In this document: positions 1 to 64,000 of the stretch, one piece after another
Position numbering within the stretch: the stretch's first letter is position 1
How the letters are laid out: each line of letters begins with the position of its first letter
Source of the DNA: an uncultured bacterium
Lineage (GTDB): Bacteria > Krumholzibacteriota > Krumholzibacteriia > LZORAL124-64-63
NCBI GenBank assembly: GCA_963727525.1
Contig: CAVSGO010000007.1
Coordinates: forward strand, 320,001-384,000
Length of the DNA: 64,000 nucleotides
Direction of reading: 5' to 3'
Notes under the pieces: generated by a model
Seen by the model: the letters and a program-made list of their open reading frames with translations, nothing else
What the model was told of the DNA's origin: nothing
Databases searched by the model: none
Made by a program: the position numbers and the translations under genes

Positions 1-193
1 TCCCAGTCCCGAAATGATCAAATATCAATCACGGGTCTGGAATTAATCCTATAAAAATCCTGATAACATTAAAAATTTTAGTTGTTCAATATTCAACAAG
101 GTGCTCTCGTGTGCTATCCTGAATGCTGGTTTTCGCAACTCGATTGCCCCGTGCGGAGCGTGCGGGGCCCGTACCCAGTGAAAGGAACCGAGA

Positions 194-3100
194 ATGCGCT
201 TGCGATATTCCCTCGCGGCCATGCTGGTGCTCGTCCTGGCGGCCGGGACGGCGCTGGCCGGTACCCACAGTATTCCCGTATCCGGCGACCATGCTCAGCT
301 CACGCTGGCGAACGAGAGCCCCACGGCTCTGCGGTATCACATCGAGGTAGGCACCCTCGAGGCCATGGATGTCGCGACCAAGGGTGGCGACTTCACGCGC
401 CTGCTCATTCCCGGTTTCCACAGCTCCCAGGTCGACGGCGCTCCCGAGCTGCCGATGATGAATCGGCTGATCAGCGTGCCCTTCGGCGCCACGGCACGGG
501 TCGAGATGACCAACGTGCAGACGCGCACGGTCAAGCTGGCGGACTTCGGCGTCACCAGTGCGCTCATGCCGCACCAGCCGAGCCTGGCGAAGAACCAGGA
601 TCCGGCGACGGTGCCGTTCCTGTACGACGCGGCGGCCTACGCGCAGACCAAGGTCGAGCGTCCGCTCGCGCAGGTCGTGTCCCAGGGCCGGCTGCGCGCC
701 ATGGATATCGCGCGCCTGGAGATCTCGCCGGTGCGGTACCTGCCGGCCAGTGGTGAGCTGGAAGTGGTCTCGAGCTTCGACCTCGCGGTCGATTTCGACG
801 GCGCCGATCAGGCTGCCGGCGAGGCGCTGCGCGCCAGCACGTACAGCCCCTTCTTCCAGGGCCTGTACACCATGGTCGACGGCAACCGGACCTTCCAGGA
901 CGACTACCCCGACCGTGTGGGTGACGTCGTCACGATGGTCATCGTCACGCCGCCCGAGTTCGAGGCCATGCTGGCCGACTACATCGCCTGGAAGACCGAG
1001 CGCGGATTCCGCGTGGTCGTGGGCGTCATCGGCTCCGGCGAGGTGGGCTCCACCACGACGAGCATCCGGACCTACGTGCAGGGCCTGTACAACAACGCCA
1101 CGCCCGAGCTGCCGGCGCCGAGCTTCGTGCTCTTCGTCGGCGACGTGGCCCAGTGCCCGACGTTCCAGGAGTCCGGCGACGCGACCGACCGCCCGTACTG
1201 CGCGGTCGACGCCGACCTGATGCCCGACATGTACTACGGCCGCATGTCGGCCACGAATCCGTCGCAGCTGCAGGCGCAGCTCGACAAGACCATGATGTAC
1301 GAGACCTACTCGATGCCGGATCCCGGCTACCTGGATGAGGTGACGATGATCGCCGGCGTCGACGGGTCCTACGGCCCGGTGTGGGCGAACGGCCAGATCA
1401 ACTACGGCACGTCCACGTACTTCAACGAGGCGCACGGCATCCTGAGCCATACCTACCTCTATCCCGAGTCGGGCAGCGCCGAGGCTCAGATCATCCAGAA
1501 CCTGAACGACGGCGTGGCCTACATCAACTACACGGCGCACGGCAGCGAAACGGGCTGGTACGATCCGGCCCTGACCCAGGCCAACGTCAACTCGTTGACC
1601 AACGCGGGCAAGTACTGCCTCGCGGTCGGCAACTGCTGCCTCACCTCGACCTACGACTACGGCGAGTGCCTCGGCGAGACGTTCCTGCGCGCTCCCAACA
1701 AGGGCGCCGTCGGCTACATCGGCGGTTCCAACTCCACGTACTGGGACGAGGACTACTGGTGGGGCGTCGGCTACACCTCCAGCATCATCGTCAACCCCAC
1801 GTACGCGGGCACGCACCTCGGCGCCTACGACGGCATCTTCCATGAGCACGGCGAGGCGCAGGATGGCTGGTACGTGACCAACGACGCCATCGTGTTCGCC
1901 GGCAACCTCGCCGTGACTGAGGCGGGCTCGAGCCGTATCACGTACTACTGGAATATCTACAATCTGCTGGGCGACCCGTCGCTGTCCACGTGGATCGGCA
2001 TGCCGGACGTGAACCCGGTGACGTACCCGCAGACCGTGTTCGTCGGCACGCCGACCTTCACGATCACCGGCGCCAACGGCACCTACGTCGGCCTGACCCA
2101 GGACGGCGTGCTGGTGGGCAGCGGCACCATCCCCGAGAGCGGCAGCCTCGACATCGCGTACACCCAGGTACTCACGCCCGGTGTGCCCCTGAAGCTGGTC
2201 GCCATGGCGCAGTTCATGGAACCGGTCATCACCGAACTGAACGTGATCGTGCCGGCCACCGTCACGATCAACCCGATGACGATCGACGCCAACACGCCGA
2301 CCGCCATCACCGTCACTGTGATGGACGCCGGCGGCGTGGTGCCGCAGCAGGGCATCAACGTCTGGGCCGAGGGTCTCGAGTATACGACCACTCCGGTGAT
2401 GACGAACGCCAGCGGCGTGGCCGTGATCAACGTCAACTATCCGTACGGCCCGACGCTGGATATCGTCGGCCAGGATCCAAGCGAGACCTACCGGCTGTTC
2501 ACGGAGCAGGTCGCGGTCAACGCCCAGGCGCTGACGAATCCCGACCTCACCGTGACCACTGCGATCGGTCTCGACGATGCCTTCCCGCTGAACCTGCCCG
2601 GCACGCTGCACGCGAGCGTCGGCCAGACCGGCTACACGCTGTACGCGCTCATGCCGGATGGCTCGGTGCTGAGCAGCGCCACGTCGACCCTCACGGCCAC
2701 GGCCACCGAGCCGGGCCAGGTGACGGGTATCATCGCGCGCAGCGGCTACGACCTGTATAGCGAGGCATTCGATGTGATCGAGGCCTACGGCACCGTGAGC
2801 GGCACAGTCACCACCGGCGGCTCCCCGCTGACCGGCGTCACCGTGCATATGTTCGATGGCGCCAATGAGGTCTTCGCGGCCACGACGAACGGCAGCGGCG
2901 TCTATACCGCGCCCGAGGACATTCTCGTCGCCAACTACACCATCGTGGTGGATCACTTCGGCTATCTGCACTTCGAGCAGGGCGTGTTCGTGAATTATGG
3001 CGCGAACACGTTCGATATCGCGCTCACGGCGGCCCCTTCGGGTACCCTGAGCGGCCACGTGTACGACTCCGTGTCGTTGGATCCGCTCGAGGGCGCCACG

Positions 3101-4945
3101 GTGCAGGTGTACCGCGCGGACGACGGCAGCCTGTACACCACCGCGACCTGCGACGCGTCGGGTGCGTACATGTCTAGCGTCCTGCCGTACTTCACCTACA
3201 ACATCCGCGTGCGTGCGTGGCATCACGTGCCGGTGACGGCCGAGGTCGTCGTCACCGAAGCGAGCACGGAGAAGGACTGGCTGCTCGATCCCACGATGGG
3301 CGACCTGGTGCTCATCGACGACGGCGCCAAGTCGGCGTTCGTCGAGGCGAAGATCGACGGCAAGGACCAGCAGATGGTCGCGCCCGAGTACACCCGCGAC
3401 GGTGGCAAGAGCGCCACCGAACTGGCGGCCGATCTGGAGGACCTGGGCTACTTCGTCACCATGGAGGACGCGGCGTCCGTCGATCCGGCCACGTTCGAGA
3501 ATTACGACCTGGTCATCCTGACCTGCGGCGACAACACGACCACGCTGGCCAACGCGGCACTGAAGACTGGCCTCGTGCAGTTCGCCCAGCAGGGTGGGCA
3601 CATCCTGCTCGAGGGCGGCGAACTGGGCTACAACCAGTATGCCGATGCCAGCTTCGCCACCTGGGTCCTGCACTCCAACGACTGGAACCACGACTCGGCC
3701 GGCACCATCCAGATCGGTGCCTCGAGCCACGCCGTGGCGACGATCCCCAACGACCTGACCAACACCACGATCGATCTCAATTACGTCGGCTACGGCGACA
3801 GCGACGGCATGGTGCCCCTGGCGGATGCGACGGCGGTGGCCGTGTGGACATCGTATGCCACCGAGGCCAGCATCATCGCCTACGATCCGAATCCGGCGCC
3901 CAATGGTGGCCAGATCGTCTACTTCTGCTTCAATTACGCGGCGGCGGGCGCCGAGCGCGTGCAACTGCTCGAGAACGCAGTGATCTATCTGCTGACGCCG
4001 GAAGCCGGCACCTGCAGCGTGAGCGGCCACGCCACGCTGTCCGGCCAGAGCGACGCCAGCGGCATCACCGTGCGGGCCATCCCCAACGGCGGCGTCGTCA
4101 CGACGGGTGCCGACGGTGCCTACACCCTCGAGGGTCTGTTCGCGGGCCCGTACACCATCGTGGCCTCGAAGGACGGCTGGTCGTCCGATTCGGCGACTGT
4201 GTCACTGGGCGACAACGAGCACCTCACAGGTGTCGACTTCACGCTCACGCCCACGGCGACGACCGACTACTGCACACAGCCGGCCTCGCCGATCAACGAC
4301 AATCAGACCACGACAAGCGTCATGCCGATTGCCGACACGGGCACGGTGTCCGAGATCGCCGTGTACGTGGACATCACGCACACCTACATCGGCGACCTCA
4401 TCGTCACGCTGACCGCGCCCGATGGTACGGCCGTCATGCTGCACAATCGCAGCGGCGGCACCACCGATGACATCCTCGGCTGGTATCCCGACGACATCAC
4501 GCCGGCGGGCGACCTGGCCTCGATGATCGGGTGCCCCGTGGCTGGCGACTGGACGCTCACGGTGAGCGACAACGCCGGCGGTGATACCGGCACGCTCAAC
4601 GAATGGTGCGTGCGCATCACCCACGGCACCGGCGGGGCCACCGCCGTGGCCGACGACGCCATGCCGGCGGCGTTCCACGCCTACGCCAACTATCCGAACC
4701 CGTTCAACCCGATGACGGCGATCAAGTTCGATCTGCCTCACGCGTCCCATGTGCGCCTGCACGTGTACGACCTCGCCGGCCGTCTGGTGAAGACGCTGGT
4801 GAACGAGGACCGCGCGGCTGCATCGCATACCGTGGTGTGGAACGGCACGGACGACACCGGTCACCGTGTCGCGAGCGGCATCTACTACTACCGCCTCAGC
4901 ACCGACACCGACCACGCCATCGGCAAGATGACCTTGGTCAAGTAA
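194..4945 (+). CDS. Secreted gingipain-like cysteine peptidase (family C25) with propeptide, carboxypeptidase-regulatory-like repeats, proprotein-convertase P domain and FlgD-Ig/T9SS-like CTD
   Basis: Signal peptide; RBS AAAGGA upstream; C25 motifs FVLFVGD, DMYYGR, INYTAHG (catalytic His), AVGNCC (catalytic Cys), YNLLGDP; P-domain VDITHTYIGDL...GDWTLTVSDNAGGDTGTLNEW; C-terminal NYPNPFNPMT...GKMTLVK. Confidence 0.92.
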   Translation: MRLRYSLAAMLVLVLAAGTALAGTHSIPVSGDHAQLTLANESPTALRYHIEVGTLEAMDVATKGGDFTRLLIPGFHSSQVDGAPELPMMNRLISVPFGATARVEMTNVQTRTVKLADFGVTSALMPHQPSLAKNQDPATVPFLYDAAAYAQTKVERPLAQVVSQGRLRAMDIARLEISPVRYLPASGELEVVSSFDLAVDFDGADQAAGEALRASTYSPFFQGLYTMVDGNRTFQDDYPDRVGDVVTMVIVTPPEFEAMLADYIAWKTERGFRVVVGVIGSGEVGSTTTSIRTYVQGLYNNATPELPAPSFVLFVGDVAQCPTFQESGDATDRPYCAVDADLMPDMYYGRMSATNPSQLQAQLDKTMMYETYSMPDPGYLDEVTMIAGVDGSYGPVWANGQINYGTSTYFNEAHGILSHTYLYPESGSAEAQIIQNLNDGVAYINYTAHGSETGWYDPALTQANVNSLTNAGKYCLAVGNCCLTSTYDYGECLGETFLRAPNKGAVGYIGGSNSTYWDEDYWWGVGYTSSIIVNPTYAGTHLGAYDGIFHEHGEAQDGWYVTNDAIVFAGNLAVTEAGSSRITYYWNIYNLLGDPSLSTWIGMPDVNPVTYPQTVFVGTPTFTITGANGTYVGLTQDGVLVGSGTIPESGSLDIAYTQVLTPGVPLKLVAMAQFMEPVITELNVIVPATVTINPMTIDANTPTAITVTVMDAGGVVPQQGINVWAEGLEYTTTPVMTNASGVAVINVNYPYGPTLDIVGQDPSETYRLFTEQVAVNAQALTNPDLTVTTAIGLDDAFPLNLPGTLHASVGQTGYTLYALMPDGSVLSSATSTLTATATEPGQVTGIIARSGYDLYSEAFDVIEAYGTVSGTVTTGGSPLTGVTVHMFDGANEVFAATTNGSGVYTAPEDILVANYTIVVDHFGYLHFEQGVFVNYGANTFDIALTAAPSGTLSGHVYDSVSLDPLEGATVQVYRADDGSLYTTATCDASGAYMSSVLPYFTYNIRVRAWHHVPVTAEVVVTEASTEKDWLLDPTMGDLVLIDDGAKSAFVEAKIDGKDQQMVAPEYTRDGGKSATELAADLEDLGYFVTMEDAASVDPATFENYDLVILTCGDNTTTLANAALKTGLVQFAQQGGHILLEGGELGYNQYADASFATWVLHSNDWNHDSAGTIQIGASSHAVATIPNDLTNTTIDLNYVGYGDSDGMVPLADATAVAVWTSYATEASIIAYDPNPAPNGGQIVYFCFNYAAAGAERVQLLENAVIYLLTPEAGTCSVSGHATLSGQSDASGITVRAIPNGGVVTTGADGAYTLEGLFAGPYTIVASKDGWSSDSATVSLGDNEHLTGVDFTLTPTATTDYCTQPASPINDNQTTTSVMPIADTGTVSEIAVYVDITHTYIGDLIVTLTAPDGTAVMLHNRSGGTTDDILGWYPDDITPAGDLASMIGCPVAGDWTLTVSDNAGGDTGTLNEWCVRITHGTGGATAVADDAMPAAFHAYANYPNPFNPMTAIKFDLPHASHVRLHVYDLAGRLVKTLVNEDRAAASHTVVWNGTDDTGHRVASGIYYYRLSTDTDHAIGKMTLVK

Positions 4946-4967
4946 CCGGCCGCGCAATCGGTACGGA

Positions 4968-4999
4968 ACGTGCGGGGAGCCCTGTGGCTCCCCGCACGT
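4968..4999 (+). terminator. Intrinsic terminator-like hairpin after the C25 gene
   Basis: Perfect 14-bp stem ACGTGCGGGGAGCC / GGCTCCCCGCACGT with 4-nt loop CTGT, 22 nt after the stop; weak U-tract. Confidence 0.6.
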
Positions 5000-5136
5000 G
5001 TTCGAATCCAGAAAGTCGATATTCATAAATCAGATGATTTTGTTCTTTTATGGCGAGCCGTGGCCGTGGCACCATTCCCGGCGAAACGCCGGCAGAGGGA
5101 GACGCCGGTACGCACCCGCAACGGAAGGCCACGCCG

Positions 5137-5691
5137 ATGACCCCCCGACTCCTCGACCACCCGTTCTACCGCGCCTGGATCGACGGCACCGTCACTCCCG
5201 CGCAGCTTGCCGATTACCACGCGTCGTATGCCCAGTTCATCGACGCGATCCCGCGCTACTGGCAGCGGGTTGTCGACGCACTCGACCGCGACAGCCCCGT
5301 GGGGGCCGCCATCGTGGACGAGGAGAGGCAGCACATCGCCCTCTGGGAGCGCTGGCGTACGGGGTTGCCGGAAACGTCGCGTCCGCACGGCATGGACGAT
5401 ATCTGCGAGCATTTCGACGCATTGCCGCCGGCCGCCCTGCTCGGCGCGCTCCATGCATTCGAGGTCCAGCAACCCGAGGTCGCACTTACCAAGCGGGAAG
5501 GTCTGATACGCTGGTACGGCTGCGCGGAGGCCGATGTCACCTATTTCGATGCTCACCTCGCCGAGGAGCCGCATCTGGAGTACGGCCGCGATCTCGCCGC
5601 GCGACTCGTCTCGCACGAGGAGTTCGAGGCGGGCTTCGCCAGAAGCGCCGAGGTGCTCTTCACGAGCCTCGATCGCTTCCTGGACACCTGA
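5137..5691 (+). CDS. Heme-oxygenase-like diiron enzyme, CADD/PqqC-like
   Basis: LDHPFYRAW...QLADY, DEERQH, FEVQQPEVALTKREGL and YFDAHLAEEPH match the CADD-family pattern; ATG at 5137 follows GGAAGG (track ORF starts at 5050). Confidence 0.8.
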   Translation: MTPRLLDHPFYRAWIDGTVTPAQLADYHASYAQFIDAIPRYWQRVVDALDRDSPVGAAIVDEERQHIALWERWRTGLPETSRPHGMDDICEHFDALPPAALLGALHAFEVQQPEVALTKREGLIRWYGCAEADVTYFDAHLAEEPHLEYGRDLAARLVSHEEFEAGFARSAEVLFTSLDRFLDT

Positions 5692-5799
5692 TGTCGCCAA
5701 GCGGTGTCACCGCGGCGCTCTTTGTCACGCCAGCGTGACGTCCGGCGCGAGCCTTTCGCGCGTAAATCCCGTCGCAACTGGATTTTGCAGCATCGGATC

Positions 5800-5808
5800 T
5801 GCTATAAT
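5800..5808 (+). promoter_or_regulatory. Extended -10 sigma70-type promoter element upstream of the M14 peptidase
   Basis: TG-C-TATAAT about 75 nt upstream of the start; a similar TGCTATCCT lies at 112-120 upstream of the C25 gene. Confidence 0.45.
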
Positions 5809-5882
5809 TGAAGACGGAAAAACCGCGGGCACCTCGGTGCCCGCAGCGCCTCGCCGACTCGTGACCCGGAGGACGTTCCACG

Positions 5883-8444
5883 ATGATGTCGCGCTCGATC
5901 CGCCTGCCGCTCGCGCTGGTTCTGCTGGCCCTGCTCTGCGGCGTCGCCGCCGCCGCCGACCTTGCCATCCCGGTCGATCGTGATGGCCTACCCCAGTGGG
6001 TCCCGGCACAATGGAACGATTTCCCCGTACGGCTCACCGTCGCCACGCGCGAGGACCTCGACGCTCTGCTGGCGCGCGTCCCCATCGCGAGCTTCTCGCG
6101 TGAGCAGGTCTCCACCGTGCACACGACGCCCAAGGATCTGCACATCGTATTCCAGCCGCGCGTGACGGCGAGCGAGTTCGACGCGCTCGTGGCGGCCGGG
6201 TACGCCCCGGTGAAGGTGCGTGATCTCGATCGTGAGGGCCGCGAGGACGCGGAGCAGGTGTGGGCGCAGATGGCGCGCGAGGGCAAGTCGGCTGCGCTCG
6301 ACACGTACCCGCTCACGTACTACCCGACCAACGATCAGATCGGCACCATGCTGCAGACGCTGGCGTCAACCTATCCCGACAAGGCTGCCTACTTCACCTG
6401 GGGGCAGTCGGTCGCCGGGCGCACGCTCCACGGCATCCACATCACGGACAACGTGATGACGGCCGAAGCCGAGCCCGAGGTGCGTATCAGCTCGAGCATG
6501 CACGGCGACGAGGTCGTCGGCCTGGTCTTGACGCTCGACTTCGCCTACTACCTGCTGGAAAACTACGGTCAGGCTGGTCACGAGGATGTCACCAACCTCG
6601 TCGACAACTACGACATCACGCTCATGCCGTCGTACAACCCGGACGGCACGGCCCTCGACCAGCGCTACAACCAGAACGGTGTCGACCTCAATCGCAACTT
6701 TCCGCTGCCGGCCGGGACCGATCCGATCCAGGAGCTGGAAAACGTCAACTTCATGAACTTCTGCAACGCCCGCCACGCGGTGCTCAGCGAGAACTACCAC
6801 GGCGGTTCGCTGGTCGTGAACTACCCCTGGGACTACACGTACACGCTTGCGCCCGACGATGCCGCCCTCATTCAGATGTCCCTCGAGTACAGCACCTACA
6901 ACCTGCCCATGTACAACGGCGCCTTCGATCACGGCATCACCAACGGCGCTGCCTGGTACGTCGTCTACGGATCGTTGCAAGACTGGTGCTACGACCAGAC
7001 CGACGACATCAACGTCACGATCGAGGTCTCGAACACCAAGTGGCCCTCCGCGGGCACGCTGGCCGGATTCTGGAACGACAACCGCGAGAGCCTCATGCAC
7101 TGGGTGAAGTCGGCGCGCTATGGCGTGAACGGCGTCGTCACCGCCGCCGACACCGGCCTGCCGCTGGCCGCCACCGTCACCGTGAACGGGATCTCCACCG
7201 AGGTGCACACCGATCCCGCCGCCGGCGACTACTACAAGCTGCTTCCCACGGGCACGTATACGATCACCTACGAGGCGACAGGCTACGTTCCGCAAACGCT
7301 CACGGGTGTCGCCACCACCTGGGGCACACCGACCGTGCAGGACGTGGTGATGCAGCCGCTGGCGCAGGGCCTCGTCAGCGGCACCGTGACCGATCCCAGC
7401 GGTCAGGGTCTGGATGCGCTGATCGAGATCAGGAGCTGGCCGCAGGGCGAGTTGGTCGACTCCGTCAGCAGCGACGCCGCCAGCGGCGGTGCCTTCTCCA
7501 CGTCGCTCTTCTACGGAGACTACACGTTCACCGCGAGCGCGCCCGACCACTTCACCGAATCGCAACAGGTGACGATCGGCGCCACGCCGGCCACCGTAGA
7601 CTTCGTGCTCGGCGGCATGGTCACGAGCTACCCCGTGGTGGAAGACTTCGAGTCGGGCCCGGGCGCCTTCACCGGCGACTGGTTCGTCACCGACACCACG
7701 GGCCACAACAGCACCCACAGCATGACGGACAGCGAGGGCAATTACGCCAGCAGCACCACCACGTACTGCAATCTCGAAACGAGCGTGAACCTGGTGGGCG
7801 TGATGGACCCAGCCGTCAGTTTCTACGCGAAGTGGAGCATCGAGAACAACTGGGACGCCGTGTTCTTCGAGATCTCCACGGACGGCGGCTCCGCCTGGAC
7901 CGCGCTCGCCACCACGTACACGAACGCCGCCAGCGGCCAGGGCGCACAGCTTCCTGCCGGCACGCCCTGCTTCGATGGCAGCCAGGCCAACTGGGTCTAC
8001 AACGTGGTCGACCTGACGCCTTACATCGGCGAGTCTGACGTCAGCTTCCGGTTCCGCCTGTCCTCGGACACCAGCATCAATTACGACGGCTTCTACTTCG
8101 ACGACTTCCAGATCAAGATCGTCACCGAGACCGGTGGCGAGACCCCGGTCTCCGACACGCCGATCGCCATCGCGGCCGACGTTGCGGCCTATCCGAACCC
8201 ATTCAATCCTCAGACCACGCTCAAGTTCATGAACCCGCGCGCCGGCCACGTCCAGCTGGCGATCTTCGACCTGCAGGGCCGCCACATGCGGTCCCTCGTG
8301 GACGGCGAATTTGCCGCCGGCACCCACGACGTGACGTGGGACGGCCGCGGCGACGACGGACGACCGGCCGGCAGCGGGATCTACCTCGCGCGCCTGAAGG
8401 CCGACGATTCCTCCGCCAGTGCCAAGCTGATGCTCGTGAAGTGA
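5883..8444 (+). CDS. Secreted zinc carboxypeptidase (family M14) with carboxypeptidase-regulatory domains, jelly-roll domain and FlgD-Ig/T9SS-like CTD
   Basis: Signal peptide; SSMHGDE (HxxE), NPDG, DLNRNFP, NYHGG, YPWD, TIEVS; C-terminal AYPNPFNPQT...AKLMLVK. Confidence 0.92.
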   Translation: MMSRSIRLPLALVLLALLCGVAAAADLAIPVDRDGLPQWVPAQWNDFPVRLTVATREDLDALLARVPIASFSREQVSTVHTTPKDLHIVFQPRVTASEFDALVAAGYAPVKVRDLDREGREDAEQVWAQMAREGKSAALDTYPLTYYPTNDQIGTMLQTLASTYPDKAAYFTWGQSVAGRTLHGIHITDNVMTAEAEPEVRISSSMHGDEVVGLVLTLDFAYYLLENYGQAGHEDVTNLVDNYDITLMPSYNPDGTALDQRYNQNGVDLNRNFPLPAGTDPIQELENVNFMNFCNARHAVLSENYHGGSLVVNYPWDYTYTLAPDDAALIQMSLEYSTYNLPMYNGAFDHGITNGAAWYVVYGSLQDWCYDQTDDINVTIEVSNTKWPSAGTLAGFWNDNRESLMHWVKSARYGVNGVVTAADTGLPLAATVTVNGISTEVHTDPAAGDYYKLLPTGTYTITYEATGYVPQTLTGVATTWGTPTVQDVVMQPLAQGLVSGTVTDPSGQGLDALIEIRSWPQGELVDSVSSDAASGGAFSTSLFYGDYTFTASAPDHFTESQQVTIGATPATVDFVLGGMVTSYPVVEDFESGPGAFTGDWFVTDTTGHNSTHSMTDSEGNYASSTTTYCNLETSVNLVGVMDPAVSFYAKWSIENNWDAVFFEISTDGGSAWTALATTYTNAASGQGAQLPAGTPCFDGSQANWVYNVVDLTPYIGESDVSFRFRLSSDTSINYDGFYFDDFQIKIVTETGGETPVSDTPIAIAADVAAYPNPFNPQTTLKFMNPRAGHVQLAIFDLQGRHMRSLVDGEFAAGTHDVTWDGRGDDGRPAGSGIYLARLKADDSSASAKLMLVK

Positions 8445-8461
8445 CAACTTGACGGCGCGCA

Positions 8462-8587
8462 GAGGCCCGGCAGCCACCCTCCGACTGCCGGGCCTCGTCT
8501 CGTCACCGACATTCGACACGCCACCCACACACAACGCGACCCGCACCTCACGCCACCATCGAAAGGTGGCGCACGGTGCGGGTCGCG
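8462..8587. terminator. Two hairpins between convergent genes
   Basis: GAGGCCCGGCAG/CTGCCGGGCCTC at 8462-8496 and CGCGACCCGCACC..CGCCACC/GGTGGCG..GGTGCGGGTCGCG at 8535-8587. Confidence 0.5.
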
Positions 8588-8605
8588 AATCGTCGATCGC
8601 GGACG

Positions 8606-8926
8606 CTAGTTCGTGAGGTTCATCGCCCGGCGCAAACGGCGCTTCAGGCGATGGATCTTACGCCGCTCGAACCGCAGCTTGGCGGGGTCCTTGGCCTCAA
8701 GAGCGGCATCGCGCGCCTGCTTGTGGCTCCGGATCTTCGCCTTCACCGCCGTCTTGTCGAGTCCCTCGATCACCTTGTGCGGCTTCTCGATCCCCATCAA
8801 CTGCGCGAGTTCCTCGACGAGCTGATCCTTCTTCCAGGAAAGCACGCCTTGAACCTGCGGCGCCTTCTCCTTCATCATGTCGCGGAGATCTGCCACCCGC
8901 TTCTTCTGCAACTCATGCCAGTCCAC
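8606..8926 (-). CDS. Small basic hypothetical protein with a Rho N-terminal-like helix-extension-helix and a basic coiled-coil tail
   Basis: ELQKKRVADLRDM...KKDQLVEEL pattern; RBS GGGAGGA upstream; typical codon usage. Confidence 0.7.
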   Translation of the reverse strand: MDWHELQKKRVADLRDMMKEKAPQVQGVLSWKKDQLVEELAQLMGIEKPHKVIEGLDKTAVKAKIRSHKQARDAALEAKDPAKLRFERRKIHRLKRRLRRAMNLTN

Positions 8927-9144
8927 GCATCATCCTCCCACACACAAAGAGACGACTGCCCCGGCCCGGTCCCAGGGCAGAGAATCGACGCCCCATTGTC
9001 GTCAATTCGCCGCGGGATGTCAACCTGCCGGCCCGGTCATGCGGCCGAGACGAGCGCCGATACCCCTCTTCCGCGCCGCCCATCCGCCTCACATCACGGA
9101 CCAGACAAGTTGAGAATTTCGCGTCATTTGTCGCCTCTCAACGC

Positions 9145-10179
9145 CTAGCCCGGCTCGATCCGCCCCTCTCGCTCGTGCCAGAACCGATGGCAGCGGCTGC
9201 AAAGGGTGATCAGATTCTCGGGTCGATTGGGGCCCCCCTGGCCTCGCGGCACGATGTGATGCACTTCGAGAAAGTGCGCCGCGTCACACCCAGGCGTGGC
9301 GCACCGATATCGGTCGCGCGCAAGCACCGCTGCCCGGATCTTCGGCGGAATCGTGGCGCGATTTGGCGCCCATGTGCCATCGCGGACCCGGGCATCGCAG
9401 ACCGTTGCGGCCGCGTCATTCGGAGAGAGGCGCTTCTCACCGTGACTGGTGACAGCCGCGGCAGCCTCGCACGTCGGACACTGCCGGACGATGATCTGGA
9501 CCGGCGGCCGCCCCGTAGCCGTGGTGCCGGCACCAATGGCCTCATCCCCGGTCCCCCCGGCCAGCGCCGCCAGGGCGGCGAGCAGGATCTCCTCACGCGT
9601 TGTCTCGCTCAATACGTGCCGCCGTTTGCGCACCTTCTCGATCAGCGCTTCGAACCGCGCGAGCTGGATCCCGTCGAGCCTGAAGCTGACCGTCGTGGGC
9701 GGATCCTCCTGCGGCCGCGCCTCTGGTGCCGGCACCATTGCGAGCTGGGCGGCGGGCGATTTCACCCTCTTCGCCCGGGCCTTCCTGACCTCGACGGCGA
9801 GCTCGCGGCGCCCGAGCCGACTCGCCTTCTCGACCCAATTAGTCTCCGTGGCCGGCGTAGCGACCGCCCCGACCTGCTGGGCCTTCGTCCAGCCGATCGA
9901 ACCATCAGCGACAGCGGCACGCAGTCGGGGAAGGCGTTCGAGATCGTCTGCGAGGCGTCTGAATCGGAAGTAGCGATCGCGTGAGAACCCGAGGGACTGG
10001 GTGGCATAGAGTTCCAGGGATGGCTGGCCGAGGTCGCGGTATAGCCGCCTCTGTGCGACCTCAGCGAACCAGAGGACAGCGCACTGCTGAGCCTGTTCGC
10101 AGACCTCGAGTGCTGCGCGAAGCGCATGGTCGACCGACTCGGCGGCAAGGCCGGGGGTGAAGGCCGGGAGCTGGGGCAT
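9145..10179 (-). CDS. HNH endonuclease with long N-terminal helical region
   Basis: C-terminal VLARDRYRCATPGC...LEVHHIVPRGQGGPNRPENLITLCSRCH; extra CPTC motif; start at 10179 (MPQLPAF) chosen over the AT-rich extension to 10275. Confidence 0.85.
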   Translation of the reverse strand: MPQLPAFTPGLAAESVDHALRAALEVCEQAQQCAVLWFAEVAQRRLYRDLGQPSLELYATQSLGFSRDRYFRFRRLADDLERLPRLRAAVADGSIGWTKAQQVGAVATPATETNWVEKASRLGRRELAVEVRKARAKRVKSPAAQLAMVPAPEARPQEDPPTTVSFRLDGIQLARFEALIEKVRKRRHVLSETTREEILLAALAALAGGTGDEAIGAGTTATGRPPVQIIVRQCPTCEAAAAVTSHGEKRLSPNDAAATVCDARVRDGTWAPNRATIPPKIRAAVLARDRYRCATPGCDAAHFLEVHHIVPRGQGGPNRPENLITLCSRCHRFWHEREGRIEPG

Positions 10180-10426
10180 GGCGGAGTGGGCGCTTTCTGG
10201 GAGGAAAGGGGTAGCGAAAATATAGCGAAACAAAACTGCGGGGCGCAAGTGGATAACCCAATAATTGTTGAGCAATTAAGCTCTCATATCTACGGGTGTG
10301 CCTATTGGGGAAATATTGTGCCGTCGCACGAATTCCGGTCGTTTTCGGTAGCCGATAACTATGAAATTCGGTTAGAATCCTGCAATCGAGGATGTGGATC
10401 CCACCTCGAGACACGGGGAGCCTCCC

Positions 10427-10743
10427 ATGAAGACCCGAAGCTGTCGTCTGTTTCTTGGCTACGGTAGCTGCGTTGCTTTGGTACTTCGTCCCGATATGCC
10501 TATGGTGCTGGCTATCAAGCAGACCAATCAGTCGAAGGCAATCCTGTCCCCGGTGATCCTTTAGGTGGCGTTCAGGATGCCCTAAGTGGTGGCGGTGGGC
10601 CGAATGGCGACAATCCAGTGTTTGTCATAGTTATTGGACCTTCCGAGTGCGTTCGTGGGCTTCACCACTCTGCTCCGTGGATCGTACTTGATAAAGCCGA
10701 TCTTCGGATTGTCGCGGTTCAGCTGCGCGGTGAAGTGCATTAA
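10427..10743 (+). pseudogene. Putative small secreted peptide gene, apparently frameshifted
   Basis: RBS GGGGAG at 10415-10420 then ATG 10427; hydrophobic stretch EAVVCFLATVAALLWYFVP in one frame; open frame 10468-10743 (YAYGAGYQADQSVEGNPVPGDPLGGVQDALSGGGGPNGDNPVFVIVIG...) ending in TAA that overlaps the next ATG (TAATG). Joining needs two single-base deletions. Confidence 0.4.
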
Positions 10744-13235
10744 TGTATCACATCGTGCACCTACATCTAAGTGGCATGCAGACAATGAATGAGCTTCGTA
10801 GAAACGCGGAAACCCTCGATAAAGCAGTCGATCCTCAGGTCTTCGATGAGGCGAAGTCTTGTTTTGAAACGGAGAATTCCAAGACAGTCTGGCAATATTG
10901 TGGCGCAACTCCTTTCCGGATCCCAATCCACAATCGCTTTAGCGGGTATTTGTGTTCGCGATTGTTGGGTCTAGCTGGCGTGGAATCATGCAAAAGCTCG
11001 GTAGATATGATGAGTGTACGGAGTTGTTGGACTGGCTCGCAAAACAATTGGACGATGACGTAACGTTATTTGAGATCGAGCTAATTCGTGGTTGGGTCCA
11101 ATTTTGTAGATGCGGGTACGAGCTGCTAGAGTCGGAATTTTCAGACAAGATTTCGCAAGCGGTTGAGTCTTGGCATCCGAGGCTGGCAGATCTTTTATTC
11201 ATACGTGCAAATGCCCGGATGATGTTAGACCGACGCGCAGATGCCAAATTCGACTGCGAAGTTGGCTACCAGATATCCCGAATTCAGGCGAAGCGTCACG
11301 ACTCCGCAAAGTTTGCTAATCTACTTGGTATCCTGGAAGTTTATCAGGGTTTTTACATGCGGGCAGTCGAGTGGTTCGAGGAAGCATATCGTCTTAATCT
11401 TGAACTCAATATATTCGCGCGACTGTGGGATGAATTGCTTAAATATAGGTGTTGCATGCTATAAAGCCGGATATCTCGACAAATCAGTTGACCACTTGGA
11501 CAGGGCACTCGCGTATTTTACGGATTTTGCAATTCCAATCAGTCTCACCCGCACCCACATCGCCCTTGGCAACGTCCACCGCCTCCTGGAAGACCACACC
11601 ACCGCCCGCAAACATCTGACTCAGGCCTACACGCTGGCGGCGGAGTTGAAGGTGCCGCGCGAGGAGTGTCTGGCGCTCGAATTCCTTGGCGACGTCTATC
11701 GCGATGAGGGCAAGCCGGAGGAGGCGCGGCGTTACTACGCGCGCGGGATGGCGATCGCGCAGGAGATCGCGCCCAGGGGTGACCTGGTGATGGAGTTGCG
11801 GCGTCGGGAGGGCGAGTGTCTGACGCTGGAGGGCAAGGTGGCGGCGGCGTTGCCGGTGCTGAACGAGGCGCGCAAGCATGCGGCGCGGCTGGGGGATCGT
11901 TACGAGGAAGGGGTGACGCTGCGTTGCCTGGCGCAGGCGATGCAGGCGATCGGCGATGTGCGCAACGCGCAGCGTTACGCGGAGGAGGCGTGCGATCTGC
12001 TGGGGGCGATCGAGGCGCGGCTGGAGCATCTGTCGGCGCGGTTGGTGGCGGGTCAGGCGTTGATCGCGCGCAGTAGCGACGTCAAGGAGGAGGTGGCGCC
12101 GCGGGATCTGCTGGATGCGGCCTGGGAGCATGGTGTGGCGGCGCAGGCGCTGAGCCGTGAGGTGGGGATCGCGTCGTGGTCGTCATCGGTGCAGCGGATG
12201 CAGTCGCGGATCGCGAAGCGGCGGATGGAGGAGACGCGTTACGCGGTGCGGCGCGTGCAGAGCAAGGACGATCGCTACGAGGCGCGGGACGTGATCGTGG
12301 CGCAGTCGCGTTCGATGCAGGAGGTGCTGCAGGCAGTCGAGGCGTTTGCTCCGTACGACGAGCCGGTGCTGGTGATCGGGGAGACGGGGACGGGCAAGGA
12401 AGTGATCGCGCGGCGCTTGCATGAGCTGAGTCCGCGGCAGGGGAAGCCGTTCGTGGCGGTGAACATGACGGCGGTGCCGACGACGATGTTCGAGCGTGAG
12501 TTCTTCGGCCACGTGCGGGGTGCGTTCAGCGGGGCGGAGATGGACCGGACGGGCTACGCGGCGGAGGCAGATGGGGGGACGCTGTTCCTGGACGAGGTCG
12601 GGGACATGCCGTCGGAGGTGCAGGCGAAGCTGCTGCGGTTGCTGCAGGACGGATCTTACAACGTGCTCGGGGATCCGGACACGCGGTATGCGGATCTGCG
12701 GGTGATCGCGGCGACGAACCTGGATCTCGAGGAGGCGGTGGCTCAGGGGAAGTTCCGGGAAGACCTTTTCTACAGGTTACGGATCCTGGAGATCCACCTG
12801 GCGCCGTTGCGGAAGCGGCCCGAGGACGTGTTGCCGCTGCTGGAGCACTTTCTGAGCGAGGCTGTGGGGCGGAAGGTGGCGGCGACGGATTACTTCAGCA
12901 CGCAGAGCCTGGGCCTGCTGCAGCGTTACCCGTGGGCAGGGAATGCGCGCGAGGTGGCGTTGATCGCGCGTCGGGCGGCGATCAGCCAGAAGGTGCTGGG
13001 CGTGGTGGACGTGGAACTGGGCAGCGGTCGCGACGCGTTGGTGCTGGCGGGTCCGGGTCGTCAGGCGAAAGCGGCGGCGGGATCGTCGGGCGCGGGGGAG
13101 GTCGCGGAGCTGTCGCGGGCGCGGTTGCTGCTGGCGCTGGAGGAAGCGGGAGGCAATCGGGCGGAGGCGGCGCGGCGGCTGGGGATCTCGCGGGCGGCGC
13201 TGTACCGGCGGCTGGAGAGATTCGGTTTCGACTAG
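10743..13235 (+). pseudogene. TPR-containing sigma54-dependent transcriptional activator (bEBP) whose 5' part is broken by two apparent frameshifts; C-terminal frame (from about 11427) intact
   Basis: Walker A GETGTGKE, GHVRGAFSGA, Walker B LFLDEV, FREDLFYRL, WAGNARE, Fis-type HTH GNRAEAARRLGISRAALYRRL; TPR-like helices in track ORFs 10743..11063, 10952..11464 and 11241..13235 join by adding one A at 10992-10995 and removing T11426. Confidence 0.75.
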
Positions 13236-14455
13236 CCATCGTTGGCCATGGCCGCTCCGGCGATGGCGCCGCCGGTCCAGGCGGCCTGCAGATTGAAACC
13301 TCCCGTGATGCCATCGATATCGAGGATCTCGCCGGCGAAGTAGAGGCCGGCTACGCGTTTGCTCTCCATGCAGCGCAGGTCGACCTCGGTGAGCGTTACG
13401 CCGCCGCAGGTGACGAACTCGTCCTTGTTCAGGCTCTTTCCCGTCACGGCGAAGCGTGCGTCGTGGATCTGTGTGGCAAGGGCGCGGGTCTCCACCTTCG
13501 TCAATTCGGTCCAGATGCGATCGGGCGCGATCCCGGCGGCGCTGGTGAGCCGTTCCCAGAGTCGGCGGGGGACGCCGATCGCCGGTCCCCCGGCGACCTT
13601 CTTGCGCGGGTGCTCCTGTCGGGCCTGGGCGATGGCGGAGGCGAGGTCGTCGGGATGGAGGTCGGGCGCCCAGTCGATCGCGATCTCGAACAGGTAATCG
13701 CGCATGGCGAGTTCGCGCGCTCCCCAGGCCGAGAGTTTGAGCACGCCAGGGCCACTGATGCCCCAGTGTGTGACGAGCACCGGGCCCTGCTGGCGCAGGC
13801 TCTTGATGCCGGTCACGGCGACGACCGCGTCGGGCACGCTGACGCCCGCCAGGTCGGCGAGTCGCGGGTCGTCGATGCGAAACGTGAAGAGAGAGGGCAC
13901 GGGATCGATGATCGCGTGGCCAAGCGCGCGCACGAGCGTTTCGCCGCCGCCGGCGCGCATGCCGCCGGATGCCACGAGCAGTCGGTCGCCGTGAACGGTC
14001 GCCCCGGACTCGAGGGTGACGACGAAGCCGTCGTCGTCGCGTCGCACCGAGGTGGCTCCGCAGCGCAGGCGCAGCTCCACGCCGGCCGCCTCGGCGGCGC
14101 CGAGGAGGGCGTCGATGACTGTCTGCGACGAGTCGGTGGTGGGGAACATGCGACCGTCGGACTCGGTCTTCAGGGGCACGCCGTGCTCCGCGAACCAGGC
14201 GACCGTCTGGGGCACGTGCCAGCGACTGAAGGGGCCGCGCAGCTCGCGGCCGCCACGCGGATAGCTCGCGACGAGGATGCGGGGGTCGTGGCAGTCGTGA
14301 GTGACGTTGCAGCGTCCGCCGCCCGAGATGGCCACCTTGGTCAGCGGTCGCGGTCCCTTCTCGAGTACCACGACCTGGGCGCCGTGCTGCGCGGCGTGGA
14401 TAGCGGCGAAGGTGCCGGCGGCGCCGGCGCCGATGACGACGATCCGTCGGGCCAT
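13232..14455 (-). CDS. NAD(P)/FAD-dependent oxidoreductase, HI0933/BaiN family
   Basis: VIGAGAAG, KVAISGGGRCNVT, GRMFP, VTHWGISGP, VTCGGV, GLYFAGEILDIDGITGGFNLQAAWTGG. Confidence 0.92.
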   Translation of the reverse strand: MARRIVVIGAGAAGTFAAIHAAQHGAQVVVLEKGPRPLTKVAISGGGRCNVTHDCHDPRILVASYPRGGRELRGPFSRWHVPQTVAWFAEHGVPLKTESDGRMFPTTDSSQTVIDALLGAAEAAGVELRLRCGATSVRRDDDGFVVTLESGATVHGDRLLVASGGMRAGGGETLVRALGHAIIDPVPSLFTFRIDDPRLADLAGVSVPDAVVAVTGIKSLRQQGPVLVTHWGISGPGVLKLSAWGARELAMRDYLFEIAIDWAPDLHPDDLASAIAQARQEHPRKKVAGGPAIGVPRRLWERLTSAAGIAPDRIWTELTKVETRALATQIHDARFAVTGKSLNKDEFVTCGGVTLTEVDLRCMESKRVAGLYFAGEILDIDGITGGFNLQAAWTGGAIAGAAMANDG

Positions 14456-14457
14456 GC

Positions 14458-15297
14458 TCACACTTGCCTCCGCGCGCCAACCGTGAGCGCGACGATGTAG
14501 ATGATGGCGGCCACGAGAATGGTCGCCGCACCAGTCGGGAGGTCCCAGCGATAACTCGCCGCCAGGCCGACCGTGGTGGCCACGGCGCAGATGACGACTG
14601 CGCCAGCCATCATGGTGCCGAGTCGGGAAGTGAATCGGCCGGCGGCCGCGGCCGGCAAGGTGAGCAGGGCGATGGCCATGACGATGCCGACGACGTATAC
14701 CAGGCTCACGACCGTGAGCGCCACCAGCACGAGGAGTAACGTATGCCATAGACCGACGTGCAGTCCGCGCAGTGCCGCGAATTCCTCGTCGAACGCGACG
14801 GCGAGCAGCGGCTGGGCGAAGATCGCGGTGATGCCGAGCACGAGTGCATCGAGGACCAGGAGCACGCCGAGCGCGCGCCCATCGACCATCACGATGTTTC
14901 CGAAGAGGTAGCTCATGAGATCGGACTTGTAGCCGGGCGTGCGAAAGAGGAAGAGCACGCCTATGGCCATGCCAACGGCCCAGAGCGCGGAGATGATGGT
15001 GTCCTCGCGATCCGTGCCGCGGGCGCGAGCCCAGCCGAGGATCAGGGCCGCGACGATCGCGGCGGCCACCGCCCCGTGCAAGGGATGCAGCCCGGTCCAG
15101 CCCTGCGTCACGTGCAGGTAATATGCGGCGCCCATTCCGCCGAGGATGGTGTGGGCGAGGCTTCCGGCAACGGCCGTGATGCGACGGGTGACCACGAAGG
15201 TGCCGATCACGCCGCAGGCGAGGCTGGCCGCGAGTCCGGCCAGGAGGGCCTGGCGCAGGAAAGCGTAATGACGCAGCGCGTCCAGGAAATCAGGCAT
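14458..15297 (-). CDS. znuB: Zn/Mn ABC transporter permease
   Basis: Multi-TM; GVIGTFVVTRR...SLAHTILGG, YLFGNI, AFDEEFA; overlaps the ATPase gene. Confidence 0.88.
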   Translation of the reverse strand: MPDFLDALRHYAFLRQALLAGLAASLACGVIGTFVVTRRITAVAGSLAHTILGGMGAAYYLHVTQGWTGLHPLHGAVAAAIVAALILGWARARGTDREDTIISALWAVGMAIGVLFLFRTPGYKSDLMSYLFGNIVMVDGRALGVLLVLDALVLGITAIFAQPLLAVAFDEEFAALRGLHVGLWHTLLLVLVALTVVSLVYVVGIVMAIALLTLPAAAAGRFTSRLGTMMAGAVVICAVATTVGLAASYRWDLPTGAATILVAAIIYIVALTVGARRQV

Positions 15298-16057
15298 CGG
15301 AATCCCCGGTCGGTGGCGGGCAGGTGTCGTGGTCATGGCGCACGAGCACCATCCCATCCATGCCGGGAAAGTAGTCAGCCAGCTCGCCGCCGATTTCGCT
15401 CGTCGCGGGTTTGTGCACGTGGCCGTCGTGGACGCATACGACCTGACGAACGTGGCGCGACACGACGCTCACGTCGTGCGAGACCACCATGATCGTCAGG
15501 TGGGCGTTGAGCTGGGACAGCAGTTCGTAGAGCTCGCGCGTCGCGGCGGGGTCGAGCCCGGCCGTGGGTTCGTCCAGGAGCAGCAGCTCGGGCTCGGTGG
15601 CGAGCGCGCGCGCGATGAGCACACGCTGCCGCTGACCGCCGGAGAGGGCGGCGAAGGGGCGCTCGGCGAGGTCGGCGGCTTCGACGGCCGCGAGCGTACG
15701 CATGGCGGCGTCGCGGTCGCGGGCCGAGGGTGGGCCCAGCGGTGGGCGCGGTCCGAGGCGTCCCAGCATGACGACCTGGCGCACCGTGATGGGAAATGCG
15801 TGATCGAGGCGCGACTGCTGGGGCAGGTAGCCCACGCGCGGACGCGCCCTTGCCGGTCGCTCGCCGAGTACGCGCACATCGCCGGCCGTGGGTGCGAGCA
15901 GCCCGAGCACGAGCTTGAGGATCGTGGTCTTGCCGCTGCCGTTGGGACCGATGAGCGCGGCGAAGCCGCCGGTGGGCACCGTCAGCATGACGTCATGAAG
16001 AACGGACGTGCGCCCGTAACCGAAAGCCACCCCCTGCAGGCTCACGGCCGCGCTCAT
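15290..16057 (-). CDS. znuC: Zn/Mn ABC transporter ATP-binding protein
   Basis: GPNGSGKTT, VGYLPQ, LSGGQRQR, LLLLDEPT, VSHD; His-rich C-terminus. Confidence 0.9.
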   Translation of the reverse strand: MSAAVSLQGVAFGYGRTSVLHDVMLTVPTGGFAALIGPNGSGKTTILKLVLGLLAPTAGDVRVLGERPARARPRVGYLPQQSRLDHAFPITVRQVVMLGRLGPRPPLGPPSARDRDAAMRTLAAVEAADLAERPFAALSGGQRQRVLIARALATEPELLLLDEPTAGLDPAATRELYELLSQLNAHLTIMVVSHDVSVVSRHVRQVVCVHDGHVHKPATSEIGGELADYFPGMDGMVLVRHDHDTCPPPTGDSDA

Positions 16058-16905
16058 GGCGCCTCCTTCGCGAGCCCCCGCGCGATCGCAGCGGCGATCC
16101 GGCGCAGGTTGGCGACCACGTCACGCGCGAGCGGATCGACCGTGATCACCTCCAGGTCGGCATCTTCGGCCACGGTGCGGGCCGACGTGGCCGCGAACTG
16201 GGGTTGCACGAAGATCGCCCGCGCGCCCTGGCGGCGCACAGTTGCGAGCACCGACGCCAGATGGCGCGGACTCGGCTCGAGGCCACCGGTCTCGATCGGC
16301 AGTTCGTGCAGACCATAGTCGCGGCACAGGTAGGCGAACGCCGGATGAAAGACGACGAGTGTGCGTCCCTGCACCGGCGCGAGCTGTACGCGTAGCTCGC
16401 GATCGACGGCGACGAGCGAATCGCGTACGGCAAGGCCGCGCTCGCGGTAGGTGTCGGCGTGCGCAGGGTCGAGCCGGGTGAGCGTGGCTGCAATCGTGGC
16501 TGCCTGGTGCGCGCACGGGAGCGGACTCAGCCAGATGTGAGGATCGGCTTCGCCGTGCGCATGGTCGTCATCGGTGATCAGCGTGCAGCCCTCCCGCAGA
16601 TCGACGACTTCGAGATTGGGAAACAGCCGCGCGATCCGTCCGGCCAGCGTGTTTTCCATGGGCACGCCCGCGCGCAGCCAGACGCGAGCGCCCTGGAGGG
16701 CGGTCAGCTCGCGGGGCGTGGGGTCGTAGGTCTGTGGCGACTGCCCCGGCCCGACCAGGACGTGGACGTCGACGAGATCACCACCGATCGCCGCCGCCAG
16801 GCCCGCGTGGGGCAGGATGCTGACGATCACGGGCAGGGGCGCCGCCGAGGCGGTGCCCGCGAGGGCAGCGGTCATCACGAACGCGATGAGCGCATGGCGG
16901 ACCAT
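16054..16905 (-). CDS. znuA: Zn/Mn ABC transporter substrate-binding protein
   Basis: Signal peptide; PGQSPQTYDPTP, DDDHAHGEADPHIWLSP, FHPAFAYL. Confidence 0.88.
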   Translation of the reverse strand: MVRHALIAFVMTAALAGTASAAPLPVIVSILPHAGLAAAIGGDLVDVHVLVGPGQSPQTYDPTPRELTALQGARVWLRAGVPMENTLAGRIARLFPNLEVVDLREGCTLITDDDHAHGEADPHIWLSPLPCAHQAATIAATLTRLDPAHADTYRERGLAVRDSLVAVDRELRVQLAPVQGRTLVVFHPAFAYLCRDYGLHELPIETGGLEPSPRHLASVLATVRRQGARAIFVQPQFAATSARTVAEDADLEVITVDPLARDVVANLRRIAAAIARGLAKEAP

Positions 16906-16908
16906 CGT

Positions 16909-17343
16909 TCAGTCTCCCTCCCGGCAGCGATCGCAGCGACCGCGCACCTGCACCTCGACCTCGCCGCGGCGTAGCGCACGCGGATCCCGGCGTGTCCCGT
17001 GCAGCGCCACCGTGGCCGCCGGCAGACACTGCACGGTGCCGCAAGCGGTGCAGACGAAGTGCGGGTGCGAGCTTGACCCGTGAGAGGTCCGGCTGTCCTC
17101 GAATCGCCAGAGGCGGTCGCCCAGCTCGGTGCGCCGGGCCAGTCCGACCCGGACGAGATCACAGAGATTCCGGTAGAGGGTCGCGCGGTCGAAGCTGCGA
17201 CCACGGAGGGCTGCCGTGACTTCGGGATGGGAGAGCGGCACGGCGCGCTCGCGCAGCAGGGCGAGCACGGCGAGTCGCGGGGCCGTGATGCGCAGGCCGG
17301 CGTGGTGGAGATCACGGCGCAGATCGGTGGCGTCGACCGCCAT
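16909..17343 (-). CDS. zur: Fur-family metalloregulator, probably Zur
   Basis: GLRITAPRLAVL, DRATLYRNL, HPHFVCTACG, GRCDRC; heads the znuACB operon. Confidence 0.82.
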   Translation of the reverse strand: MAVDATDLRRDLHHAGLRITAPRLAVLALLRERAVPLSHPEVTAALRGRSFDRATLYRNLCDLVRVGLARRTELGDRLWRFEDSRTSHGSSSHPHFVCTACGTVQCLPAATVALHGTRRDPRALRRGEVEVQVRGRCDRCREGD

Positions 17344-17382
17344 GGATACGCTCCTCGCGGATGAAGGCCGGGGCCAAGCTAA

Positions 17383-17416
17383 CGCAATCCTGTTGCAATT
17401 GCAACGGCGCAGTTGC
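17383..17416. promoter_or_regulatory. Putative Fur/Zur-family operator between zur and the divergent metallophosphoesterase gene
   Basis: Overlapping inverted repeats GCAA-TCCTG-TTGC, perfect palindrome GTTGCAATTGCAAC (17392-17405) and GCAAC-GGCGCA-GTTGC. Confidence 0.5.
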
Positions 17417-17447
17417 CGGATCGCGGCGGGACGATCACTCTAGGATC

Positions 17448-18635
17448 ATGGCGAGACTTGCCGAATTCCTCTCCCTGCTCTCCCTGCAACTCGCTGCAGG
17501 TCTGGTCGGACTGGGCGTGCTGCGGTTCGCGCTGCCCGCGTGGTGGAGACGCCGCGGTGTGCGCCGCATGGCGCTGGGCGTGCTGACGATCGATCTGCTG
17601 TTGCCGCTCGCCTGGTTCGTCCTCGCGCGCGATGGGACGGCCCAGATCGCCGACGGACTCGTGCCGCTCCTTATTCTCCTCTTTGCGGGGCAGGGGGCGC
17701 TGGCCATCGGCCTGGCGCTCGTGGCCCTGCTGAAGGCGGCCTCGCGGCGCCCGCTGGGTGCGAACGCGCCGGCTCATCCCGGCCGGCGGCGCTTCCTGCT
17801 GGGGGCGGCCGCCGCCGCGGTTCCGGTGGCGGCGGCGTCGGTGTGCGGGGCGGGCGTCGCGGAGGCGGGACAGGTCGCCCGTCTTCGCTTGCGCACGGTG
17901 CGCCTCCCGCGTCTGCCGGCGGCGCTTGAGGGGATGCGCATCCTGCACATCTCCGACGTCCATCTCTGGACTCTCGTGCACGTGGACGATCTGGCGCGCG
18001 CGCTGGACCAGGTGACGCCGGGCGACGCAGACCTCGTGTGCGTGACCGGTGATCTGGCCGACGACTTCACGCAGCTACCGGACGCGCTGGAGCGAATCGC
18101 GGCACTTGCGCCGCCGCTGGGATGCTTCGCGAGCCTTGGCAATCACGAGCACGCGCGGGGTCTCGAGAAATGTCTGCCCATCTTCGCGGCAGGACCCGTC
18201 TCGCTGCTGAGGACCGCTGGACGGCATTTGCGATGGCGGGATACGGACCTCTCTCTGCTCGGTATCGACGATCCGCGCGCGAATGTGCACCAGAGCCGGG
18301 CGGATTTCTACAAGCAGCAAGTGGCCAGCGTGATGGCGCCCGTTCCGGCGGATACTTTCACCATCCTCATGAGCCATCGCCCGCCCGGTTTCGACGAGGC
18401 GGCGCGGCACGGCATCGATCTCACGCTCTCCGGCCACACGCACGGTGGGCAGGCCGCTTTGTTCGGGCACTCGATCCTGGAAGTCACGAGCCCGGAGAAG
18501 TACCCATGGGGCGTGTACCGGCTGGGCGAGAGCGTGCTACACGTCACCTGCGGGGCGGGGCAGTGGTTTCCTTTCCGCCTGGGATGTCCTGCGGAACTCG
18601 TGATGCTGGAGTTGCGACGAGGCGAGCCGGCCTGA
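17448..18635 (+). CDS. Membrane-anchored metallophosphoesterase (YkuE/YaeI-like)
   Basis: N-terminal TM helices, RRRFL motif, HISDVH, TGDLAD, LGNHE, LMSHRP, LSGHTHGGQ. Confidence 0.88.
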   Translation: MARLAEFLSLLSLQLAAGLVGLGVLRFALPAWWRRRGVRRMALGVLTIDLLLPLAWFVLARDGTAQIADGLVPLLILLFAGQGALAIGLALVALLKAASRRPLGANAPAHPGRRRFLLGAAAAAVPVAAASVCGAGVAEAGQVARLRLRTVRLPRLPAALEGMRILHISDVHLWTLVHVDDLARALDQVTPGDADLVCVTGDLADDFTQLPDALERIAALAPPLGCFASLGNHEHARGLEKCLPIFAAGPVSLLRTAGRHLRWRDTDLSLLGIDDPRANVHQSRADFYKQQVASVMAPVPADTFTILMSHRPPGFDEAARHGIDLTLSGHTHGGQAALFGHSILEVTSPEKYPWGVYRLGESVLHVTCGAGQWFPFRLGCPAELVMLELRRGEPA

Positions 18636-18740
18636 CCGACGCCCCGGGCCTTGCCAGGATGCGGCCAACACGCCAACTTTGCAGGGACCATCGGATTCGC
18701 CCCCGGCGGCCTCACCTTGCTTGCGAGGAGCGTGATCAAC

Positions 18741-20903
18741 ATGAGCGAGCCACTCCCGGACGGCGTTCCGGTCGCCGCGCTCGGCCTGCGCGAAGATTTT
18801 CTGGTCCCTACTCTCGAGCAATGGCATGCGGAGTGCGTGAAGCTCCTCAAGGGAGTGCCTTTCGAGAAGAAGATGGTCACCCCGACCTACGAGGGGATCA
18901 CACTGCAGCCGCTCTACACGGCGGCCGATACGGCCTCCCTCGAAGCGACCGGCGGGATGCCCGGGGCGCGGCCCTTCCTGCGCGGAACCCGTCCGCTGGG
19001 TTATCGTCAGCAACCCTGGCAGGTGGCACAGGAGCTGCCGTATCCGGCCTACGAGGACTTCAACGACGCGCTGCGGCATGATCTGGCGCGCGGGCAGGAC
19101 ACGGTCGTGCTGGTCATTGACGCCGCGGGCCAGGCCGGGCTCGATCCCGACCAGGCGCCGGCGGCGAAGGTGGGGCACGGGGGTACGTCGGTAGCGTCGC
19201 TGCGCGGGCTGCGCAAGGCCCTCGAGAGGATCGACCTGGCCGCGCACCCGGTGCATATCGAGTCGGGTTCCGCGGCGCTGACGTACGCCGCGCTCCTCGT
19301 CGCCCTGGCGCGGGAACGCGGCCTCGATCCGCGGCGCCTGCGCGGAAGCGTGGGCCTTGATCCGCTCGGCGGTCTCGCCCAGCTCGGACAGCTCCCACTC
19401 GCGCTCGTGCGCGCCTACGATGAACTGGGTTTGCTGACGCGCTGGGCCGCGGACCACGCTCCGGATCTGCGCACGGTGGCTGCGTATGGCCACCCGTATC
19501 ACGATGCGGGCGCCAGCGCCGTCCAGGAGCTGGCCTTCACGCTGGCGGCAGCCGTGAATCACCTTCGCGAGCTCGAGGAGCGGGGCGTTGCAGTCGAGAC
19601 CGCGGCGCCGCGGATTCTCTGCGGATTCTCCGTGGGTACGCACTTCTTCATGGAGATCGCCAAGCTACGCGCCGCGCGCGTGCTGTGGTCGCGGATCATC
19701 GGTGCGTGCGGCGGCGAGGAGTACGCGCAGGCGCTCAGCCTGCACGCACGCACGAGCCGCTTCGGACAGACCGTTTGCGATCCGCACGTGAACATCGTGC
19801 GGGGCACGACCGAGGCCATGGCCGCGATACTGGGCGGGGTGGACAGCTTGCACGTCGCGCCGTTCGATGAGGCGCTGGGACTGCCCGACGCCTTCAGCCG
19901 GCGTCTCGCGCGCAACACGCACACCATCCTGCGCGAGGAGAGCCATCTCGACCTGGTGGTCGATCCCGCCGGCGGTACCTGGTACGTCGAGGCCTTGACG
20001 GCGCAGGTCGCGTCAGCGGCATGGGCACTCTTCCAGGAGGTCGAGACCCGTGGCGGACTGGTGGCGGCGTTGAAGAGCGGCTGGGTGCAATCGGAGATCG
20101 GACGCACGGCGCAGGCGCGACGCGAACACCTCGCGTGCCGCAAGGACGTGCTCGTGGGCACCACCAAATATGCGAATCCCCAGGAGCGCCCGTGCGTCGG
20201 CGGCAGTTTCGACCACACCGCATTCCATGCGCAGCGGTCGCGCACGCTGCAAGCCATGCGCACGCGCAGCGAGCACGCGGAGAGCGACGCCGTGCTGCGC
20301 AAGCTCGACGCCATCCTCGCCAGCCAGCCGGCAGGCATGTTCGACGCCATCGTGGATGCGGCGGCCCAGGGCGCGACCGTGGGGGAGCTGTGCGTCACGT
20401 TCCGGCATGACGCCGATCCGCAGATGCAGGTGGTTCCGCTGCGTCCTTTGCGCGCTGCGGAGCCGTTCGAAACGTTGCGTTTGGCGGTGCAGGCGTATGC
20501 CGCACAGCAGCCGGCGGCGACACGAGTGTTCTGTGCCAATCTCGGGGATGTCGCGCGGTACATGACCCGTCTCGACTTCGTGAAGGGGTTCTTCCAGACG
20601 GGCGGCTTCACCGTCGTCGCCGACCGCACGTTCCAGGCGCCGGCGGAGGCGGCCGCGGCGGCGAAGGACGACGGCGCGGCCACGGCTGTGATCGTGGGCC
20701 TCGACGAGACGTACGCGGAGTTGGCGGCCGACACTGCCCACGCACTCAAGGCTGCCGGTATCGCTACCGTGGTCCTGGCTGGACAGCCGGGGGCGATAGG
20801 GGACGTTCTGCGGGGCGCCGGTGTGGACGATTTCATCCATGTGCGTTCCGACATCCTGACCACGCTGCAGCACCTGGCCACGAGCAAGGGGGTGGCGATG
20901 TGA
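18741..20903 (+). CDS. mutA: Methylmalonyl-CoA mutase small (beta) subunit
   Basis: [52 protein letters not shown]; degenerate B12 domain lacking DxHxxG; overlaps the large subunit gene. Confidence 0.88.
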
Positions 20904-23083
20904 GCCGCATTCCGGATTTCCGCAAGATCGCCCTCACCGCGACACCTTACGGCAATCGCGACTCGTGGGAAGCCCAGGTGCGCGGCCTGACCGGTCACGA
21001 CGCGGCGGCGCTCGCCTGGCGGACCCACGAGCAGATCGACGTGGCACCGCTGTATACTGCCGACGACCTCGAGAACCTCGAGCACCTCGGATACCTCTCC
21101 GGCATTCCCCCGTTCCTGCGTGGCCCTTACGCGACGATGTATCTCGTGCGGCCCTGGACGGTACGCCAGTACGCAGGTTTCTCCACGGCCGAGGAGAGCA
21201 ACGCGTTCTACCGGCGCAACCTCGCAGCGGGACAGAAGGGACTGTCGGTGGCCTTCGACCTGGCCACCCATCGCGGCTACGACAGCGACCACCCGCGTGT
21301 GGCGGGCGACGTGGGCATGGCCGGTGTGGCCATCGACTCGATCCTCGACATGAAGGCGCTCTTCGACGGGATCCCGCTCGATCAGATGTCGGTGTCGATG
21401 ACGATGAACGGCGCCGTGCTGCCGGTGATGGCCTTCTACATCGTGGCTGCTCTCGAGCAAAGTGCGAGCCTCGCTCAGCTCCAGGGGACGATCCAGAACG
21501 ATATCCTCAAGGAGTACATGGTTCGCAACACGTACATTTACCCGCCTGAATTCTCGATGCGCATCATCGGCGACATCTTTGCGTTCACCTCGCAGCACAT
21601 GCCGAAGTTCAACTCGATCTCGATCTCCGGCTACCACATGCAGGAGGCCGGGGCATCGGCCGATCTCGAACTGGCCTACACGCTGGCCGATGGCGTGCAA
21701 TACGTGCGGACGGGCGTGGCGGCCGGGCTGCCCGTGGATGCGTTCGCGCCCCGCCTGAGCTTTTTCTGGGGCGAGGGCATGAATTACTTCATGGAGATCG
21801 CCAAGCTACGGGCCGGACGCGTGCTCTGGGCGAAGCTGATGCGCGAGTTCTCGCCGCAGGATCCGCGGTCGCTCGCGCTGCGCACACACTCGCAGACCAG
21901 CGGCTGGTCGCTCGCTGAACAGGATCCATTCAACAACGTGATCCGCACCTGCGTGGAGGCGATGGCGGCGGCCCTGGGCCACACGCAGTCTCTGCACACC
22001 AATGCGCTCGACGAGGCCATCGCCTTGCCCACCGACTTCTCCGCGCGCATCGCACGTAACACGCAGCTTTACCTTCAGGACGAGACGCGGATATGCAGCG
22101 TCGTCGATCCCTGGGGCGGCAGCTTCTACCTGGAGTCGCTCACCGCGGCGCTGATGCGCCGGGCGTGGGTCCACATCCAGGAGGTGGAGCAGCTGGGCGG
22201 TATGGCGCAGGCCATCGGCAGCGGTTTGCCCAAACTTCGCATCGAGGAGGCATCGGCCCGGCGCCAGGCCCGCATCGACAGCGGCCAGGAGACGATTGTC
22301 GGCGTCAACAGGTACCGGCTCGACCGCGAGGAACCCCTGGAGATCCTCGAGGTGGACAACACGGAGGTGCGGCGCCAGCAAATCGAGCGACTGGAGCGGC
22401 TCAAGCGCGAACGCGACGGCGACGCAGTGGCGGCCGCCCTGGCGGCCCTGACGCGTGGCGCCGCGACGGGCGACGGCAACCTGCTCGCCCTCGCGATCGA
22501 TGCGGCCAGGGCGCGGGCCTCTCTTGGCGAGATCAGCGATGCCCTCGAAACGGTGGTGGGACGCCACAAGGCGGAGGTCAGGACCATCAGCGGAGTGTAC
22601 AGCGCCGAGTACGGCGACGGTGCGGGGATGCGCGAGGTGCGCGCGCTGGTCGAGCGCTTCACTGCGCACGAGGGCCGACGCCCGCGCATCATGATCGCGA
22701 AGATGGGGCAAGACGGACATGACCGCGGGGCCAAGGTCGTGGCCACGGCCTACGCCGATCTTGGCTTCGACGTCGATGTCGGCCCGCTCTTCCAGACACC
22801 GCAAGAGACCGCGCGGCAGGCCGTGGAGAACGACGTGCACGTGGTCGGCATGTCCTCGCTGGCAGCGGGGCACAAGACGCTGCTGCCGCAACTCGTGGAC
22901 GAGCTACGCGCCCTCGGGCGTGACGACATTATGGTCGTGGTGGGCGGCGTGATTCCCACCCAGGACTACGAATTCCTGCGCGAGCACGGTGCTGCGGCCA
23001 TCTTCGGACCGGGCACGGTGATCCCGCAGGCGGCGCGCACGATCCTCGAGGATTTGCTGCGGCGCCTGGACCTGGAACGCTGA
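20900..23083 (+). CDS. scpA: Methylmalonyl-CoA mutase large (alpha) subunit
   Basis: [61 protein letters not shown] (B12-binding His). Confidence 0.97.
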
Positions 23084-23224
23084 CGGCTCGATGTGTTCGC
23101 GATGCGGTGGGAGGATGGCGGAATTCTTGCGCTGGAGCTTCGACGTCGCGTCATGGTAGTTTGAGCAGCAACAGATCCGGCCTCGATCATACGGGGTCGG
23201 CGATTCGCATCGAGGACACGCGCG

Positions 23225-26200
23225 ATGTCACGCTCATCAATCTTGCCGCTACTGCTGGCCGCGCTCCTCGTCACCTGTGCTTCGACAGCCGGGGCTCGTA
23301 CCTACCCCTTCCGACATTTCTCCGAGCGCAATGGCATCCCCGGCAGTTCGGTCACCGGTATCGCTCAGGACACGAGCGGATGCATCTGGTTCGCCACCCG
23401 TGCCGGCCTCGTGCGGTATGATGGCACCGACTGGCAGACCCAGGGGACGGAGGCTGGTCTGCTGGCCGCCTGGCAGAGCGATGTCGCTGTGGACGATCGC
23501 GGCGGACTCTGGTCCATCGCGCTGAACACGCCGTTGCGTCTGTCCCACGAGGTTGGGGGACGCTGGGAGGTCATCGCCCGACCGGACGACGTGCACCTGG
23601 GGGGCGAGGCGTCCCAGCTGGCCCTGGGGCGCGATCCTGCCGGCGCCGTCACGGCGGCCGTGCTGGTGCGGGCGAGCCTGGTCGCGGTGTGGTCGGCGGG
23701 AGCCTGGCGGATCTGCGATCTCGGTGCCCTGAACGCCACGGTGTATGGCCTCAACTGGTTTGCCGAGTCCCTGTATATCGCAACCTCGCAGGGGTTGTTC
23801 CGCTTGCCGGATCCAGTGAATGTGGCGGAACTCGCTCCTGTGACCACGGCCCCGCCCGGACCCGTCTATGCCACCGCCATCGACAGGACACGCGGCGTGC
23901 TACGCGTCATCGGCGAGGGCTGGCTCGGTTCGCTCACACCGGACGGCTTCACGCTGGATGACCACGTTCCCGCGTTGCGATTCGATTCGGTTCCCGTTCC
24001 CATCTCCGCGGCGGTCGACGATCTCGGCGGCATCTACTGCGGCGGTATGCCCGAGGTGTTCTACTATCACCCCATCGTCGGTGTGGAGTCGCTGTCGCGC
24101 GCCAGCGGCATGATCGCCAACGGACTCTCCGACGTGCTCGTGGATCGTGAAGGTCAGGTCTGGCTCGCGAGTCGTCGAGGCGTGTCGCGTCTGTCGAGCC
24201 GGCAACTCGTGTGCCTCAACGCGGCCGACGGTCTGCTGGGCGACGAGGTGTCCTCGGTCCTGCGCCGGCATGACGGCACTCTGGTGCTTGGACACGACGA
24301 CGGCGTCACCATCATGACACCGGAGCCGCAGAGCGTCATGCTCGTGCGGGATCCCGAGACGTTCCGGCGTGTGATCGATCTGCACGAGGATCTGGACGGC
24401 GCGATCTGGGCGGCGATGGACCGCAGCGGGCTGGCGCGGATCGCGCCTGACCACTCCGTCCGCTGGTTCACGGCGTCCGAGGGTGTGCCGGGCGCTGTCT
24501 ACGCCATCGCCACCGATCCGGCCGGGCGATTCTGGGTGGGGACGTCCGAGGGGCTCTTCCAGCGCACCGGCGAGGCATTCATGCCGGTGACGTTGCGTCA
24601 CGGTATGTTGCCGGACGAGCCCAGCATCCGGCGCCTGGTTGTGGCCCGCGATGGGTCCCTCTACGCGGCCACCGTACGCGACGGCATCTTCAGGTTCGCC
24701 GACGGCGAGGTTACGCAATGGCAGAACCTCCCGTACGACACCAATGACGGCACGTATGCCATCGTCGAGACGCCCGATGGGGAGCGGCTGGTCGGCACCG
24801 AGTCGGGTCTCTGCCGGCTTACCGGCGGAAGGCTCGCCCCACTCGAAGCGCCGGAGCCGGTGATCACGCGGCCGGTCTACTCCCTCGCTTGGGGGCCGGC
24901 GGGACATCTGTGGATCGGTACGAACGCCGGTGTCTACGAGTGGGATCACCAGCAGTTGCGTCACCTCGGCGTGACAGACGGCATCTGCGGCTGGGAGTGC
25001 AACCGCGACGCGCTCCTCTGGGATGGCGAGAGCCGGCTATGGATCGGCACCGATCGCGGCGTCGCCATCTACGATCCCCGGCTGGCGCGAGTGCCGTCTG
25101 TTCCCCTTCCCCTGTGGATTGCGGGATATACGGTGGATGGGCAGGAGCGACCGGCGAGCGGTGATCTCTCGCTCTCGGCACGCACGCGGGAGCTGATTGT
25201 CCGCTTCCGGGCACCGGCATTCGCGGACGAATCACGCCTCGAGTTCGCCACGTGTCTGGAGGGATTCGATGCCGATTGGTCGGCGCCCGAGTTGTCGCCG
25301 ACGCGCCAGGTAAGATACACGAACCTCCCGGCGGGCCGTTACCAATTCCGCGTGCAAGCATTCGACGTCGTCGGGAGGCAGAGCCCCGTGGTGTCGTCGG
25401 GCGCCATCGTGGTGAACGAAATCCTGACGCGACGCCCCTGGTTCCGGGTCCTGGTAGGATTCATGTTACTGGGACTGGCCTGGCTCGTCCTGTCCCTGGT
25501 TCAGGGCCGACGCTACGCCCACCGTCTCGCCACAGACGTGCAGGAGCGCACCTCGGCGCTTGCGCGGTCGGAGGCGACTATCCGGACGGAATCGCAACGT
25601 TTTGCGACGGTACTGGACAGCATCTCAGACGGCGTCCTCGCCGTGACGGCCGACGGCGAGATCACTCTCGGTAATCCGGCGGCGGCATCGTTGCTGGGTT
25701 GTAAGGCAGAAGACCTGACAGGGCGAAAGCTCGCAGACCTGCTTCCGGGCACACACGAGGTTGTGACCACCGCGCTGGCGGAATGCGCCAGGCGTGAAGG
25801 CGGCACGTGGGCGACGCGGGCTCACTGCGAGGCCCGGAGCGAAGTACCCGGCGATATCGGGCGCGACCTCGAATGTTCCGTGTCCGCGCTGACGACACCC
25901 ACCGGGCCCGGCGCGATGGTGCTGGCGTTTCGCGACGTCACCGAGCGGCGCCGGCTCGAGCAAGAGCAGATCCGGGCGCAGAAGCTGGAGTCGCTCGGCG
26001 TACTCGCCGGCGGCATCGCGCACGACTTCAACAACTTGCTGACGGTGACGCTCGGCAACCTTTCCCTCCTCGATCTGGCGTGTCGCGACGATCAGCGATC
26101 CCATCTCGAGCAGATGCGGATGGCGTCCGAGCGCGCCCAGCGTCTCACCGGCCAGCTCCTCACCTTCGCGCGTGGCGGTGCCCCCCAGAAGCGGTTGACG

Positions 26201-27058
26201 GATCTGCGCGCCCTGCTCGATGAAGTCGCGACCCTGGCGCTGGCGGGAACCGACCTGCAGTTCACGTTCGACCTCGAGGCGGACCTCTGGGACGCCGAGA
26301 TCGATCGGGGGCAGTTCGAACAGGTCCTGACCAACCTCCTGATCAACGCCCGCCAGGCTCTCCTGTCCGGCGGGCATATCTGGCTGGTGGCCCGCAACGT
26401 GGGCGATGACGACGGGCGGCGATTCGTCGAGATCACCGTGCGGGATGACGGCTGCGGCATCGCAACTGACCATCTCGAGCGCATCTTCGAGCCTTACTAC
26501 ACGACGAAGGCCCAGGGTTCGGGGCTGGGACTCGCGATCTGCCACTCGATCATCGCGCGCCATGGCGGGAGCATTGCCGTCGAGTCCGTGGCGGATCACG
26601 GCGCGGCGTTCACGCTGCGCATCCCGGCCAGCGAGCAGCGCGCGCGTTCCATCACGGCGCAAGCGACACCGCAGGGCAGGGAGGGGGTGCGAGTCCTCGT
26701 CCTCGACGACGAGCCCGCCGTGCGCGAACTCCTGGTGCACATGCTCGGGCGCCTCGGCCATGGCGCGGTCGCGGTCGCCGACGGTACGGATGCCGTGGCG
26801 AGCTATGACGAAGCGATGACCGTCGGGCAGCCGTTCTCCGCGGTGATCATGGACCTGACGATCCCCGGGGGCATGGGCGGCGTCGAGGCGTTCGCGCGAT
26901 TGCGGGAACGCGACTTCGGCGTCCGTGCGATCGTGGCGAGCGGCTACTCGCACGATCCGGTCCTGGCGGAGTATTCCCACCACGGATTCAAGGCGGCGCT
27001 CACCAAACCCTTCGACCTCGGCGCCCTCGCCGCGGCTCTCGACTCCGCGCTGGCGTAG
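23225..27058 (+). CDS. Hybrid sensor histidine kinase (periplasmic beta-propeller and Y_Y_Y domain, TM, PAS, HisKA, HATPase, REC)
   Basis: Reg_prop repeats (QDTSGCIWFAT, DREGQVWLAS), [56 protein letters not shown]. Confidence 0.93.
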   Translation: MSRSSILPLLLAALLVTCASTAGARTYPFRHFSERNGIPGSSVTGIAQDTSGCIWFATRAGLVRYDGTDWQTQGTEAGLLAAWQSDVAVDDRGGLWSIALNTPLRLSHEVGGRWEVIARPDDVHLGGEASQLALGRDPAGAVTAAVLVRASLVAVWSAGAWRICDLGALNATVYGLNWFAESLYIATSQGLFRLPDPVNVAELAPVTTAPPGPVYATAIDRTRGVLRVIGEGWLGSLTPDGFTLDDHVPALRFDSVPVPISAAVDDLGGIYCGGMPEVFYYHPIVGVESLSRASGMIANGLSDVLVDREGQVWLASRRGVSRLSSRQLVCLNAADGLLGDEVSSVLRRHDGTLVLGHDDGVTIMTPEPQSVMLVRDPETFRRVIDLHEDLDGAIWAAMDRSGLARIAPDHSVRWFTASEGVPGAVYAIATDPAGRFWVGTSEGLFQRTGEAFMPVTLRHGMLPDEPSIRRLVVARDGSLYAATVRDGIFRFADGEVTQWQNLPYDTNDGTYAIVETPDGERLVGTESGLCRLTGGRLAPLEAPEPVITRPVYSLAWGPAGHLWIGTNAGVYEWDHQQLRHLGVTDGICGWECNRDALLWDGESRLWIGTDRGVAIYDPRLARVPSVPLPLWIAGYTVDGQERPASGDLSLSARTRELIVRFRAPAFADESRLEFATCLEGFDADWSAPELSPTRQVRYTNLPAGRYQFRVQAFDVVGRQSPVVSSGAIVVNEILTRRPWFRVLVGFMLLGLAWLVLSLVQGRRYAHRLATDVQERTSALARSEATIRTESQRFATVLDSISDGVLAVTADGEITLGNPAAASLLGCKAEDLTGRKLADLLPGTHEVVTTALAECARREGGTWATRAHCEARSEVPGDIGRDLECSVSALTTPTGPGAMVLAFRDVTERRRLEQEQIRAQKLESLGVLAGGIAHDFNNLLTVTLGNLSLLDLACRDDQRSHLEQMRMASERAQRLTGQLLTFARGGAPQKRLTDLRALLDEVATLALAGTDLQFTFDLEADLWDAEIDRGQFEQVLTNLLINARQALLSGGHIWLVARNVGDDDGRRFVEITVRDDGCGIATDHLERIFEPYYTTKAQGSGLGLAICHSIIARHGGSIAVESVADHGAAFTLRIPASEQRARSITAQATPQGREGVRVLVLDDEPAVRELLVHMLGRLGHGAVAVADGTDAVASYDEAMTVGQPFSAVIMDLTIPGGMGGVEAFARLRERDFGVRAIVASGYSHDPVLAEYSHHGFKAALTKPFDLGALAAALDSALA

Positions 27059-27076
27059 GCGCCGATCACCGCGGGC

Positions 27077-27550
27077 TCAGAAGAATGTCCACCCGATCGT
27101 GGTTTTCAGATCGGGGCTGTCGGCGATGCCGAGCTTGATCTCGAGGAACAGCCGGTCGCCGTTGCCGATACCCTTTTCCACGCCACCGAGCAGATTGAGG
27201 CCGGTCTGCATGTCCGTGTCGCTGTGACCCCGCACACCCGCATCCCACTTGTACCAATTGAGGCCCACGCCGCCGCCGGCGTAGGGATGCCACACGTCCC
27301 AGTGGCGGGAGAATTGGCAGGCAACCTCGAAATTCAGAGCCGTCACCATGACGTTGTCGCCGAAACCGACCTCGAGGTTCGGCTGGAAGCGGACATGACG
27401 CGACACGGCGCCGAAGTCGCGGTGGATGCCGATATGGACCTGGTCGGGAGAAAAGGTCAGACCGCCGCGTGGACCCCAACCACCGGCGCTGGCCGTCGCT
27501 GCGGTACCCAGTATGGTGATAAAGAAACACGTCAATAGCGAACGCAGCAT
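27077..27550 (-). CDS. Small outer-membrane beta-barrel protein
   Basis: Signal peptide MLRSLL...ASA; amphipathic strands, PYAGGGVG, C-terminal aromatic ...IGWTFF. Confidence 0.75.
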   Translation of the reverse strand: MLRSLLTCFFITILGTAATASAGGWGPRGGLTFSPDQVHIGIHRDFGAVSRHVRFQPNLEVGFGDNVMVTALNFEVACQFSRHWDVWHPYAGGGVGLNWYKWDAGVRGHSDTDMQTGLNLLGGVEKGIGNGDRLFLEIKLGIADSPDLKTTIGWTFF

Positions 27551-27767
27551 GAGAGCGCCTTTCGTCAGTCGTGCGTGGCCCTGGTGTCCGTTATCCCCGG
27601 CCTTGCTTCTCGGGCAAGAAAGTGCCGTTCCAACGATTCGACAAGACGGCGCCGGTACGAATGACACGGGCGCGGTGGCTGATACGGCCATCCGGTTCTA
27701 GAATGACATTCGTGGAGCCCGGATCGGGCCGGAACGTGATCGCATCCTTGATCGAGGAGCAGTGACG

Positions 27768-28484
27768 ATGCGCACATGGCTTGTCGTGGTAGTGTTGGTC
27801 GGCGGGGTCGTGGTCGCCACGGGGGCCGGCGTCGGCCCGGCATGCGCCGACGAATTCATCGAGACGTTCGATGCCGGTAGCAACGCCGGCGGCTGGACCT
27901 ACGGGGCGCCCACGGAAGGCATCGCGACGAGCGGCGGCCATCCCGGGGCATATCTCCACGCTTCGGGCCTCGACACCTACGCGCCGTACCTGCATACGGG
28001 TGCCGGTGCCTCGTCCATCTTCACGGGCGACTACCATTCGATGCATGTGACGAGTATCGGCGTGGATCTCGAGACCATCGCTGTCGATTTCTCGGCCGAC
28101 GAACGCGAATGCACGCCCATGTTGCGCAGCGACAACGGCACGCCCGACGACGACCAGGACGACTGGGCGGCCTACTATCTGGGTCCATACATCCCGGTGC
28201 CGGGCGACGGCTGGGCCGCGTACGACTTCACGATCCCCTGGGACGCGACGAGCTGGCCAAGCGGCTGGAGCTGGGTCGCGCTCGGCCCCGGGGCGCCGGC
28301 CTCGCCGGACTGGGCCGTGCTCATGAACGATGTGACCCAGGTCGGGTTCTTCTACGGCAACCCGGAATACTTCTTCATCTTCCAGATGTGGGAGCTGGGC
28401 GCGGACAATCTGCGCATCACGGCTGACAACACCGTCGTCGTGCAGTCTCGCGATTGGGGTGCGGTGAAGAGCCTGTTCCGCTGA
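27768..28484 (+). CDS. Secreted beta-sandwich hypothetical protein with C-terminal 'WGxxKxLFR' tail
   Basis: RBS GAGGAG; signal peptide; acidic, aromatic-rich jelly-roll-like body (ETFD...DNLRIT); ends [15 protein letters not shown]. Confidence 0.75.
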
Positions 28485-28557
28485 TCTGATCGGGAACCGG
28501 GGCGACGGTCTCGTGTTTCCTGCTCGTTGCCCCGCCCGGGTTCCCTTGGAGGCTGAC

Positions 28558-29091
28558 ATGAAACGCATCGTCCTGGCCGTGAGCGTGCTCGCTGTGGTGG
28601 GAGCGCTCGCCGCTGTCCGGCAGGAGAATCCCGACCACGCGAAGGACCCGGTCAAGCAGGAGGATTCCCCGGTGACATACAATCCTCTTACGTCTGCCGA
28701 GGCGCACGTGATCCTCGACAAGGGGACCGAGGCGCCTTTCTCCGGCGAGTACGAAGACAACACCTCCGCCGGCACCTACATCTGTCGTCGCTGCAACGCC
28801 CCGCTCTATCGCTCCGAGGACAAGTTCAACGCCCACTGCGGCTGGCCTGCCTTCGACGATGAGATTCCCGGCGCCGTGACGCGCCATCGCGATCGTGATG
28901 GCATCCGGACCGAGATCCTCTGCGCCAACTGCGGCGCGCACCTGGGCCACGTGTTCGAGGGCGAGCATTTCACGGCGAAGAACACGCGTCACTGCGTGAA
29001 TTCGGTCTCGATGGTCTTCGTGCCGAAGGGGCAGGAGCTCCCACCGGTGATCCATGCGGACGCGCAGAACGCCGACGCGTCCCGTGAGTAG
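28558..29091 (+). CDS. msrB: Peptide-methionine (R)-S-oxide reductase with N-terminal signal peptide
   Basis: [54 protein letters not shown]. Confidence 0.93.
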
Positions 29092-29785
29092 CGTGTCTCT
29101 GCTGGCGCGGCGCTGGCTGGTCCGGCTCATGCCGCTCCTGCTTTGCGCCGCGCCTGCGCGCGCACTGCTTCCCGTATCCGACCAGCCTCTGCGCACCGTG
29201 TTCCTCGTACGTCATGGCGAGTACGCCCACACCGACGATTGCGATCCGGCAGTGGAATGCTCGCTGGTAGCGCTGGGCCGGCAGCAGACGCGGCTGGCGG
29301 CGGCGCGGCTCGACGCCATGCCGGTGCGGTTCACCTCCTTGCAGGCGAGCACGCTGGCCCGCGCCCGGGAGACGGCCGCGATCATCGCCGAGCACTTCCC
29401 CGAGCTGACGCTCACGCTTCACGACGACCTTCGCGAGTGCACGCCAACCACGCGGCGCGCCGACATCATGGCCAGCCTGGCCCCGGGCGAGGCCGACTCC
29501 TGCGATTCCCAGCTCGAGGCGCTCGCGCACCGGCTCCTGACGCCGGCCGCCGGGCCCGCCGATGAGAACGACATCGTCGTCTGCCACGGCAACGTCATCC
29601 GGTGGCTTGTCTGTCGGGTACTGGATGTCGATCCCACGGCGTGGCTTGGCATGAGTATCGCCAATGCGAGCCTCACCATCGTGCAGGTTCGCGCGGACGG
29701 ATCGCTCAAGCTGATCGGTTTCGGCGACTCCGGTCACGTCCCGTATCCGATGACCACGTACCCCGGAACCGAGGCGCCGCAGTGA
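29084..29785 (+). CDS. Histidine phosphatase superfamily protein, PGAM5-like, with putative signal peptide
   Basis: [39 protein letters not shown]; start uncertain (GTG 29084 or ATG 29129). Confidence 0.82.
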
Positions 29786-29794
29786 CAGGCGAGA

Positions 29795-32302
29795 TCACGG
29801 TGCCTTGCGGCGATCGATGGTGTCGCGGACGGCCTTCAGCAGCGCCTCGCGTGCGTACGGTTTCTTGATGATCGCCATGTCGGCGCCGGGGGCGAAGTCG
29901 GCCTGGACGGCGTCCTCGCTGTACCCGCTCGAGAAGAGCACCGGCACGTCGGCGCGGATCGCGCGCATCTGCTCGAAGCTCTCCTGACCGCCCAGCTTGG
30001 GCATCACCACGTCGAGGATCACGAGGCCGAGATCCGCGGCGTGCTGGCGGAAGACCGTCACCGCCTCCTCGCCATCGCGGGCCTCGATCACGCGGTAGCC
30101 GCTGCGCTCGAGCACCACGCGCGTGAGCGCCCGGACCGCGTGGTCGTCCTCGGCCACGAGCACTGTCTCGTTGCCGGCGACGACGGGTTCCGCGACGGCC
30201 GCGTCGCGTCGCTGGGCAGGTCGTTCGCTCACCGGCAGATAGACCGCGAAGGCCGTCCCCCGACCAGGCTCGCTGGTGGCCTTCACCATGCCGTCGTGCT
30301 GGCTGACGATGCCGTACACGGTCGACAGGCCGAGACCCGTGCCGTGGCCCGGCGCCTTGGTGCTGAAGAAGGGCTCGAATATCCGCTGCAGGGTGGCGTT
30401 GTCCATGCCAAGGCCGGAATCTTTCACGCGCAGCAGCACGTACCGGCCGGGTCGGGCCGGGCCCTGGGTTTCGCAGGTCCCCGGGTCGAGCGTCACGGTC
30501 TCGGTGGCGATCGTCAGCACGCCGCCGTCGGGCATCGCGTCGCGGGCATTGACGCAGAGATTCATGAGGATCTGCTCGACCATGCTCACGTCGGCGTGCA
30601 CCGTGGCCAGACCTTCCGCAGGATGGAATTCGAGGCGGATATGCTCGCCGATCACACGCTCGAGCATCGCCAGGAGGCCGCGAATGGTGTCGTTGAGGTC
30701 CAGGTCGACGGGATCGATGAACTGGCGGCGGCTGAAGGCGAGGAGCTGGCTGACGAGTGCGGCCGCCCGGTTGCCGGCCTTCGTGATCTGGTTGATGGCG
30801 GTGCGAACCGGGCTGTTCGGTTCGAGGTCGACCAGCGCCAGCTCCGCGTAGCCGTTGATCACCTGGAGCAAGTTGTTGAAGTCGTGGGCCACGCCACCGG
30901 CGAGCTGTCCGACGGCTTCCATCTTCTGGGCTTGCCGGAGCTGTTCGGAGAGTTGCTCGCGCTCGGTCTCGGCGTTCTTGCGGTCGGTGATGTCCAGATG
31001 GGTGCCACACATGCGTCGGGCGGTGCCGTCGGCGTCGCGCTCGATGACCTTGCCGCGGTCGAGGACCCAGATCCAGCGCCCCGACTTGTGGCGCAAGCGG
31101 TGCTCGGCGGCGTAGAACGGCGTGCGGCCGTTGACGTGGTCGCCGAGCACACGGTCGACCCGTGCGGCGTCCTCGGGATGGATGAGTTGCCGCCAGAAAC
31201 GGCTCGACGGCTCGACCTCGGCGAGTTCATAGCCGAGCATCGCGGCCCAGCGCTCGTCGAACACTGCCTCGTCGGTGTCGATTCGCCAGTCCCACATGCC
31301 GAGCTCCGCCCCGGCGAGGGCGAGCTGGAGACGCTCCTCGTGTATCCGGTGGGCCTGCTCGGCCCGTTCGCGTTCTGTGACGTCGCTGGCGAGGCAGGCG
31401 AACTTCCCGGGCGCCGGGCGGTAGGCGGTGATCTCGAAGCTACGGCCCAGGCCGCGGTGATATTCGACGAAGTGGGTCGGCTCGCCCGTGAGCGCGACGC
31501 GTCCGTACTGCTCGATCCAGCTCACTTCGGTATCCGGCAGGATCTCGCGGACGGTGTGCCCGATGATCGCATCGGCGGTCAATCCTGTCATCTTCTCGAA
31601 GGCGCCGTTGACGGCCAGGAACCGGTAGTCGACCGGTTTTCCCGAGGCGTCGCAGATGATCTCGTGGAGGGCGAAGGCGCCGTGCATCGACTGGAAGAGG
31701 AGTTGGTAGCTGCGTTCCATCTCCTTGCGTGCCGTGATGTCGCGCACGCTGTTGAGCAGGCGCGGCTGACCGCCAACGACCACGGGCCGCACATTGATCT
31801 CCACGAGGATCTCGCGGCCGTCCCGGCGCCGGTGGCGGCGCTCCATGTGCAATCCTTGCTTCGTGGCTTCGCGCAGGAGGGCGGAGACGTCGTCGCGGGA
31901 ACCGTCGGCCGCGACGTGCGCGATCGTGAGTTGCAGGAGGGCCTCCGGCGAGTAGCCGTACAGGGTGCTGGCCGCCGCATTGGCGTCGAGGATCCGGCCG
32001 TCGAGGTCGAGCAGGAAGAGGGCCTCCGGCACGGCCTCGATGATCTCGCGCAGCCGCAACTCGTTGGACAGCAGCTTCTTCTCGGCATTCCGGGTGAGGA
32101 AGAACACGAGGAGCGCGCTGGCGGTGACGAAGCAGAGCCCCTTGAGCGTTTGGGCGCGGGCCAGGGATCCGAAGTCGGGAAACAGACCGGTCACGATGCG
32201 GTCGGAAGCGAGGATCCAGAGTGCACTGAAGATGATGTATATGAGCGCGATGCGATGCGCATTCCAGCGTCCGGCCAAGATCTCACCCTCCGTCTTTATC
32301 AC
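29795..32302 (-). CDS. Hybrid sensor histidine kinase with multiple PAS domains and a REC domain
   Basis: Two N-terminal TM helices, three PAS domains, [44 protein letters not shown]. Confidence 0.93.
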
Positions 32303-32480
32303 CGCCGCGTGACGAATCTAGCACGATCACCCGGAAACGACCACGGATTCCCCCGGGCAACGGGAGGCCCGGGATCGAGGAGATATTGACTCCCACTACC
32401 GGGGCCCTTAGGATCCGGGCCGGCGGGAGCCACGGTCAGCGGCTCAGCGAAACCCGGCGGGAACGAGGACGCGGTTGACG

Positions 32481-34601
32481 ATGGCACGTGCGCGCACAGG
32501 GATGGCGAGCGTCGGTGTCGGATTGGCCCTGAGCGCGCTCGTGGCCTGCCGTACCGACACGCCGACGCCGCCGCAAGAAGACGGGGCCACCACCGGCGTA
32601 CTGGACGTGCTCGTTCAGAACGGCGGCGGCCAGGCGATGGCGGGGGCCTCGATCGAGACCCGCCCCGCATCCCGGACCGCCGCGACCGACAGCCTCGGGC
32701 GGGCCATTCTCGCCGACGTTCCGGTCGGTCTCTACAGTGTCTGGGCCGTGGTGTCCTCGGTCGGATCCGGTGTGGCTGTGGCCGAGGTGCGGGGCGATGC
32801 CGTCACCTCCGTCACCGTCACCGTGCAGCCCGGCCAGTTTCCCCAGCCGGCCGCCTTCATCGCCGCCCCGCAGGACAGCACCGCGGTCTCGTACATCGAC
32901 ACACTGACGTTCGTCGGGATCGTCACCGATCTTGCGGATCCGCCCTCCGCAATGCGCGTGCAATGGTGGAGCAACCGGGACGGCCTGCTCGCGGATCTGG
33001 CCGGCACCGCTGATGACGGCACCACCGGATTGACCACGGATCAGCTCAGCCGCGGCTGGCACTGGATCAAGCTCCAGGCAACGAATACGAGTGGGTTCAC
33101 CGGGGCCGACAGCATCCGCGTGGCCATCGTGGCGCGGCCTCCCGTGGCGACCTGTGACACGACGACCGTCGGTTACGCGCCTGGAGAGCTCGCGACCGTG
33201 ACGGCGCATGTGTCGGACCACGAAACCCCCGCGCCGGATCTGATGGCAACGTGGTCGAGCGACCGTGACGGCGATCTGGGCACCACCACTGTGGCGGCCG
33301 ACGGTACAACCCGGCTCGAGACGCGCGACCTGAGCTTCGGCGTGCATGCCATCACCGTCACCGTCACCGACCGGGACACGCTGCAGGCCAGGGCGACGGT
33401 GGCTCTGGTCAACGCACTGCCGCCGCCGCCGCAGGGATTCGTGGCCAGCGCTGCACGCGGCACCGTGTCGCTGTCCTGGCAAGCCACCGCGGCGCCGCGG
33501 TTCGTGCGCTACGAGATCTACCGCCGCGTGGGCGATGGTGTGCCGGCCGAGCTGATCGCGACCATCACCGACGCCGATGCGATGTCGTACACGGATACGC
33601 AGGCGCCGCTCGTCGTCGCAGCCGACTACGATCTGCGCGTCATCAACGATCTGGGCTACGTGCGGGCGAGCGCGTGGGTGACGGTGGCCGATCCCGGCGG
33701 TCTGCCGCTGGTCGATCTCCCGGACGATGCCGCGATGGATCCCGGCGGCACCTGGCTCTACCTGCGCACCGGCTCGCGTCTGAGCCAGATCGACCTCGCG
33801 ACGCTGACGCTGGTGGCCGAGACGACCGTGGGCGCCGTGGACGGCTGGCTCACGGTGGCCGATACGGGGGAGGGCGTGGAGGTCGTAGTACCGGGATCCG
33901 ACGGCGAGGTCCGCTTCTACGACGCGAAGATCCTCGCGTCCCATGGGAGCCTCGCCACCGGGCGTCCAGTGCGTAGCGTCGCCGTCGACACCGGAGGCTT
34001 GCTCTACACGTCGGTGCATCCGGCCACGGCCGACGACCTGCCCCTGCGGGTGTATCAGCGCGCCACGGGTTCGCTGATCGACGGCGGCGGCCACCGTGCG
34101 TCGGCGCGCATCTTACGTCTGCATGGCCGCCATGAGGCCGTGGAGATCAGCGTGGGTCAGACACCGGCCGATCTCGACTACTACCGCTTCGATGGGGAGG
34201 GGCACCTGGTCGATCACACCACCAGTCCCGAGACGATGCTCGATGCCGCCGTGATGCGCGTGGCGGAGAACGGCGGCTACCTGATCACCGGCGCGCGCGG
34301 CGCGATTTTCGTCGGGGACAGGAGCCTGGCCTACCGCGGCGACCTCACCGCGACCGAAGGCGCCTACCGGGACTTCGCCACCGTGGCCGACGGGTCCGTG
34401 ATCTACGCCGCCGCCGCGGAGGCCCCGCGGATCGACATCTACCGCTATCCCAACTCCGCGGTGACCGGCACCCGGACCACGCGTTGCCTCCCGGCGGTCA
34501 TCCTGCGCCACGGCGATGAGTTGGTGGTCGTGGGGACGCTCGCGCAGCCCTCGGGCGCGGCGACCGCCGGGGTCGAGGTCGTCCCCCTTTCCGGCGACTG
34601 A
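32481..34601 (+). CDS. Putative lipoprotein with carboxypeptidase-regulatory-like, Ig-like (WxSxRDG twice), FN3-like and beta-propeller regions
   Basis: Lipobox-like ALVAC; repeated WWSNRDG / WSSDRDG; VSLSW...YEIYRR; propeller-like C-terminal half. Confidence 0.7.
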   Translation: MARARTGMASVGVGLALSALVACRTDTPTPPQEDGATTGVLDVLVQNGGGQAMAGASIETRPASRTAATDSLGRAILADVPVGLYSVWAVVSSVGSGVAVAEVRGDAVTSVTVTVQPGQFPQPAAFIAAPQDSTAVSYIDTLTFVGIVTDLADPPSAMRVQWWSNRDGLLADLAGTADDGTTGLTTDQLSRGWHWIKLQATNTSGFTGADSIRVAIVARPPVATCDTTTVGYAPGELATVTAHVSDHETPAPDLMATWSSDRDGDLGTTTVAADGTTRLETRDLSFGVHAITVTVTDRDTLQARATVALVNALPPPPQGFVASAARGTVSLSWQATAAPRFVRYEIYRRVGDGVPAELIATITDADAMSYTDTQAPLVVAADYDLRVINDLGYVRASAWVTVADPGGLPLVDLPDDAAMDPGGTWLYLRTGSRLSQIDLATLTLVAETTVGAVDGWLTVADTGEGVEVVVPGSDGEVRFYDAKILASHGSLATGRPVRSVAVDTGGLLYTSVHPATADDLPLRVYQRATGSLIDGGGHRASARILRLHGRHEAVEISVGQTPADLDYYRFDGEGHLVDHTTSPETMLDAAVMRVAENGGYLITGARGAIFVGDRSLAYRGDLTATEGAYRDFATVADGSVIYAAAAEAPRIDIYRYPNSAVTGTRTTRCLPAVILRHGDELVVVGTLAQPSGAATAGVEVVPLSGD

Positions 34602-34666
34602 TTCTCGATTTCGCATTCCCTCGCCTCGATTCCCCATTCTGATCCCTTTCGAGAAACGACGCCGAC

Positions 34667-34681
34667 TGGCACGCGCCTTGA
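34667..34681 (+). promoter_or_regulatory. Possible sigma54 (-24/-12) promoter upstream of the giant surface-protein operon
   Basis: TGGCACG-CGCC-TTGA, one mismatch to TGGCACG-N4-TTGC, 140 nt upstream of ATG 34821. Confidence 0.4.
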
Positions 34682-34820
34682 GGAAGGTGTGCAGGATCTG
34701 GGGACCGGCACACGGCAAACCCACATTCTCAACGGTTCTCGACGGTCGGCGTTCGCGAAATGCGGCGCGACCGCGACGACGAATCGCAAAACGCAAGCGT
34801 ACAGGGGATCGAGAGCACCC

Positions 34821-37800
34821 ATGAAGACACCCGAGCGCATCCTCCAGGGATTGATCTTGCTGGCCGTCGCGGTGGGCCTGCCTGCCGCCGCCCTGGCCTT
34901 CGATCACCTCGAGATCACGGTGGTCAATCCTCACATCGTGGCCGGAAGACCGGCGGTGACCGTGCAGACGCCCTTCAGCGTCCAGGTGCGCGCCGTCAAT
35001 GGTGACGGTTCCACGGACACCAATGCCGACTTCATCAACGCCCAGCTGCAGTCGCCTGACGTGGCCGCCAATCTTCCGGCGTCCGCGTATCTGCAGAACG
35101 GTGAGCGGCAGTTCGACGGGGTCACCTTCCTAGCGCCGGGACAGCCGGTGCGCCTGCGTGTGTTCGACGCCGACGACGCCTCGGTGCCGACGGCCGAGGT
35201 GCAGATCAACTGCTACAACTTCGTGCACCACTTCCAGATTGCGGTGCCAACGGGCAACAAGTACGTCGACCAGGCCGTGAACGTCACCATCACCGCCCTC
35301 GATCAGGCGGGCGGCACGGTGCTGAACTACCGCGACGACGTCGTACTGACCGCACTCGTCGGCCATTTCAGCACCGGACCCAGTATCACGGTGTCGGGCC
35401 TGTCGTTCGCCAACGGCCAGGTCACGGTGCCGGTGACATTCTGGGGCACCGATCCAGTGACGCGCGAGAATACGCTCACGGCCACCGCCACTGTGATGTA
35501 TCCCGGCCAGACGACGCCGGCCGTGGGCAGCGCCGTGGTGTCGCCCCTGCTGCCTGGCCCGCTATCCGACATCATGCTGCTACTGCCGGGCGAGACGCTG
35601 ACACCCGGCGTGAGTCCCGGCAAGTCGGGCACGCCGAACTCCCAGACCTCGGGTGCGAGCTTTGGCGGTATCCGGGTCTACGCCACGGACCAGCGCTGGA
35701 ATCCCGTGATGAGCGGCCCGTATCCGAGCATCGGCTGGAGCAGTGACGATCCGGACGCCGGGGTCGTGCTCCCGCCTGCGGCCGTGATGGTCGGCAACCC
35801 GGAGACGAGCTACACCGCCACCCTGATCCGCTCCGGCACAACCCGCGTGACCGCCGACGCGTCGGGGGCGGTCAGCGCCAACAGCCGCAGCGATGTGGTG
35901 ATCAATCCCGAGGGCCTCGATCACTTCGAGTTCGATACTGGCATCTGGAATCCGACGGATGTGCAGATCACCACGATCCCGTTCAATATCCGCGTCATCG
36001 CGCGCGACTCCAACGGCAACGTCTTTCCCCTGAACGGCCAGGTGAGCCTGCGCGTCCGTATCGGCACGAGCGACGAGAGCGCCGACTACATCATCACGAA
36101 CAACTCCACGTTCCACAACGGCCAGCTCGACGCGCTGATCCAGGTGACCAAGCGCGGATTCTCGGCGCGCATCATCGTGGACAGCGGCGTGGTGGGCGAG
36201 TCGCCGACGTTCCAGGTGAACAACGGCCCCTGCGAGAAGATCCTGATGACCTTCCCGGGCGAGACCTGGGTGAACGGACTCAACGATCCCACCTTCGGGG
36301 GCAATCAGGGCGTGCCCAATGCGGTGGTCGCGGGTTCCATCATCACGCCGGTGACGATCCGTCCGGTCGACCGTTTCAACAACCTCGCGCCGGGTAACCG
36401 CAACGTGACATTCACCTGCCCGACCGGCTGGTTCCAGCTCCCCGACTATCCCGGCAACATCGTCGCCATTTCCAACCCGACCGATATCCGCGTGGTCTTC
36501 CGCACCGCGGTGGGCGCGCAGGTGCTGCGTGCGCAGTCGAGCGGCATCACGGCGAACAACTCGAGCCAGGTGACGGTGGCCCCGGCGGCGTGGAACCGCA
36601 TCGTGGTGCAGGCCCCGGGCGAGACACTGTCGCCGGGCATCTTCGACAGCGTCGAGGACGACGGCAAGCTCGGCGATCCGTCGTCCCAGGACGCCGGCGT
36701 GCCCTTCAACGTGCGCGTGTACGCCACGGACGACTACTGGAACCCCGTGAGCGACAGCTCGCCGGCGCTGCCCATGAGCGTCGACTTCACGAGCAGCGAC
36801 GCGCTGGCGATACTGCCGAGCAACCCGCAGACGCTCAACGACAACGTGGGCGATTTCCAGGTGGCCCTCGTCACCCTGGCCGACCCGAACCGGCAGACCA
36901 TCGAGGTGACCGACCGCCTCACCGGCCACGGTGCGTACACCACGATTCCCGTGCGCGCGGGCGTGATCGATCACTTCGACATCGGCGTCAACAATCATTC
37001 CAATCCCACGCCGGGCGATGTTCTCGATCCGATTCCCGACCATCGCGCCGGAAGCTGGTTGCCCAACGTCACGATCATCGCGCGCGACGTGTTCGGGAAC
37101 CACATCTCCGACTACACCGACGATGTGACGCTGTGGGTGAGCCACGGCACCGGCATACTCACGCCGACCAGTGTCGACATGGGTGCCGGTCTCGGAAGCG
37201 GCACCTACCAGGGCGCCTGGCGCGGACCGATCCAGATCACGCGATCAGGCGTGGACGTGCGGTTATTCGTGCGGGAGGAGACGTACGCTCACACCGACAG
37301 TTCGAACACGTTCACGGTCTTCGCCCAGGCCCAGGACTACGCGAAGATGCTGGTGCTGCTTCCCGGTGAGACGCCGACGCCCGGCATCTTGCCCGGCAAG
37401 GTGGGTACGCCGCTGCCTGTGCAGGCCGGCGACCCCGTGCACGCCACGGTCATGGCTACCGATGCCTGGTTCAACCTGGTGCCGGCGCGGCCGCAAGCGC
37501 ACTTCGCCGACAGCGGCTTCTTCCAGATGGTCACGCCGAACGATCAGGTGCTCGACCCTGATGGCACCGGCGAGATGGACCTCTACTTCAAGAGTGCCGC
37601 GTCGCACGACCTGCGGGTGAACGACCTCGTGACCCCGGCGATCGCCGACACGTCGACGATCTCGGTCACGGCGGGCGCCTTCGACCGCTTGATGGTCCTG
37701 CTGCCTGGCGAGACTCCGCAGCCGGGCGGACCCGAGTCCGACGGCAAGATCGGTACGCCGGCGCCGCAGACGGCCAGCCTCGAGTTCGATGTGCACATCC

Positions 37801-40800
37801 TGGGGACCGACCAGTTCTGGAACCTGGTGACCAATGCCGCCGAGCACGTGCACCTGGCCAGCGACGACGGCTCGCTCACGCCGACCAACCCGCTGAACAA
37901 CGATCAGCCCCTCGTCAGCGGCGAGATCGTCATGCCTATCTACCTCACGTCGCCGGGCTTCGTGACCCTGGCGGGATCGGCCCTCGACCATACCGATATC
38001 ACCGGACAGCAGGTGACGCTGCAGGTGGAGCAGGGGGCGATGTACCAGATCGACACGCCGGCGACGGCCTATGTCGGTCCGCCGAGCAACTTCTCTGTCA
38101 CGATCTCGCTGGTGGACGAGTTTGGCGTGCCCATGCCCGCCGCGAACAATTGGGTCACCATCGAGGCCTTGCGCAGCAACCTCGAGCCGGCTAGCAGCAC
38201 CCTGCAGGTCACCAGCGCGCAGCTCGTGAACGGCACGGTGACGATCGCCGATGAAGCTTACAACACGGTCGAGGACATCGTTGTGCGTATCACCGACATC
38301 TCGGGGCGCACCAGCTACAGCTCGACGATCCAGATGCTGGCCAACGGCCTGGAGTACGTCGTCTCCGCCGGCGGCACGACGCCGCGGGTAGGACCGCCGG
38401 CCACGTTCCCGGTGGCCGTCGTCTTGCGCGACGTGGACACTCATACCGTGATCGACGACGACCGCCGCATCTACGTGGGCGTGAACTCGTCGCTGGGCGG
38501 CCCCGGTCAGGGCGTCGTGGGTGTGGTGAGCCAGCGGCTCGACCATGGCGTGGTGGCGTTCCAGCAGAGCTACACTCGGGCCGAGAACATCTACGTGACG
38601 ATCCAGGACACGACGGGTCTGGATGGGTCGAGTCCCGTGTTCGCCGTCCGTCCCGACGGCTACAAACGTCTCCAGCTCGTGGCGCCCGGCGAGGTGGTGC
38701 AGGCTGGCGTACCGGCCTTCGAGGAGACAGGCAAGTCGGGCATGCCTACCACGCAACGCTCGGGCGAGCCCTTCCCGATGACCGCACGCGCCGTCGATCA
38801 GTACTGGAACCTTGCCGACACCACGAGCGTGGGCATCCTGCGCCTCGTGGCGAGCGACGGATCGTTCAGCGAGGACGGCAACCCCGAAGAAAACTACGTG
38901 CCGTTCATCAATGGCCGGCGCACCTTCAATGGCTATCTCACCGACGAGGGTACGGTGGATGTGACGGTGTACGACGAGCAGGATCTCAACAAACCGTCGC
39001 AGACCACCCACGTGCCGGTGGATCCGCCTTACGAGTACGAGATCACCGTCCCGGCGCAGGCGAGCACGGGACCGGTGCCAGGCTTCCAGGTGACGGTGAA
39101 GCTCGTGGATCCGGTCACCGGCAACGTCGTGCCCACGGCGATGAACCGCTTCCGGCTCATGCCGCTGCTGCCCAATCATGGCGCGGCCAACGGAGTGCTT
39201 GGCACCGTGGAGGGCCAGCTCGTCGGTGGCGTGTGCGTGATCAACCAGCAGAGCTACAGCACGGTCGAGGACATCATCATCCGCGTGGATGACGATTACG
39301 GCCGCGAAGCGTTCAGCTCCGTCATCGAGATGGACAGTGGCGGCCTCTACTACGCGGTGTCGATACCCGATAGTGCCCTGGTCGGACCGCCGGAGACGTT
39401 CAACCTGCGGGTCGAGCTGATCGACAGCAATACCGGCCAGCGCGTCACGACGCAGGATCGTCTGTTCACCATCCAGGTCATGAGCGCCCAGACCGGGCTG
39501 CCGGGCGCGGGCCACCTCGAGGTGTCGCAGGGCATCCTGCAGGCGGGGCTGCGCAACGTGGCCGAGGCCTATAGCCGTTCCGAGGATATCTTCGTCGCCG
39601 TGAGCGACACCTTCGGCGTGACCGGGCTCTCCAACACCTGCCGCATGCTCGCCGACGGGTTCAAACGCATCCAGATCGTGGCGCCGGGCGAGACGCCGGC
39701 GCCCGGCGCGCAGACCGGCACGGGCAAGACCGGCACGCCGCTGACGCAGCAGGCGGAGGTGCCGTTCACCGTGGTCGTGCGCGCTGTCGACCAGTACTGG
39801 AACCTCGTGCGCACGATCGACGACGGCGCCATCCACCTGGCCAGCAGCGGGGGCAACCTTGACATCGTCGATGCCGACGACGTGGACGCGCCGTTCATCG
39901 GCGGCAGCCGCGACATCGGCATCGTGCTCGGCGACCCGGGCCTGGTCTCGGTCTTCGCCACCGACGCGGTGCACGCCGAGGTCAGCTCGGGCCGTGTGGA
40001 CGTACCGGTGAACGAGGCCGAGTACCGCGTGATCCTGCCCTCGCCGGCGGTGGTCACGGCCGGCCCGCCCGCCACGTTCACGCTCACCGTGCGGCTGGTG
40101 AACCCGCTCACGGAGGAGCGGATCAACGCCGGCGGTCAGTTCGAGATGTCAGCGTTGCGGCCCGATCGCTCCGCCGCCACGTCCCAGCTCGGCATCACCG
40201 CCGGCACGCTCGTGGGCGGGGAGGCCGTGATCAGCGGCGAATCATATGCCGCGAGCGAGCCGATCGTGGTGCGGGTCCGCGACACCCGCGGGCGCACCTC
40301 GTACAGCGACGTGCTCACCGTCGTACCGGAAGGCGTTCGTTACGCGGTGGACATGCCCGACAGCGTGATCGCGGGCGAGAGCTTCGAGATGTCGGTGCAG
40401 CGCATCGACATCGTCACTGGACAGCTCGTGACCAGCGACGATCGTACCTTCGTGCTCACGGCCTTCAGCGGTAACTCGCCGCGTCCGAACCCTGCGCTGC
40501 AGCCGGCGGGCATCCTCGCCGACACGGTGGGGACCACCTTGAATGGCGTGAAGGTGTTCGCGCACCAGTCCTACGATCGGGCAGAACCGATCTTCTTCAA
40601 GGTGTCGGATGATACCGGCGAGCAGTATTTCACGGGTGTGATGAACGTGCTGCCGGCGCCGGTCTCGGTGTGTGAACTCAGCGCCGAGGACGTGCCGGGC
40701 CACGAGCTCGATCGCCCGCTGCGGCCCGCGGACCTCGTGTACTTGCAGGTGCGCACCACGGACCGTTGCGGCAACGCCGTGGCCAACCTGCCCATCACCT

Positions 40801-41585
40801 TCGACGTGCTCGATGGTGACGGTGGACTCGGTTCCGTGCGCGCCGCCTCGGCGTCGTTGCCGGCCGACGTCGACGGGCACGCGACCTGCCAGCTCCACGT
40901 GAGCAACTTCGGCAGCGCTGATCTCATGGTGCAGGCGCACGCCGGCGACGCCTACTCGCAGGTGCTGCAGCTCGACGTCCAGGGGCCGCCAATCACCGCG
41001 CTCGAGCTGAACCCGGACGCCACGACCTTCAGCGACGGCTACTACGTGCTACCGGGCACCCGGATCACGCTTGCCACGCGCGTGGTGGGGCCGGATCCGG
41101 TACAGGGCGTGTGGTTCGACGTCGACGTGACCGATACGCCGCGTCCCGGCACCCTGTACGCCGGCGCCTTCAGCCTGGAGTCGCTGGGTGGTGATGCGGC
41201 GCAGCCCGGTGTGCACGTGCTGCGGTTCTTCGCCGAGGAGACCGGAGGCGTGGCCGAGGCGGTGAAGTCCGTGACGCTGTACACGGCGGCCGCCATGACC
41301 ACGGACAGGCAGATCACCAACCGGCCGAATCCGTTCCATGCGGGACGCGAGTCGACCGTCATCCTCTTCAAGCCGGCCGCATCGGGCCCGGTCTCCGTCA
41401 CCATCTACGACCTCTACGGTGATGTGGTACGGACCGACCAGCTCTCGGGGCAGGCCGGCGTGGACAACCAGTACGTCTGGGACGGCCGCAATGGCGATGG
41501 TCGCATCGTCGGCAACGGCGGCTATATCTGCCGCGTGCAAGGCAGCGGCTATGACCTGCGCCGCAAGATCGCGGTGGTGAAGTGA
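34821..41585 (+). CDS. Giant (2254 aa) secreted repeat-rich Ig-like surface protein with FlgD-Ig/T9SS-like CTD
   Basis: Signal peptide MKTPERIL...ALA; seven 'PGE..PG..GKxGxP...A(T/V)DxxWN' repeats; six 'Y..P..VGPP..F' repeats; C-terminal NRPNPF...TIYDLYG...WDGRNGDG...RKIAVVK. Confidence 0.85.
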   Translation: MKTPERILQGLILLAVAVGLPAAALAFDHLEITVVNPHIVAGRPAVTVQTPFSVQVRAVNGDGSTDTNADFINAQLQSPDVAANLPASAYLQNGERQFDGVTFLAPGQPVRLRVFDADDASVPTAEVQINCYNFVHHFQIAVPTGNKYVDQAVNVTITALDQAGGTVLNYRDDVVLTALVGHFSTGPSITVSGLSFANGQVTVPVTFWGTDPVTRENTLTATATVMYPGQTTPAVGSAVVSPLLPGPLSDIMLLLPGETLTPGVSPGKSGTPNSQTSGASFGGIRVYATDQRWNPVMSGPYPSIGWSSDDPDAGVVLPPAAVMVGNPETSYTATLIRSGTTRVTADASGAVSANSRSDVVINPEGLDHFEFDTGIWNPTDVQITTIPFNIRVIARDSNGNVFPLNGQVSLRVRIGTSDESADYIITNNSTFHNGQLDALIQVTKRGFSARIIVDSGVVGESPTFQVNNGPCEKILMTFPGETWVNGLNDPTFGGNQGVPNAVVAGSIITPVTIRPVDRFNNLAPGNRNVTFTCPTGWFQLPDYPGNIVAISNPTDIRVVFRTAVGAQVLRAQSSGITANNSSQVTVAPAAWNRIVVQAPGETLSPGIFDSVEDDGKLGDPSSQDAGVPFNVRVYATDDYWNPVSDSSPALPMSVDFTSSDALAILPSNPQTLNDNVGDFQVALVTLADPNRQTIEVTDRLTGHGAYTTIPVRAGVIDHFDIGVNNHSNPTPGDVLDPIPDHRAGSWLPNVTIIARDVFGNHISDYTDDVTLWVSHGTGILTPTSVDMGAGLGSGTYQGAWRGPIQITRSGVDVRLFVREETYAHTDSSNTFTVFAQAQDYAKMLVLLPGETPTPGILPGKVGTPLPVQAGDPVHATVMATDAWFNLVPARPQAHFADSGFFQMVTPNDQVLDPDGTGEMDLYFKSAASHDLRVNDLVTPAIADTSTISVTAGAFDRLMVLLPGETPQPGGPESDGKIGTPAPQTASLEFDVHILGTDQFWNLVTNAAEHVHLASDDGSLTPTNPLNNDQPLVSGEIVMPIYLTSPGFVTLAGSALDHTDITGQQVTLQVEQGAMYQIDTPATAYVGPPSNFSVTISLVDEFGVPMPAANNWVTIEALRSNLEPASSTLQVTSAQLVNGTVTIADEAYNTVEDIVVRITDISGRTSYSSTIQMLANGLEYVVSAGGTTPRVGPPATFPVAVVLRDVDTHTVIDDDRRIYVGVNSSLGGPGQGVVGVVSQRLDHGVVAFQQSYTRAENIYVTIQDTTGLDGSSPVFAVRPDGYKRLQLVAPGEVVQAGVPAFEETGKSGMPTTQRSGEPFPMTARAVDQYWNLADTTSVGILRLVASDGSFSEDGNPEENYVPFINGRRTFNGYLTDEGTVDVTVYDEQDLNKPSQTTHVPVDPPYEYEITVPAQASTGPVPGFQVTVKLVDPVTGNVVPTAMNRFRLMPLLPNHGAANGVLGTVEGQLVGGVCVINQQSYSTVEDIIIRVDDDYGREAFSSVIEMDSGGLYYAVSIPDSALVGPPETFNLRVELIDSNTGQRVTTQDRLFTIQVMSAQTGLPGAGHLEVSQGILQAGLRNVAEAYSRSEDIFVAVSDTFGVTGLSNTCRMLADGFKRIQIVAPGETPAPGAQTGTGKTGTPLTQQAEVPFTVVVRAVDQYWNLVRTIDDGAIHLASSGGNLDIVDADDVDAPFIGGSRDIGIVLGDPGLVSVFATDAVHAEVSSGRVDVPVNEAEYRVILPSPAVVTAGPPATFTLTVRLVNPLTEERINAGGQFEMSALRPDRSAATSQLGITAGTLVGGEAVISGESYAASEPIVVRVRDTRGRTSYSDVLTVVPEGVRYAVDMPDSVIAGESFEMSVQRIDIVTGQLVTSDDRTFVLTAFSGNSPRPNPALQPAGILADTVGTTLNGVKVFAHQSYDRAEPIFFKVSDDTGEQYFTGVMNVLPAPVSVCELSAEDVPGHELDRPLRPADLVYLQVRTTDRCGNAVANLPITFDVLDGDGGLGSVRAASASLPADVDGHATCQLHVSNFGSADLMVQAHAGDAYSQVLQLDVQGPPITALELNPDATTFSDGYYVLPGTRITLATRVVGPDPVQGVWFDVDVTDTPRPGTLYAGAFSLESLGGDAAQPGVHVLRFFAEETGGVAEAVKSVTLYTAAAMTTDRQITNRPNPFHAGRESTVILFKPAASGPVSVTIYDLYGDVVRTDQLSGQAGVDNQYVWDGRNGDGRIVGNGGYICRVQGSGYDLRRKIAVVK

Positions 41586-41608
41586 TGCAGCGTACGACCG
41601 GAGGCACG

Positions 41609-42919
41609 ATGAACGCAACGAGGAGCATCCACGGACGGCGCCTCGCCCCGACCCTCGCGGTGATTGGCCTGGCGACCACCCTGCTGGCGCTGCCGTGCCT
41701 GGCGGCGGATACCGGCGGCACTCCCGGCGGCTACCTGCGCTATGGCGCGAGCGCACGCAGTCTCGCGCTCGGCAACGCCGTGGGTGGTCTGGCCGACGAT
41801 GCCGCCACCAGCTACTGGAATCCGGCGGGTCTGGCCTGGCTGCGCACGATGGAGCTGTCGGCCATGGGCGCGACGCTGATCTCGGACACGAAGTACGGCT
41901 TCGTGACCCTGGGCCTGCCCACCGAGCACTGGGGCACATTCGCCCTCAGCGGCACCTATACCAGGAGCGCCGATTTCGAGCGCACGACTCTCTTCGAGGA
42001 TCTCGACGAGACCTTCAGCGAGGGCGAAGGCATCTTCTCTCTGGCCTACGCCCGCGGTGGGCGGCGCTGGTCGTTCGGCGCGGCGGTGAAGACCGTCAGC
42101 CAGAGCATTGCCGGGTCCCAGGCCAACGGCACCGGCCTCGACCTCGGCGTGTCCCTGCGACCGCACCGCTCGTTGAGCCTGGGCATGAGCGTGCAGAACG
42201 CCATCGCGCCGAAGATCACGCTCGTCGAGGACGAGGAGGAGCTGCCCTGGAGCGTGCGCGGCGGCTTCGCCCTTCATTTTTTCCGCAACAAGTTGCAGGT
42301 GTCGGCCGACGGTGTGAAGACGCGCTGGATGGACACCAGCTACCGGGCCGGCCTCGAGGTATGGCCCACGCGGCCAGTGGCCATGCGTGCCGGCTACGAC
42401 GGCGAAAAGGACCAGTGGTCCGTGGGCGCCGGCATGCGCTGGGAGAACCTGCAGTTCGATTACGCCTACGTGAACACCGACCTGGGCGGCCAGAATGTCG
42501 TGAGCGCGACGCTGCGCTTCGGCGTGCCGTACGGCGTGAAGGTGGACCGCAACAAGGCCCTCTTCAGTCCGTCCGGCGCCGATCGCGAAGTGACCTTCGG
42601 CATCCGCACCGCCGTGCGCGGCGTGGTGGAGTCGTGGCGCGTGGAGATTCGTGACGACCACGGCAAGTCGGTGAAGGTGCTCCAGGGCGCGGGCGATCCG
42701 CCGTCCGAGGTAGCCTGGAACGGCGAGGACGGCGACGGCCGCCTGGTGGGCGACGGCGTCTACACGGCGCACGTCACGATCATCGACGATCTGGGTCAGG
42801 ACTGGGACTACGAGAGTGACGTCGAGGTGCTGGGCTTCCAGGAACGGACCCGGGCGCCCATCCGAGTGGAGATCGGCAGCGGTGCGGCAGGCGCCGCGGC
42901 AGGGAGTGACCAGCGATGA
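41609..42919 (+). CDS. PorV/PorQ-family (FadL-like) outer-membrane beta-barrel with C-terminal FlgD-Ig-like domain
   Basis: RBS GGAGG; signal peptide; YLRYGASARSLALGNA...DDAATSYWNPAGLA; barrel strands (GLDLGV, RAGLE, FDYAY); C-terminal FSPSG...WRVEIRD...WNGEDGDGRLVGDGVY. Confidence 0.8.
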   Translation: MNATRSIHGRRLAPTLAVIGLATTLLALPCLAADTGGTPGGYLRYGASARSLALGNAVGGLADDAATSYWNPAGLAWLRTMELSAMGATLISDTKYGFVTLGLPTEHWGTFALSGTYTRSADFERTTLFEDLDETFSEGEGIFSLAYARGGRRWSFGAAVKTVSQSIAGSQANGTGLDLGVSLRPHRSLSLGMSVQNAIAPKITLVEDEEELPWSVRGGFALHFFRNKLQVSADGVKTRWMDTSYRAGLEVWPTRPVAMRAGYDGEKDQWSVGAGMRWENLQFDYAYVNTDLGGQNVVSATLRFGVPYGVKVDRNKALFSPSGADREVTFGIRTAVRGVVESWRVEIRDDHGKSVKVLQGAGDPPSEVAWNGEDGDGRLVGDGVYTAHVTIIDDLGQDWDYESDVEVLGFQERTRAPIRVEIGSGAAGAAAGSDQR

Positions 42920-45900
42920 AGCGCAACACCATGATGGGTCTGATCGCGGCGGTGTGTCTGGCGACGGCAGGAGCCGCCACCGTCCGCGCAGGCCAGGAAC
43001 TGGCCGTGCCCACCGAGGCCGCCCTCTGGGAGGCCGCAGGCCAGGCGTACGCGGTCGGCGTCGACAAGTCGGCGGCGATGCAGCAGTACCGCCTCTTCGT
43101 CCAGACCTACGGCAAGAGTGACAAGGCGGCCCGGGCGCAGTACATGGTGGGCGAGTGCTACTTCGCCGCCAAGGACTGGGCCGGCGCCGTGCGCGAGTAC
43201 GGGCGCGTGAAGGACTACCGCGGCCGCGATGACTACCTCGAGGCCTCGGTGCTCCTGCGGCAGGGCGAGTGCCAGTTCAATCTCGGGCAGTTCGCCGACG
43301 CCATCGCGCTGTACAACCGCCTCCTCGACAAGTACGACGACACTTTCCTGCTAGCCGAGGGGCTCTACGAGATCGGCCAGGCATACATCGTCGACGGCAA
43401 CTGGCTCAAGCTGCGCGCGGCCTACCGCGAGCTGCTGGAGCGGCGGCCCGGCTACGCTGATCTGCCGCAAGTGAAGTTCGCCCTCGGCCTGTTCGCCTAC
43501 CAGGAGCAGGACTATGAGACCGCGCGCACCTACTTCGAGCAGGTGCCGAGCGACCGCGGCCTCTACTATCTGGGCCGCACGCTCGAGGACACGGGCCAGT
43601 ACATCCTGGCCATCCAGCGCTACAAGCAGGTCTTGCGGCGCCATGCCGACAGCCCGCTCGCCGACGACGTGGCCTTCAGTATCGCCGAGGCCTTCTATCG
43701 CTCCGGCCAGAACGACGTGGCCGTGCGCAGCTACCACGACTTCATCGAGAAGTATCCGGACAGCCCGTTCGTGCCCAATGCGCGCTACAAGATGGCGTGC
43801 GTCACTTTTCGCGAGAATCGGTACGACGAGTCGATCCGACAGCTCGAGGAGATCGTCAAGTCGTTCCCAGACAAGCAGGTGAGCGCCTACGCGCAGTACC
43901 TGATCGGCGATTGCTACATGCAGCTCCAGCGCACGAGCGAAGCGATCTTCGCCTACACCGATGTCGTGCGCCGATTCCCGGAGAGCACCGTGGCCAGCGC
44001 CGCGCTGCACAAGGTCATCTACGCCTACGCCAAGGAAGACAACTACGCGCAGGCCATCGTCCTGGCCGACGAGTTCCTGCAGCGTTATCCCGGCGATCCC
44101 CTGGCTCCGCGCGTGCGGGTGCTCAAGGGCTTCGGGCACTTCCAGCAGGAGGAGTACCCCCAGGCGATCATGGCCTTCCAGAACGTCGTGGACAAGCACG
44201 TGAACACCGACGTGGCCGAGCGCGCCCTCTTCCTTTCGACGCTGGCGTACTTCCGCATCGGACAGCTCGATCGCGTGATCACGAACTACAACTACATCGC
44301 CAGCAAGCTGCTACCGACGCCGAGCTACTGGCGCGGCCGCACCTACTATTACCTCGGAGAGGCCTATTTCGCCCAGGGGCTGTACCGCGAGGCCACGAGC
44401 ATGTACCGACTCGTGCTCACGGGCTACCCGCGCAGCAATGTTGCGGCGCCGGCGCTCCAGGGTCTGGTGGCATCGCTGAGCCGCACCGGCCAGTACGACC
44501 TCGCTCTGGAAGAGCAGGAGAAGTTCCTGCTGGCGCTCGCCAACTCCGACAGCGAGGACGGCACGAACAGCCTGGCCGTGGGTTCGATCTACTTCAACCA
44601 GCACAAGTACGAGGAGGCTCTCCACGAGTTCGAGGACTTCCTGAGCAAGAATCCCGACGGTCCGGCGGCCGCGTCGGCGCTCGCCAACCAGGGGGATTGC
44701 TATTACCGCCTGCAGTACTACGAGCAGGCCCTCGAGTCCTGGCAGACCCTGCTCACGCGCTTCCCCGACGCGCCGGAGGCCGGCGAGGCGCTCTACCGCA
44801 TCGCGGATACGCAATTCGGCCTCGGCAGGTTCGACGCCGCGGCGCGCAGCTACAGCCGCGTGCAGGCGCAGTTCGCCCAGGGCGCCCACGCCGCCGACGC
44901 CTCCTTCGGTCTGGCCAACTGCGCCTACAACCAGGGCAAGAACGATGATGCGATCGCGGCCTTCTCGCGTTTCGTCGACACCTATCCCAAGGATCCTCGT
45001 GTGGAGGACGCCGAGCTGGGCATCCAGAGCTGCTACTACCGCAGCGGCAAGGACATGGAAGCCTATCTCCAGGGTCATCCCGACAGTCCGCTGGCGGCCG
45101 ACGTCTACTGGAGCAAGGGTCAGGACGCATTCGCGGCCGGCGACTTCGCCACTGCGGCGCGCAACTTCGAGCGTGTGACCCTGGACTACCCGGATAGCGA
45201 GTCGGGACCTGGCGCTCTCTTCTATCTCGCCGAGAGCTACTACCGCGCGGAGTCGTTCGAGCAGGCGCTGGCCGGGTTCAACAACTTCACGACCACGCAC
45301 CCCACCCACGAGCTGAGCGAGCTGGCGCACCTGCGGTCGGCCACGATCCTCTTCAAGCTCGAGCGGTTCTCGGAGGCGGCCGCTGCCTACGAAACGCTGA
45401 CCGACCTCTTCCCGAGCGGCGAGTACACGGCGCTGGCCGCCTACAACGCCGCGATCTGCTACCAGCAGCTCGAGGACTGGCATGCCGCGATCGGCAGCCT
45501 CGTACGCTTCGCCGCCGACTTCCCCGACAGCGAGAACGCGAAGGGCGTGTGGCTGCAGATCGCCGGCATCTATCAGGAAGAGCTGGGGGACTACCCGCGC
45601 GCCGTGGAGGCGTACGACAAGGCCGCCGAGCGCGGCGAGACCTCGCCGGTCGAGGCGCGTTATCGCCAGGGCGAGTCGCTCGAGAAGTCGGGCGACGTCG
45701 ATGGGGCTCTGGAGCATTTCCAGCAAGCGGCTGCGGCCACCGGCGGCGCCGACCAGTTCCGTATCGCCAGCCTCGCGCAGATCGGGCAGATCAGCGAGGA
45801 CCGCGGCGACTGGGCCACCGCGATCGCCGCGTACGAGAAGATCGTCGCGGCGGGCGGCAAGGAGGAGTGGACGGCGATGGCGCAGGGGCGCATCGCCGCC

Positions 45901-45933
45901 ATCAAGGAGATGCAGGTGTCGAGCGGTAGCTAG
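42916..45933 (+). CDS. Large periplasmic tetratricopeptide-repeat protein (BamD/CpoB-like repeats)
   Basis: Signal peptide; many 'A.Y..G..YF....Y..A...Y...L..YPDS' units over 1005 aa; ATGA overlap with the PorV-like gene. Confidence 0.88.
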   Translation: MKRNTMMGLIAAVCLATAGAATVRAGQELAVPTEAALWEAAGQAYAVGVDKSAAMQQYRLFVQTYGKSDKAARAQYMVGECYFAAKDWAGAVREYGRVKDYRGRDDYLEASVLLRQGECQFNLGQFADAIALYNRLLDKYDDTFLLAEGLYEIGQAYIVDGNWLKLRAAYRELLERRPGYADLPQVKFALGLFAYQEQDYETARTYFEQVPSDRGLYYLGRTLEDTGQYILAIQRYKQVLRRHADSPLADDVAFSIAEAFYRSGQNDVAVRSYHDFIEKYPDSPFVPNARYKMACVTFRENRYDESIRQLEEIVKSFPDKQVSAYAQYLIGDCYMQLQRTSEAIFAYTDVVRRFPESTVASAALHKVIYAYAKEDNYAQAIVLADEFLQRYPGDPLAPRVRVLKGFGHFQQEEYPQAIMAFQNVVDKHVNTDVAERALFLSTLAYFRIGQLDRVITNYNYIASKLLPTPSYWRGRTYYYLGEAYFAQGLYREATSMYRLVLTGYPRSNVAAPALQGLVASLSRTGQYDLALEEQEKFLLALANSDSEDGTNSLAVGSIYFNQHKYEEALHEFEDFLSKNPDGPAAASALANQGDCYYRLQYYEQALESWQTLLTRFPDAPEAGEALYRIADTQFGLGRFDAAARSYSRVQAQFAQGAHAADASFGLANCAYNQGKNDDAIAAFSRFVDTYPKDPRVEDAELGIQSCYYRSGKDMEAYLQGHPDSPLAADVYWSKGQDAFAAGDFATAARNFERVTLDYPDSESGPGALFYLAESYYRAESFEQALAGFNNFTTTHPTHELSELAHLRSATILFKLERFSEAAAAYETLTDLFPSGEYTALAAYNAAICYQQLEDWHAAIGSLVRFAADFPDSENAKGVWLQIAGIYQEELGDYPRAVEAYDKAAERGETSPVEARYRQGESLEKSGDVDGALEHFQQAAAATGGADQFRIASLAQIGQISEDRGDWATAIAAYEKIVAAGGKEEWTAMAQGRIAAIKEMQVSSGS

Positions 45934-45958
45934 GTCGCCGGCATCCGTTGGCGGTGCA

Positions 45959-45996
45959 CGATCCCCGGGGACCCGGTTCCCGGGGATCGCGTTTTT
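45959..45996 (+). terminator. Intrinsic terminator after the TPR gene
   Basis: GATCCCCGGG...CCCGGGGATC stem followed by GCGTTTTT. Confidence 0.7.
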
Positions 45997-46056
45997 GGGC
46001 CACCACGACCGGGCGCCACGAGGAAAGGTCAGGAAGTTTCGACCCCTGCGTGGACG

Positions 46057-46072
46057 TGGCACGCTGGTTGCC
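46057..46072 (+). promoter_or_regulatory. sigma54 (-24/-12) promoter upstream of exbB
   Basis: TGGCACG-CTGG-TTGC matches the consensus TGGCACG-N4-TTGC; intergenic, downstream of a terminator and about 170 nt before exbB. Confidence 0.7.
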
Positions 46073-46243
46073 GAGGGACGGGGTAGCAGAAGGAATATCG
46101 GCCGCAATCGGGTCATAACGGCGGTGCGCCGCCACGGGATCTGGCAAAGAGCAAGGCCCGGCCCCGGACCCGGATCGCGGGATTGCAGAACGCAACCGTC
46201 GGCGCGAGGACGCCGACGCCCCAACAGGAAAGGTCAGGCTGCC

Positions 46244-46954
46244 ATGTTCGGCGACATGTCCATCATCCAGGTCTTCCAGTCCTCCATGACCATGGTGGTG
46301 CTGCTGCTCTGCTCGATCGTGACGTTCGCGTACGTCGTGGAGCGCAGTCTCTACTTCCAGACGTCGTCGTGCAACGTGCGACGGTTCATGCAGGAGCTGT
46401 CCGGCCACATGAAGGCCGGCAACCCGCGCGCGGCTCTCGAGTACTGCCAGAAGACCAACAAGCCCATCGGGCGGGTCATGGCCCAGGCCCTGGCGACCAT
46501 GACGCGCAGCCGCGAGGAGCAGACCCAGCGGCTGGAGACGGCCATCGAGCTGGAGCAGGTGGAAATGGAGCGGCACCTGGGCGTGCTCGGCACCATGGCC
46601 AACATCGCCCCGCTGCTCGGCCTCTTCGGTACGGTGGTCGGCATCATCCGCGCCTTCGCCGACATCGCGCGCACCGGTTCCGGTGGCGGCGCCGTGGTGG
46701 CGATGGGCGTGTCCGAGGCTCTGCTTACGACCGCTGCGGGCATCATCATCGCCGTGCTGGCCACGGTGACGTTCAACTTCTTCGTGCGTCGCGTGCGCAC
46801 GCGCGTGGCGCAGCTCGAGGATGCCCGGGAGACCTGGTTCACCCTGTGGCACCAGTACCAACGCCAGACACGTAGCGGGGCGGCGCCGACGCGCGCCACC
46901 GCCGCCCAGACCAAGACGACGTCCCGTCCCGAGCCCGCTGGCATCCTGAGCTAA
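46244..46954 (+). CDS. exbB: MotA/TolQ/ExbB proton channel family protein
   Basis: LGTMANIAPLLGLFGTVVGIIRAF, GVSEALLTTAAGIIIA; RBS AGGAAAGG. Confidence 0.9.
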   Translation: MFGDMSIIQVFQSSMTMVVLLLCSIVTFAYVVERSLYFQTSSCNVRRFMQELSGHMKAGNPRAALEYCQKTNKPIGRVMAQALATMTRSREEQTQRLETAIELEQVEMERHLGVLGTMANIAPLLGLFGTVVGIIRAFADIARTGSGGGAVVAMGVSEALLTTAAGIIIAVLATVTFNFFVRRVRTRVAQLEDARETWFTLWHQYQRQTRSGAAPTRATAAQTKTTSRPEPAGILS

Positions 46955-46968
46955 GACGAGGAGCCGAT

Positions 46969-47394
46969 ATGGCCCGCAAGAACAGCAGCCTGAACGACTC
47001 GCTCACAGACGCCAACATCACACCGCTGGCGGACGTGACGACAACCCTGATCGTGGTCTTCCTGATCACGATGCCCGCTCTCATGTGGAACGGCTTCGAC
47101 GTCAACCAGGCCGAGGCCGGGGGCAAGGACCCCGTGGTCCAGCCGACCGAAGAAGTCGATGAGGATCTGCTGACGATCGCCGTCACGCCGGCGGGGTACT
47201 TGCTCAACGGCAAGGCCACGGACGAGGCCGATCTCGGCGCGGAACTGCGCTCGCGCCTCCAGACGCGCGACGATCGCACCGTGGTGATCGTGCCGGACGA
47301 CGTCGTGCCCCTGGGCCGCGTCGTCACCGCCCTGGATATCGCCAAGGCCAGCGGGGCCTCGAGTCTGGCCCTGCTCAACCGGATCGGGGGCTAG
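46969..47394 (+). CDS. exbD: ExbD/TolR family protein (canonical Asp retained)
   Basis: NITPLADVTTTLIVVFLIT; C-terminal PDDVVPLGRVVTALDIAKASG. Confidence 0.88.
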   Translation: MARKNSSLNDSLTDANITPLADVTTTLIVVFLITMPALMWNGFDVNQAEAGGKDPVVQPTEEVDEDLLTIAVTPAGYLLNGKATDEADLGAELRSRLQTRDDRTVVIVPDDVVPLGRVVTALDIAKASGASSLALLNRIGG

Positions 47395-47396
47395 AC

Positions 47397-47813
47397 GTGG
47401 CACGCCGCAATGGTCTGAAAATCGAGACCCGGGTGACGGTGGTGCCCGTCATCAACGTCTCCCTGGTCGTGGTCCTCACGCTCATGGTGATCGCGCCGTT
47501 CCTCAGCGGTGAGGATCAGGAGATCGATCTGCCCCAGGCTATGGCTAGCCAGGCCGATGACACCGACAACATCGAGATCATGTTCACGCACGATCGGCGC
47601 GTGTTGATCGACGAGGCGGAGATCGCGATCGGCGACCTGCCCGACCTGCTGGCGAACACGTTCGCCATGATGCCGCACAGCGTGGCGGTGGTGAAGGCGG
47701 ACCAGAGCCTGCCCTATGGCGAGGTGGAGACGCTGATTGCCGCGATCGAGGAGGCCGGGGCGCCGCGCATCGCCCTCGCCACGAAACCCAAGCAGGAGGA
47801 GGCCGGTCGATGA
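47397..47813 (+). CDS. exbD: Second ExbD/TolR family protein with Asn in place of the conserved TM Asp
   Basis: TVVPVINVSLVVVLTLMVIAP, IDLPQA, KADQSLPYGEV...AGAPRIALAT. Confidence 0.85.
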   Translation: MARRNGLKIETRVTVVPVINVSLVVVLTLMVIAPFLSGEDQEIDLPQAMASQADDTDNIEIMFTHDRRVLIDEAEIAIGDLPDLLANTFAMMPHSVAVVKADQSLPYGEVETLIAAIEEAGAPRIALATKPKQEEAGR

Positions 47814-49123
47814 TGCAGTACGCCATCGACCGCCGGCGCCAGACCCGCGGCGGCTTCGCGGCGAGCTTGGGAGCGCACGTCCTGGCGATCCTGCTGCTCG
47901 GACTGATGATCGGGCACCAGGCCGTCCAGCGCCTGGAGGACGAACTCACCGAGATCTCCTATATCGAGGCGCGCTACGGCGAGGACGTGGCGGCCAAGGT
48001 GAAGCTGAAGGACCCCATGCTGAACAAGCCGGCGCCGCCGGGACCGGTCGGGCCTGGCATCACCACCGATTCGGCCGTGAAGCCCAAGGAAGCGCCACCG
48101 GGACCGCCGGCACCAGTGCTCGCGCCCGAGCTGCCGCCGGCGACGCCCCGGCCGCAACCGCAACTCGCACAGGCCGCGGCGCCGCAGATCGCGCCGGTCA
48201 CGAAGCCGGTGCGCACGCTCGAACAGGCGCCGGTGCTCGATGCGCGTGACGCGCCCGCACCCGCGCGGCGTGTGATCGATACCGACAAGCTGAAAGACAG
48301 CCTGGCCGGCAAGCTCGTCGAGGCTCAGCCGAGGACGCTGCGCCCGACTCCGGTCGCCGACCGCGAGGCTTTCAAGCCCGTCAACGGCAATCTCCGCGAC
48401 CGCGGCGGCCGCGGACCCTCGGGAGCCGACCCGGTTGTCTCGGCGGCACCCCGGCAGGATCCCGGCACCGTGGTCGAGGCTCCGGCATCCCTCGGCGGGG
48501 CCAGCCTCAGCAGCCGAGCCTCGGCCGGCAGCTATGTGGCCCCGGCATCGTCCCTCGCCCCGGCCGGGGTGACGCAGGGCTCGATGGCCGGCGGCGCCGT
48601 GCTCGACATCGCCGGGCCGGCATCAGGCGGCGGCGGCGGCGCTCGCAAGGGCCGCAAGACGATCCTCAATTACGGGTCCGGCGGTGGCGGCGGCGGCGGG
48701 CTCGTGGGCCGCAGCGGTCGTCTCGCCGAACCCCCGGCCAGCCGGGCCATCGTCAACGACCCCGCGCCGGCGACCAGCGACGACAAGGCCCAGGTGGCCG
48801 AGGCCAAGGTGTCCGCGGAGAAGGGCGTCGGCATGACCATCACTGGCCAGATCGCCGGCCGCAAGATCCTGCACCGGGTAGCCCCGGGGTACTCGGATGC
48901 GGCGCGTCGCAATGGCTGGGAAGGCGTGGTGGCCGTGCGTTTCACCGTGCTGCCCGACGGCCGCGTGAAGGACAACATGTTCTTCGAGCAGACCTCTGTG
49001 CACCGCGATCTCAACCAGGCCGCCATGGCGGCCATCAAGCAGTTCCGGTTCGCATCACTGCCCTCGGACCAGTCGGCCGTCGAGCAGTGGGGCGTGATCA
49101 CCATCGTCTTCCGATTGAACTAG
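47810..49123 (+). CDS. tonB: Energy transducer TonB family protein
   Basis: N-terminal TM with SxxxH (ASLGAHVL); long Pro/Ala/Gly-rich linker; TonB_C PGYSDAARRNGWEGVVAVRFTVLPDGRV...AAMAAIKQFRF. Confidence 0.88.
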   Translation: MMQYAIDRRRQTRGGFAASLGAHVLAILLLGLMIGHQAVQRLEDELTEISYIEARYGEDVAAKVKLKDPMLNKPAPPGPVGPGITTDSAVKPKEAPPGPPAPVLAPELPPATPRPQPQLAQAAAPQIAPVTKPVRTLEQAPVLDARDAPAPARRVIDTDKLKDSLAGKLVEAQPRTLRPTPVADREAFKPVNGNLRDRGGRGPSGADPVVSAAPRQDPGTVVEAPASLGGASLSSRASAGSYVAPASSLAPAGVTQGSMAGGAVLDIAGPASGGGGGARKGRKTILNYGSGGGGGGGLVGRSGRLAEPPASRAIVNDPAPATSDDKAQVAEAKVSAEKGVGMTITGQIAGRKILHRVAPGYSDAARRNGWEGVVAVRFTVLPDGRVKDNMFFEQTSVHRDLNQAAMAAIKQFRFASLPSDQSAVEQWGVITIVFRLN

Positions 49124-49143
49124 AGCTTCAGGAGCAGACGACC

Positions 49144-50091
49144 ATGAGCAAGCGCATCACGATTTCCGGTCTCGCGACCGCATTGATCCTGCTGGCGGGC
49201 GGGGCCGTGGCCCAGACGGCGACCAACGACTCCACGGGTGCACAGTGGACGCAGGCCGGCGAATCGGGCGCGGCCCTGCCGGAGATGGTGGTCGAGGCGC
49301 AGAACAAGGTGCGGCAGCAGATCGAGAAGACGAACTTCGCCATGGAGCTGAGCGCGGCCGTGGTCGATACATTCTACACGCCCATGGACGATCAGGCTCT
49401 CGGCGTGAGTCCGGTGAGCGGGTTGCAGCCGTACCTCAACAACCTCGAGCCGCTGTCCAGCGACCAGCCGCCGCACTGCTGGCTGCCGGAGATGACGAGA
49501 ACCCCGGTGGCGACCTTCTATCCCGGTGAACCCGAGGGCCACAAGATCAAGCAGTGGAACCTCACGGTCACCGATTTTCGCGGTAGCCCCTGCCGCACGT
49601 ACCAGGGCGGCGGCAACCCGCCGAAAGCCGTGTCCTGGGATGGGCACACCAACGCGGGCGAGATCCTGCGTGTCGGCTACCCGTACAGCTACGTCTTCCA
49701 GCTCACCGACAAGGGCACCAACACGTACAACTACGCCGGCGCCAGTTTCCGCATCCCGGCGCTCGACTACCGTAGGGACGGCGACCGCATGCTCGAGATC
49801 GCGGGCGGGGAGATCTTCGCGCGAGAACAAAGCGAGCTGACGGATTCTGGCAAGGCGTGGCTCACCCGGGCCGCCGACGAGATCCGGCGCCATCCCTACT
49901 CGCCGGTGCGCGTCACGGTGACCGCCGAGACCAAGGACCTCGCCGCCCGGCGCGCGGATGCCGCCGCGGGCTTCCTCGCCACGACGATGATCCTGCCCCG
50001 GGAGCAGGTGGAGACGGAGGCGGTGCAGAAGGCGGATCTGCGGGCGGAGATGGACGGCACGGTCGCCATCGCCATCCAGCACGCGGATTGA
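49144..50091 (+). CDS. Secreted/periplasmic protein with TonB-box-like motif, FlgD-Ig-like domain and degenerate OmpA-like C-terminal domain
   Basis: RBS CAGGAG; signal peptide; LPEMVVEA; WNLTVTDFRG...GNPPKAVSWDG; IFAREQSELT...LAARRADAAAGFL. Confidence 0.65.
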   Translation: MSKRITISGLATALILLAGGAVAQTATNDSTGAQWTQAGESGAALPEMVVEAQNKVRQQIEKTNFAMELSAAVVDTFYTPMDDQALGVSPVSGLQPYLNNLEPLSSDQPPHCWLPEMTRTPVATFYPGEPEGHKIKQWNLTVTDFRGSPCRTYQGGGNPPKAVSWDGHTNAGEILRVGYPYSYVFQLTDKGTNTYNYAGASFRIPALDYRRDGDRMLEIAGGEIFAREQSELTDSGKAWLTRAADEIRRHPYSPVRVTVTAETKDLAARRADAAAGFLATTMILPREQVETEAVQKADLRAEMDGTVAIAIQHAD

Positions 50092-50111
50092 CGTCCCGCG
50101 ATGGGAGTCAC

Positions 50112-50140
50112 CAGGGCCGGGACCACGGGTCCCGGCCCTG
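50112..50140. terminator. Hairpin between convergent genes (bidirectional terminator-like)
   Basis: CAGGGCCGGGACC-ACG-GGTCCCGGCCCTG perfect 13-bp stem. Confidence 0.6.
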
Positions 50141-50147
50141 ATCTCGT

Positions 50148-51374
50148 TCAGACCGCGCCCGGCCCACCCGCATGGGCGCGCTCCACGGTCTCGTAGTAGT
50201 CGATGATCTGCCGCACGTAGTTCCGTTTCTCCATGTACGAACCGGGGAAGAAGCTACGCTTGAAGCCGTAGATCACCAGATTCTTGAGCACATGAGGGTC
50301 GAGGGCGAATCCCTCGACGGCCAGCATGATTTCCTGCGTGACCGTGGTGTTGGACATCAGGCGATTGTCCGTGCACAGGGTGATCGACAGGCGGCGTTCG
50401 AGCATCCTGCGCAGCATGTGGTTGGCGACCGTACCGATGGAGGGATTCGTCTGCAGGTTGCTGGTCAGGCACACCTCGAGGGTAATGCGCCGGTCGGCGA
50501 TGTACTCGGCGAGATCGCGCACATAGGCCTCGCGATCGGCCACCTTGCCGCCCACGATCAGCTCGGCGCTGAACAGGTGGTAACCGTGTCCGATGCGGTC
50601 GGCGTGCAGGGCGGTGATGGCCTGGAAGATCGACTCCGGACCGTAGGCCTCGCCTGCGTGCACCGTCTTCTTGAGAAAGTGGCGGTGGGCATAGCGGTAG
50701 GCCTCCACGTGGTCGATGGCGGGGTAGCCATTCTCCTGGCCGGCCAGGTCGAAGCCGACGATGGGCACCCCATGCTCGTCGCGGATGCGCACGGCGGCGC
50801 GCGCCAGTTCGAGCGAGGCGAGCCCGGTGACCTGGTTGCGTGGCGATTCGCGGTGGACGGAGAGGATCTGCCCGAAGTACGGCGCTGAGGTCTCGGTGAA
50901 CATGCGCATGGCGCAGACGATGAGTCCGTAGTGGAAGGGCGGCTCGTGGCCGTCGCGCACGGCGGGCAGCCGGTCGTGCTCGGCCTTGGCGCGCCGCAGG
51001 CCGCGGTCCACCGCCTGGCAGACCGCGAGCATGTCGAGGTCGCCGTTCACGTGGAGCTGCGGGGCGAAGCGCACCTCGATGTACCGGACGCCCTCGGCGA
51101 GGTTGTCCAGCGCCAGTTCGTAGGCGGCGCGTTCGAGCGCCTCGGAGTCCTGGAGCACGGCAACGGTGTAGCGGAACCCCTCCAGGTACTCCGCGAGGCT
51201 GCCGTATCGGTCCTTGAACACGAGATCGCGCAAGCCCTCCGCCGAGGTCGCCGGTAGGGCGATCCCGCGCTCTCTGGCGAGCTCGATCAGCGTGGACAGG
51301 CGCAGCGACCCGTCGAGGTGGACGTGCAGGTCGGTCTTGGGCAAAGCCTTGACGAGGGACGCAGTGAGGGGCAC
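50148..51374 (-). CDS. add: Adenosine deaminase family protein
   Basis: LPKTDLHVHLDGS, YIEVRFAPQLH, GFDLAG, TVHAGE, RIGHG, LEVCLTSN, LCTDN; GTG start after AAGGAGA. Confidence 0.9.
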   Translation of the reverse strand: MPLTASLVKALPKTDLHVHLDGSLRLSTLIELARERGIALPATSAEGLRDLVFKDRYGSLAEYLEGFRYTVAVLQDSEALERAAYELALDNLAEGVRYIEVRFAPQLHVNGDLDMLAVCQAVDRGLRRAKAEHDRLPAVRDGHEPPFHYGLIVCAMRMFTETSAPYFGQILSVHRESPRNQVTGLASLELARAAVRIRDEHGVPIVGFDLAGQENGYPAIDHVEAYRYAHRHFLKKTVHAGEAYGPESIFQAITALHADRIGHGYHLFSAELIVGGKVADREAYVRDLAEYIADRRITLEVCLTSNLQTNPSIGTVANHMLRRMLERRLSITLCTDNRLMSNTTVTQEIMLAVEGFALDPHVLKNLVIYGFKRSFFPGSYMEKRNYVRQIIDYYETVERAHAGGPGAV

Positions 51375-51549
51375 GGTCGATCTCCTTGCCGAGAGTCCTG
51401 AGAATCGTGGCATCAAGTTGCCACCGACGGGAACGGCGCGCAACCTTGCATTCGGTGGCGCCGGGTTGCGGTGGTGGCGAGTTCTGTCCATCTTACGGCG
51501 CTGCCTGCCAGGTGGAAGTCAGACCATGGACGCCAGTCCAGGGAGCCCC

Positions 51550-53364
<1,815 letters not shown>

Positions 53365-53430
53365 GCCCCGTGGGCGGCGTTTCGTCGCTGAAAATCGTCT
53401 TCACCATCCCTATTCCCACCGGCATTGCTC

Positions 53431-53499
53431 TGTGATATGATCACGACAATATGACGCGCTGTGATCAATTGGTGTTACGATCGTGACACTTTCGTGACA
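53431..53499. promoter_or_regulatory. AT-rich cluster of operator-like sites upstream of the S8 protease gene
   Basis: GTGAT-ATG-ATCAC (53432-53444), near-palindrome TGTTACGATCGTGACA (53473-53488), direct repeat TCGTGACA at 53481 and 53492. Confidence 0.4.
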
Positions 53500-53566
53500 T
53501 TGCATGATCTCGCGCGCATTGGCACGTGAGCCACCACGCGGGTTGCGTCCGAAAGGGGAATCGCTC

Positions 53567-56500
53567 ATGAGAATGGTCAAGGCCATCACGCTCCTCACCT
53601 TGCTGGTTCTGGTCGGCCAGACGGCACTGGCGGGGACATTCTCTCCTGGACTGGAGAAACAGGTCCGGAACCTTCGCGGCAGCGACGAGATCAAGGTGCT
53701 CGTCGTCCTGCGCGACCAGGCGGACATCGCTACCCTGAACCACGACCTCCACGTCAGCAAGGCCACGCGGATGGTGCGGCACGCGACTGTCATGGGCGTG
53801 CTCCAGGATACCGCCGATCGTAGCCAGGGTGCGCTGCTGAGCGACCTCGCGGCGCACAAGGCGGCGGGCGGCATCGTCGGCTACACGCCGCACTGGCTTG
53901 TCAACGCGGTGGTGGTGCGCGGCACGGTCGACGCGCTGCGGGAGATCGCCGCGCGTGCCGACGTCGAGACCATCGAGCCCGACCTGCAGGTCGAGCTGAT
54001 CGAACCGATCCCCTCCGAGAAACCGCATCCTTCCAGCCCGCTACTGGGCATCGGCACCACGCCCGGCGTCCAGTCCATCAACGCGCCGCGCGTGTGGAAC
54101 GAGCTGGGCATCAACGGCACCGGCGTCATCGTGGGCGAGCTGGACACGGGTGTCGACGGCAACCACCCCGCGCTGGCCGCGCGCTGGCAGGGAAACTTCG
54201 CCGATCCGAGCACCGCGTGGTACGACGCTGCCAACCTCGGCGACCCCAGCTTTCCCGTCGATCGCCACTACCACGGCACGCACACGATGGGCACCGTCAC
54301 CGGTCTTGCGCCGGACGACACCATCGGCGTGGCTCCGGGGGCGCACTGGATCGCCACCAATTGCATCAACATGAGCACGGGCCCGGAATTCGACAACGCG
54401 GTCATCGCGTCGTTCGAGTTCATGGCCGACCCCGACGGCGACCCCAACACCACGGCTGACGTGCCCTGCGTCGTCCAGAATAGCTGGGGCGTCAACGAGG
54501 GCTTCACGGGCTATTTCGATTGCGACAGCCGCTGGTGGGCCGCCATCGACAACTGTGAGGCCGCCGGCGTGTGCGTGACCTGGTCGGCCGGTAACGAGGG
54601 GCCGGGCGGCACCTCGCTGCGTTCGCCCGCCGATCGCGCCGAGACGCCGTACAACTGCTTCAGCGTGGGCGCGACCATCACCACCGCCCCCTTCACCATC
54701 GCCGACTTCTCCAGCCGCGGTCCCAGCGGTTGCGGCGGCGCCTTCGCCACCAAGCCCGAGGTTTCCGCGCCCGGCGTGGACGTGTACAGCGCCGAGCCGG
54801 GCGGCGGCTACCAGTACCTCAGCGGTACGTCGATGGCGGGTCCGCACGTGGCCGGCATCGTGGCCCTGATGTGCTCGGCGAACCCCGACCTCGACGTCGA
54901 CACCATCAAGCAGGTGCTCATGGACACGGCCCACGACCTGGGCACGCCCGGTGAGGACAACACCTACGGCTGGGGCTTCGTCGACGCCTACGACGCCGTG
55001 CTGGCCGTGATCAGCGGCTACGGCCGTGCGCAGGGTGTCATCTCCGACGCCAGCACCGGCAATCCCATCGCCGGGGCCACCGTGAGCGTCGACGGCCGTC
55101 CGAACTTCACGACGACCCAGGCCGACGGCTCCTATTTCCTCATGCTCCCGGCCGATTCCTACACGTTCCGCGTCAACGCGTTCGGCTACGCCGAGGGCAC
55201 CATCAACGTGACCGTGCTCGCGGACGATGTCGTGGACGCCTCGGGCCAGCTCACCGCGCTGCCGTCGGCCATGATCTCGGGCCGCGTCTACGACTACACC
55301 GGCGCCCTCGTCCCCGGTGCGACGGTACGCGCCCTCGACACGCCGGTTCCCGCCGCCGTGGCCGATGGCAGCGGGTTCTACTCGCTGTCATTGCCGATCG
55401 GTGCGACCTACGACCTCGTGGGCCGTGCCGTTGGCTTCGGCGCGCAGCTGCAGACCGTCAACCTCACGGGCAACCTGACGCTCGACTTCACGCTGCCCGA
55501 GCTGACGGCCGAGGACTTCGAGACCGGCGACTTCCTGCAGTATCCGTGGGAGATGAGCGGGAACGCGCCGTGGGTCACGACCACGAACGATCCCTACGAG
55601 GGCACCTACTGCGCCATGAGCGGCGACATCAACGACAGCCAGTCCTCGACCATGTCCGTCACGGTCGACATCCTGGCGCCGCAGGATCTGACCTTCGCCT
55701 ACAAGGTGTCGTCCGAGGCCACCTACGACTTCCTGCGCTTCTTCGACAACGGCACCGAGATCGTGAACTGGTCGGGCACGGTGCCCTGGGCCGTGTACAC
55801 CTACGCGGCCACGGCGGGTATCCACACCTTCCAGTGGTCGTACACGAAGGACGGGAGCTTGTCGACCGGCGACGATGCCGGCTACGTCGACTTCATCGAG
55901 TTCCCGACGCTGGGCGAGGCGCAGCTGGTCATGGACACCAGCGGTTTCGACGTGACGGCGGCGCCGGGCTCGGTGGTGCAGCGGACGCTCGACATCGGCA
56001 ACGCCGGTGACGGTACCCTCACCTATCTGTTCACGACGCAGTACGATCCGCAGGGCGTGCCGGACCGTGTGGCGGACGTGCCCTTCCATGAGGTCGAGAA
56101 GGGCAAGGACGATCCCAACAGCGGCACGTCGCCCGTCGCGAACTTCGGCGGGCCGGACGGCTTCGGCTACTCCTGGATCGACTCCAACGAGCCGAACGGG
56201 CCGGTCTTCGACTGGGTCGACATCACCGGCGTCGGGACCAACCCGGGCGGCGGGGACGACAGCAACTACGGTCCGTTCAACCTGGGCTTCGACTTCCCGT
56301 TCTACGGCCAGGCCTACTCGTCGGTGCGCGTGTGCACCAACGGCTTTATCTCGTTCACCTCGACGGTGGCGACCTACACCAACCAGGCGATCCCGCTGAC
56401 GGACGAGCCGAACTGCCTGATCGCCCCGTTCTGGGACGATCTCAACCTGAACAACGCCGGCACGATGTATTACTACGCGGACACGGCGAACTCACGCTTC

Positions 56501-57220
56501 ATCGTGGAATGGGCGGGCGTGGATCACTACAACCCCATCGGCAATCCGGAGACCTTCGAGGTCATCCTCAACGCCGACGGGTCGATCGTCTACCAGTACG
56601 CCACGGTGGCGGTCGGCAATAGCTGCACGATCGGCATCGAGAACGCCGACGGCACCGACGGTCTGCAGGCGGTGTACAACGCGGATTACGTCACCAGCGG
56701 CATGGCGATCCGCTTCGCGGTGGATCCCACGCTGCGCTGGCTGAGCGTGAGTCCGGTGTCCGGCAGTGTTCCGGCCGGCGGCTCGACCCAGGTCACCCTC
56801 CAGTTCGATGCGACGGAACTGCCGGTGGGTGTGTACTCGGCGAACCTGCTGGTGGGAACCAATGACCAGGCCAACCGGCTCGTGACGCTTCCCGTCACGT
56901 TCTCCGTCGGCGACGCGACGGCGGTCACCGACGCATTGCCGCGCAGCCTGGTGTTCTCCGGCGCCGCGCCGAACCCGTTCAATCCCATGACTAGCCTCAA
57001 GTTCGCGTTGCCGCACAGCGCGCACGTGGATCTGAGGATCTACGACATCAGCGGCCGGCTGGTGCGCTCGCTCGTGAGCGACGTGCGGCCGGCGGGCGAC
57101 AACGAGGTGCAGTGGAACGGCACCGACGCGGCCGGTCGCGGCGTGGCGTCGGGCACGTACTACGCGCGCCTGACCTACGAGGGCACGGTGGCGACCCGGT
57201 CGCTCGTACTCGTGCGCTAG
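53567..57220 (+). CDS. Secreted subtilisin-like serine peptidase (S8, bacillopeptidase F-like) with carboxypeptidase-regulatory domains, nidogen-like domain and FlgD-Ig/T9SS-like CTD
   Basis: Catalytic triad LDTGV, HGTHTMG, SGTSMAGPHVAG; SAGNEG; IAPFWDDL; C-terminal PNPFNPMT...RSLVLVR. Confidence 0.93.
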   Translation: MRMVKAITLLTLLVLVGQTALAGTFSPGLEKQVRNLRGSDEIKVLVVLRDQADIATLNHDLHVSKATRMVRHATVMGVLQDTADRSQGALLSDLAAHKAAGGIVGYTPHWLVNAVVVRGTVDALREIAARADVETIEPDLQVELIEPIPSEKPHPSSPLLGIGTTPGVQSINAPRVWNELGINGTGVIVGELDTGVDGNHPALAARWQGNFADPSTAWYDAANLGDPSFPVDRHYHGTHTMGTVTGLAPDDTIGVAPGAHWIATNCINMSTGPEFDNAVIASFEFMADPDGDPNTTADVPCVVQNSWGVNEGFTGYFDCDSRWWAAIDNCEAAGVCVTWSAGNEGPGGTSLRSPADRAETPYNCFSVGATITTAPFTIADFSSRGPSGCGGAFATKPEVSAPGVDVYSAEPGGGYQYLSGTSMAGPHVAGIVALMCSANPDLDVDTIKQVLMDTAHDLGTPGEDNTYGWGFVDAYDAVLAVISGYGRAQGVISDASTGNPIAGATVSVDGRPNFTTTQADGSYFLMLPADSYTFRVNAFGYAEGTINVTVLADDVVDASGQLTALPSAMISGRVYDYTGALVPGATVRALDTPVPAAVADGSGFYSLSLPIGATYDLVGRAVGFGAQLQTVNLTGNLTLDFTLPELTAEDFETGDFLQYPWEMSGNAPWVTTTNDPYEGTYCAMSGDINDSQSSTMSVTVDILAPQDLTFAYKVSSEATYDFLRFFDNGTEIVNWSGTVPWAVYTYAATAGIHTFQWSYTKDGSLSTGDDAGYVDFIEFPTLGEAQLVMDTSGFDVTAAPGSVVQRTLDIGNAGDGTLTYLFTTQYDPQGVPDRVADVPFHEVEKGKDDPNSGTSPVANFGGPDGFGYSWIDSNEPNGPVFDWVDITGVGTNPGGGDDSNYGPFNLGFDFPFYGQAYSSVRVCTNGFISFTSTVATYTNQAIPLTDEPNCLIAPFWDDLNLNNAGTMYYYADTANSRFIVEWAGVDHYNPIGNPETFEVILNADGSIVYQYATVAVGNSCTIGIENADGTDGLQAVYNADYVTSGMAIRFAVDPTLRWLSVSPVSGSVPAGGSTQVTLQFDATELPVGVYSANLLVGTNDQANRLVTLPVTFSVGDATAVTDALPRSLVFSGAAPNPFNPMTSLKFALPHSAHVDLRIYDISGRLVRSLVSDVRPAGDNEVQWNGTDAAGRGVASGTYYARLTYEGTVATRSLVLVR

Positions 57221-57248
57221 TCGCACCGATCCTGTCTCCTCTCACGCG

Positions 57249-57280
57249 GCGGCCCCCGGGACATACCGGGGGCCGCTTTC
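57249..57280 (+). terminator. Intrinsic terminator after the S8 gene
   Basis: GCGGCCCCCGG-GACATA-CCGGGGGCCGC-TTTC. Confidence 0.7.
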
Positions 57281-57385
57281 TCGCCGCCAAGTCGCGCGGG
57301 CGGTGCAACTTCGGCGATCCTGTCGACGTATGCACGGTTCGTCGTCGCTCTCGGCACACGGAAACCGGAAACTGGAAGGACTCCC

Positions 57386-60300
57386 ATGCGTCGCGTTCAT
57401 GTTCTCGAATGGCGTTGGTCGCTACCGCTGGCCGCGCTCCTCGCCTTGCTGGTCTCCGCTGCCCACGCGGCCCCCGCCTACATCATGCAACCCGATCTGC
57501 AGGGCGACCGGCTCGTGTTCTGCGCCGAGTCGGACCTGTGGACCAGCACCGTCGAGGGGCGCGACGTGCGGCGCCTCACGACGCACGACGGCAACGAGTA
57601 CTTCCCCGCCTTCTCGCCCGACGGCTCGCGCATCGCGTTCACGGGCGAGTACGACGGTAACCGCGACGTCTACGTGATCCCCGCCGACGGCGGCGAGCCG
57701 CAGCGCCTCACCTGGCACCCCGGTTCCGACGAGGTGATCGGCTGGTGGCCCGACGGCAGCAAGATCATCTTCCGCAGCCAGCGCAGCGATCCCCTGCACA
57801 CCTGGCACCTGTTCACGGTGGCCGTGGCCGGGGGCGACCCGCAGGAACTGCCGCTGGGCTGGGCGAGCCGGCTCGACGTCGACCCGGCCACCGGGCGCTG
57901 GGCCTTCAACCGCAAGGACCGCGAGCGCGCCACCTGGAAGCGCTACCGTGGCGGCACGGCGGCCAACATCTGGGTGGGCGATCCCGGGCGCGCCGACTTC
58001 AAGCAGGTCACCGACTTCGCCGGCGGTGAGAACTTCCCAATGTGGCACGACGGCAAGATCGTCTTCCTGTGCGATCAGGGCGGCACGGCCGACCTGTGGC
58101 GCATCGCGGCCGACGGTTCGGGCCGTGAGCAGCTCACACACTACACCGACTGGGACATCTGCTGGCCGTCGATGGCGCCCGATGGGCGCGTGGTCTACAC
58201 GGTGGCGGCCGACGTCTACCTCTGGGACCCCGCCACGGGGAAGGACCACAAGATCGCCATCGACCTGCCGAGCGATCGCACGCTCACCCGCACGCGCTAC
58301 CCCAACCCCGACCAGTCGCTCACCGAGTTCGCCCTGGCGCCCGATGGCGAACGTCTGGCCGTCGTCACGCGCGGCGAGGTGTATTCCGTGGCCGTGGAGA
58401 AGGGCATCACCCTGCCGCTGACCCGGGGCACGGGCGCGCGGGAACGCGCGGTGGCCTTCGATCCCAAGGGGGAGAAGGTCGTCTACTTCACCGACGCCAC
58501 GCACGAGGAGGAGATCCGCACGCTCGACGCCTGGGGCCGCGGCGAGGCCGCGACGGTGCGCAAGATCGCGCCGGGGCCGTGGACCTACCAGCCGCTGTGG
58601 TCGCCCGACGGACAGTGGCTGGCCTGGGGCGATAGCGACTACCGCCTGTGGCTGATGCCCGCCAAGGGCGGCGACCCACGCGAGATCGACCGCGGCACCG
58701 AGGACGAGATCCGGCAGTACGCCTGGAGCCCCGATGGCCGCTGGCTCGCGTACACGAAGACGCTGCCGAACCAGTTCCAGACCATCTTCCTCTACGACAC
58801 GCAGAAGAAGTCGATCACGGCGGTGACCTCGCCCTACACGCAGGACTACTCGCCGGCCTGGGATCCCGACGGACGCTACCTCTACTTCGTCTCCTCGCGC
58901 GGCACGAATCCGCTGCTCGGTCAGACCGACTGGGACAACATCGAGGCCAAGAGCGACATGCTCTACCTGGTGCTGCTGCGCAAGGACGTCGACGATCCCC
59001 TGCAGGATCGCAATGGCCTGCCGCCGGTGGACGACGCGAAGAAGAAGGACGACAAGAAGAAGGACGACGACAAGAAGGCGGACGCTGCCGATGCGCCGCC
59101 CGAGCCGGTGGCGATCGATCTCGACGGCCTCGCCGACCGCGTGGTCGAGCTGCCGGTGCCGCGCGGCAACTACTACGGGCTGGCGGCCACGAGCACGCAT
59201 CTGTTCTACCTGGCCGGAACGCTGAAGGGTATGTCCGAGCAGCCGGGTCTGTTCGAGGAGGGCGGTCCCGACGGCACGCTCATGAGCTTCAGCCTCGACG
59301 ACCGCGAGGCCAAGCCCTTCGTCGAGGGCATGAGCAGCTACGACCTGCAGGCCAAGGCCGGCAAGGTGGCCGTGCAGAAGAAGCCGGGGGAGATCTACGT
59401 CGTCGACGCGGGTGCGCCTCCGGGTGGCGATCTCGGCGAGCGCAAGGTCGACCTCGGTAACGTGGTCGTGGAGCTGGACCCGCGCGAGGAGTGGGAGCAG
59501 GAGTACTGGGAGGCGTGGCGGCAGATGCGCGCCTTCTACTGGGATCCCAAGATGTCGGGCCTCGACTGGCCGGCCATCGGCAAGCAGTACGCCACGCTGC
59601 TGCCGCGCGTGGCCAGCCGCGCCGACCTGGGCGATCTCATCGGCCAGCTCTTCGGCGAGGTGAACACCAGCCACAGCTACGTGTGGGGCGGCGATCCCGG
59701 CGTGCACGTGGCCCACGTGGGCACGGGCCTGCTCGGCTGCGACCTCGTGCGCGAGGGCGACGCCTACAAGGTCACCCGGATCTACCGCGGCGATGCCGCC
59801 GACCGCGTGCGCTCGCCCCTCGACGAACCCGGCGTGGGCGTGAAGGAGGGACAGTACATCCTCGCGGTCGGTCGCGTCTCCACCGCGGGGGCGCCCTCCT
59901 TCCACGCCCTGCTCGCCAACCATGCCGGCAAGGAGATCCTGCTCACGGTGAACGACAAGCCCAGCCGCGAGGGCGCGCGCGACGTGCTCGTCACGCCTCT
60001 GCGCGGCGACAGCGATCTGCGCTACGCCGACTGGGTGCGCCGCAACCGCGAGTACGTGGCCGAGAAGACCGGCGGCAAGATCGGCTACCTCCACGTGCCT
60101 GACATGTGGACCGACGGTCTCGTGGCCTTCAACCGCTGGTTCTATCCGCAGCTCGACAAGGAGGGCCTCATCGTCGACGTGCGCTGGAACGGCGGCGGCG
60201 CCGTGAGCCAGATGCTCGTGGAGCGCCTGCAGCGCAAGCTGCTGAGCTTCGACCTCGCCCGTGGCGGGGCGATCAACACCTACCCGGCGCGCGTGCTCAA

Positions 60301-60703
60301 CGGTCCGTTCGTGGTGCTGACCAACGAGTTCGCCGGCAGCGACGGCGACATCTTCCCGCAAGCCGTCCAGATCGCCCACCTGGCGCCGGTGATCGGCATG
60401 CGCTCCTGGGGCGGCGTGATCGGCATCTCCGGCGTGCGGCCCCTGCAGGACGGCGGCATCGTCACCAACCCGGTGTCGGCCTGGTGGGACTTCAAGGACG
60501 GCTGGAACCTCGAGAACCGCGGCGTGATCCCCGACATCGAGGTGCAGAATCTGCCGCAGGACCTCGCGCGGGGCGTGGACACGCAGCTCGATCGCGGCAT
60601 CGCGGAGGTCATGAAGCTGCACGCCGAGCATCCGCCGCTGAAGCCGGGGTTCGGGAAGATCCGGGATCGCAGCCGGAGGGGGTTCGCTGGCGAGATCCGT
60701 TGA
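57386..60703 (+). CDS. Tricorn protease homolog (S41 family)
   Basis: Signal peptide; PD40 repeats (FSPDG, WSPDG); NTSH; PDZ region; IGYLHVPDM, LIVDVRWNGGG, AGSDGD (catalytic Ser), RSWGG, LENRGVIPDIEV. Confidence 0.95.
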   Translation: MRRVHVLEWRWSLPLAALLALLVSAAHAAPAYIMQPDLQGDRLVFCAESDLWTSTVEGRDVRRLTTHDGNEYFPAFSPDGSRIAFTGEYDGNRDVYVIPADGGEPQRLTWHPGSDEVIGWWPDGSKIIFRSQRSDPLHTWHLFTVAVAGGDPQELPLGWASRLDVDPATGRWAFNRKDRERATWKRYRGGTAANIWVGDPGRADFKQVTDFAGGENFPMWHDGKIVFLCDQGGTADLWRIAADGSGREQLTHYTDWDICWPSMAPDGRVVYTVAADVYLWDPATGKDHKIAIDLPSDRTLTRTRYPNPDQSLTEFALAPDGERLAVVTRGEVYSVAVEKGITLPLTRGTGARERAVAFDPKGEKVVYFTDATHEEEIRTLDAWGRGEAATVRKIAPGPWTYQPLWSPDGQWLAWGDSDYRLWLMPAKGGDPREIDRGTEDEIRQYAWSPDGRWLAYTKTLPNQFQTIFLYDTQKKSITAVTSPYTQDYSPAWDPDGRYLYFVSSRGTNPLLGQTDWDNIEAKSDMLYLVLLRKDVDDPLQDRNGLPPVDDAKKKDDKKKDDDKKADAADAPPEPVAIDLDGLADRVVELPVPRGNYYGLAATSTHLFYLAGTLKGMSEQPGLFEEGGPDGTLMSFSLDDREAKPFVEGMSSYDLQAKAGKVAVQKKPGEIYVVDAGAPPGGDLGERKVDLGNVVVELDPREEWEQEYWEAWRQMRAFYWDPKMSGLDWPAIGKQYATLLPRVASRADLGDLIGQLFGEVNTSHSYVWGGDPGVHVAHVGTGLLGCDLVREGDAYKVTRIYRGDAADRVRSPLDEPGVGVKEGQYILAVGRVSTAGAPSFHALLANHAGKEILLTVNDKPSREGARDVLVTPLRGDSDLRYADWVRRNREYVAEKTGGKIGYLHVPDMWTDGLVAFNRWFYPQLDKEGLIVDVRWNGGGAVSQMLVERLQRKLLSFDLARGGAINTYPARVLNGPFVVLTNEFAGSDGDIFPQAVQIAHLAPVIGMRSWGGVIGISGVRPLQDGGIVTNPVSAWWDFKDGWNLENRGVIPDIEVQNLPQDLARGVDTQLDRGIAEVMKLHAEHPPLKPGFGKIRDRSRRGFAGEIR

Positions 60704-60710
60704 GCGCTGG

Positions 60711-60806
60711 CTGACAGACCGGGTGATAGGAACATCCCGGGGAGCTCGGTCCTCGCAAAGCCTGCGGAGACGCTCCCCGGGATGTTCCTATCACCCGGTC
60801 TGTCAG
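60711..60806. repeat. 96-bp hairpin element, copy 1 (35-bp perfect inverted repeat, 26-nt loop)
   Basis: Arms 60711-60745 and 60772-60806 are exact reverse complements; loop TCGGTCCTCGCAAAGCCTGCGGAGAC. Confidence 0.9.
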
Positions 60807-60967
60807 GGAGCGTCAGGGGATCGCAGGTGAACGCGGAGGGGGGGTGGGGAGGAGGGTGGTCACGGGACCAGTGGTGCCGGCGCCAGGGGTGGGGTTGATC
60901 GGGGGGCAGGGAATCCGGACATTGAGGGAGGGGCGGCACCGGGGGCGAGAGGGCGAGGGAGAAGGCC

Positions 60968-63109
60968 ATGGTTCGAATGACTGTTATCACCGTGATCGTC
61001 GCGCTGCTCGGGTGCGGGGGAGTGGCGCACGCGGTCGAGGTGAGCGACCTCGACGCCATGCTCGTGCGTACGGATACGCACGACGTGCTGGTGTTGCGGC
61101 CTTGGATCCCTGCCGACGCAGCGCACGGCGTGTGGTTGTGGCCGGTGCCGCCAGGGACGCGTGTGGAGGTCCGGGGCGACATCGGGATCGATGCGTTGCG
61201 CAGCGCCGTGTGGATGGGGTCCATTCCGCTGAGTCCGACGAACGGTACTCGGCTGTCCCCGCTGTGCGGCATGGCGATCTTCCTCGGCGTCGTGGTGCAG
61301 CCGGTACGCGCCTATGGCATCTGCCGCGATGGGACCGAGTTCACGACGTTGTTACGCAGGGCCGGTCTGGTGCCTGAGTCCACCGACCGGGCGCGGTTCG
61401 AGGCCATCGTCGCCGGGGGCGACGAGGTTGCCGTCATCGCCTGGCAGCTCGGCGATGATCCGGCATCGGGGCGTCCAGCCGGACACGACCCGAAACCCCT
61501 CGAAGCCGTCGTCTTGTTTCTGCCCGGATACGCTGACGGAATCGCGATGCCGGCACCTGGTCTGCGACGCGGCTGCCTCGGCGATCTCCTGACCATCGGG
61601 CGGCGACCGGTCGTGCCCGACCCGGCCAGCGGTTCCCCGTGGGAGACGAGCCTGCTCGTGCGCGACGAGGCTGCCGATGCGCGCGCGGCGGCTCGCCTCG
61701 CGGGCGTCACCGACGTCGACGATGCCTGGTGCGTCTGTGCCTGGACGTTGCAGTACTGCGACGATGCGACGACCTTGCGGCCGGTGCTCCTCGACCCGGC
61801 GCGCGATCTCCTGGGTCCGGCGGCCCGGACCGCGGCGAGCTGGTGTGCCCTCGGGGACGATCCGCGCCGCATCGACGCCCTGCGCGGCGTGCTGGCCGAT
61901 ACGACACGCAGCGGTATGGCGCTCGCGTTTGCCGTCTGGGCCTGGTCGCAGCACGACACCGCCGACCGGATCGCACAGCTCGAGCGGTGGTCTCATCACC
62001 GAGATCCTCTCGTGCGCAGCGAGGCCTTGCTGGCTCTCGCCGACGTCGATTCGTCGCACGCGCTGGACCGCGACATCGCCATCCTCGGCGGGATCACTGC
62101 CACGGATCCGATCTATCAAGTCCTCATCAATCAGGCCGGCATGCGGGTCGTCGCCGGAGTGGATCGACAGCACCGCCAGCAGTTGCGGGCGCTAGCCGAC
62201 GCTGACGGTGGCTGGATCGACTGGGCGATCGGTGAATCGGTCTGGCGAACGCAATGCGATCTCGCGCGTGGACCCGTCGACTCGCCGACGGCCGACAACC
62301 TGACGCCGGGCGACTGGGCCGTCGCGGCGCTCGCCGTCGTGGCCGATGGCGATGCGGCGCGCATGCTACCGCGTGGGCTCGTCGAATCCGCGCTTCTGAA
62401 CGTCGCCAGAGCGAGATTCGGGTGCCGTTACCGGCAGAGTGGTCACGGCTTTTCGGATGGCTACTGGAACGGTGATCAGATCCTGCGGCCGCGGGATCCG
62501 GGCACCAGCTGGCCGACACTCACGCGGCTCGAAATCGCCCTGGCGACGCAGCCTCGCACGCGGGACGTGGTCATTCGCGCGGCTCTGGATGACCGACGCT
62601 TGCCTGACATCGCGGCTACGGTCTTGCTGGCGAGTCTCATCGCCTGGCGTCCCGAGGACGAGGCCATGGCGATCGCCATCCTCGGCACGGCCACGACGAT
62701 CCGCGATGTGATTCCGACGCGTTTCCGGACCGCGGGACAGCGGGATGTCGTGGTGGGCATCCCGTGGGCAGCCGCTGGTGCGGCGTACGTCCTCGCCCAG
62801 CACGGTCTCGTAGCGCCGATCCTCGCGGCACTCGCCCGCAACCCGACGCCGGAACTGCGCGCGGAACTCGTATTCGCTCTCGCGCTCGTCCGGGAGGAAG
62901 ACCCACGGGCGACTGCCGCCATCGAGGCTTGGCGCGACGACGTCGCCGCGCTCGCCAGCGATGCGCGGCACCGTGCGATCGCGGACGTCGTCACGGAGCG
63001 ATTGCGGCACATCGGTGACCGCGATCCGCAAGCCCGGCTCATCTGCGAGCCCCGATTCGGCTGTGCTTTCGAGCGGATGTGGATGCGGGCACGAGGGGCC
63101 CGACGCTGA
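60968..63109 (+). CDS. Secreted hypothetical protein; N-terminus weakly DUF2330-like, C-terminal HEAT-like helical repeats
   Basis: Signal peptide; LVLRP...WLWPVP; HRDPLVRSEALLALA and NPTPELRAELVFALAL; less biased codon usage than neighbours. Confidence 0.6.
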   Translation: MVRMTVITVIVALLGCGGVAHAVEVSDLDAMLVRTDTHDVLVLRPWIPADAAHGVWLWPVPPGTRVEVRGDIGIDALRSAVWMGSIPLSPTNGTRLSPLCGMAIFLGVVVQPVRAYGICRDGTEFTTLLRRAGLVPESTDRARFEAIVAGGDEVAVIAWQLGDDPASGRPAGHDPKPLEAVVLFLPGYADGIAMPAPGLRRGCLGDLLTIGRRPVVPDPASGSPWETSLLVRDEAADARAAARLAGVTDVDDAWCVCAWTLQYCDDATTLRPVLLDPARDLLGPAARTAASWCALGDDPRRIDALRGVLADTTRSGMALAFAVWAWSQHDTADRIAQLERWSHHRDPLVRSEALLALADVDSSHALDRDIAILGGITATDPIYQVLINQAGMRVVAGVDRQHRQQLRALADADGGWIDWAIGESVWRTQCDLARGPVDSPTADNLTPGDWAVAALAVVADGDAARMLPRGLVESALLNVARARFGCRYRQSGHGFSDGYWNGDQILRPRDPGTSWPTLTRLEIALATQPRTRDVVIRAALDDRRLPDIAATVLLASLIAWRPEDEAMAIAILGTATTIRDVIPTRFRTAGQRDVVVGIPWAAAGAAYVLAQHGLVAPILAALARNPTPELRAELVFALALVREEDPRATAAIEAWRDDVAALASDARHRAIADVVTERLRHIGDRDPQARLICEPRFGCAFERMWMRARGARR

Positions 63110-63116
63110 GCGCTCG

Positions 63117-63212
63117 CTGACAAGCCCGGTGATGAGACACGCTCAGGGAGCTCGGTCCTCGCAGAGCCTGCGGAGACGCTCCCTGGGCGTGTCTCATCAC
63201 CGGGCTTGTCAG
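63117..63212. repeat. 96-bp hairpin element, copy 2 (35-bp inverted repeat with one G-T pair, 26-nt loop)
   Basis: Arms 63117-63151 and 63178-63212; loop TCGGTCCTCGCAGAGCCTGCGGAGAC is 25/26 identical to copy 1. Confidence 0.9.
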
Positions 63213-63322
63213 GGGGCGTCGGGAGGGCGCGCGGGGAATCCCGCAGCTCGTTGGGACGGGGAGTGGTCCCGAGACGAGTGGTGCCGGCACCACGATCGGT
63301 GCCGGCACCAGACGTTGCGCAG

Positions 63323-64000
63323 CTAGCGGTTCGACCGCAGGGCCGCCAGCGGGATGTCCTGCTTGTCGAGGCCGGGGCCGGCCCACTTCAGGTCGAGGCC
63401 GATGCCGCCCAGGTGCTGGAAGTACTCCAGGTGCAGCTTGTGGGGGCCGGCAGCGAGAGGCGCGTCGAAGGTGTGCTCGGTGGCGCCATGCAGGCCGTCG
63501 GCGTCGACGGCGAGCTGGTCGTCGATCCAGAGGCGGCTGCCGTCGTCGCTGGCGAGGTAGAGGCGGTACATGGCGGTTTGCGGGGCCACGAGCCAGCCGT
63601 CGAAGACCAGGCCGATCTCCTCCTCGCGCGCCTGATCGGGCAGGCCCACCGTCTGGCCTTGCAGGGTGGCGACGGGGGTGAGGGTCGTGAAGTCGGGTAG
63701 CTTCACCCACGAGCCCTCGTAGTAGCGCGCCGTCAGGCCCGCGGCCGCATCGCCGCGCGGGGCTTCGGCGGGCAGCGGCCACGGAGCCACCTTCGTGAAG
63801 GTGGTGCGCCGCGTGGTCGTGGTCGGGAAGCCATCGGCGCTGAGGGTGGCGGCGAGGGTCGCCGTGTCCGTCACGTGGATGGGGCCGGTGTACACGTCCG
63901 ACTTCTCGGTGGGCTCGCTGCCATCGAGGGTGTAGCGGATCACGGCGCCGGGGTTGGGGCTGGCGAGCACCACGTCGATGGCGTCGCAGAAGGCGCGGCT
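63323..64000 (-). CDS. C-terminal fragment of a protein with a chitobiase/FN3-associated domain and a PA14 domain (probably a glycoside hydrolase); 5' end lies outside the window
   Basis: IRYTLDGSEPT...YTGPI; GLTARYYEG...YRLYLASDDGSRLWID...GPHKLHLEYFQ. Confidence 0.8.
   Translation of the reverse strand, partial: SRAFCDAIDVVLASPNPGAVIRYTLDGSEPTEKSDVYTGPIHVTDTATLAATLSADGFPTTTTRRTTFTKVAPWPLPAEAPRGDAAAGLTARYYEGSWVKLPDFTTLTPVATLQGQTVGLPDQAREEEIGLVFDGWLVAPQTAMYRLYLASDDGSRLWIDDQLAVDADGLHGATEHTFDAPLAAGPHKLHLEYFQHLGGIGLDLKWAGPGLDKQDIPLAALRSNR

Follow-up and report, generated by a model that had tools for sequence, protein, structure and literature searches.

We found that a two-gene operon, encoding a small protein with a predicted signal peptide and a tetratricopeptide repeat (TPR) activator of sigma-54, is conserved across Candidatus Krumholzibacteriota. 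In our estimate there is about an even chance that it represents a previously undescribed signal-and-receptor pair whose copy in the window, i.e., the whole 64,000-nucleotide (nt) stretch of DNA analyzed here, has been inactivated. The initial annotation had proposed an intact cassette at this locus, in which a secreted peptide and its TPR receptor are wired to sigma-54 in a diderm bacterium in the manner of the Gram-positive RRNPP systems. The gene pairing and a joint replacement of the small protein with the first TPRs speak for that proposal, but the lengths and the domain order typical of RRNPP systems were not recovered, and both genes of the window copy are frame broken (Table 1).

Table 1. 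Features of the cassette locus in the window
Feature	Position	Strand	Remark
Low-GC block	10200..11600		GC 0.43-0.58 versus 0.62-0.77 in both flanks; spans small-gene remnant and first ~250 activator codons
GG-N10-GC match	10370..10383	+	Chance level
Shine-Dalgarno-like GGGGAG	10414..10419	+	7 nt 5′ of ATG 10427
Small-gene remnant	10427..10743	+	Frame 2 start (MKTRS), frame 0 signal-like stretch ~10442-10479, frame 1 to TAA 10741-10743
GDP codons, frame 1	10552..10560	+	Sole invariant motif of small-protein family
TAATG	10741..10745	+	Stop of frame-1 remnant overlapping ATG; probably not activator start
TPR sigma-54 activator gene, broken 5′ end	10785..13235	+	Frame 0 to ~10881, 1 to ~10984, 2 to ~11414, then 0 to stop
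Probable in-frame TAG, frame-1 segment	10972..10974	+	Leu in homologs at that place
Longest intact ORF, 664 aa	11241..13235	+	First ~60 residues out of frame versus homologs
Tract of 1,673 bp, 99.94% identical to intact paralog	11544..13216	+	Paralog at G000:C5:48879-50551 (minus strand)
TPR_12	11553-11765	+	Pfam, in 664-aa ORF
Sigma54_activat	12294-12797	+	Pfam, in 664-aa ORF
HTH_8	13104-13223	+	Pfam, in 664-aa ORF

A small gene accompanies the TPR activator throughout the phylum

As the initial annotation had anticipated, homologous activators are preceded by a small open reading frame at every assessable locus. The gene was present at all 28 loci of the order whose upstream DNA was long enough (2 of the 30 fetched were cut), at 68 of 68 assessable loci in a largely overlapping set of 80 (66 by script and 2 by eye, 12 being too short), and at 13 of 13 distant loci, nine with a G[EH]DP and four with a GDP motif. 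All loci carrying the pair belong to Candidatus Krumholzibacteriota. Of 208 genomes of this phylum, 165 gave a match to the activator, and the small gene was found wherever a locus allowed the check. Conservation at the family level thus applies to the pair as such, i.e., an upstream gene for about 100 to 145 aa, featuring a predicted signal peptide and GDP, and a TPR sigma-54 activator that has no REC domain; the pair has been kept wherever it could be assessed across six or more family-level groups of the class. Single MAGs can contain at least three different cassettes. The two genes overlap by 11 nt at 14 and by 4 nt at 6 of the 28 loci, the other 8 junctions lying between an 8-nt overlap and a 137-nt gap.

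The small proteins are 75 to 146 aa long (median, 126.5; 66 proteins) and share a common anatomy, in which a predicted Sec-type signal peptide is followed by G(E)DP about 18 residues past the likely cleavage site, then by a Gly/Asp-rich stretch predicted to be disordered, and finally by a short hydrophobic strand-turn-strand. As judged by heuristics only, Lys or Arg is found in the n-region of 63 of the 66 proteins, together with a 10-residue hydrophobic core and small residues ahead of the likely cut. AlphaFold2 modeled a single helix at residues 2 to 17, with pLDDT values of 54 to 59 for the rest, and the small protein is accordingly predicted to be disordered. M1, G40, D41, and P42 are the invariant columns among 27 sequences; the family comprises 284 cluster representatives at an E value of ≤1e-3 (HMMER), and GDP was present in 145 of 146 newly listed representatives examined. 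The invariance of G(E)DP points to selection on the protein itself. In the conserved C terminus, GRWHxAR/P, part of the conservation can be ascribed to activator signals that lie in the same DNA, namely, its ribosome-binding site and the start encoding MR(A/S)(D/E). For many small genes, the terminal RWH codons (TGGCAC) were also considered as a sigma-54 −24 box; this reading was rejected, since the stretch serves the activator as ribosome-binding site and start. No Pfam or NCBIfam family matched the small protein, a word-indexed protein search returned only entries named "hypothetical protein," and the scores in the ESM Atlas (0.80) were at chance level. At the depth of titles and abstracts, the literature yielded no description of a TPR activator of sigma-54 whose partner is an exported small protein.

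For the activator, the domain composition claimed previously was confirmed by Pfam, which identified PF00158 (E value, 6e-63, over the full 168-position profile), TPR_12 (5e-16), and HTH_8 (1.4e-11) in the window protein and no Response_reg domain at an E value of ≤0.01 in any of the three activator pieces. The GAFTGA-type loop reads GAFSGA in the translation, and no NCBIfam equivalog reaches its cutoff for the protein. Open frames of the relatives are mostly 810 to 950 aa long. Their TPRs occupy residues ~1 to 340 or more, N-terminal to the AAA+ and HTH domains, and form a superhelix of about eight or more repeats, for which the sensor model shows 17 helices at a pLDDT of 94.7. Prediction of a complex between the TPR domain and the mature small protein gave a score of 0.04 and a mark of 0.32, which is evidence in neither direction. 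The genome also encodes RpoN (Sigma54_DBD at C7:592828-593304; E value, 1.3e-62).

Both genes are frame broken in the window

The small gene had been described as one reading frame starting at ATG 10427. A Shine-Dalgarno-like sequence does precede this codon, as claimed, and the stretch GGAGCCTCCCATGAAGA around it is common to the window copy and its paralog on contig C5. Frame 2, to which the ATG belongs, stops at 10562-10564 after 45 codons (45 aa). A signal-like stretch is present but lies in frame 0. The Gly/Pro/Asp-rich text EGNPVPGDPLGGVQDALSGGGG is likewise found at 10534-10599 but cannot be read from that ATG: it belongs to frame 1, whose open part extends only from 10468, past a TAG, to 10743, with GTG 10618 as the first start codon. 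Since the ATG and the GDP text fall in different frames, the gene proposed before is a chimera of frames. By sequence comparison, the frame-1 piece is a true relative of the small protein of the C5 paralog: a genome-wide search aligned the two with 51% identity over residues 25 to 63 (E value, 1.6e-4), by which the GDP stretch of the frame first singled out is seen to be kept, and a further alignment of the piece gave 50% identity over 36 aa. Against the family profile alone the piece gives an E value of 0.35, and reading the window gene needs one or two frameshifts; alignment with the homolog at locus L016 calls for two +1 shifts, that with the C5 protein for one, near 10503. In the remnant, the GDP motif and the position 5′ of a TPR activator are present.

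The TAATG sequence that had been taken for a stop/start overlap exists, but it is probably not the real junction, since the paralog N terminus aligns from ATG 10785. This codon rather than ATG 10743 is the activator start by homology, and the frame opened by the latter, supposed to encode the activator, stops at 11061-11063. Alignment to the 819-aa C5 activator is gapless except for three 1-nt skips; these shifts and the probable TAG all lie within the first ~215 codons. If the shift is placed just 5′ of the TAG, the stop is avoided, but the LAW(N) match to two homologs is lost. All breaks of the window cassette (about five +1 frameshifts and the probable TAG) fall within the low-GC block. Low-GC sensor modules also occur in intact relatives of other genomes (L016, L017, L018, L020, L021, and L034); DNA relatives of the block itself were not found in 90 other genomes of the family, nor did Rfam and repeat searches of 9900-11700 give any match.

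The C5 paralog carries an intact upstream gene of 109 aa, whose stop overlaps the activator ATG (ATGA) and whose product has a predicted signal peptide and the same GDP motif, so that all three features of the small family, a signal-like N terminus, GDP, and an overlapping position before a TPR activator, are found in this copy. A third TPR activator of the genome (on C3) has no such small gene. The near-identical tract shared by the window and C5 copies would be explained by recent gene conversion or duplication, the window sequence having been overwritten by or copied from C5. The 3′ two-thirds of the window locus look intact only because they match a paralog, and the locus would have to be annotated as a pseudogene, a decayed and inactivated copy of the two-gene unit; this is part of the same joint reading, signal-and-receptor model included, to which we assign an even chance.

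The small protein and the first TPRs are replaced together

Three pairs of loci, similar in their other parts, show a joint replacement of the small protein and the initial ~190 to 250 TPR residues. At L105 and L109, the DNA is 90 to 100% identical except for ~800 nt at 37 to 49% identity, running from just past the GDP codons to activator codon ~185, and the identities by protein segment are 0.98, 0.24, 0.36, 0.97, and 0.96. The same block pattern was seen between L104 and L122 and between the window and C5 copies. Such block replacement fits a cognate signal/receptor pair. Covariation of the small protein with the TPRs, which the initial annotation had proposed to test, is apparent in these blocks. 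The all-pairs correlation does not discriminate: over all 1,830 locus pairs, the divergence of the small protein is no more closely correlated with that of the first TPRs than with that of the AAA+ domain (partial rho, 0.20 versus 0.17). Moreover, the small protein and the first TPRs are contiguous, so that one recombination between conserved flanks could replace both without any functional link. Among the 80 loci, no tracts of ≥90% identity and ≥300 bp were found between activator loci of one genome. The sole hit in that search, L056/L118, consists of two overlapping stretches of the same contig.

Upstream sequences and neighboring genes

A sigma-54 promoter had been placed at 10370-10383. 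The match is there, but GG-N10-GC occurs 1,369 times in the window versus 1,353 ± 30 times in shuffled sequences, and the site is therefore at chance frequency. At the matching place, the C5 paralog reads GG-N9-GC (by eye). The family shows no enrichment either, GG-N10-GC being absent from the 300 nt upstream at 18 of 65 loci and the best scores being no higher than in controls, and a search for sigma-54 promoters within ~10 kb of either cassette of the genome gave nothing above background. By contrast, a TTGAC-type box was overrepresented in these 300-nt regions (16 of 65 loci versus 0 of 65 controls). The cassette is not accompanied by a third gene that is conserved, e.g., one for a transporter or peptidase; its neighbors vary between orthologue groups and include genes for ResB-like proteins (22 loci), aldo-keto reductases (13), M3 peptidases (11), and hybrid kinases (11).

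A signal-and-receptor model and its alternatives

In the model that we favor, the product of the first gene would be exported via its Sec-type signal peptide, and the small protein, either whole or as a cleaved peptide, would be the cognate ligand of the first TPRs, whose occupancy would control AAA+ ring assembly and sigma-54 transcription. Specificity would reside in the part of the small protein after GDP and in TPR residues 1 to ~200, exchanged jointly as allele-like blocks. In the window copy, the sensor half would have decayed (about five frameshifts and one probable stop) and the output half would have been overwritten by or copied from C5. Export, binding, the direction of control, and any re-import are steps of the model; Opp-type binding proteins are encoded in the genome and would only permit a re-import route. 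Several observations count against it: the small protein exceeds known pheromone precursors in length; its conserved motif is near the N terminus of the mature part, not at the C terminus; the cassette brings along no transporter, peptidase, or sigma-54 promoter; and the C3 activator lacks a small gene.

The small protein might instead act before export, the TPRs binding it as an anti- or coactivator until Sec export removes it, so that the output reports export flux. FlgM/sigma-28 and the TPR chaperone coactivators of type III secretion, e.g., IpgC-MxiE, are analogues of such a partner switch. Tight translational coupling would supply both proteins together, and the predicted disorder of the small protein is a trait found in many chaperone clients. 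The cassette has no importer or processing enzyme of its own, and in this scheme re-import across two membranes would no longer be needed. General Sec export, however, is not known to be gated, so the sensed input would be obscure, and the allele-like exchange of blocks seen when near-identical loci of related genomes are compared is more characteristic of signals passed between cells than of partners within one cell; we consider this mechanism quite unlikely. Nor do we think it likely that the two products have no direct link, with an envelope or secreted protein merely cotranscribed with the activator or serving as its leader, and with shared hypervariability reflecting relaxed constraint or hitchhiking. 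The contiguity of the covarying segments, the nondiscriminating all-pairs correlations, and the partial explanation of the GRWHxAR/P terminus by overlapping activator signals are all compatible with this reading. What argues against it is that the pair is kept through changing neighborhoods at every assessable locus of at least six family-level groups, that selection on the protein is evident from the invariance of G(E)DP, and that TPR sensors bind peptides or proteins while no other candidate ligand is encoded nearby.

Two further alternatives concern the state of the window copy. The frameshifts may be errors of assembly or consensus calling in a MAG stretch of unusual composition and perhaps of mixed strains, in which case the copy would be intact; this has an appreciable, though distinctly lower than even, probability. 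Because all five shifts, as read from the assembly, are +1, some of them may indeed be such errors, the paralog alignment is otherwise gapless, and every frame segment is stop free despite a GC content of ~48%. On the other hand, no long homopolymers are present at the shift sites (by eye), a TAG stands where two homologs have Leu, none of the 25 activator matches to EBP genes of the genome, the window's included, has a stop inside the matched stretch, and copies with in-frame stops occur in other genomes as well (TGA in G001 and TAA in G029). The circuit first suggested, an intact peptide gene whose sigma-54 promoter at 10370-10383 is autoactivated by the TPR activator, is very improbable. 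It has in its favor a GG-N10-GC match 44 nt 5′ of ATG 10427, yet this match is at chance level, reads N9 in the paralog, and is lacking at 18 of 65 loci; a TTGAC-type box is enriched in the family instead (16 of 65 versus 0 of 65 controls), and both window genes are frame broken.

According to the introduction of a survey of RRNPP systems (PMC10075063), the sensing of genetically encoded peptide signals by cytoplasmic TPR receptors is a speciality of Firmicutes, and diderm bacteria are said to signal with small molecules. If the favored model holds, the operon would represent a second, independent form of TPR-peptide logic and would give enhancer-binding proteins (EBPs) a new kind of input, and the intact C5 genes offer a directly testable pair. 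More tentatively, and with the chances leaning against it, Krumholzibacteriota may use exported peptide or protein signals read by cytoplasmic TPR-sigma-54 sensors as several private channels within each cell and as pherotype-like alleles between strains, RRNPP logic having been invented independently in diderms.

Comparison with known systems

RRNPP pairs are known from Bacillota and from their phages and plasmids (Rap-Phr, NprR-NprX, PlcR-PapR, PrgX, Rgg-SHP, and AimR-AimP) and are recognized by a propeptide of 10 to 100 aa (21 to 50 aa when validated), a Sec/SPI signal, a receptor of 250 to 500 aa, TPRs, and adjacency; TPRs are expected C-terminal to the output domain, and clusters with N-terminal TPRs were discarded (PMC10075063). 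The cassette shares with them the TPRs, the adjacency (a 4- or 11-nt overlap at 20 of 28 loci), a predicted cytoplasmic TPR receptor whose immediate neighbor is a small gene for a protein with a predicted basic-hydrophobic signal sequence, and several different pairs per genome, whose signal and sensor parts vary jointly as allele-like blocks. It departs from them in propeptide length, receptor length, and TPR position: the receptor is 800 to 900 aa versus 250 to 500 aa, and the small gene, upstream and overlapping the receptor start, encodes 100 to 145 aa versus the validated 21 to 50 aa. The TPRs stand at the N terminus of the receptor, ahead of a sigma-54 AAA+ motor and a Fis-type HTH in the same chain; the conserved motif of the small protein is near the mature N terminus, and the host is a diderm of the FCB group. 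Homology of the TPRs to those of RRNPP receptors was not supported by a structural search with the TPR model, in which Rap-Phr appeared only at rank 45.

The best solved matches in that search were the TPRs of LGN/Pins (GPSM2) with NuMA, Inscuteable, and FRMPD1/4 (4g2v, 3ro2, 4wnd, and 3sf4; eight TPRs; TM score, 0.68 to 0.72). These hold long, extended, disordered peptides in the inner groove, which would suit the predicted disordered partner of the cassette. They are, however, eukaryotic polarity proteins with 15 to 21% identity, and the likeness reflects generic TPR superhelix geometry rather than ancestry or ligand evidence.

Pherotype polymorphism is well known for signal/receptor loci such as PlcR-PapR, ComQXP, and agr. 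The cassette resembles them in its sharply bounded divergent block, which spans the signal gene and the sensing part of otherwise near-identical loci, and differs in that the pattern comes from three pairs only.

With EBPs of the NtrC/NifA/PspF class, the activator shares the sigma-54 AAA+ domain, the GAFTGA-type loop, and the C-terminal Fis-type HTH, in a genome that encodes rpoN. Its sensor is a TPR array in place of a REC, GAF, PAS, or V4R domain, and its partner, unlike the PspA-type cytoplasmic inhibitor, carries a predicted signal peptide.

Disrupted reading frames of the cassette in the window

The locus at 10427-13235 (+) had been read in the initial annotation as a small exported-peptide gene opening at ATG 10427 and running through a TAATG into an activator of sigma-54. 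The domain content proposed for the activator was borne out: its only single ORF, listed in the table below, carries TPR, AAA+, and Fis-type HTH domains without a receiver domain. Its sigma-54 contact loop reads GAFSGA, rpoN is present in the genome under study (G000), and no NCBIfam equivalog matched the activator at or above cut-off. The TAATG also exists, but the frame from ATG 10743 ends at 11061-11063, and beyond it TPR-like text is spread over other frames. Frameshift-aware alignment to an intact paralogue on contig C5 instead starts the activator at ATG 10785; it has to skip one nucleotide at three places (near 10881, 10984, and 11414) and is otherwise free of gaps. An in-frame TAG (10972-10974) lies in the path of this alignment, at a position that is Leu in two homologues; the stop can be avoided by a shift a few bases earlier, at the cost of a conserved LAW(N) match.

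As for the small gene, ATG 10427 is present with a GGGGAG ahead of it, but this start lies in frame 2, in which a TAG (10562-10564) follows after 45 codons, whereas the Gly/Pro/Asp-rich text with GDP is read in frame 1. The open stretch of frame 1 is confined to 10468 (following a TAG) through the TAA at 10741-10743, with no start codon before GTG 10618. Conservation was confirmed for the GDP stretch of the 10468-10743 frame. This piece is a relative of the C5 small protein: residues 25-63 are 51% identical (E 1.6e-4 in a genome-wide search), and a second alignment gives 50% over 36 aa. The start region GGAGCCTCCCATGAAGA is likewise common to C5. In comparison with L016, a locus of another genome, the signal peptide continues in frame 0 (VVCFL match); reading the small gene then takes two +1 shifts, or a single shift when C5 is the only reference.

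In G000, where the window spans C7:320001-384000, the activator has 25 matches; the one on C5 is an intact gene of 819 aa. Directly 5′ of it lies an intact 109-aa ORF with an MK-basic start, a hydrophobic stretch, and then QAEQSV..PIPGDPLGG, the TGA of which overlaps the activator ATG (ATGA). Window positions 11544-13216 share 99.94% DNA identity with G000:C5:48879-50551 over 1673 bp, while other parts of the two paralogues have diverged; the tract ends 19 nt short of the stop of the window gene. 5′ of 11544 the likeness is at the protein level only: window 10985-11407 (frame 2) is 43% identical to C5 residues 67-207, and the match moves to frame 0 from residue 214. The tract stems from gene conversion or partial duplication that took place very recently. 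Among the 80 loci of a second set (described below), no genome had two different activator loci linked by a tract of at least 90% identity and at least 300 bp.

The split frames and the comparison with C5 indicated that the window holds a broken copy of the pair found intact on C5. Some of the breaks may be consensus errors, as each of the five shifts is +1, an unusual pattern for random decay, but real decay is favored by the in-frame TAG, by shift sites without long homopolymers, and by broken copies in two other genomes, G001 and G029. Loss of single cassettes seems to be common. The stretch at 10200-11600 is low in GC (0.43-0.58 versus 0.62-0.77 in the genome region). Intact relatives (L016, L017, L018, L020, L021, and L034) have GC of 0.39-0.61 in the sensor module, taken as the small gene plus the first 900 nt of the activator, and 0.62-0.73 in the remaining gene; low GC thus recurs in sensor modules and does not signal decay. 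The neighboring HNH endonuclease gene may be a mobile-type gene beside a recombined locus, and the first ~100 residues of the listed HI0933-like ORF look like an over-extension. Locally, the window locus is a pseudogenised cassette. Overall, the original observation was partly confirmed and its interpretation partly supported.

Coordinates of the genes at the window locus and of damaged copies elsewhere
Feature	Position	Strand	Details
HNH endonuclease gene	9145-10275	-	376 aa; PF01844, 2.6e-11; divergent, adjoins low-GC block
Only single ORF of activator	11241-13235	+	664 aa; TPR_12, Sigma54_activat (6e-63), AAA_lid_14, HTH_8
HI0933-like flavoprotein gene	13232-14749	-	PF03486, 2.4e-71; convergent, 4 nt shared with activator stop region
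Damaged copy	G001:C6:93242-94264		in-frame TGA
Damaged copy	G029:C313:108-839		in-frame TAA
Damaged small gene	L034/L080		75 aa, ending 137-143 nt before activator

Distribution of the pair in Krumholzibacteriota

In the order, 80 of 91 genomes contain matches to the TPR part of the C5 activator (residues 1-340), often several each, and a TPR-domain profile matched 165 of 208 genomes of the phylum at E<=1e-25. Homologous activators were expected to have an upstream signal-bearing ORF of about 100 aa with the GDP motif, and such a small gene, with GDP or G[EH]DP, was present at every assessable locus. Thirty loci were fetched in a first set, two of them without upstream DNA; all 28 assessed have a same-strand ORF of 75-145 aa that terminates between -143 and +8 nt relative to the estimated activator start and shows a hydrophobic N-terminus and GDP. 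The two genes overlap by 11 nt at 14/28 loci and by 4 nt at 6/28. For the second set, one genome per GTDB species was scanned with LE[FY]LGDVxRD, and 80 of 85 relatives were kept. A GDP-requiring script found the small gene in 66, inspection added L050 and L082, and 12 have <450 nt upstream, giving 68/68 assessable loci; these mostly repeat first-set genomes, and the two sets are not independent. Titles naming a phylum or class were mostly Candidatus Krumholzibacteriota or Krumholzibacteriia, and a few read Fibrobacteraceae, Gemmatimonadales, or plain 'bacterium'. Of the weaker profile matches, 13 were fetched: nine belong to another family-level group, and four are outliers within the family of the window. 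Each is preceded by an overlapping signal-bearing ORF (113-159 aa), with G[EH]DP in the nine (mostly GEPGEDPHL) and GDP in the four. Small genes of that other group of the class (L138-L146) carry GEPGEDPHL(K/R), many ending in ...WLWQLHR; their products form a subfamily sister to the GDP proteins. A third TPR activator of G000 (L003, G000:C3:131916-133706), which is more distant (39% identity, GAYTGA loop), lacks a signal-bearing small gene upstream, so not all TPR activators of this genome are paired.

Only M1, G40, D41, and P42 are invariant in an alignment of 27 small proteins (truncated L034 left out). Their recurrent ...GRWHxAR/P ending comes from reading, in another frame, the ribosome-binding site and MR(A/S)(D/E) start of the activator. 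Pfam and NCBIfam gave no meaningful match to the 27, and 'hypothetical protein' was the only name met. At E<=1e-3, a small-protein profile retrieved 284 proteins from 1.84 billion cluster representatives, nearly all 100-145 aa long; GDP occurs in 145 of 146 newly listed matches examined, a count not independent of the motif, which the profile includes. Neighboring genes vary between orthologue groups (ResB-like at 22 loci, aldo-keto reductase at 13, M3 peptidase at 11, hybrid kinase at 11), so the conserved unit is the pair itself. At least three MAGs contain three different pairs apiece.

Upstream DNA

The sigma-54 promoter proposed at 10370-10383 proved to be a chance match, with GG-N10-GC occurring 1369 times in the window versus 1353 +/- 30 in shuffles. 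Scored against TGGCACG-N4-TTGCW, such sites in the 300 nt 5′ of small genes were no better than those on the opposite strand or inside the activator; 18/65 loci have none there, and no match of at least 10/11 positions lies within ~10 kb of either cassette in G000. Instead, a -35-like box, TCTTGACC, was found within 250 nt upstream of small genes at 16/65 loci (L045-L124) versus 0/65 controls. Since GG-N10-GC is at background and this box is enriched, the operon is probably not sigma-54 auto-activated. At the same 65 loci, CCTCCCAGGAGC is enriched at the ribosome-binding site (-17 to -8). CCTCC ahead of GGAG in this region is partly complementary to the Shine-Dalgarno sequence.

Joint replacement of the small gene and the first TPRs

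L105 and L109, loci of two related genomes, share 90-100% DNA identity over ~6 kb, except for ~800 nt at 37-49% running from just past the GDP codons to near activator codon 185. Protein identities are 0.98 for the signal and pre-GDP part, 0.24 post-GDP, 0.36 for TPR residues 1-190, 0.97 for 190-340, and 0.96 for AAA+. The same pattern was seen in L104/L122 (DNA identity 0.36-0.54 across the small gene and roughly the first 220 codons of the activator, rising to 0.8-0.89 beyond) and in the window/C5 pair, where identity is back at codon ~253. In these alignments, block replacement is the most telling result suggesting that the two genes belong together. The two segments are contiguous, however, and a single recombination event with its ends in the conserved flanks would produce this pattern too. 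The peptide-TPR covariation anticipated initially is visible as co-replacement in three pairs, the only cases found, but over all 1830 pairs the first TPRs are not singled out (partial correlation 0.20 versus 0.17 for AAA+).

Predicted structure and possible mechanism

By heuristic, 63/66 small proteins have K/R, then a hydrophobic core of 10 residues and then small residues; GDP, in the context E-G-D-P-[GLI]-D-[GS], lies a median 18 residues past the heuristic cleavage site. AlphaFold2 (27-row alignment) gave a helix at residues 2-17 only and pLDDT 54-59 for the remainder, which in this model is disordered or not predictable. The TPR domain was modeled with 17 helices (pLDDT 94.7). Its best solved matches are LGN/Pins TPRs with extended NuMA, Inscuteable, and FRMPD peptides (TM 0.68-0.72), and a Rap-Phr complex ranks 45. 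The modeled likeness to LGN/Pins is generic TPR geometry, compatible with a long disordered partner, no more.

We give about an even chance to a mechanism in which the exported small protein, either whole or as a fragment, would bind the N-terminal TPRs as their cognate ligand, and the ligand-bound TPRs would gate the AAA+ motor; the window copy would have lost this sensor half. The two could meet by re-import of the exported product into the cytoplasm, which three Opp-type binding proteins in G000 permit, no more. Alternatively, the small protein may bind the TPRs before export, as a partner switch, or there may be no direct link between the two genes.

Comparison with known systems

A literature search found no description of such a small-gene/TPR sigma-54 activator pair, and at the family level it is a candidate undescribed, testable signal/receptor pair wired to sigma-54. 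In pherotype loci, the signal gene is replaced together with the receptor's sensing part within a bounded block, and the Krumholzibacteriota pair can be likened to them in this respect. The initial annotation had proposed an RRNPP-like pair. Set against the five-point RRNPP signature in PMC10075063, the Krumholzibacteriota pair shares adjacency and TPRs but differs in both lengths and in domain order; a secretion signal is suggested by heuristic only. For these differences the pair is not an RRNPP member; by analogy, it may work like one.

Follow-up and report, generated by a model that had tools for sequence, protein, structure and literature searches.

Eight co-oriented genes in an uncultured Krumholzibacteriota genome form a conserved and co-duplicated unit, and we give roughly even chances to the reading that they encode a single accessory trans-envelope machine of this phylum. 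The block occupies positions 34821-50091 of the window, which is the whole 64,000-nt stretch of DNA analyzed (C7:320001-384000), and all of its genes lie on the + strand. The order is cargo, PorV-like barrel, TPR protein, ExbB, ExbD1, ExbD2, TonB, and orf8. Gene calls and domain searches agree with the eight genes of the initial annotation, with exbB re-framed to 46244-46954. There are 4-nt overlaps between cargo and PorV, PorV and TPR, and exbD2 and tonB, and the intergenic gaps are 14 nt (exbB-exbD1), 2 nt (exbD1-exbD2), and 20 nt (tonB-orf8). The TPR-exbB spacing is 310 nt and contains a terminator-like hairpin (45959-45989, + strand) located 26 nt past the TPR stop codon. The hairpin has a 14-bp stem with 10 GC pairs followed by CGTTTTTGGG. 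The whole scan returned 6 terminator-like sites versus 5.2 expected from shuffles. The number of such sites is thus not significant by itself, and the hairpin is notable for its stem length. The 310-nt gap together with the strong hairpin indicates that there are possibly two transcripts here. Locus coordinates show that the same gap is just 25-31 bp in several relatives.

A search with the PorV-like profile gave 59 loci for synteny analysis. The complete set of eight genes occurs in identical order in 35 of them, 18 are interrupted by contig ends and are collinear as far as they can be read, and 6 are distant and have the barrel only. The linkage of the exb/tonB genes to porV-TPR, on whose recurrence in relatives the initial annotation had staked its proposal, is therefore retained. 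Among the full eight-gene loci are those of a lineage with 36-40% identity (L139-L141). In a second one, whose identity is 25-37% (L086-L089), all eight genes were detected at L089, whereas the three remaining loci showed seven because exbD1 was missed there. The block is found in three old paralogous Krumholzibacteriota lineages, and some genomes have two copies. The flanks vary: the upstream 699-aa gene and the downstream deaminase each occur at 0/79 loci and BipA at 3/79. The retention of gene order across the phylum places the block far beyond chance. In the ExbB tree, a single supported clade (98/97) unites all three lineages and excludes four of the genome's five other ExbB paralogs; canonical TolQ is also placed inside it, and the very long TolQ branch makes the clade less clear-cut. 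A tree of the PorV barrels leaves the grouping of lineage 2 with lineages 1 and 3 unresolved. The orf8 gene, used as the module signature, has a patchy distribution in the phylum, being present in 130 of 201 genomes (86 of 125 good genomes) and absent from 71 of the 201 sampled, including 39 of the 125 good ones, all with SprA. The absence of the module from these 39 SprA-bearing genomes points to an accessory, cargo-dedicated system that cannot be the general type IX secretion system (T9SS) motor.

The first gene (34821-41585) encodes a 2254-aa cargo protein predicted to be secreted, with Ig-like repeats and a candidate T9SS type-A-like C-terminal domain (CTD) that ends in KIAVVK. The FlgD_ig/CTD region covers cargo residues 2169-2251 and matches PF13860 (33.4 bits, cut-off 27), with FlgD_ig placed at 2179-2242. 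The CTD scores 22.3 bits on TIGR04183 versus a cut-off of 23, and its C-terminal sequence pattern is typical. The N-terminal 720 aa have no PDB or Pfam family match. By language-model similarity, the cargo resembles Big_1/invasin-type Ig proteins, a resemblance that we treat only as a lead. The mature N-terminus, FDHLEITVVNP, can be read as a TonB-box-like first strand, which illustrates how easily such motifs are over-read.

In the protein encoded by the second gene (41582-42919), a PorV/PorQ-family outer membrane barrel (residues ~50-317) precedes an additional C-terminal domain of FlgD_ig/CTD-like type (~325-416), and the tail, RTRxPIRVEISG, is conserved. With 133.4 bits over residues 51-317, the barrel clears the cut-off of 90 for the PorV/PorQ family model NF033709 and is below the equivalog cut-offs for both PorV (NF033710, 38.6 versus 250 bits) and PorQ (NF033711, 72.5 versus 220 bits). 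The AF2 model (pLDDT 85) has PorV chains as its closest structures (8gl6_F, E = 2.4e-11, TMt 0.64; 6h3i_F, E = 2.5e-10, TMt 0.65), with FadL next. The predicted structure is thus a FadL-like outer membrane fold that is nearest to solved PorV. The C-terminal domain of the barrel has homologs in the cargo CTD (E = 5e-8) and the middle domain of orf8 (E = 2e-9), and we propose that these three homologous domains act as periplasmic handles.

The third gene (42916-45933) encodes a 1005-aa protein with a signal peptide, a predicted periplasmic location, and CpoB/YbgF- and BamD-like repeats (TPR_6, E = 3e-80; TIGR02795, 339.8 bits in 11 stretches). TPR_Slam gives a sub-threshold match (E = 1.3e-12, 48.5 bits) with 0 stretches passing individually. 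The Slam/type XI arrangement pairs TPR with a DUF560 barrel, whereas the barrel in the Krumholzibacteriota block belongs to the PorV family.

The Ton-system domains PF01618, PF02472 (twice), and PF03544 all score over their cut-offs in the block. The 236-aa ExbB/TolQ-type proton-channel protein (46244-46954; PF01618, E = 6.5e-29) has AGGAAAGG immediately 5' of its ATG. An open reading frame at 46183-46875 was considered as exbB and rejected, having no family match; the real gene is in another frame. Two ExbD/TolR paralogs follow at 46969-47394 (PF02472, E = 3.4e-16) and 47397-47813 (PF02472, E = 1.4e-17). ExbD1 keeps the Asp of the membrane helix (PLADV), and the aligned ExbD2 residue is Asp in lineage 2, as against Asn in lineages 1 and 3. 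ExbD2 scores 62.8 bits on the TolR model TIGR02801, under the cut-off of 127. The 437-aa TonB/TolA-type transducer (47810-49123) has an N-terminal membrane helix, a Pro/Ala/Gly-rich linker of ~290 aa, and a TonB_C domain at residues 358-436 (PF03544, E = 1.3e-13; TIGR01352, 54.8 bits). Residues S19 and H23 of the TonB helix are invariant across 39 alignment rows, and the available text of PMC12204202 names the SHLS/His motif as the motor-binding site. Judged from sequence, the conserved Asp of the ExbD1 helix and the TonB S19/H23 pair make the motor of the block look functional.

The last gene, orf8 (49144 or 49087 to 50091), encodes a 315-aa protein with a signal peptide, a variable linker, a TonB-box-like motif, an Ig-like sandwich (~120-220), and an OmpA-like domain (~221-315). 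The motif is an island, LPEMVVEAQN (residues 45-54), that follows the variable linker. V50 and E51 are conserved at 0.95 and 0.92 over 37 rows, and the motif resembles the TonB boxes of the genome's own receptors (AIDVEAERA, EEVVVTASR, and DDVVVSASR). The ~55 residues past the motif are conserved yet unfolded. The AF2 model has pLDDT >90 at residues 111-315 and is low over the disordered N-terminus (1-110). Foldseek ranks 6jfw_A first (E = 5.5e-8), ahead of OprF, MotB/MotS, and Pal, and the predicted fold is OmpA-like (Pal-like). The Pfam OmpA match is weak (E = 0.0021) and the Arg of the LAxxRA stretch is lost in lineage 2, which makes wall binding uncertain. No Cys lipobox is present in orf8, and the 120 members of its family that were listed have 0 Pfam domains.

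T9SS components are encoded elsewhere in the genome. The SprA frame is at C7:606746-613564, beyond the window as the initial annotation had it, and scores 480 bits summed over 2280 aa. PorU (436.5 bits, cut-off 420) is directly upstream of a PorV-family gene outside the block, and the genome has at least 50 CTD-type matches. SprA is present in 195 of 201 phylum genomes and in 125 of 125 good ones. GldL, GldM, and GldN have no match in the genome in a profile search that had no positive-control genome and could miss homologs diverged beyond HMM reach; the Pfam GldM domains PF12081 and PF12080 are likewise absent from the genome. GldM was detected in 0 of 201 phylum genomes, also in a search without a positive control. 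GldK searches return just FGE-sulfatase-domain matches of 82-105 bits (cut-off 350) that have no L/M/N-like neighbors, and a complete GldKLMN motor, which would have counted against the initial proposal, was not seen. None of the 10 Plug-domain matches of the whole genome falls within the window or among the block proteins, confirming the lack of a TonB-dependent receptor there.

We favor a scheme in which ExbB and the two unlike ExbDs would form a Ton/Tol-type proton-driven motor that drives the long TonB-like arm. The cargo would cross the outer membrane through the SprA translocon of the genome. The PorV-family barrel may then hold the CTD of the neighboring Ig-repeat surface protein, by analogy with the barrel-partner pairs PorV-PorU and PorQ-PorZ. 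Unlike canonical PorV, the barrel has an added Ig/CTD-like domain, which would be periplasmic. The orf8 protein would contribute the homologous Ig domain, the Pal-like wall-binding fold, and the N-terminal TonB-box-like strand, and the 1005-aa TPR protein would be the periplasmic scaffold. The TonB arm may grip orf8 and/or the TPR protein and deliver proton-motive work to the PorV-like/cargo complex. Through this work the barrel, once loaded, would be released from the translocon and positioned, or else it would be tethered and repositioned against the wall in the manner of Tol-Pal. We infer every protein contact and the direction of work. In the accessible portion of the Myxococcus Agl-Glt model, TonB-like domains bind the giant TPR protein GltD (PMC11761067), and a partial text of PMC6434023 gives a precedent for protein export that requires a TonB-dependent transporter. 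The initial proposal that this lineage couples CTD cargo to an ExbBD-TonB motor is thus retained in part. Neither the synteny nor the search for GldKLMN speaks against such a coupling, which would not extend to type IX secretion in general, and the hairpin splits the two halves.

That split is a point in favor of two separate neighbors, a T9SS attachment pair of cargo and PorV-like anchor with the TPR protein as a helper, and an ordinary Ton system with an OmpA-like accessory that serves receptors elsewhere. The 10 Plug-domain proteins outside the window are potential clients for TonB, and TPR-ExbB-ExbD-ExbD-TonB clusters without PorV occur at another locus of the same genome (L036) and, from the part of PMC6851124 available, at Fibrobacter succinogenes FSU_2397-2403. 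The existence of these clusters means that the motor half might have a separate job. Nonetheless, in all three deep paralogous lineages the halves are together in every long-enough locus, with flanks that vary, the divergence of ExbB follows that of the module, the gap closes to 25-31 bp in several relatives, and orf8 has a domain in common with the barrel and the cargo CTD. We regard separate neighbors as unlikely. An Agl-Glt-type machine, in which the motor drags or tensions a PorV-anchored Ig-repeat adhesin for motility or attachment, is a rather improbable explanation. The accessible text of PMC3169522 describes a Glt core of matching composition (one TolQ-, two TolR-, and one TonB-like protein and a ~1000-aa TPR protein), the GltD interaction provides a parallel, the TonB linker is long, and the cargo resembles an Ig-repeat adhesin at the level of a lead only. 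Against it, the Glt models are far under their cut-offs (GltE, 18.9 versus 225 bits; AgmX/PglI tail, 21.6 versus 40), no cytoplasmic track proteins are seen in the block, and the lineage 2 cargo is only ~1000-1130 aa.

The FadL-like aspect of the barrel fold raises the idea of receptor-less TonB-dependent uptake with the barrel as channel, orf8 as a plug in trans, and the surface protein capturing substrate. The conserved, unfolded N-terminal ~90 aa of orf8 could insert into the barrel, and two PorV-family barrels of the same genome (L027 and L029) directly adjoin plug-bearing receptors. However, the block lacks a plug domain, and the barrel passes the PorV family cut-off and has PorV as its top structural match. 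FadL-type channels are not known to need TonB, and we consider an uptake device quite doubtful. Finally, the block could be the lineage's replacement for GldLM/PorLM that powers all type IX secretion, as GldL, GldM, and GldN go undetected in a genome that has SprA and many CTD proteins in a near-universally SprA-bearing phylum. The GldLM searches had no positive control, the block always accompanies one particular cargo, and the SprA-bearing genomes without orf8 make this role very improbable.

The favored machine has features of several known systems. It is like T9SS shuttle and attachment in that the barrel is PorV/PorQ by HMM and fold, a neighbor has a candidate type-A-like CTD, and the genome encodes SprA and PorU-PorV. 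It differs in the sub-equivalog scores of the barrel, in the added CTD-like domain predicted to be periplasmic, and in the linkage to an ExbB-ExbD-TonB set rather than the undetected GldKLMN. ExbB, ExbD, TonB_C, the S/H pair of the TonB helix, and the ExbD1 Asp are as in Ton systems, whereas the two unlike ExbDs, the ~290-aa linker, the lack of a plug-bearing receptor, and a candidate TonB-box carrier that is a soluble Ig/OmpA-like protein are not. The CpoB-type repeats (TIGR02795) of the TPR protein and the Pal-like fold of orf8 recall Tol-Pal, the ExbDs score higher on the TolR model than on ExbD models, and ExbB joins TolQ, albeit on a long branch. TolB has an N-terminal TolA-binding strand, and the orf8 strand motif sits in the corresponding place. 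In contrast to Tol-Pal, the block has no β-propeller (no PD40/WD40), orf8 lacks a lipobox, and TolR/TolA models are under their cut-offs; a canonical TolQ-TolR-TolA-TolB-Pal-CpoB operon, whose TolB has PD40 and whose Pal has an OmpA domain, is located elsewhere in the genome (L035). A partial text of PMC12204202 reads PorE as a CpoB-TolB-Pal fusion. The Agl-Glt core and FSU_2397-2403 share the motor composition and a very large periplasmic TPR protein (PMC3169522, PMC11761067, PMC6851124), but the Glt models NF033758 (18.9 bits) and NF033768 (21.6 bits) are not reached, and the available portions of these papers do not describe a PorV-type barrel, CTD cargo, or orf8-type protein. No description of a Ton/Tol-type motor combined with a PorV-type barrel and a large surface protein was found in the literature searched.

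Related arrangements occur beyond the block. A PorV-family barrel is beside an ExbB-ExbD set twice more in the genome, at L027 and, weakly, at L033. PorV-TPR fusion proteins adjoin ExbB at further loci. In Fermentibacteria (L145), ExbD, TonB, and a ~1150-aa TPR protein follow; the Eisenbacteria locus (L143) stops at ExbB; and only ExbB and a ~1180-aa TPR protein scored in L146. A speculative generalization, which we think has a low probability of being correct, is that in Krumholzibacteriota and neighboring candidate phyla, where GldLM was not detectable, the energy step of PorV barrels is provided by Ton/Tol-type motors, each specialized PorV paralog having its own ExbB-ExbD-TonB set. We propose that this step would consist of pulling the loaded barrel off the SprA translocon and placing it, with the CTD-like domain of the barrel and orf8 as the coupling pieces. 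If true, type IX secretion outside Bacteroidota uses a different class of 5:2 motor.

GldLM/PorLM is the only type IX motor known so far. Surveys, as far as the accessible text of the TXSScan preprint (10.1101/031039) goes, confine the complete T9SS to Bacteroidetes. Here, a whole phylum has a translocon, a sortase, PorV paralogs, and many CTD proteins, yet no detectable GldLM, and one PorV paralog is locked with a Ton/Tol-type motor in a conserved operon-like block. The orf8 protein defines a new unannotated family that joins a TonB-box-like strand and an Ig domain to a predicted OmpA-like fold. The block bears on the role of TPR-ExbB-ExbD-ExbD-TonB clusters, which are widespread in the FCB group, and offers a testable entry to what powers PorV-dependent steps outside Bacteroidota.

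All eight genes of the block (34821-50091 of the window, G000:C7:320001-384000) are present on the + strand, as the initial annotation described, in a genome of 4.66 Mb that is 96.7% complete and has a G+C content of ~67%. The first gene (34821-41585) encodes a 2254-aa cargo with a C-terminal FlgD_ig/T9SS-type CTD (PF13860, 33.4 bits; TIGR04183, 22.3 bits versus a cut-off of 23). The C-terminus reads as a typical CTD, with KIAVVK as its last residues. Ig-like units are repeated along the protein, and there is no family match outside the CTD. Whole-cargo phmmer returned FlgD as the sole match, for the CTD. Neither Pfam scans of 24 members nor a PDB sequence search with a profile of the N-terminal 720 aa was informative on function. 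Big_1/invasin-type proteins are language-model look-alikes of the cargo and are taken as a lead only. The window holds three further genes for CTD-bearing (FlgD_ig) secreted enzymes at 194-4945, 5883-8444, and 53567-57220, which comprise a C25 gingipain-like peptidase, an M14 carboxypeptidase, and an S8 subtilase. The gene at 57446-60703 encodes a Tricorn-like protease.

The gene order cargo-porV-TPR-exbB-exbD-exbD-tonB-orf8 recurs in relatives. A full-length PorV-like orthologue (44-63% identity) was found in 18 of 40 relatives, and many of these carry a second full-length PorV-like paralogue at ~30% identity. Twenty loci were taken from relatives, 16 from the lineage of the window's block (lineage 1) and four from a paralogous lineage 2. 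All eight genes are in order in 13 of the 16 lineage 1 loci; the remaining three are shortened: L077 and L085 stop where their contigs do, and L071 has a 4.5-kb insert and then reaches the end of the locus. Gene order is kept in 4/4 lineage 2 loci, with exbD1 too divergent for tblastn in three of them. A PorV-like profile scan of one genome per species gave 59 loci, a set that overlaps the 20 (L070 and L093, for instance, lie on one contig). The eight genes are in order in 35 of the 59, among them L139-L141, which represent a third lineage (36-40% identity). Eighteen loci end at contig ends and are collinear up to there, and six are distant matches to the barrel only. The block flanks lack conservation: the 699-aa gene upstream and the deaminase downstream were each found in 0/79 loci and BipA in 3/79. 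The upstream 835-aa gene was rejected as a module member; it encodes a PAS hybrid histidine kinase whose matches elsewhere (25-39% identity) were read as generic domain similarity.

The spacing between the TPR gene and exbB is variable. In this genome the gap is 310 nt and contains a hairpin with a 14-bp stem and a T-run, located 26 nt 3' of the TPR stop codon, and in several relatives the gap is 25-31 bp. Approximately 4.5 kb lies between these genes in three loci from two species, L121 and L122 (both at about 14400-18870) and L071. Part of this insert shows 25% identity to the PAS hybrid histidine kinase of the window. A sigma-70 promoter scan, which does not cover FCB-type promoters, returned no sites. 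Rfam at gathering thresholds gave no matches in the whole window, including a stretch at 10001-12000 with a G+C content of 0.55 versus about 0.67 elsewhere. The drop lies between the end of a - strand gene (10179) and the start of a sigma-54 activator gene (11496).

Trees were calculated for ExbB (28 rows, those > 300 aa trimmed to the last 240 aa) and for the barrel part of PorV (29 rows). The ExbB proteins of the three module lineages form one supported clade (98/97) apart from the ExbB paralogues of L027, L033, L034, and L036 in the same genome. Canonical TolQ joins the module clade on a very long branch, a placement that may be an artefact. In the barrel tree, lineages 1 and 3 are supported at 100/99, lineage 2 is placed without resolution, and canonical PorV is split from all motor- or TPR-linked barrels at 92/89.

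The 445-aa barrel belongs to the PorV/PorQ family (NF033709, 133.4 bits versus a cut-off of 90). The best matches to its AF2 model (pLDDT 85) are solved PorV structures (8gl6_F, E 2.4e-11; 6h3i_F, E 2.5e-10), with FadL behind. It differs from the canonical PorV of the genome, a 309-aa protein that adjoins PorU, in an additional C-terminal beta-sandwich. This domain shares homology with the cargo CTD (E 5e-8) and with the orf8 middle domain (E 2e-9). A signal peptide precedes CpoB/BamD-like repeats in the 1005-aa TPR protein. ExbB is encoded at 46244-46954 on the + strand; an ORF in another frame (46183-46875) was rejected as ExbB because it has no family match. The block has two ExbD copies that are unlike each other. 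The Asp in the membrane helix of ExbD has a role in the motor. The second ExbD (47397-47813) and its orthologues in lineages 1 and 3 have Asn where the first ExbD has this Asp, and lineage 2 has Asp. The substitution suggests from sequence that the ExbD pair is asymmetric. TonB (437 aa) has a membrane helix with invariant S19 and H23, followed by a ~290-aa linker and a TonB_C domain.

The last gene, orf8 (49144-50091), encodes a 315-aa protein. Residues 1-110 of the AF2 model are unfolded, and residues 111-315 (pLDDT above 90) fold into a beta-sandwich and, C-terminal to it, an alpha/beta domain, which Foldseek groups with OmpA-like peptidoglycan-binding domains (6jfw_A, E 5.5e-8, then OprF, MotB/MotS, and Pal). 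The unfolded part consists of a variable linker (column conservation 0.11-0.4) and a conserved island, LPEMVVEAQN, in which V50 (0.95) and E51 (0.92) are conserved across 37 sequences from three lineages. The TonB boxes before the plug domains of the genome's own receptors include AIDVEAERA, EEVVVTASR, and DDVVVSASR, and their likeness to the island points to a TonB-box-like strand in orf8. Since the N-terminus of the mature cargo can be read as a similar strand, the orf8 motif alone proves nothing. Complex prediction with TonB 325-437 and orf8 24-315 from purpose-built alignments (score 0.01, mark 0.32) is no evidence on binding in either direction. At E ≤ 1e-5, 234 of the 8000 candidates scored belong to the orf8 family. 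Among the members listed, 0/120 have a Pfam domain, and 38 of 40 source-named rows are called 'hypothetical protein'.

Motor-linked PorV-family barrels also occur outside the block. At L027 (G000:C7:663001-683000, genes 3975-15505), the order is a TonB-dependent receptor (1035 aa), a 949-aa protein with a weak PorZ-like CTD, a PorV-family protein, a GWxTD-domain protein (529 aa), ExbB, ExbD, ExbD, and TonB (206 aa). This PorV-family protein (310 aa, 205.8 bits) is the best such match of the genome. On the - strand at L033 (G000:C7:1292001-1308000, genes 3989-9713), a motor accompanies a FadL/PorV-like barrel for the third time. The genes encode a TolA/TonB-like protein, ExbB, ExbD, a DNRLRE-domain protein, a BamG-like barrel, and a TPR protein; the barrel is a weak PorV-family match (E 8.5e-4, 19 bits versus 90). 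At L028 (G000:C2:48001-68000, 3835-14333), the gene for a 2819-aa protein with DUF11 repeats and a FlgD_ig CTD runs into the start of the next gene, which encodes a PorV-family barrel fused to C-terminal TPR repeats (680 aa in total). PorV-TPR fusions are found in other phyla. In Fermentibacteria, a ~640-aa fusion is followed by ExbB, ExbD, TonB, and a ~1150-aa TPR protein at L145, and at L146 the only remaining genes to score were those for ExbB and a ~1180-aa TPR protein. In Eisenbacteria, locus L143 ends after the fusion (also ~640 aa) and ExbB. L034 (G000:C7:1739001-1756000) encodes a receptor, a Por_Secre_tail protein, DUF3450, a DUF3450-ExbB fusion, ExbB, ExbD, TonB, and a TPR protein, and resembles the Vibrio TonB2-type cluster, here with a CTD protein inserted.

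Identity of the block with Tol-Pal was ruled out because L035 holds a complete canonical TolQ-TolR-TolA-TolB-Pal-CpoB operon. The genome has three further TonB systems (L027, L034, and L036) and 10 Plug-domain matches, none of them inside the window. The genome search found SprA, PorU directly upstream of a PorV gene, seven PorV-family matches above cut-off, and at least 50 further CTD-type matches. Profile searches run without a positive-control genome gave no match to GldL, GldM, or GldN in this genome, and GldM was found in 0/201 sampled phylum genomes, also without a positive control. GldK-like matches, from a search that likewise had no positive control, were rejected as a hidden gldKLMN operon; they cover the sulfatase-modifying domain alone, and their neighbours do not match GldL, GldM, or GldN.

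The distribution of the module bears on whether it could be the general motor of type IX secretion. Of 201 genomes from the phylum, 130 (spread over 56 of 80 genera) match the orf8 profile and 195 match SprA. Among genomes at ≥90% completeness, orf8 is found in 86/125 versus 125/125 for SprA, which leaves 39 with the translocon and without the module. The module is always accompanied by its own cargo; it is accessory and not a general secretion motor. The proposal that an ExbBD-TonB motor powers CTD-cargo export or surface assembly stands in part: a conserved motor-linked PorV/cargo module exists in a lineage without detectable GldLM, and the role of general motor falls away.

PorV-PorU and PorQ-PorZ anchoring are features of type IX secretion, and removal of loaded PorV from SprA is one idea for its energy-requiring step. 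TolB has a TolA-binding strand. Among the papers listed in literature searches on type IX secretion, PorV, or PorQ with Ton components, none was found to describe a PorV-Ton gene block, in part judging by title and abstract, and a search on Krumholzibacteri* and T9SS returned no papers. The closest functional parallels include Tol-Pal, with PorE interpreted as a CpoB-TolB-Pal fusion (PMC12204202), and the Agl-Glt core complex (PMC11761067; PMC3169522), in which the giant TPR protein GltD is modelled as the target of TonB-like domains (PMC11761067). Another is a cluster in F. succinogenes of TPR proteins (FSU_2397/2398) and ExbB, ExbD, ExbD, and TonB (FSU_2400-2403); this cluster increases on cellulose, and no receptor is assigned to it (PMC6851124). 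The one precedent for Ton components in export is the Oar transporter and PopC (PMC6434023).

These results identify the block as a real, conserved, motor-linked PorV/cargo module. The protein contacts within it are proposed. A Ton/Tol-type proton-driven transducer would be dedicated to a barrel of the PorV type, which in turn would hold a CTD surface protein, and orf8, through its TonB-box-like strand, Ig domain, and Pal-like fold, may act together with the TPR protein as the periplasmic couplers.
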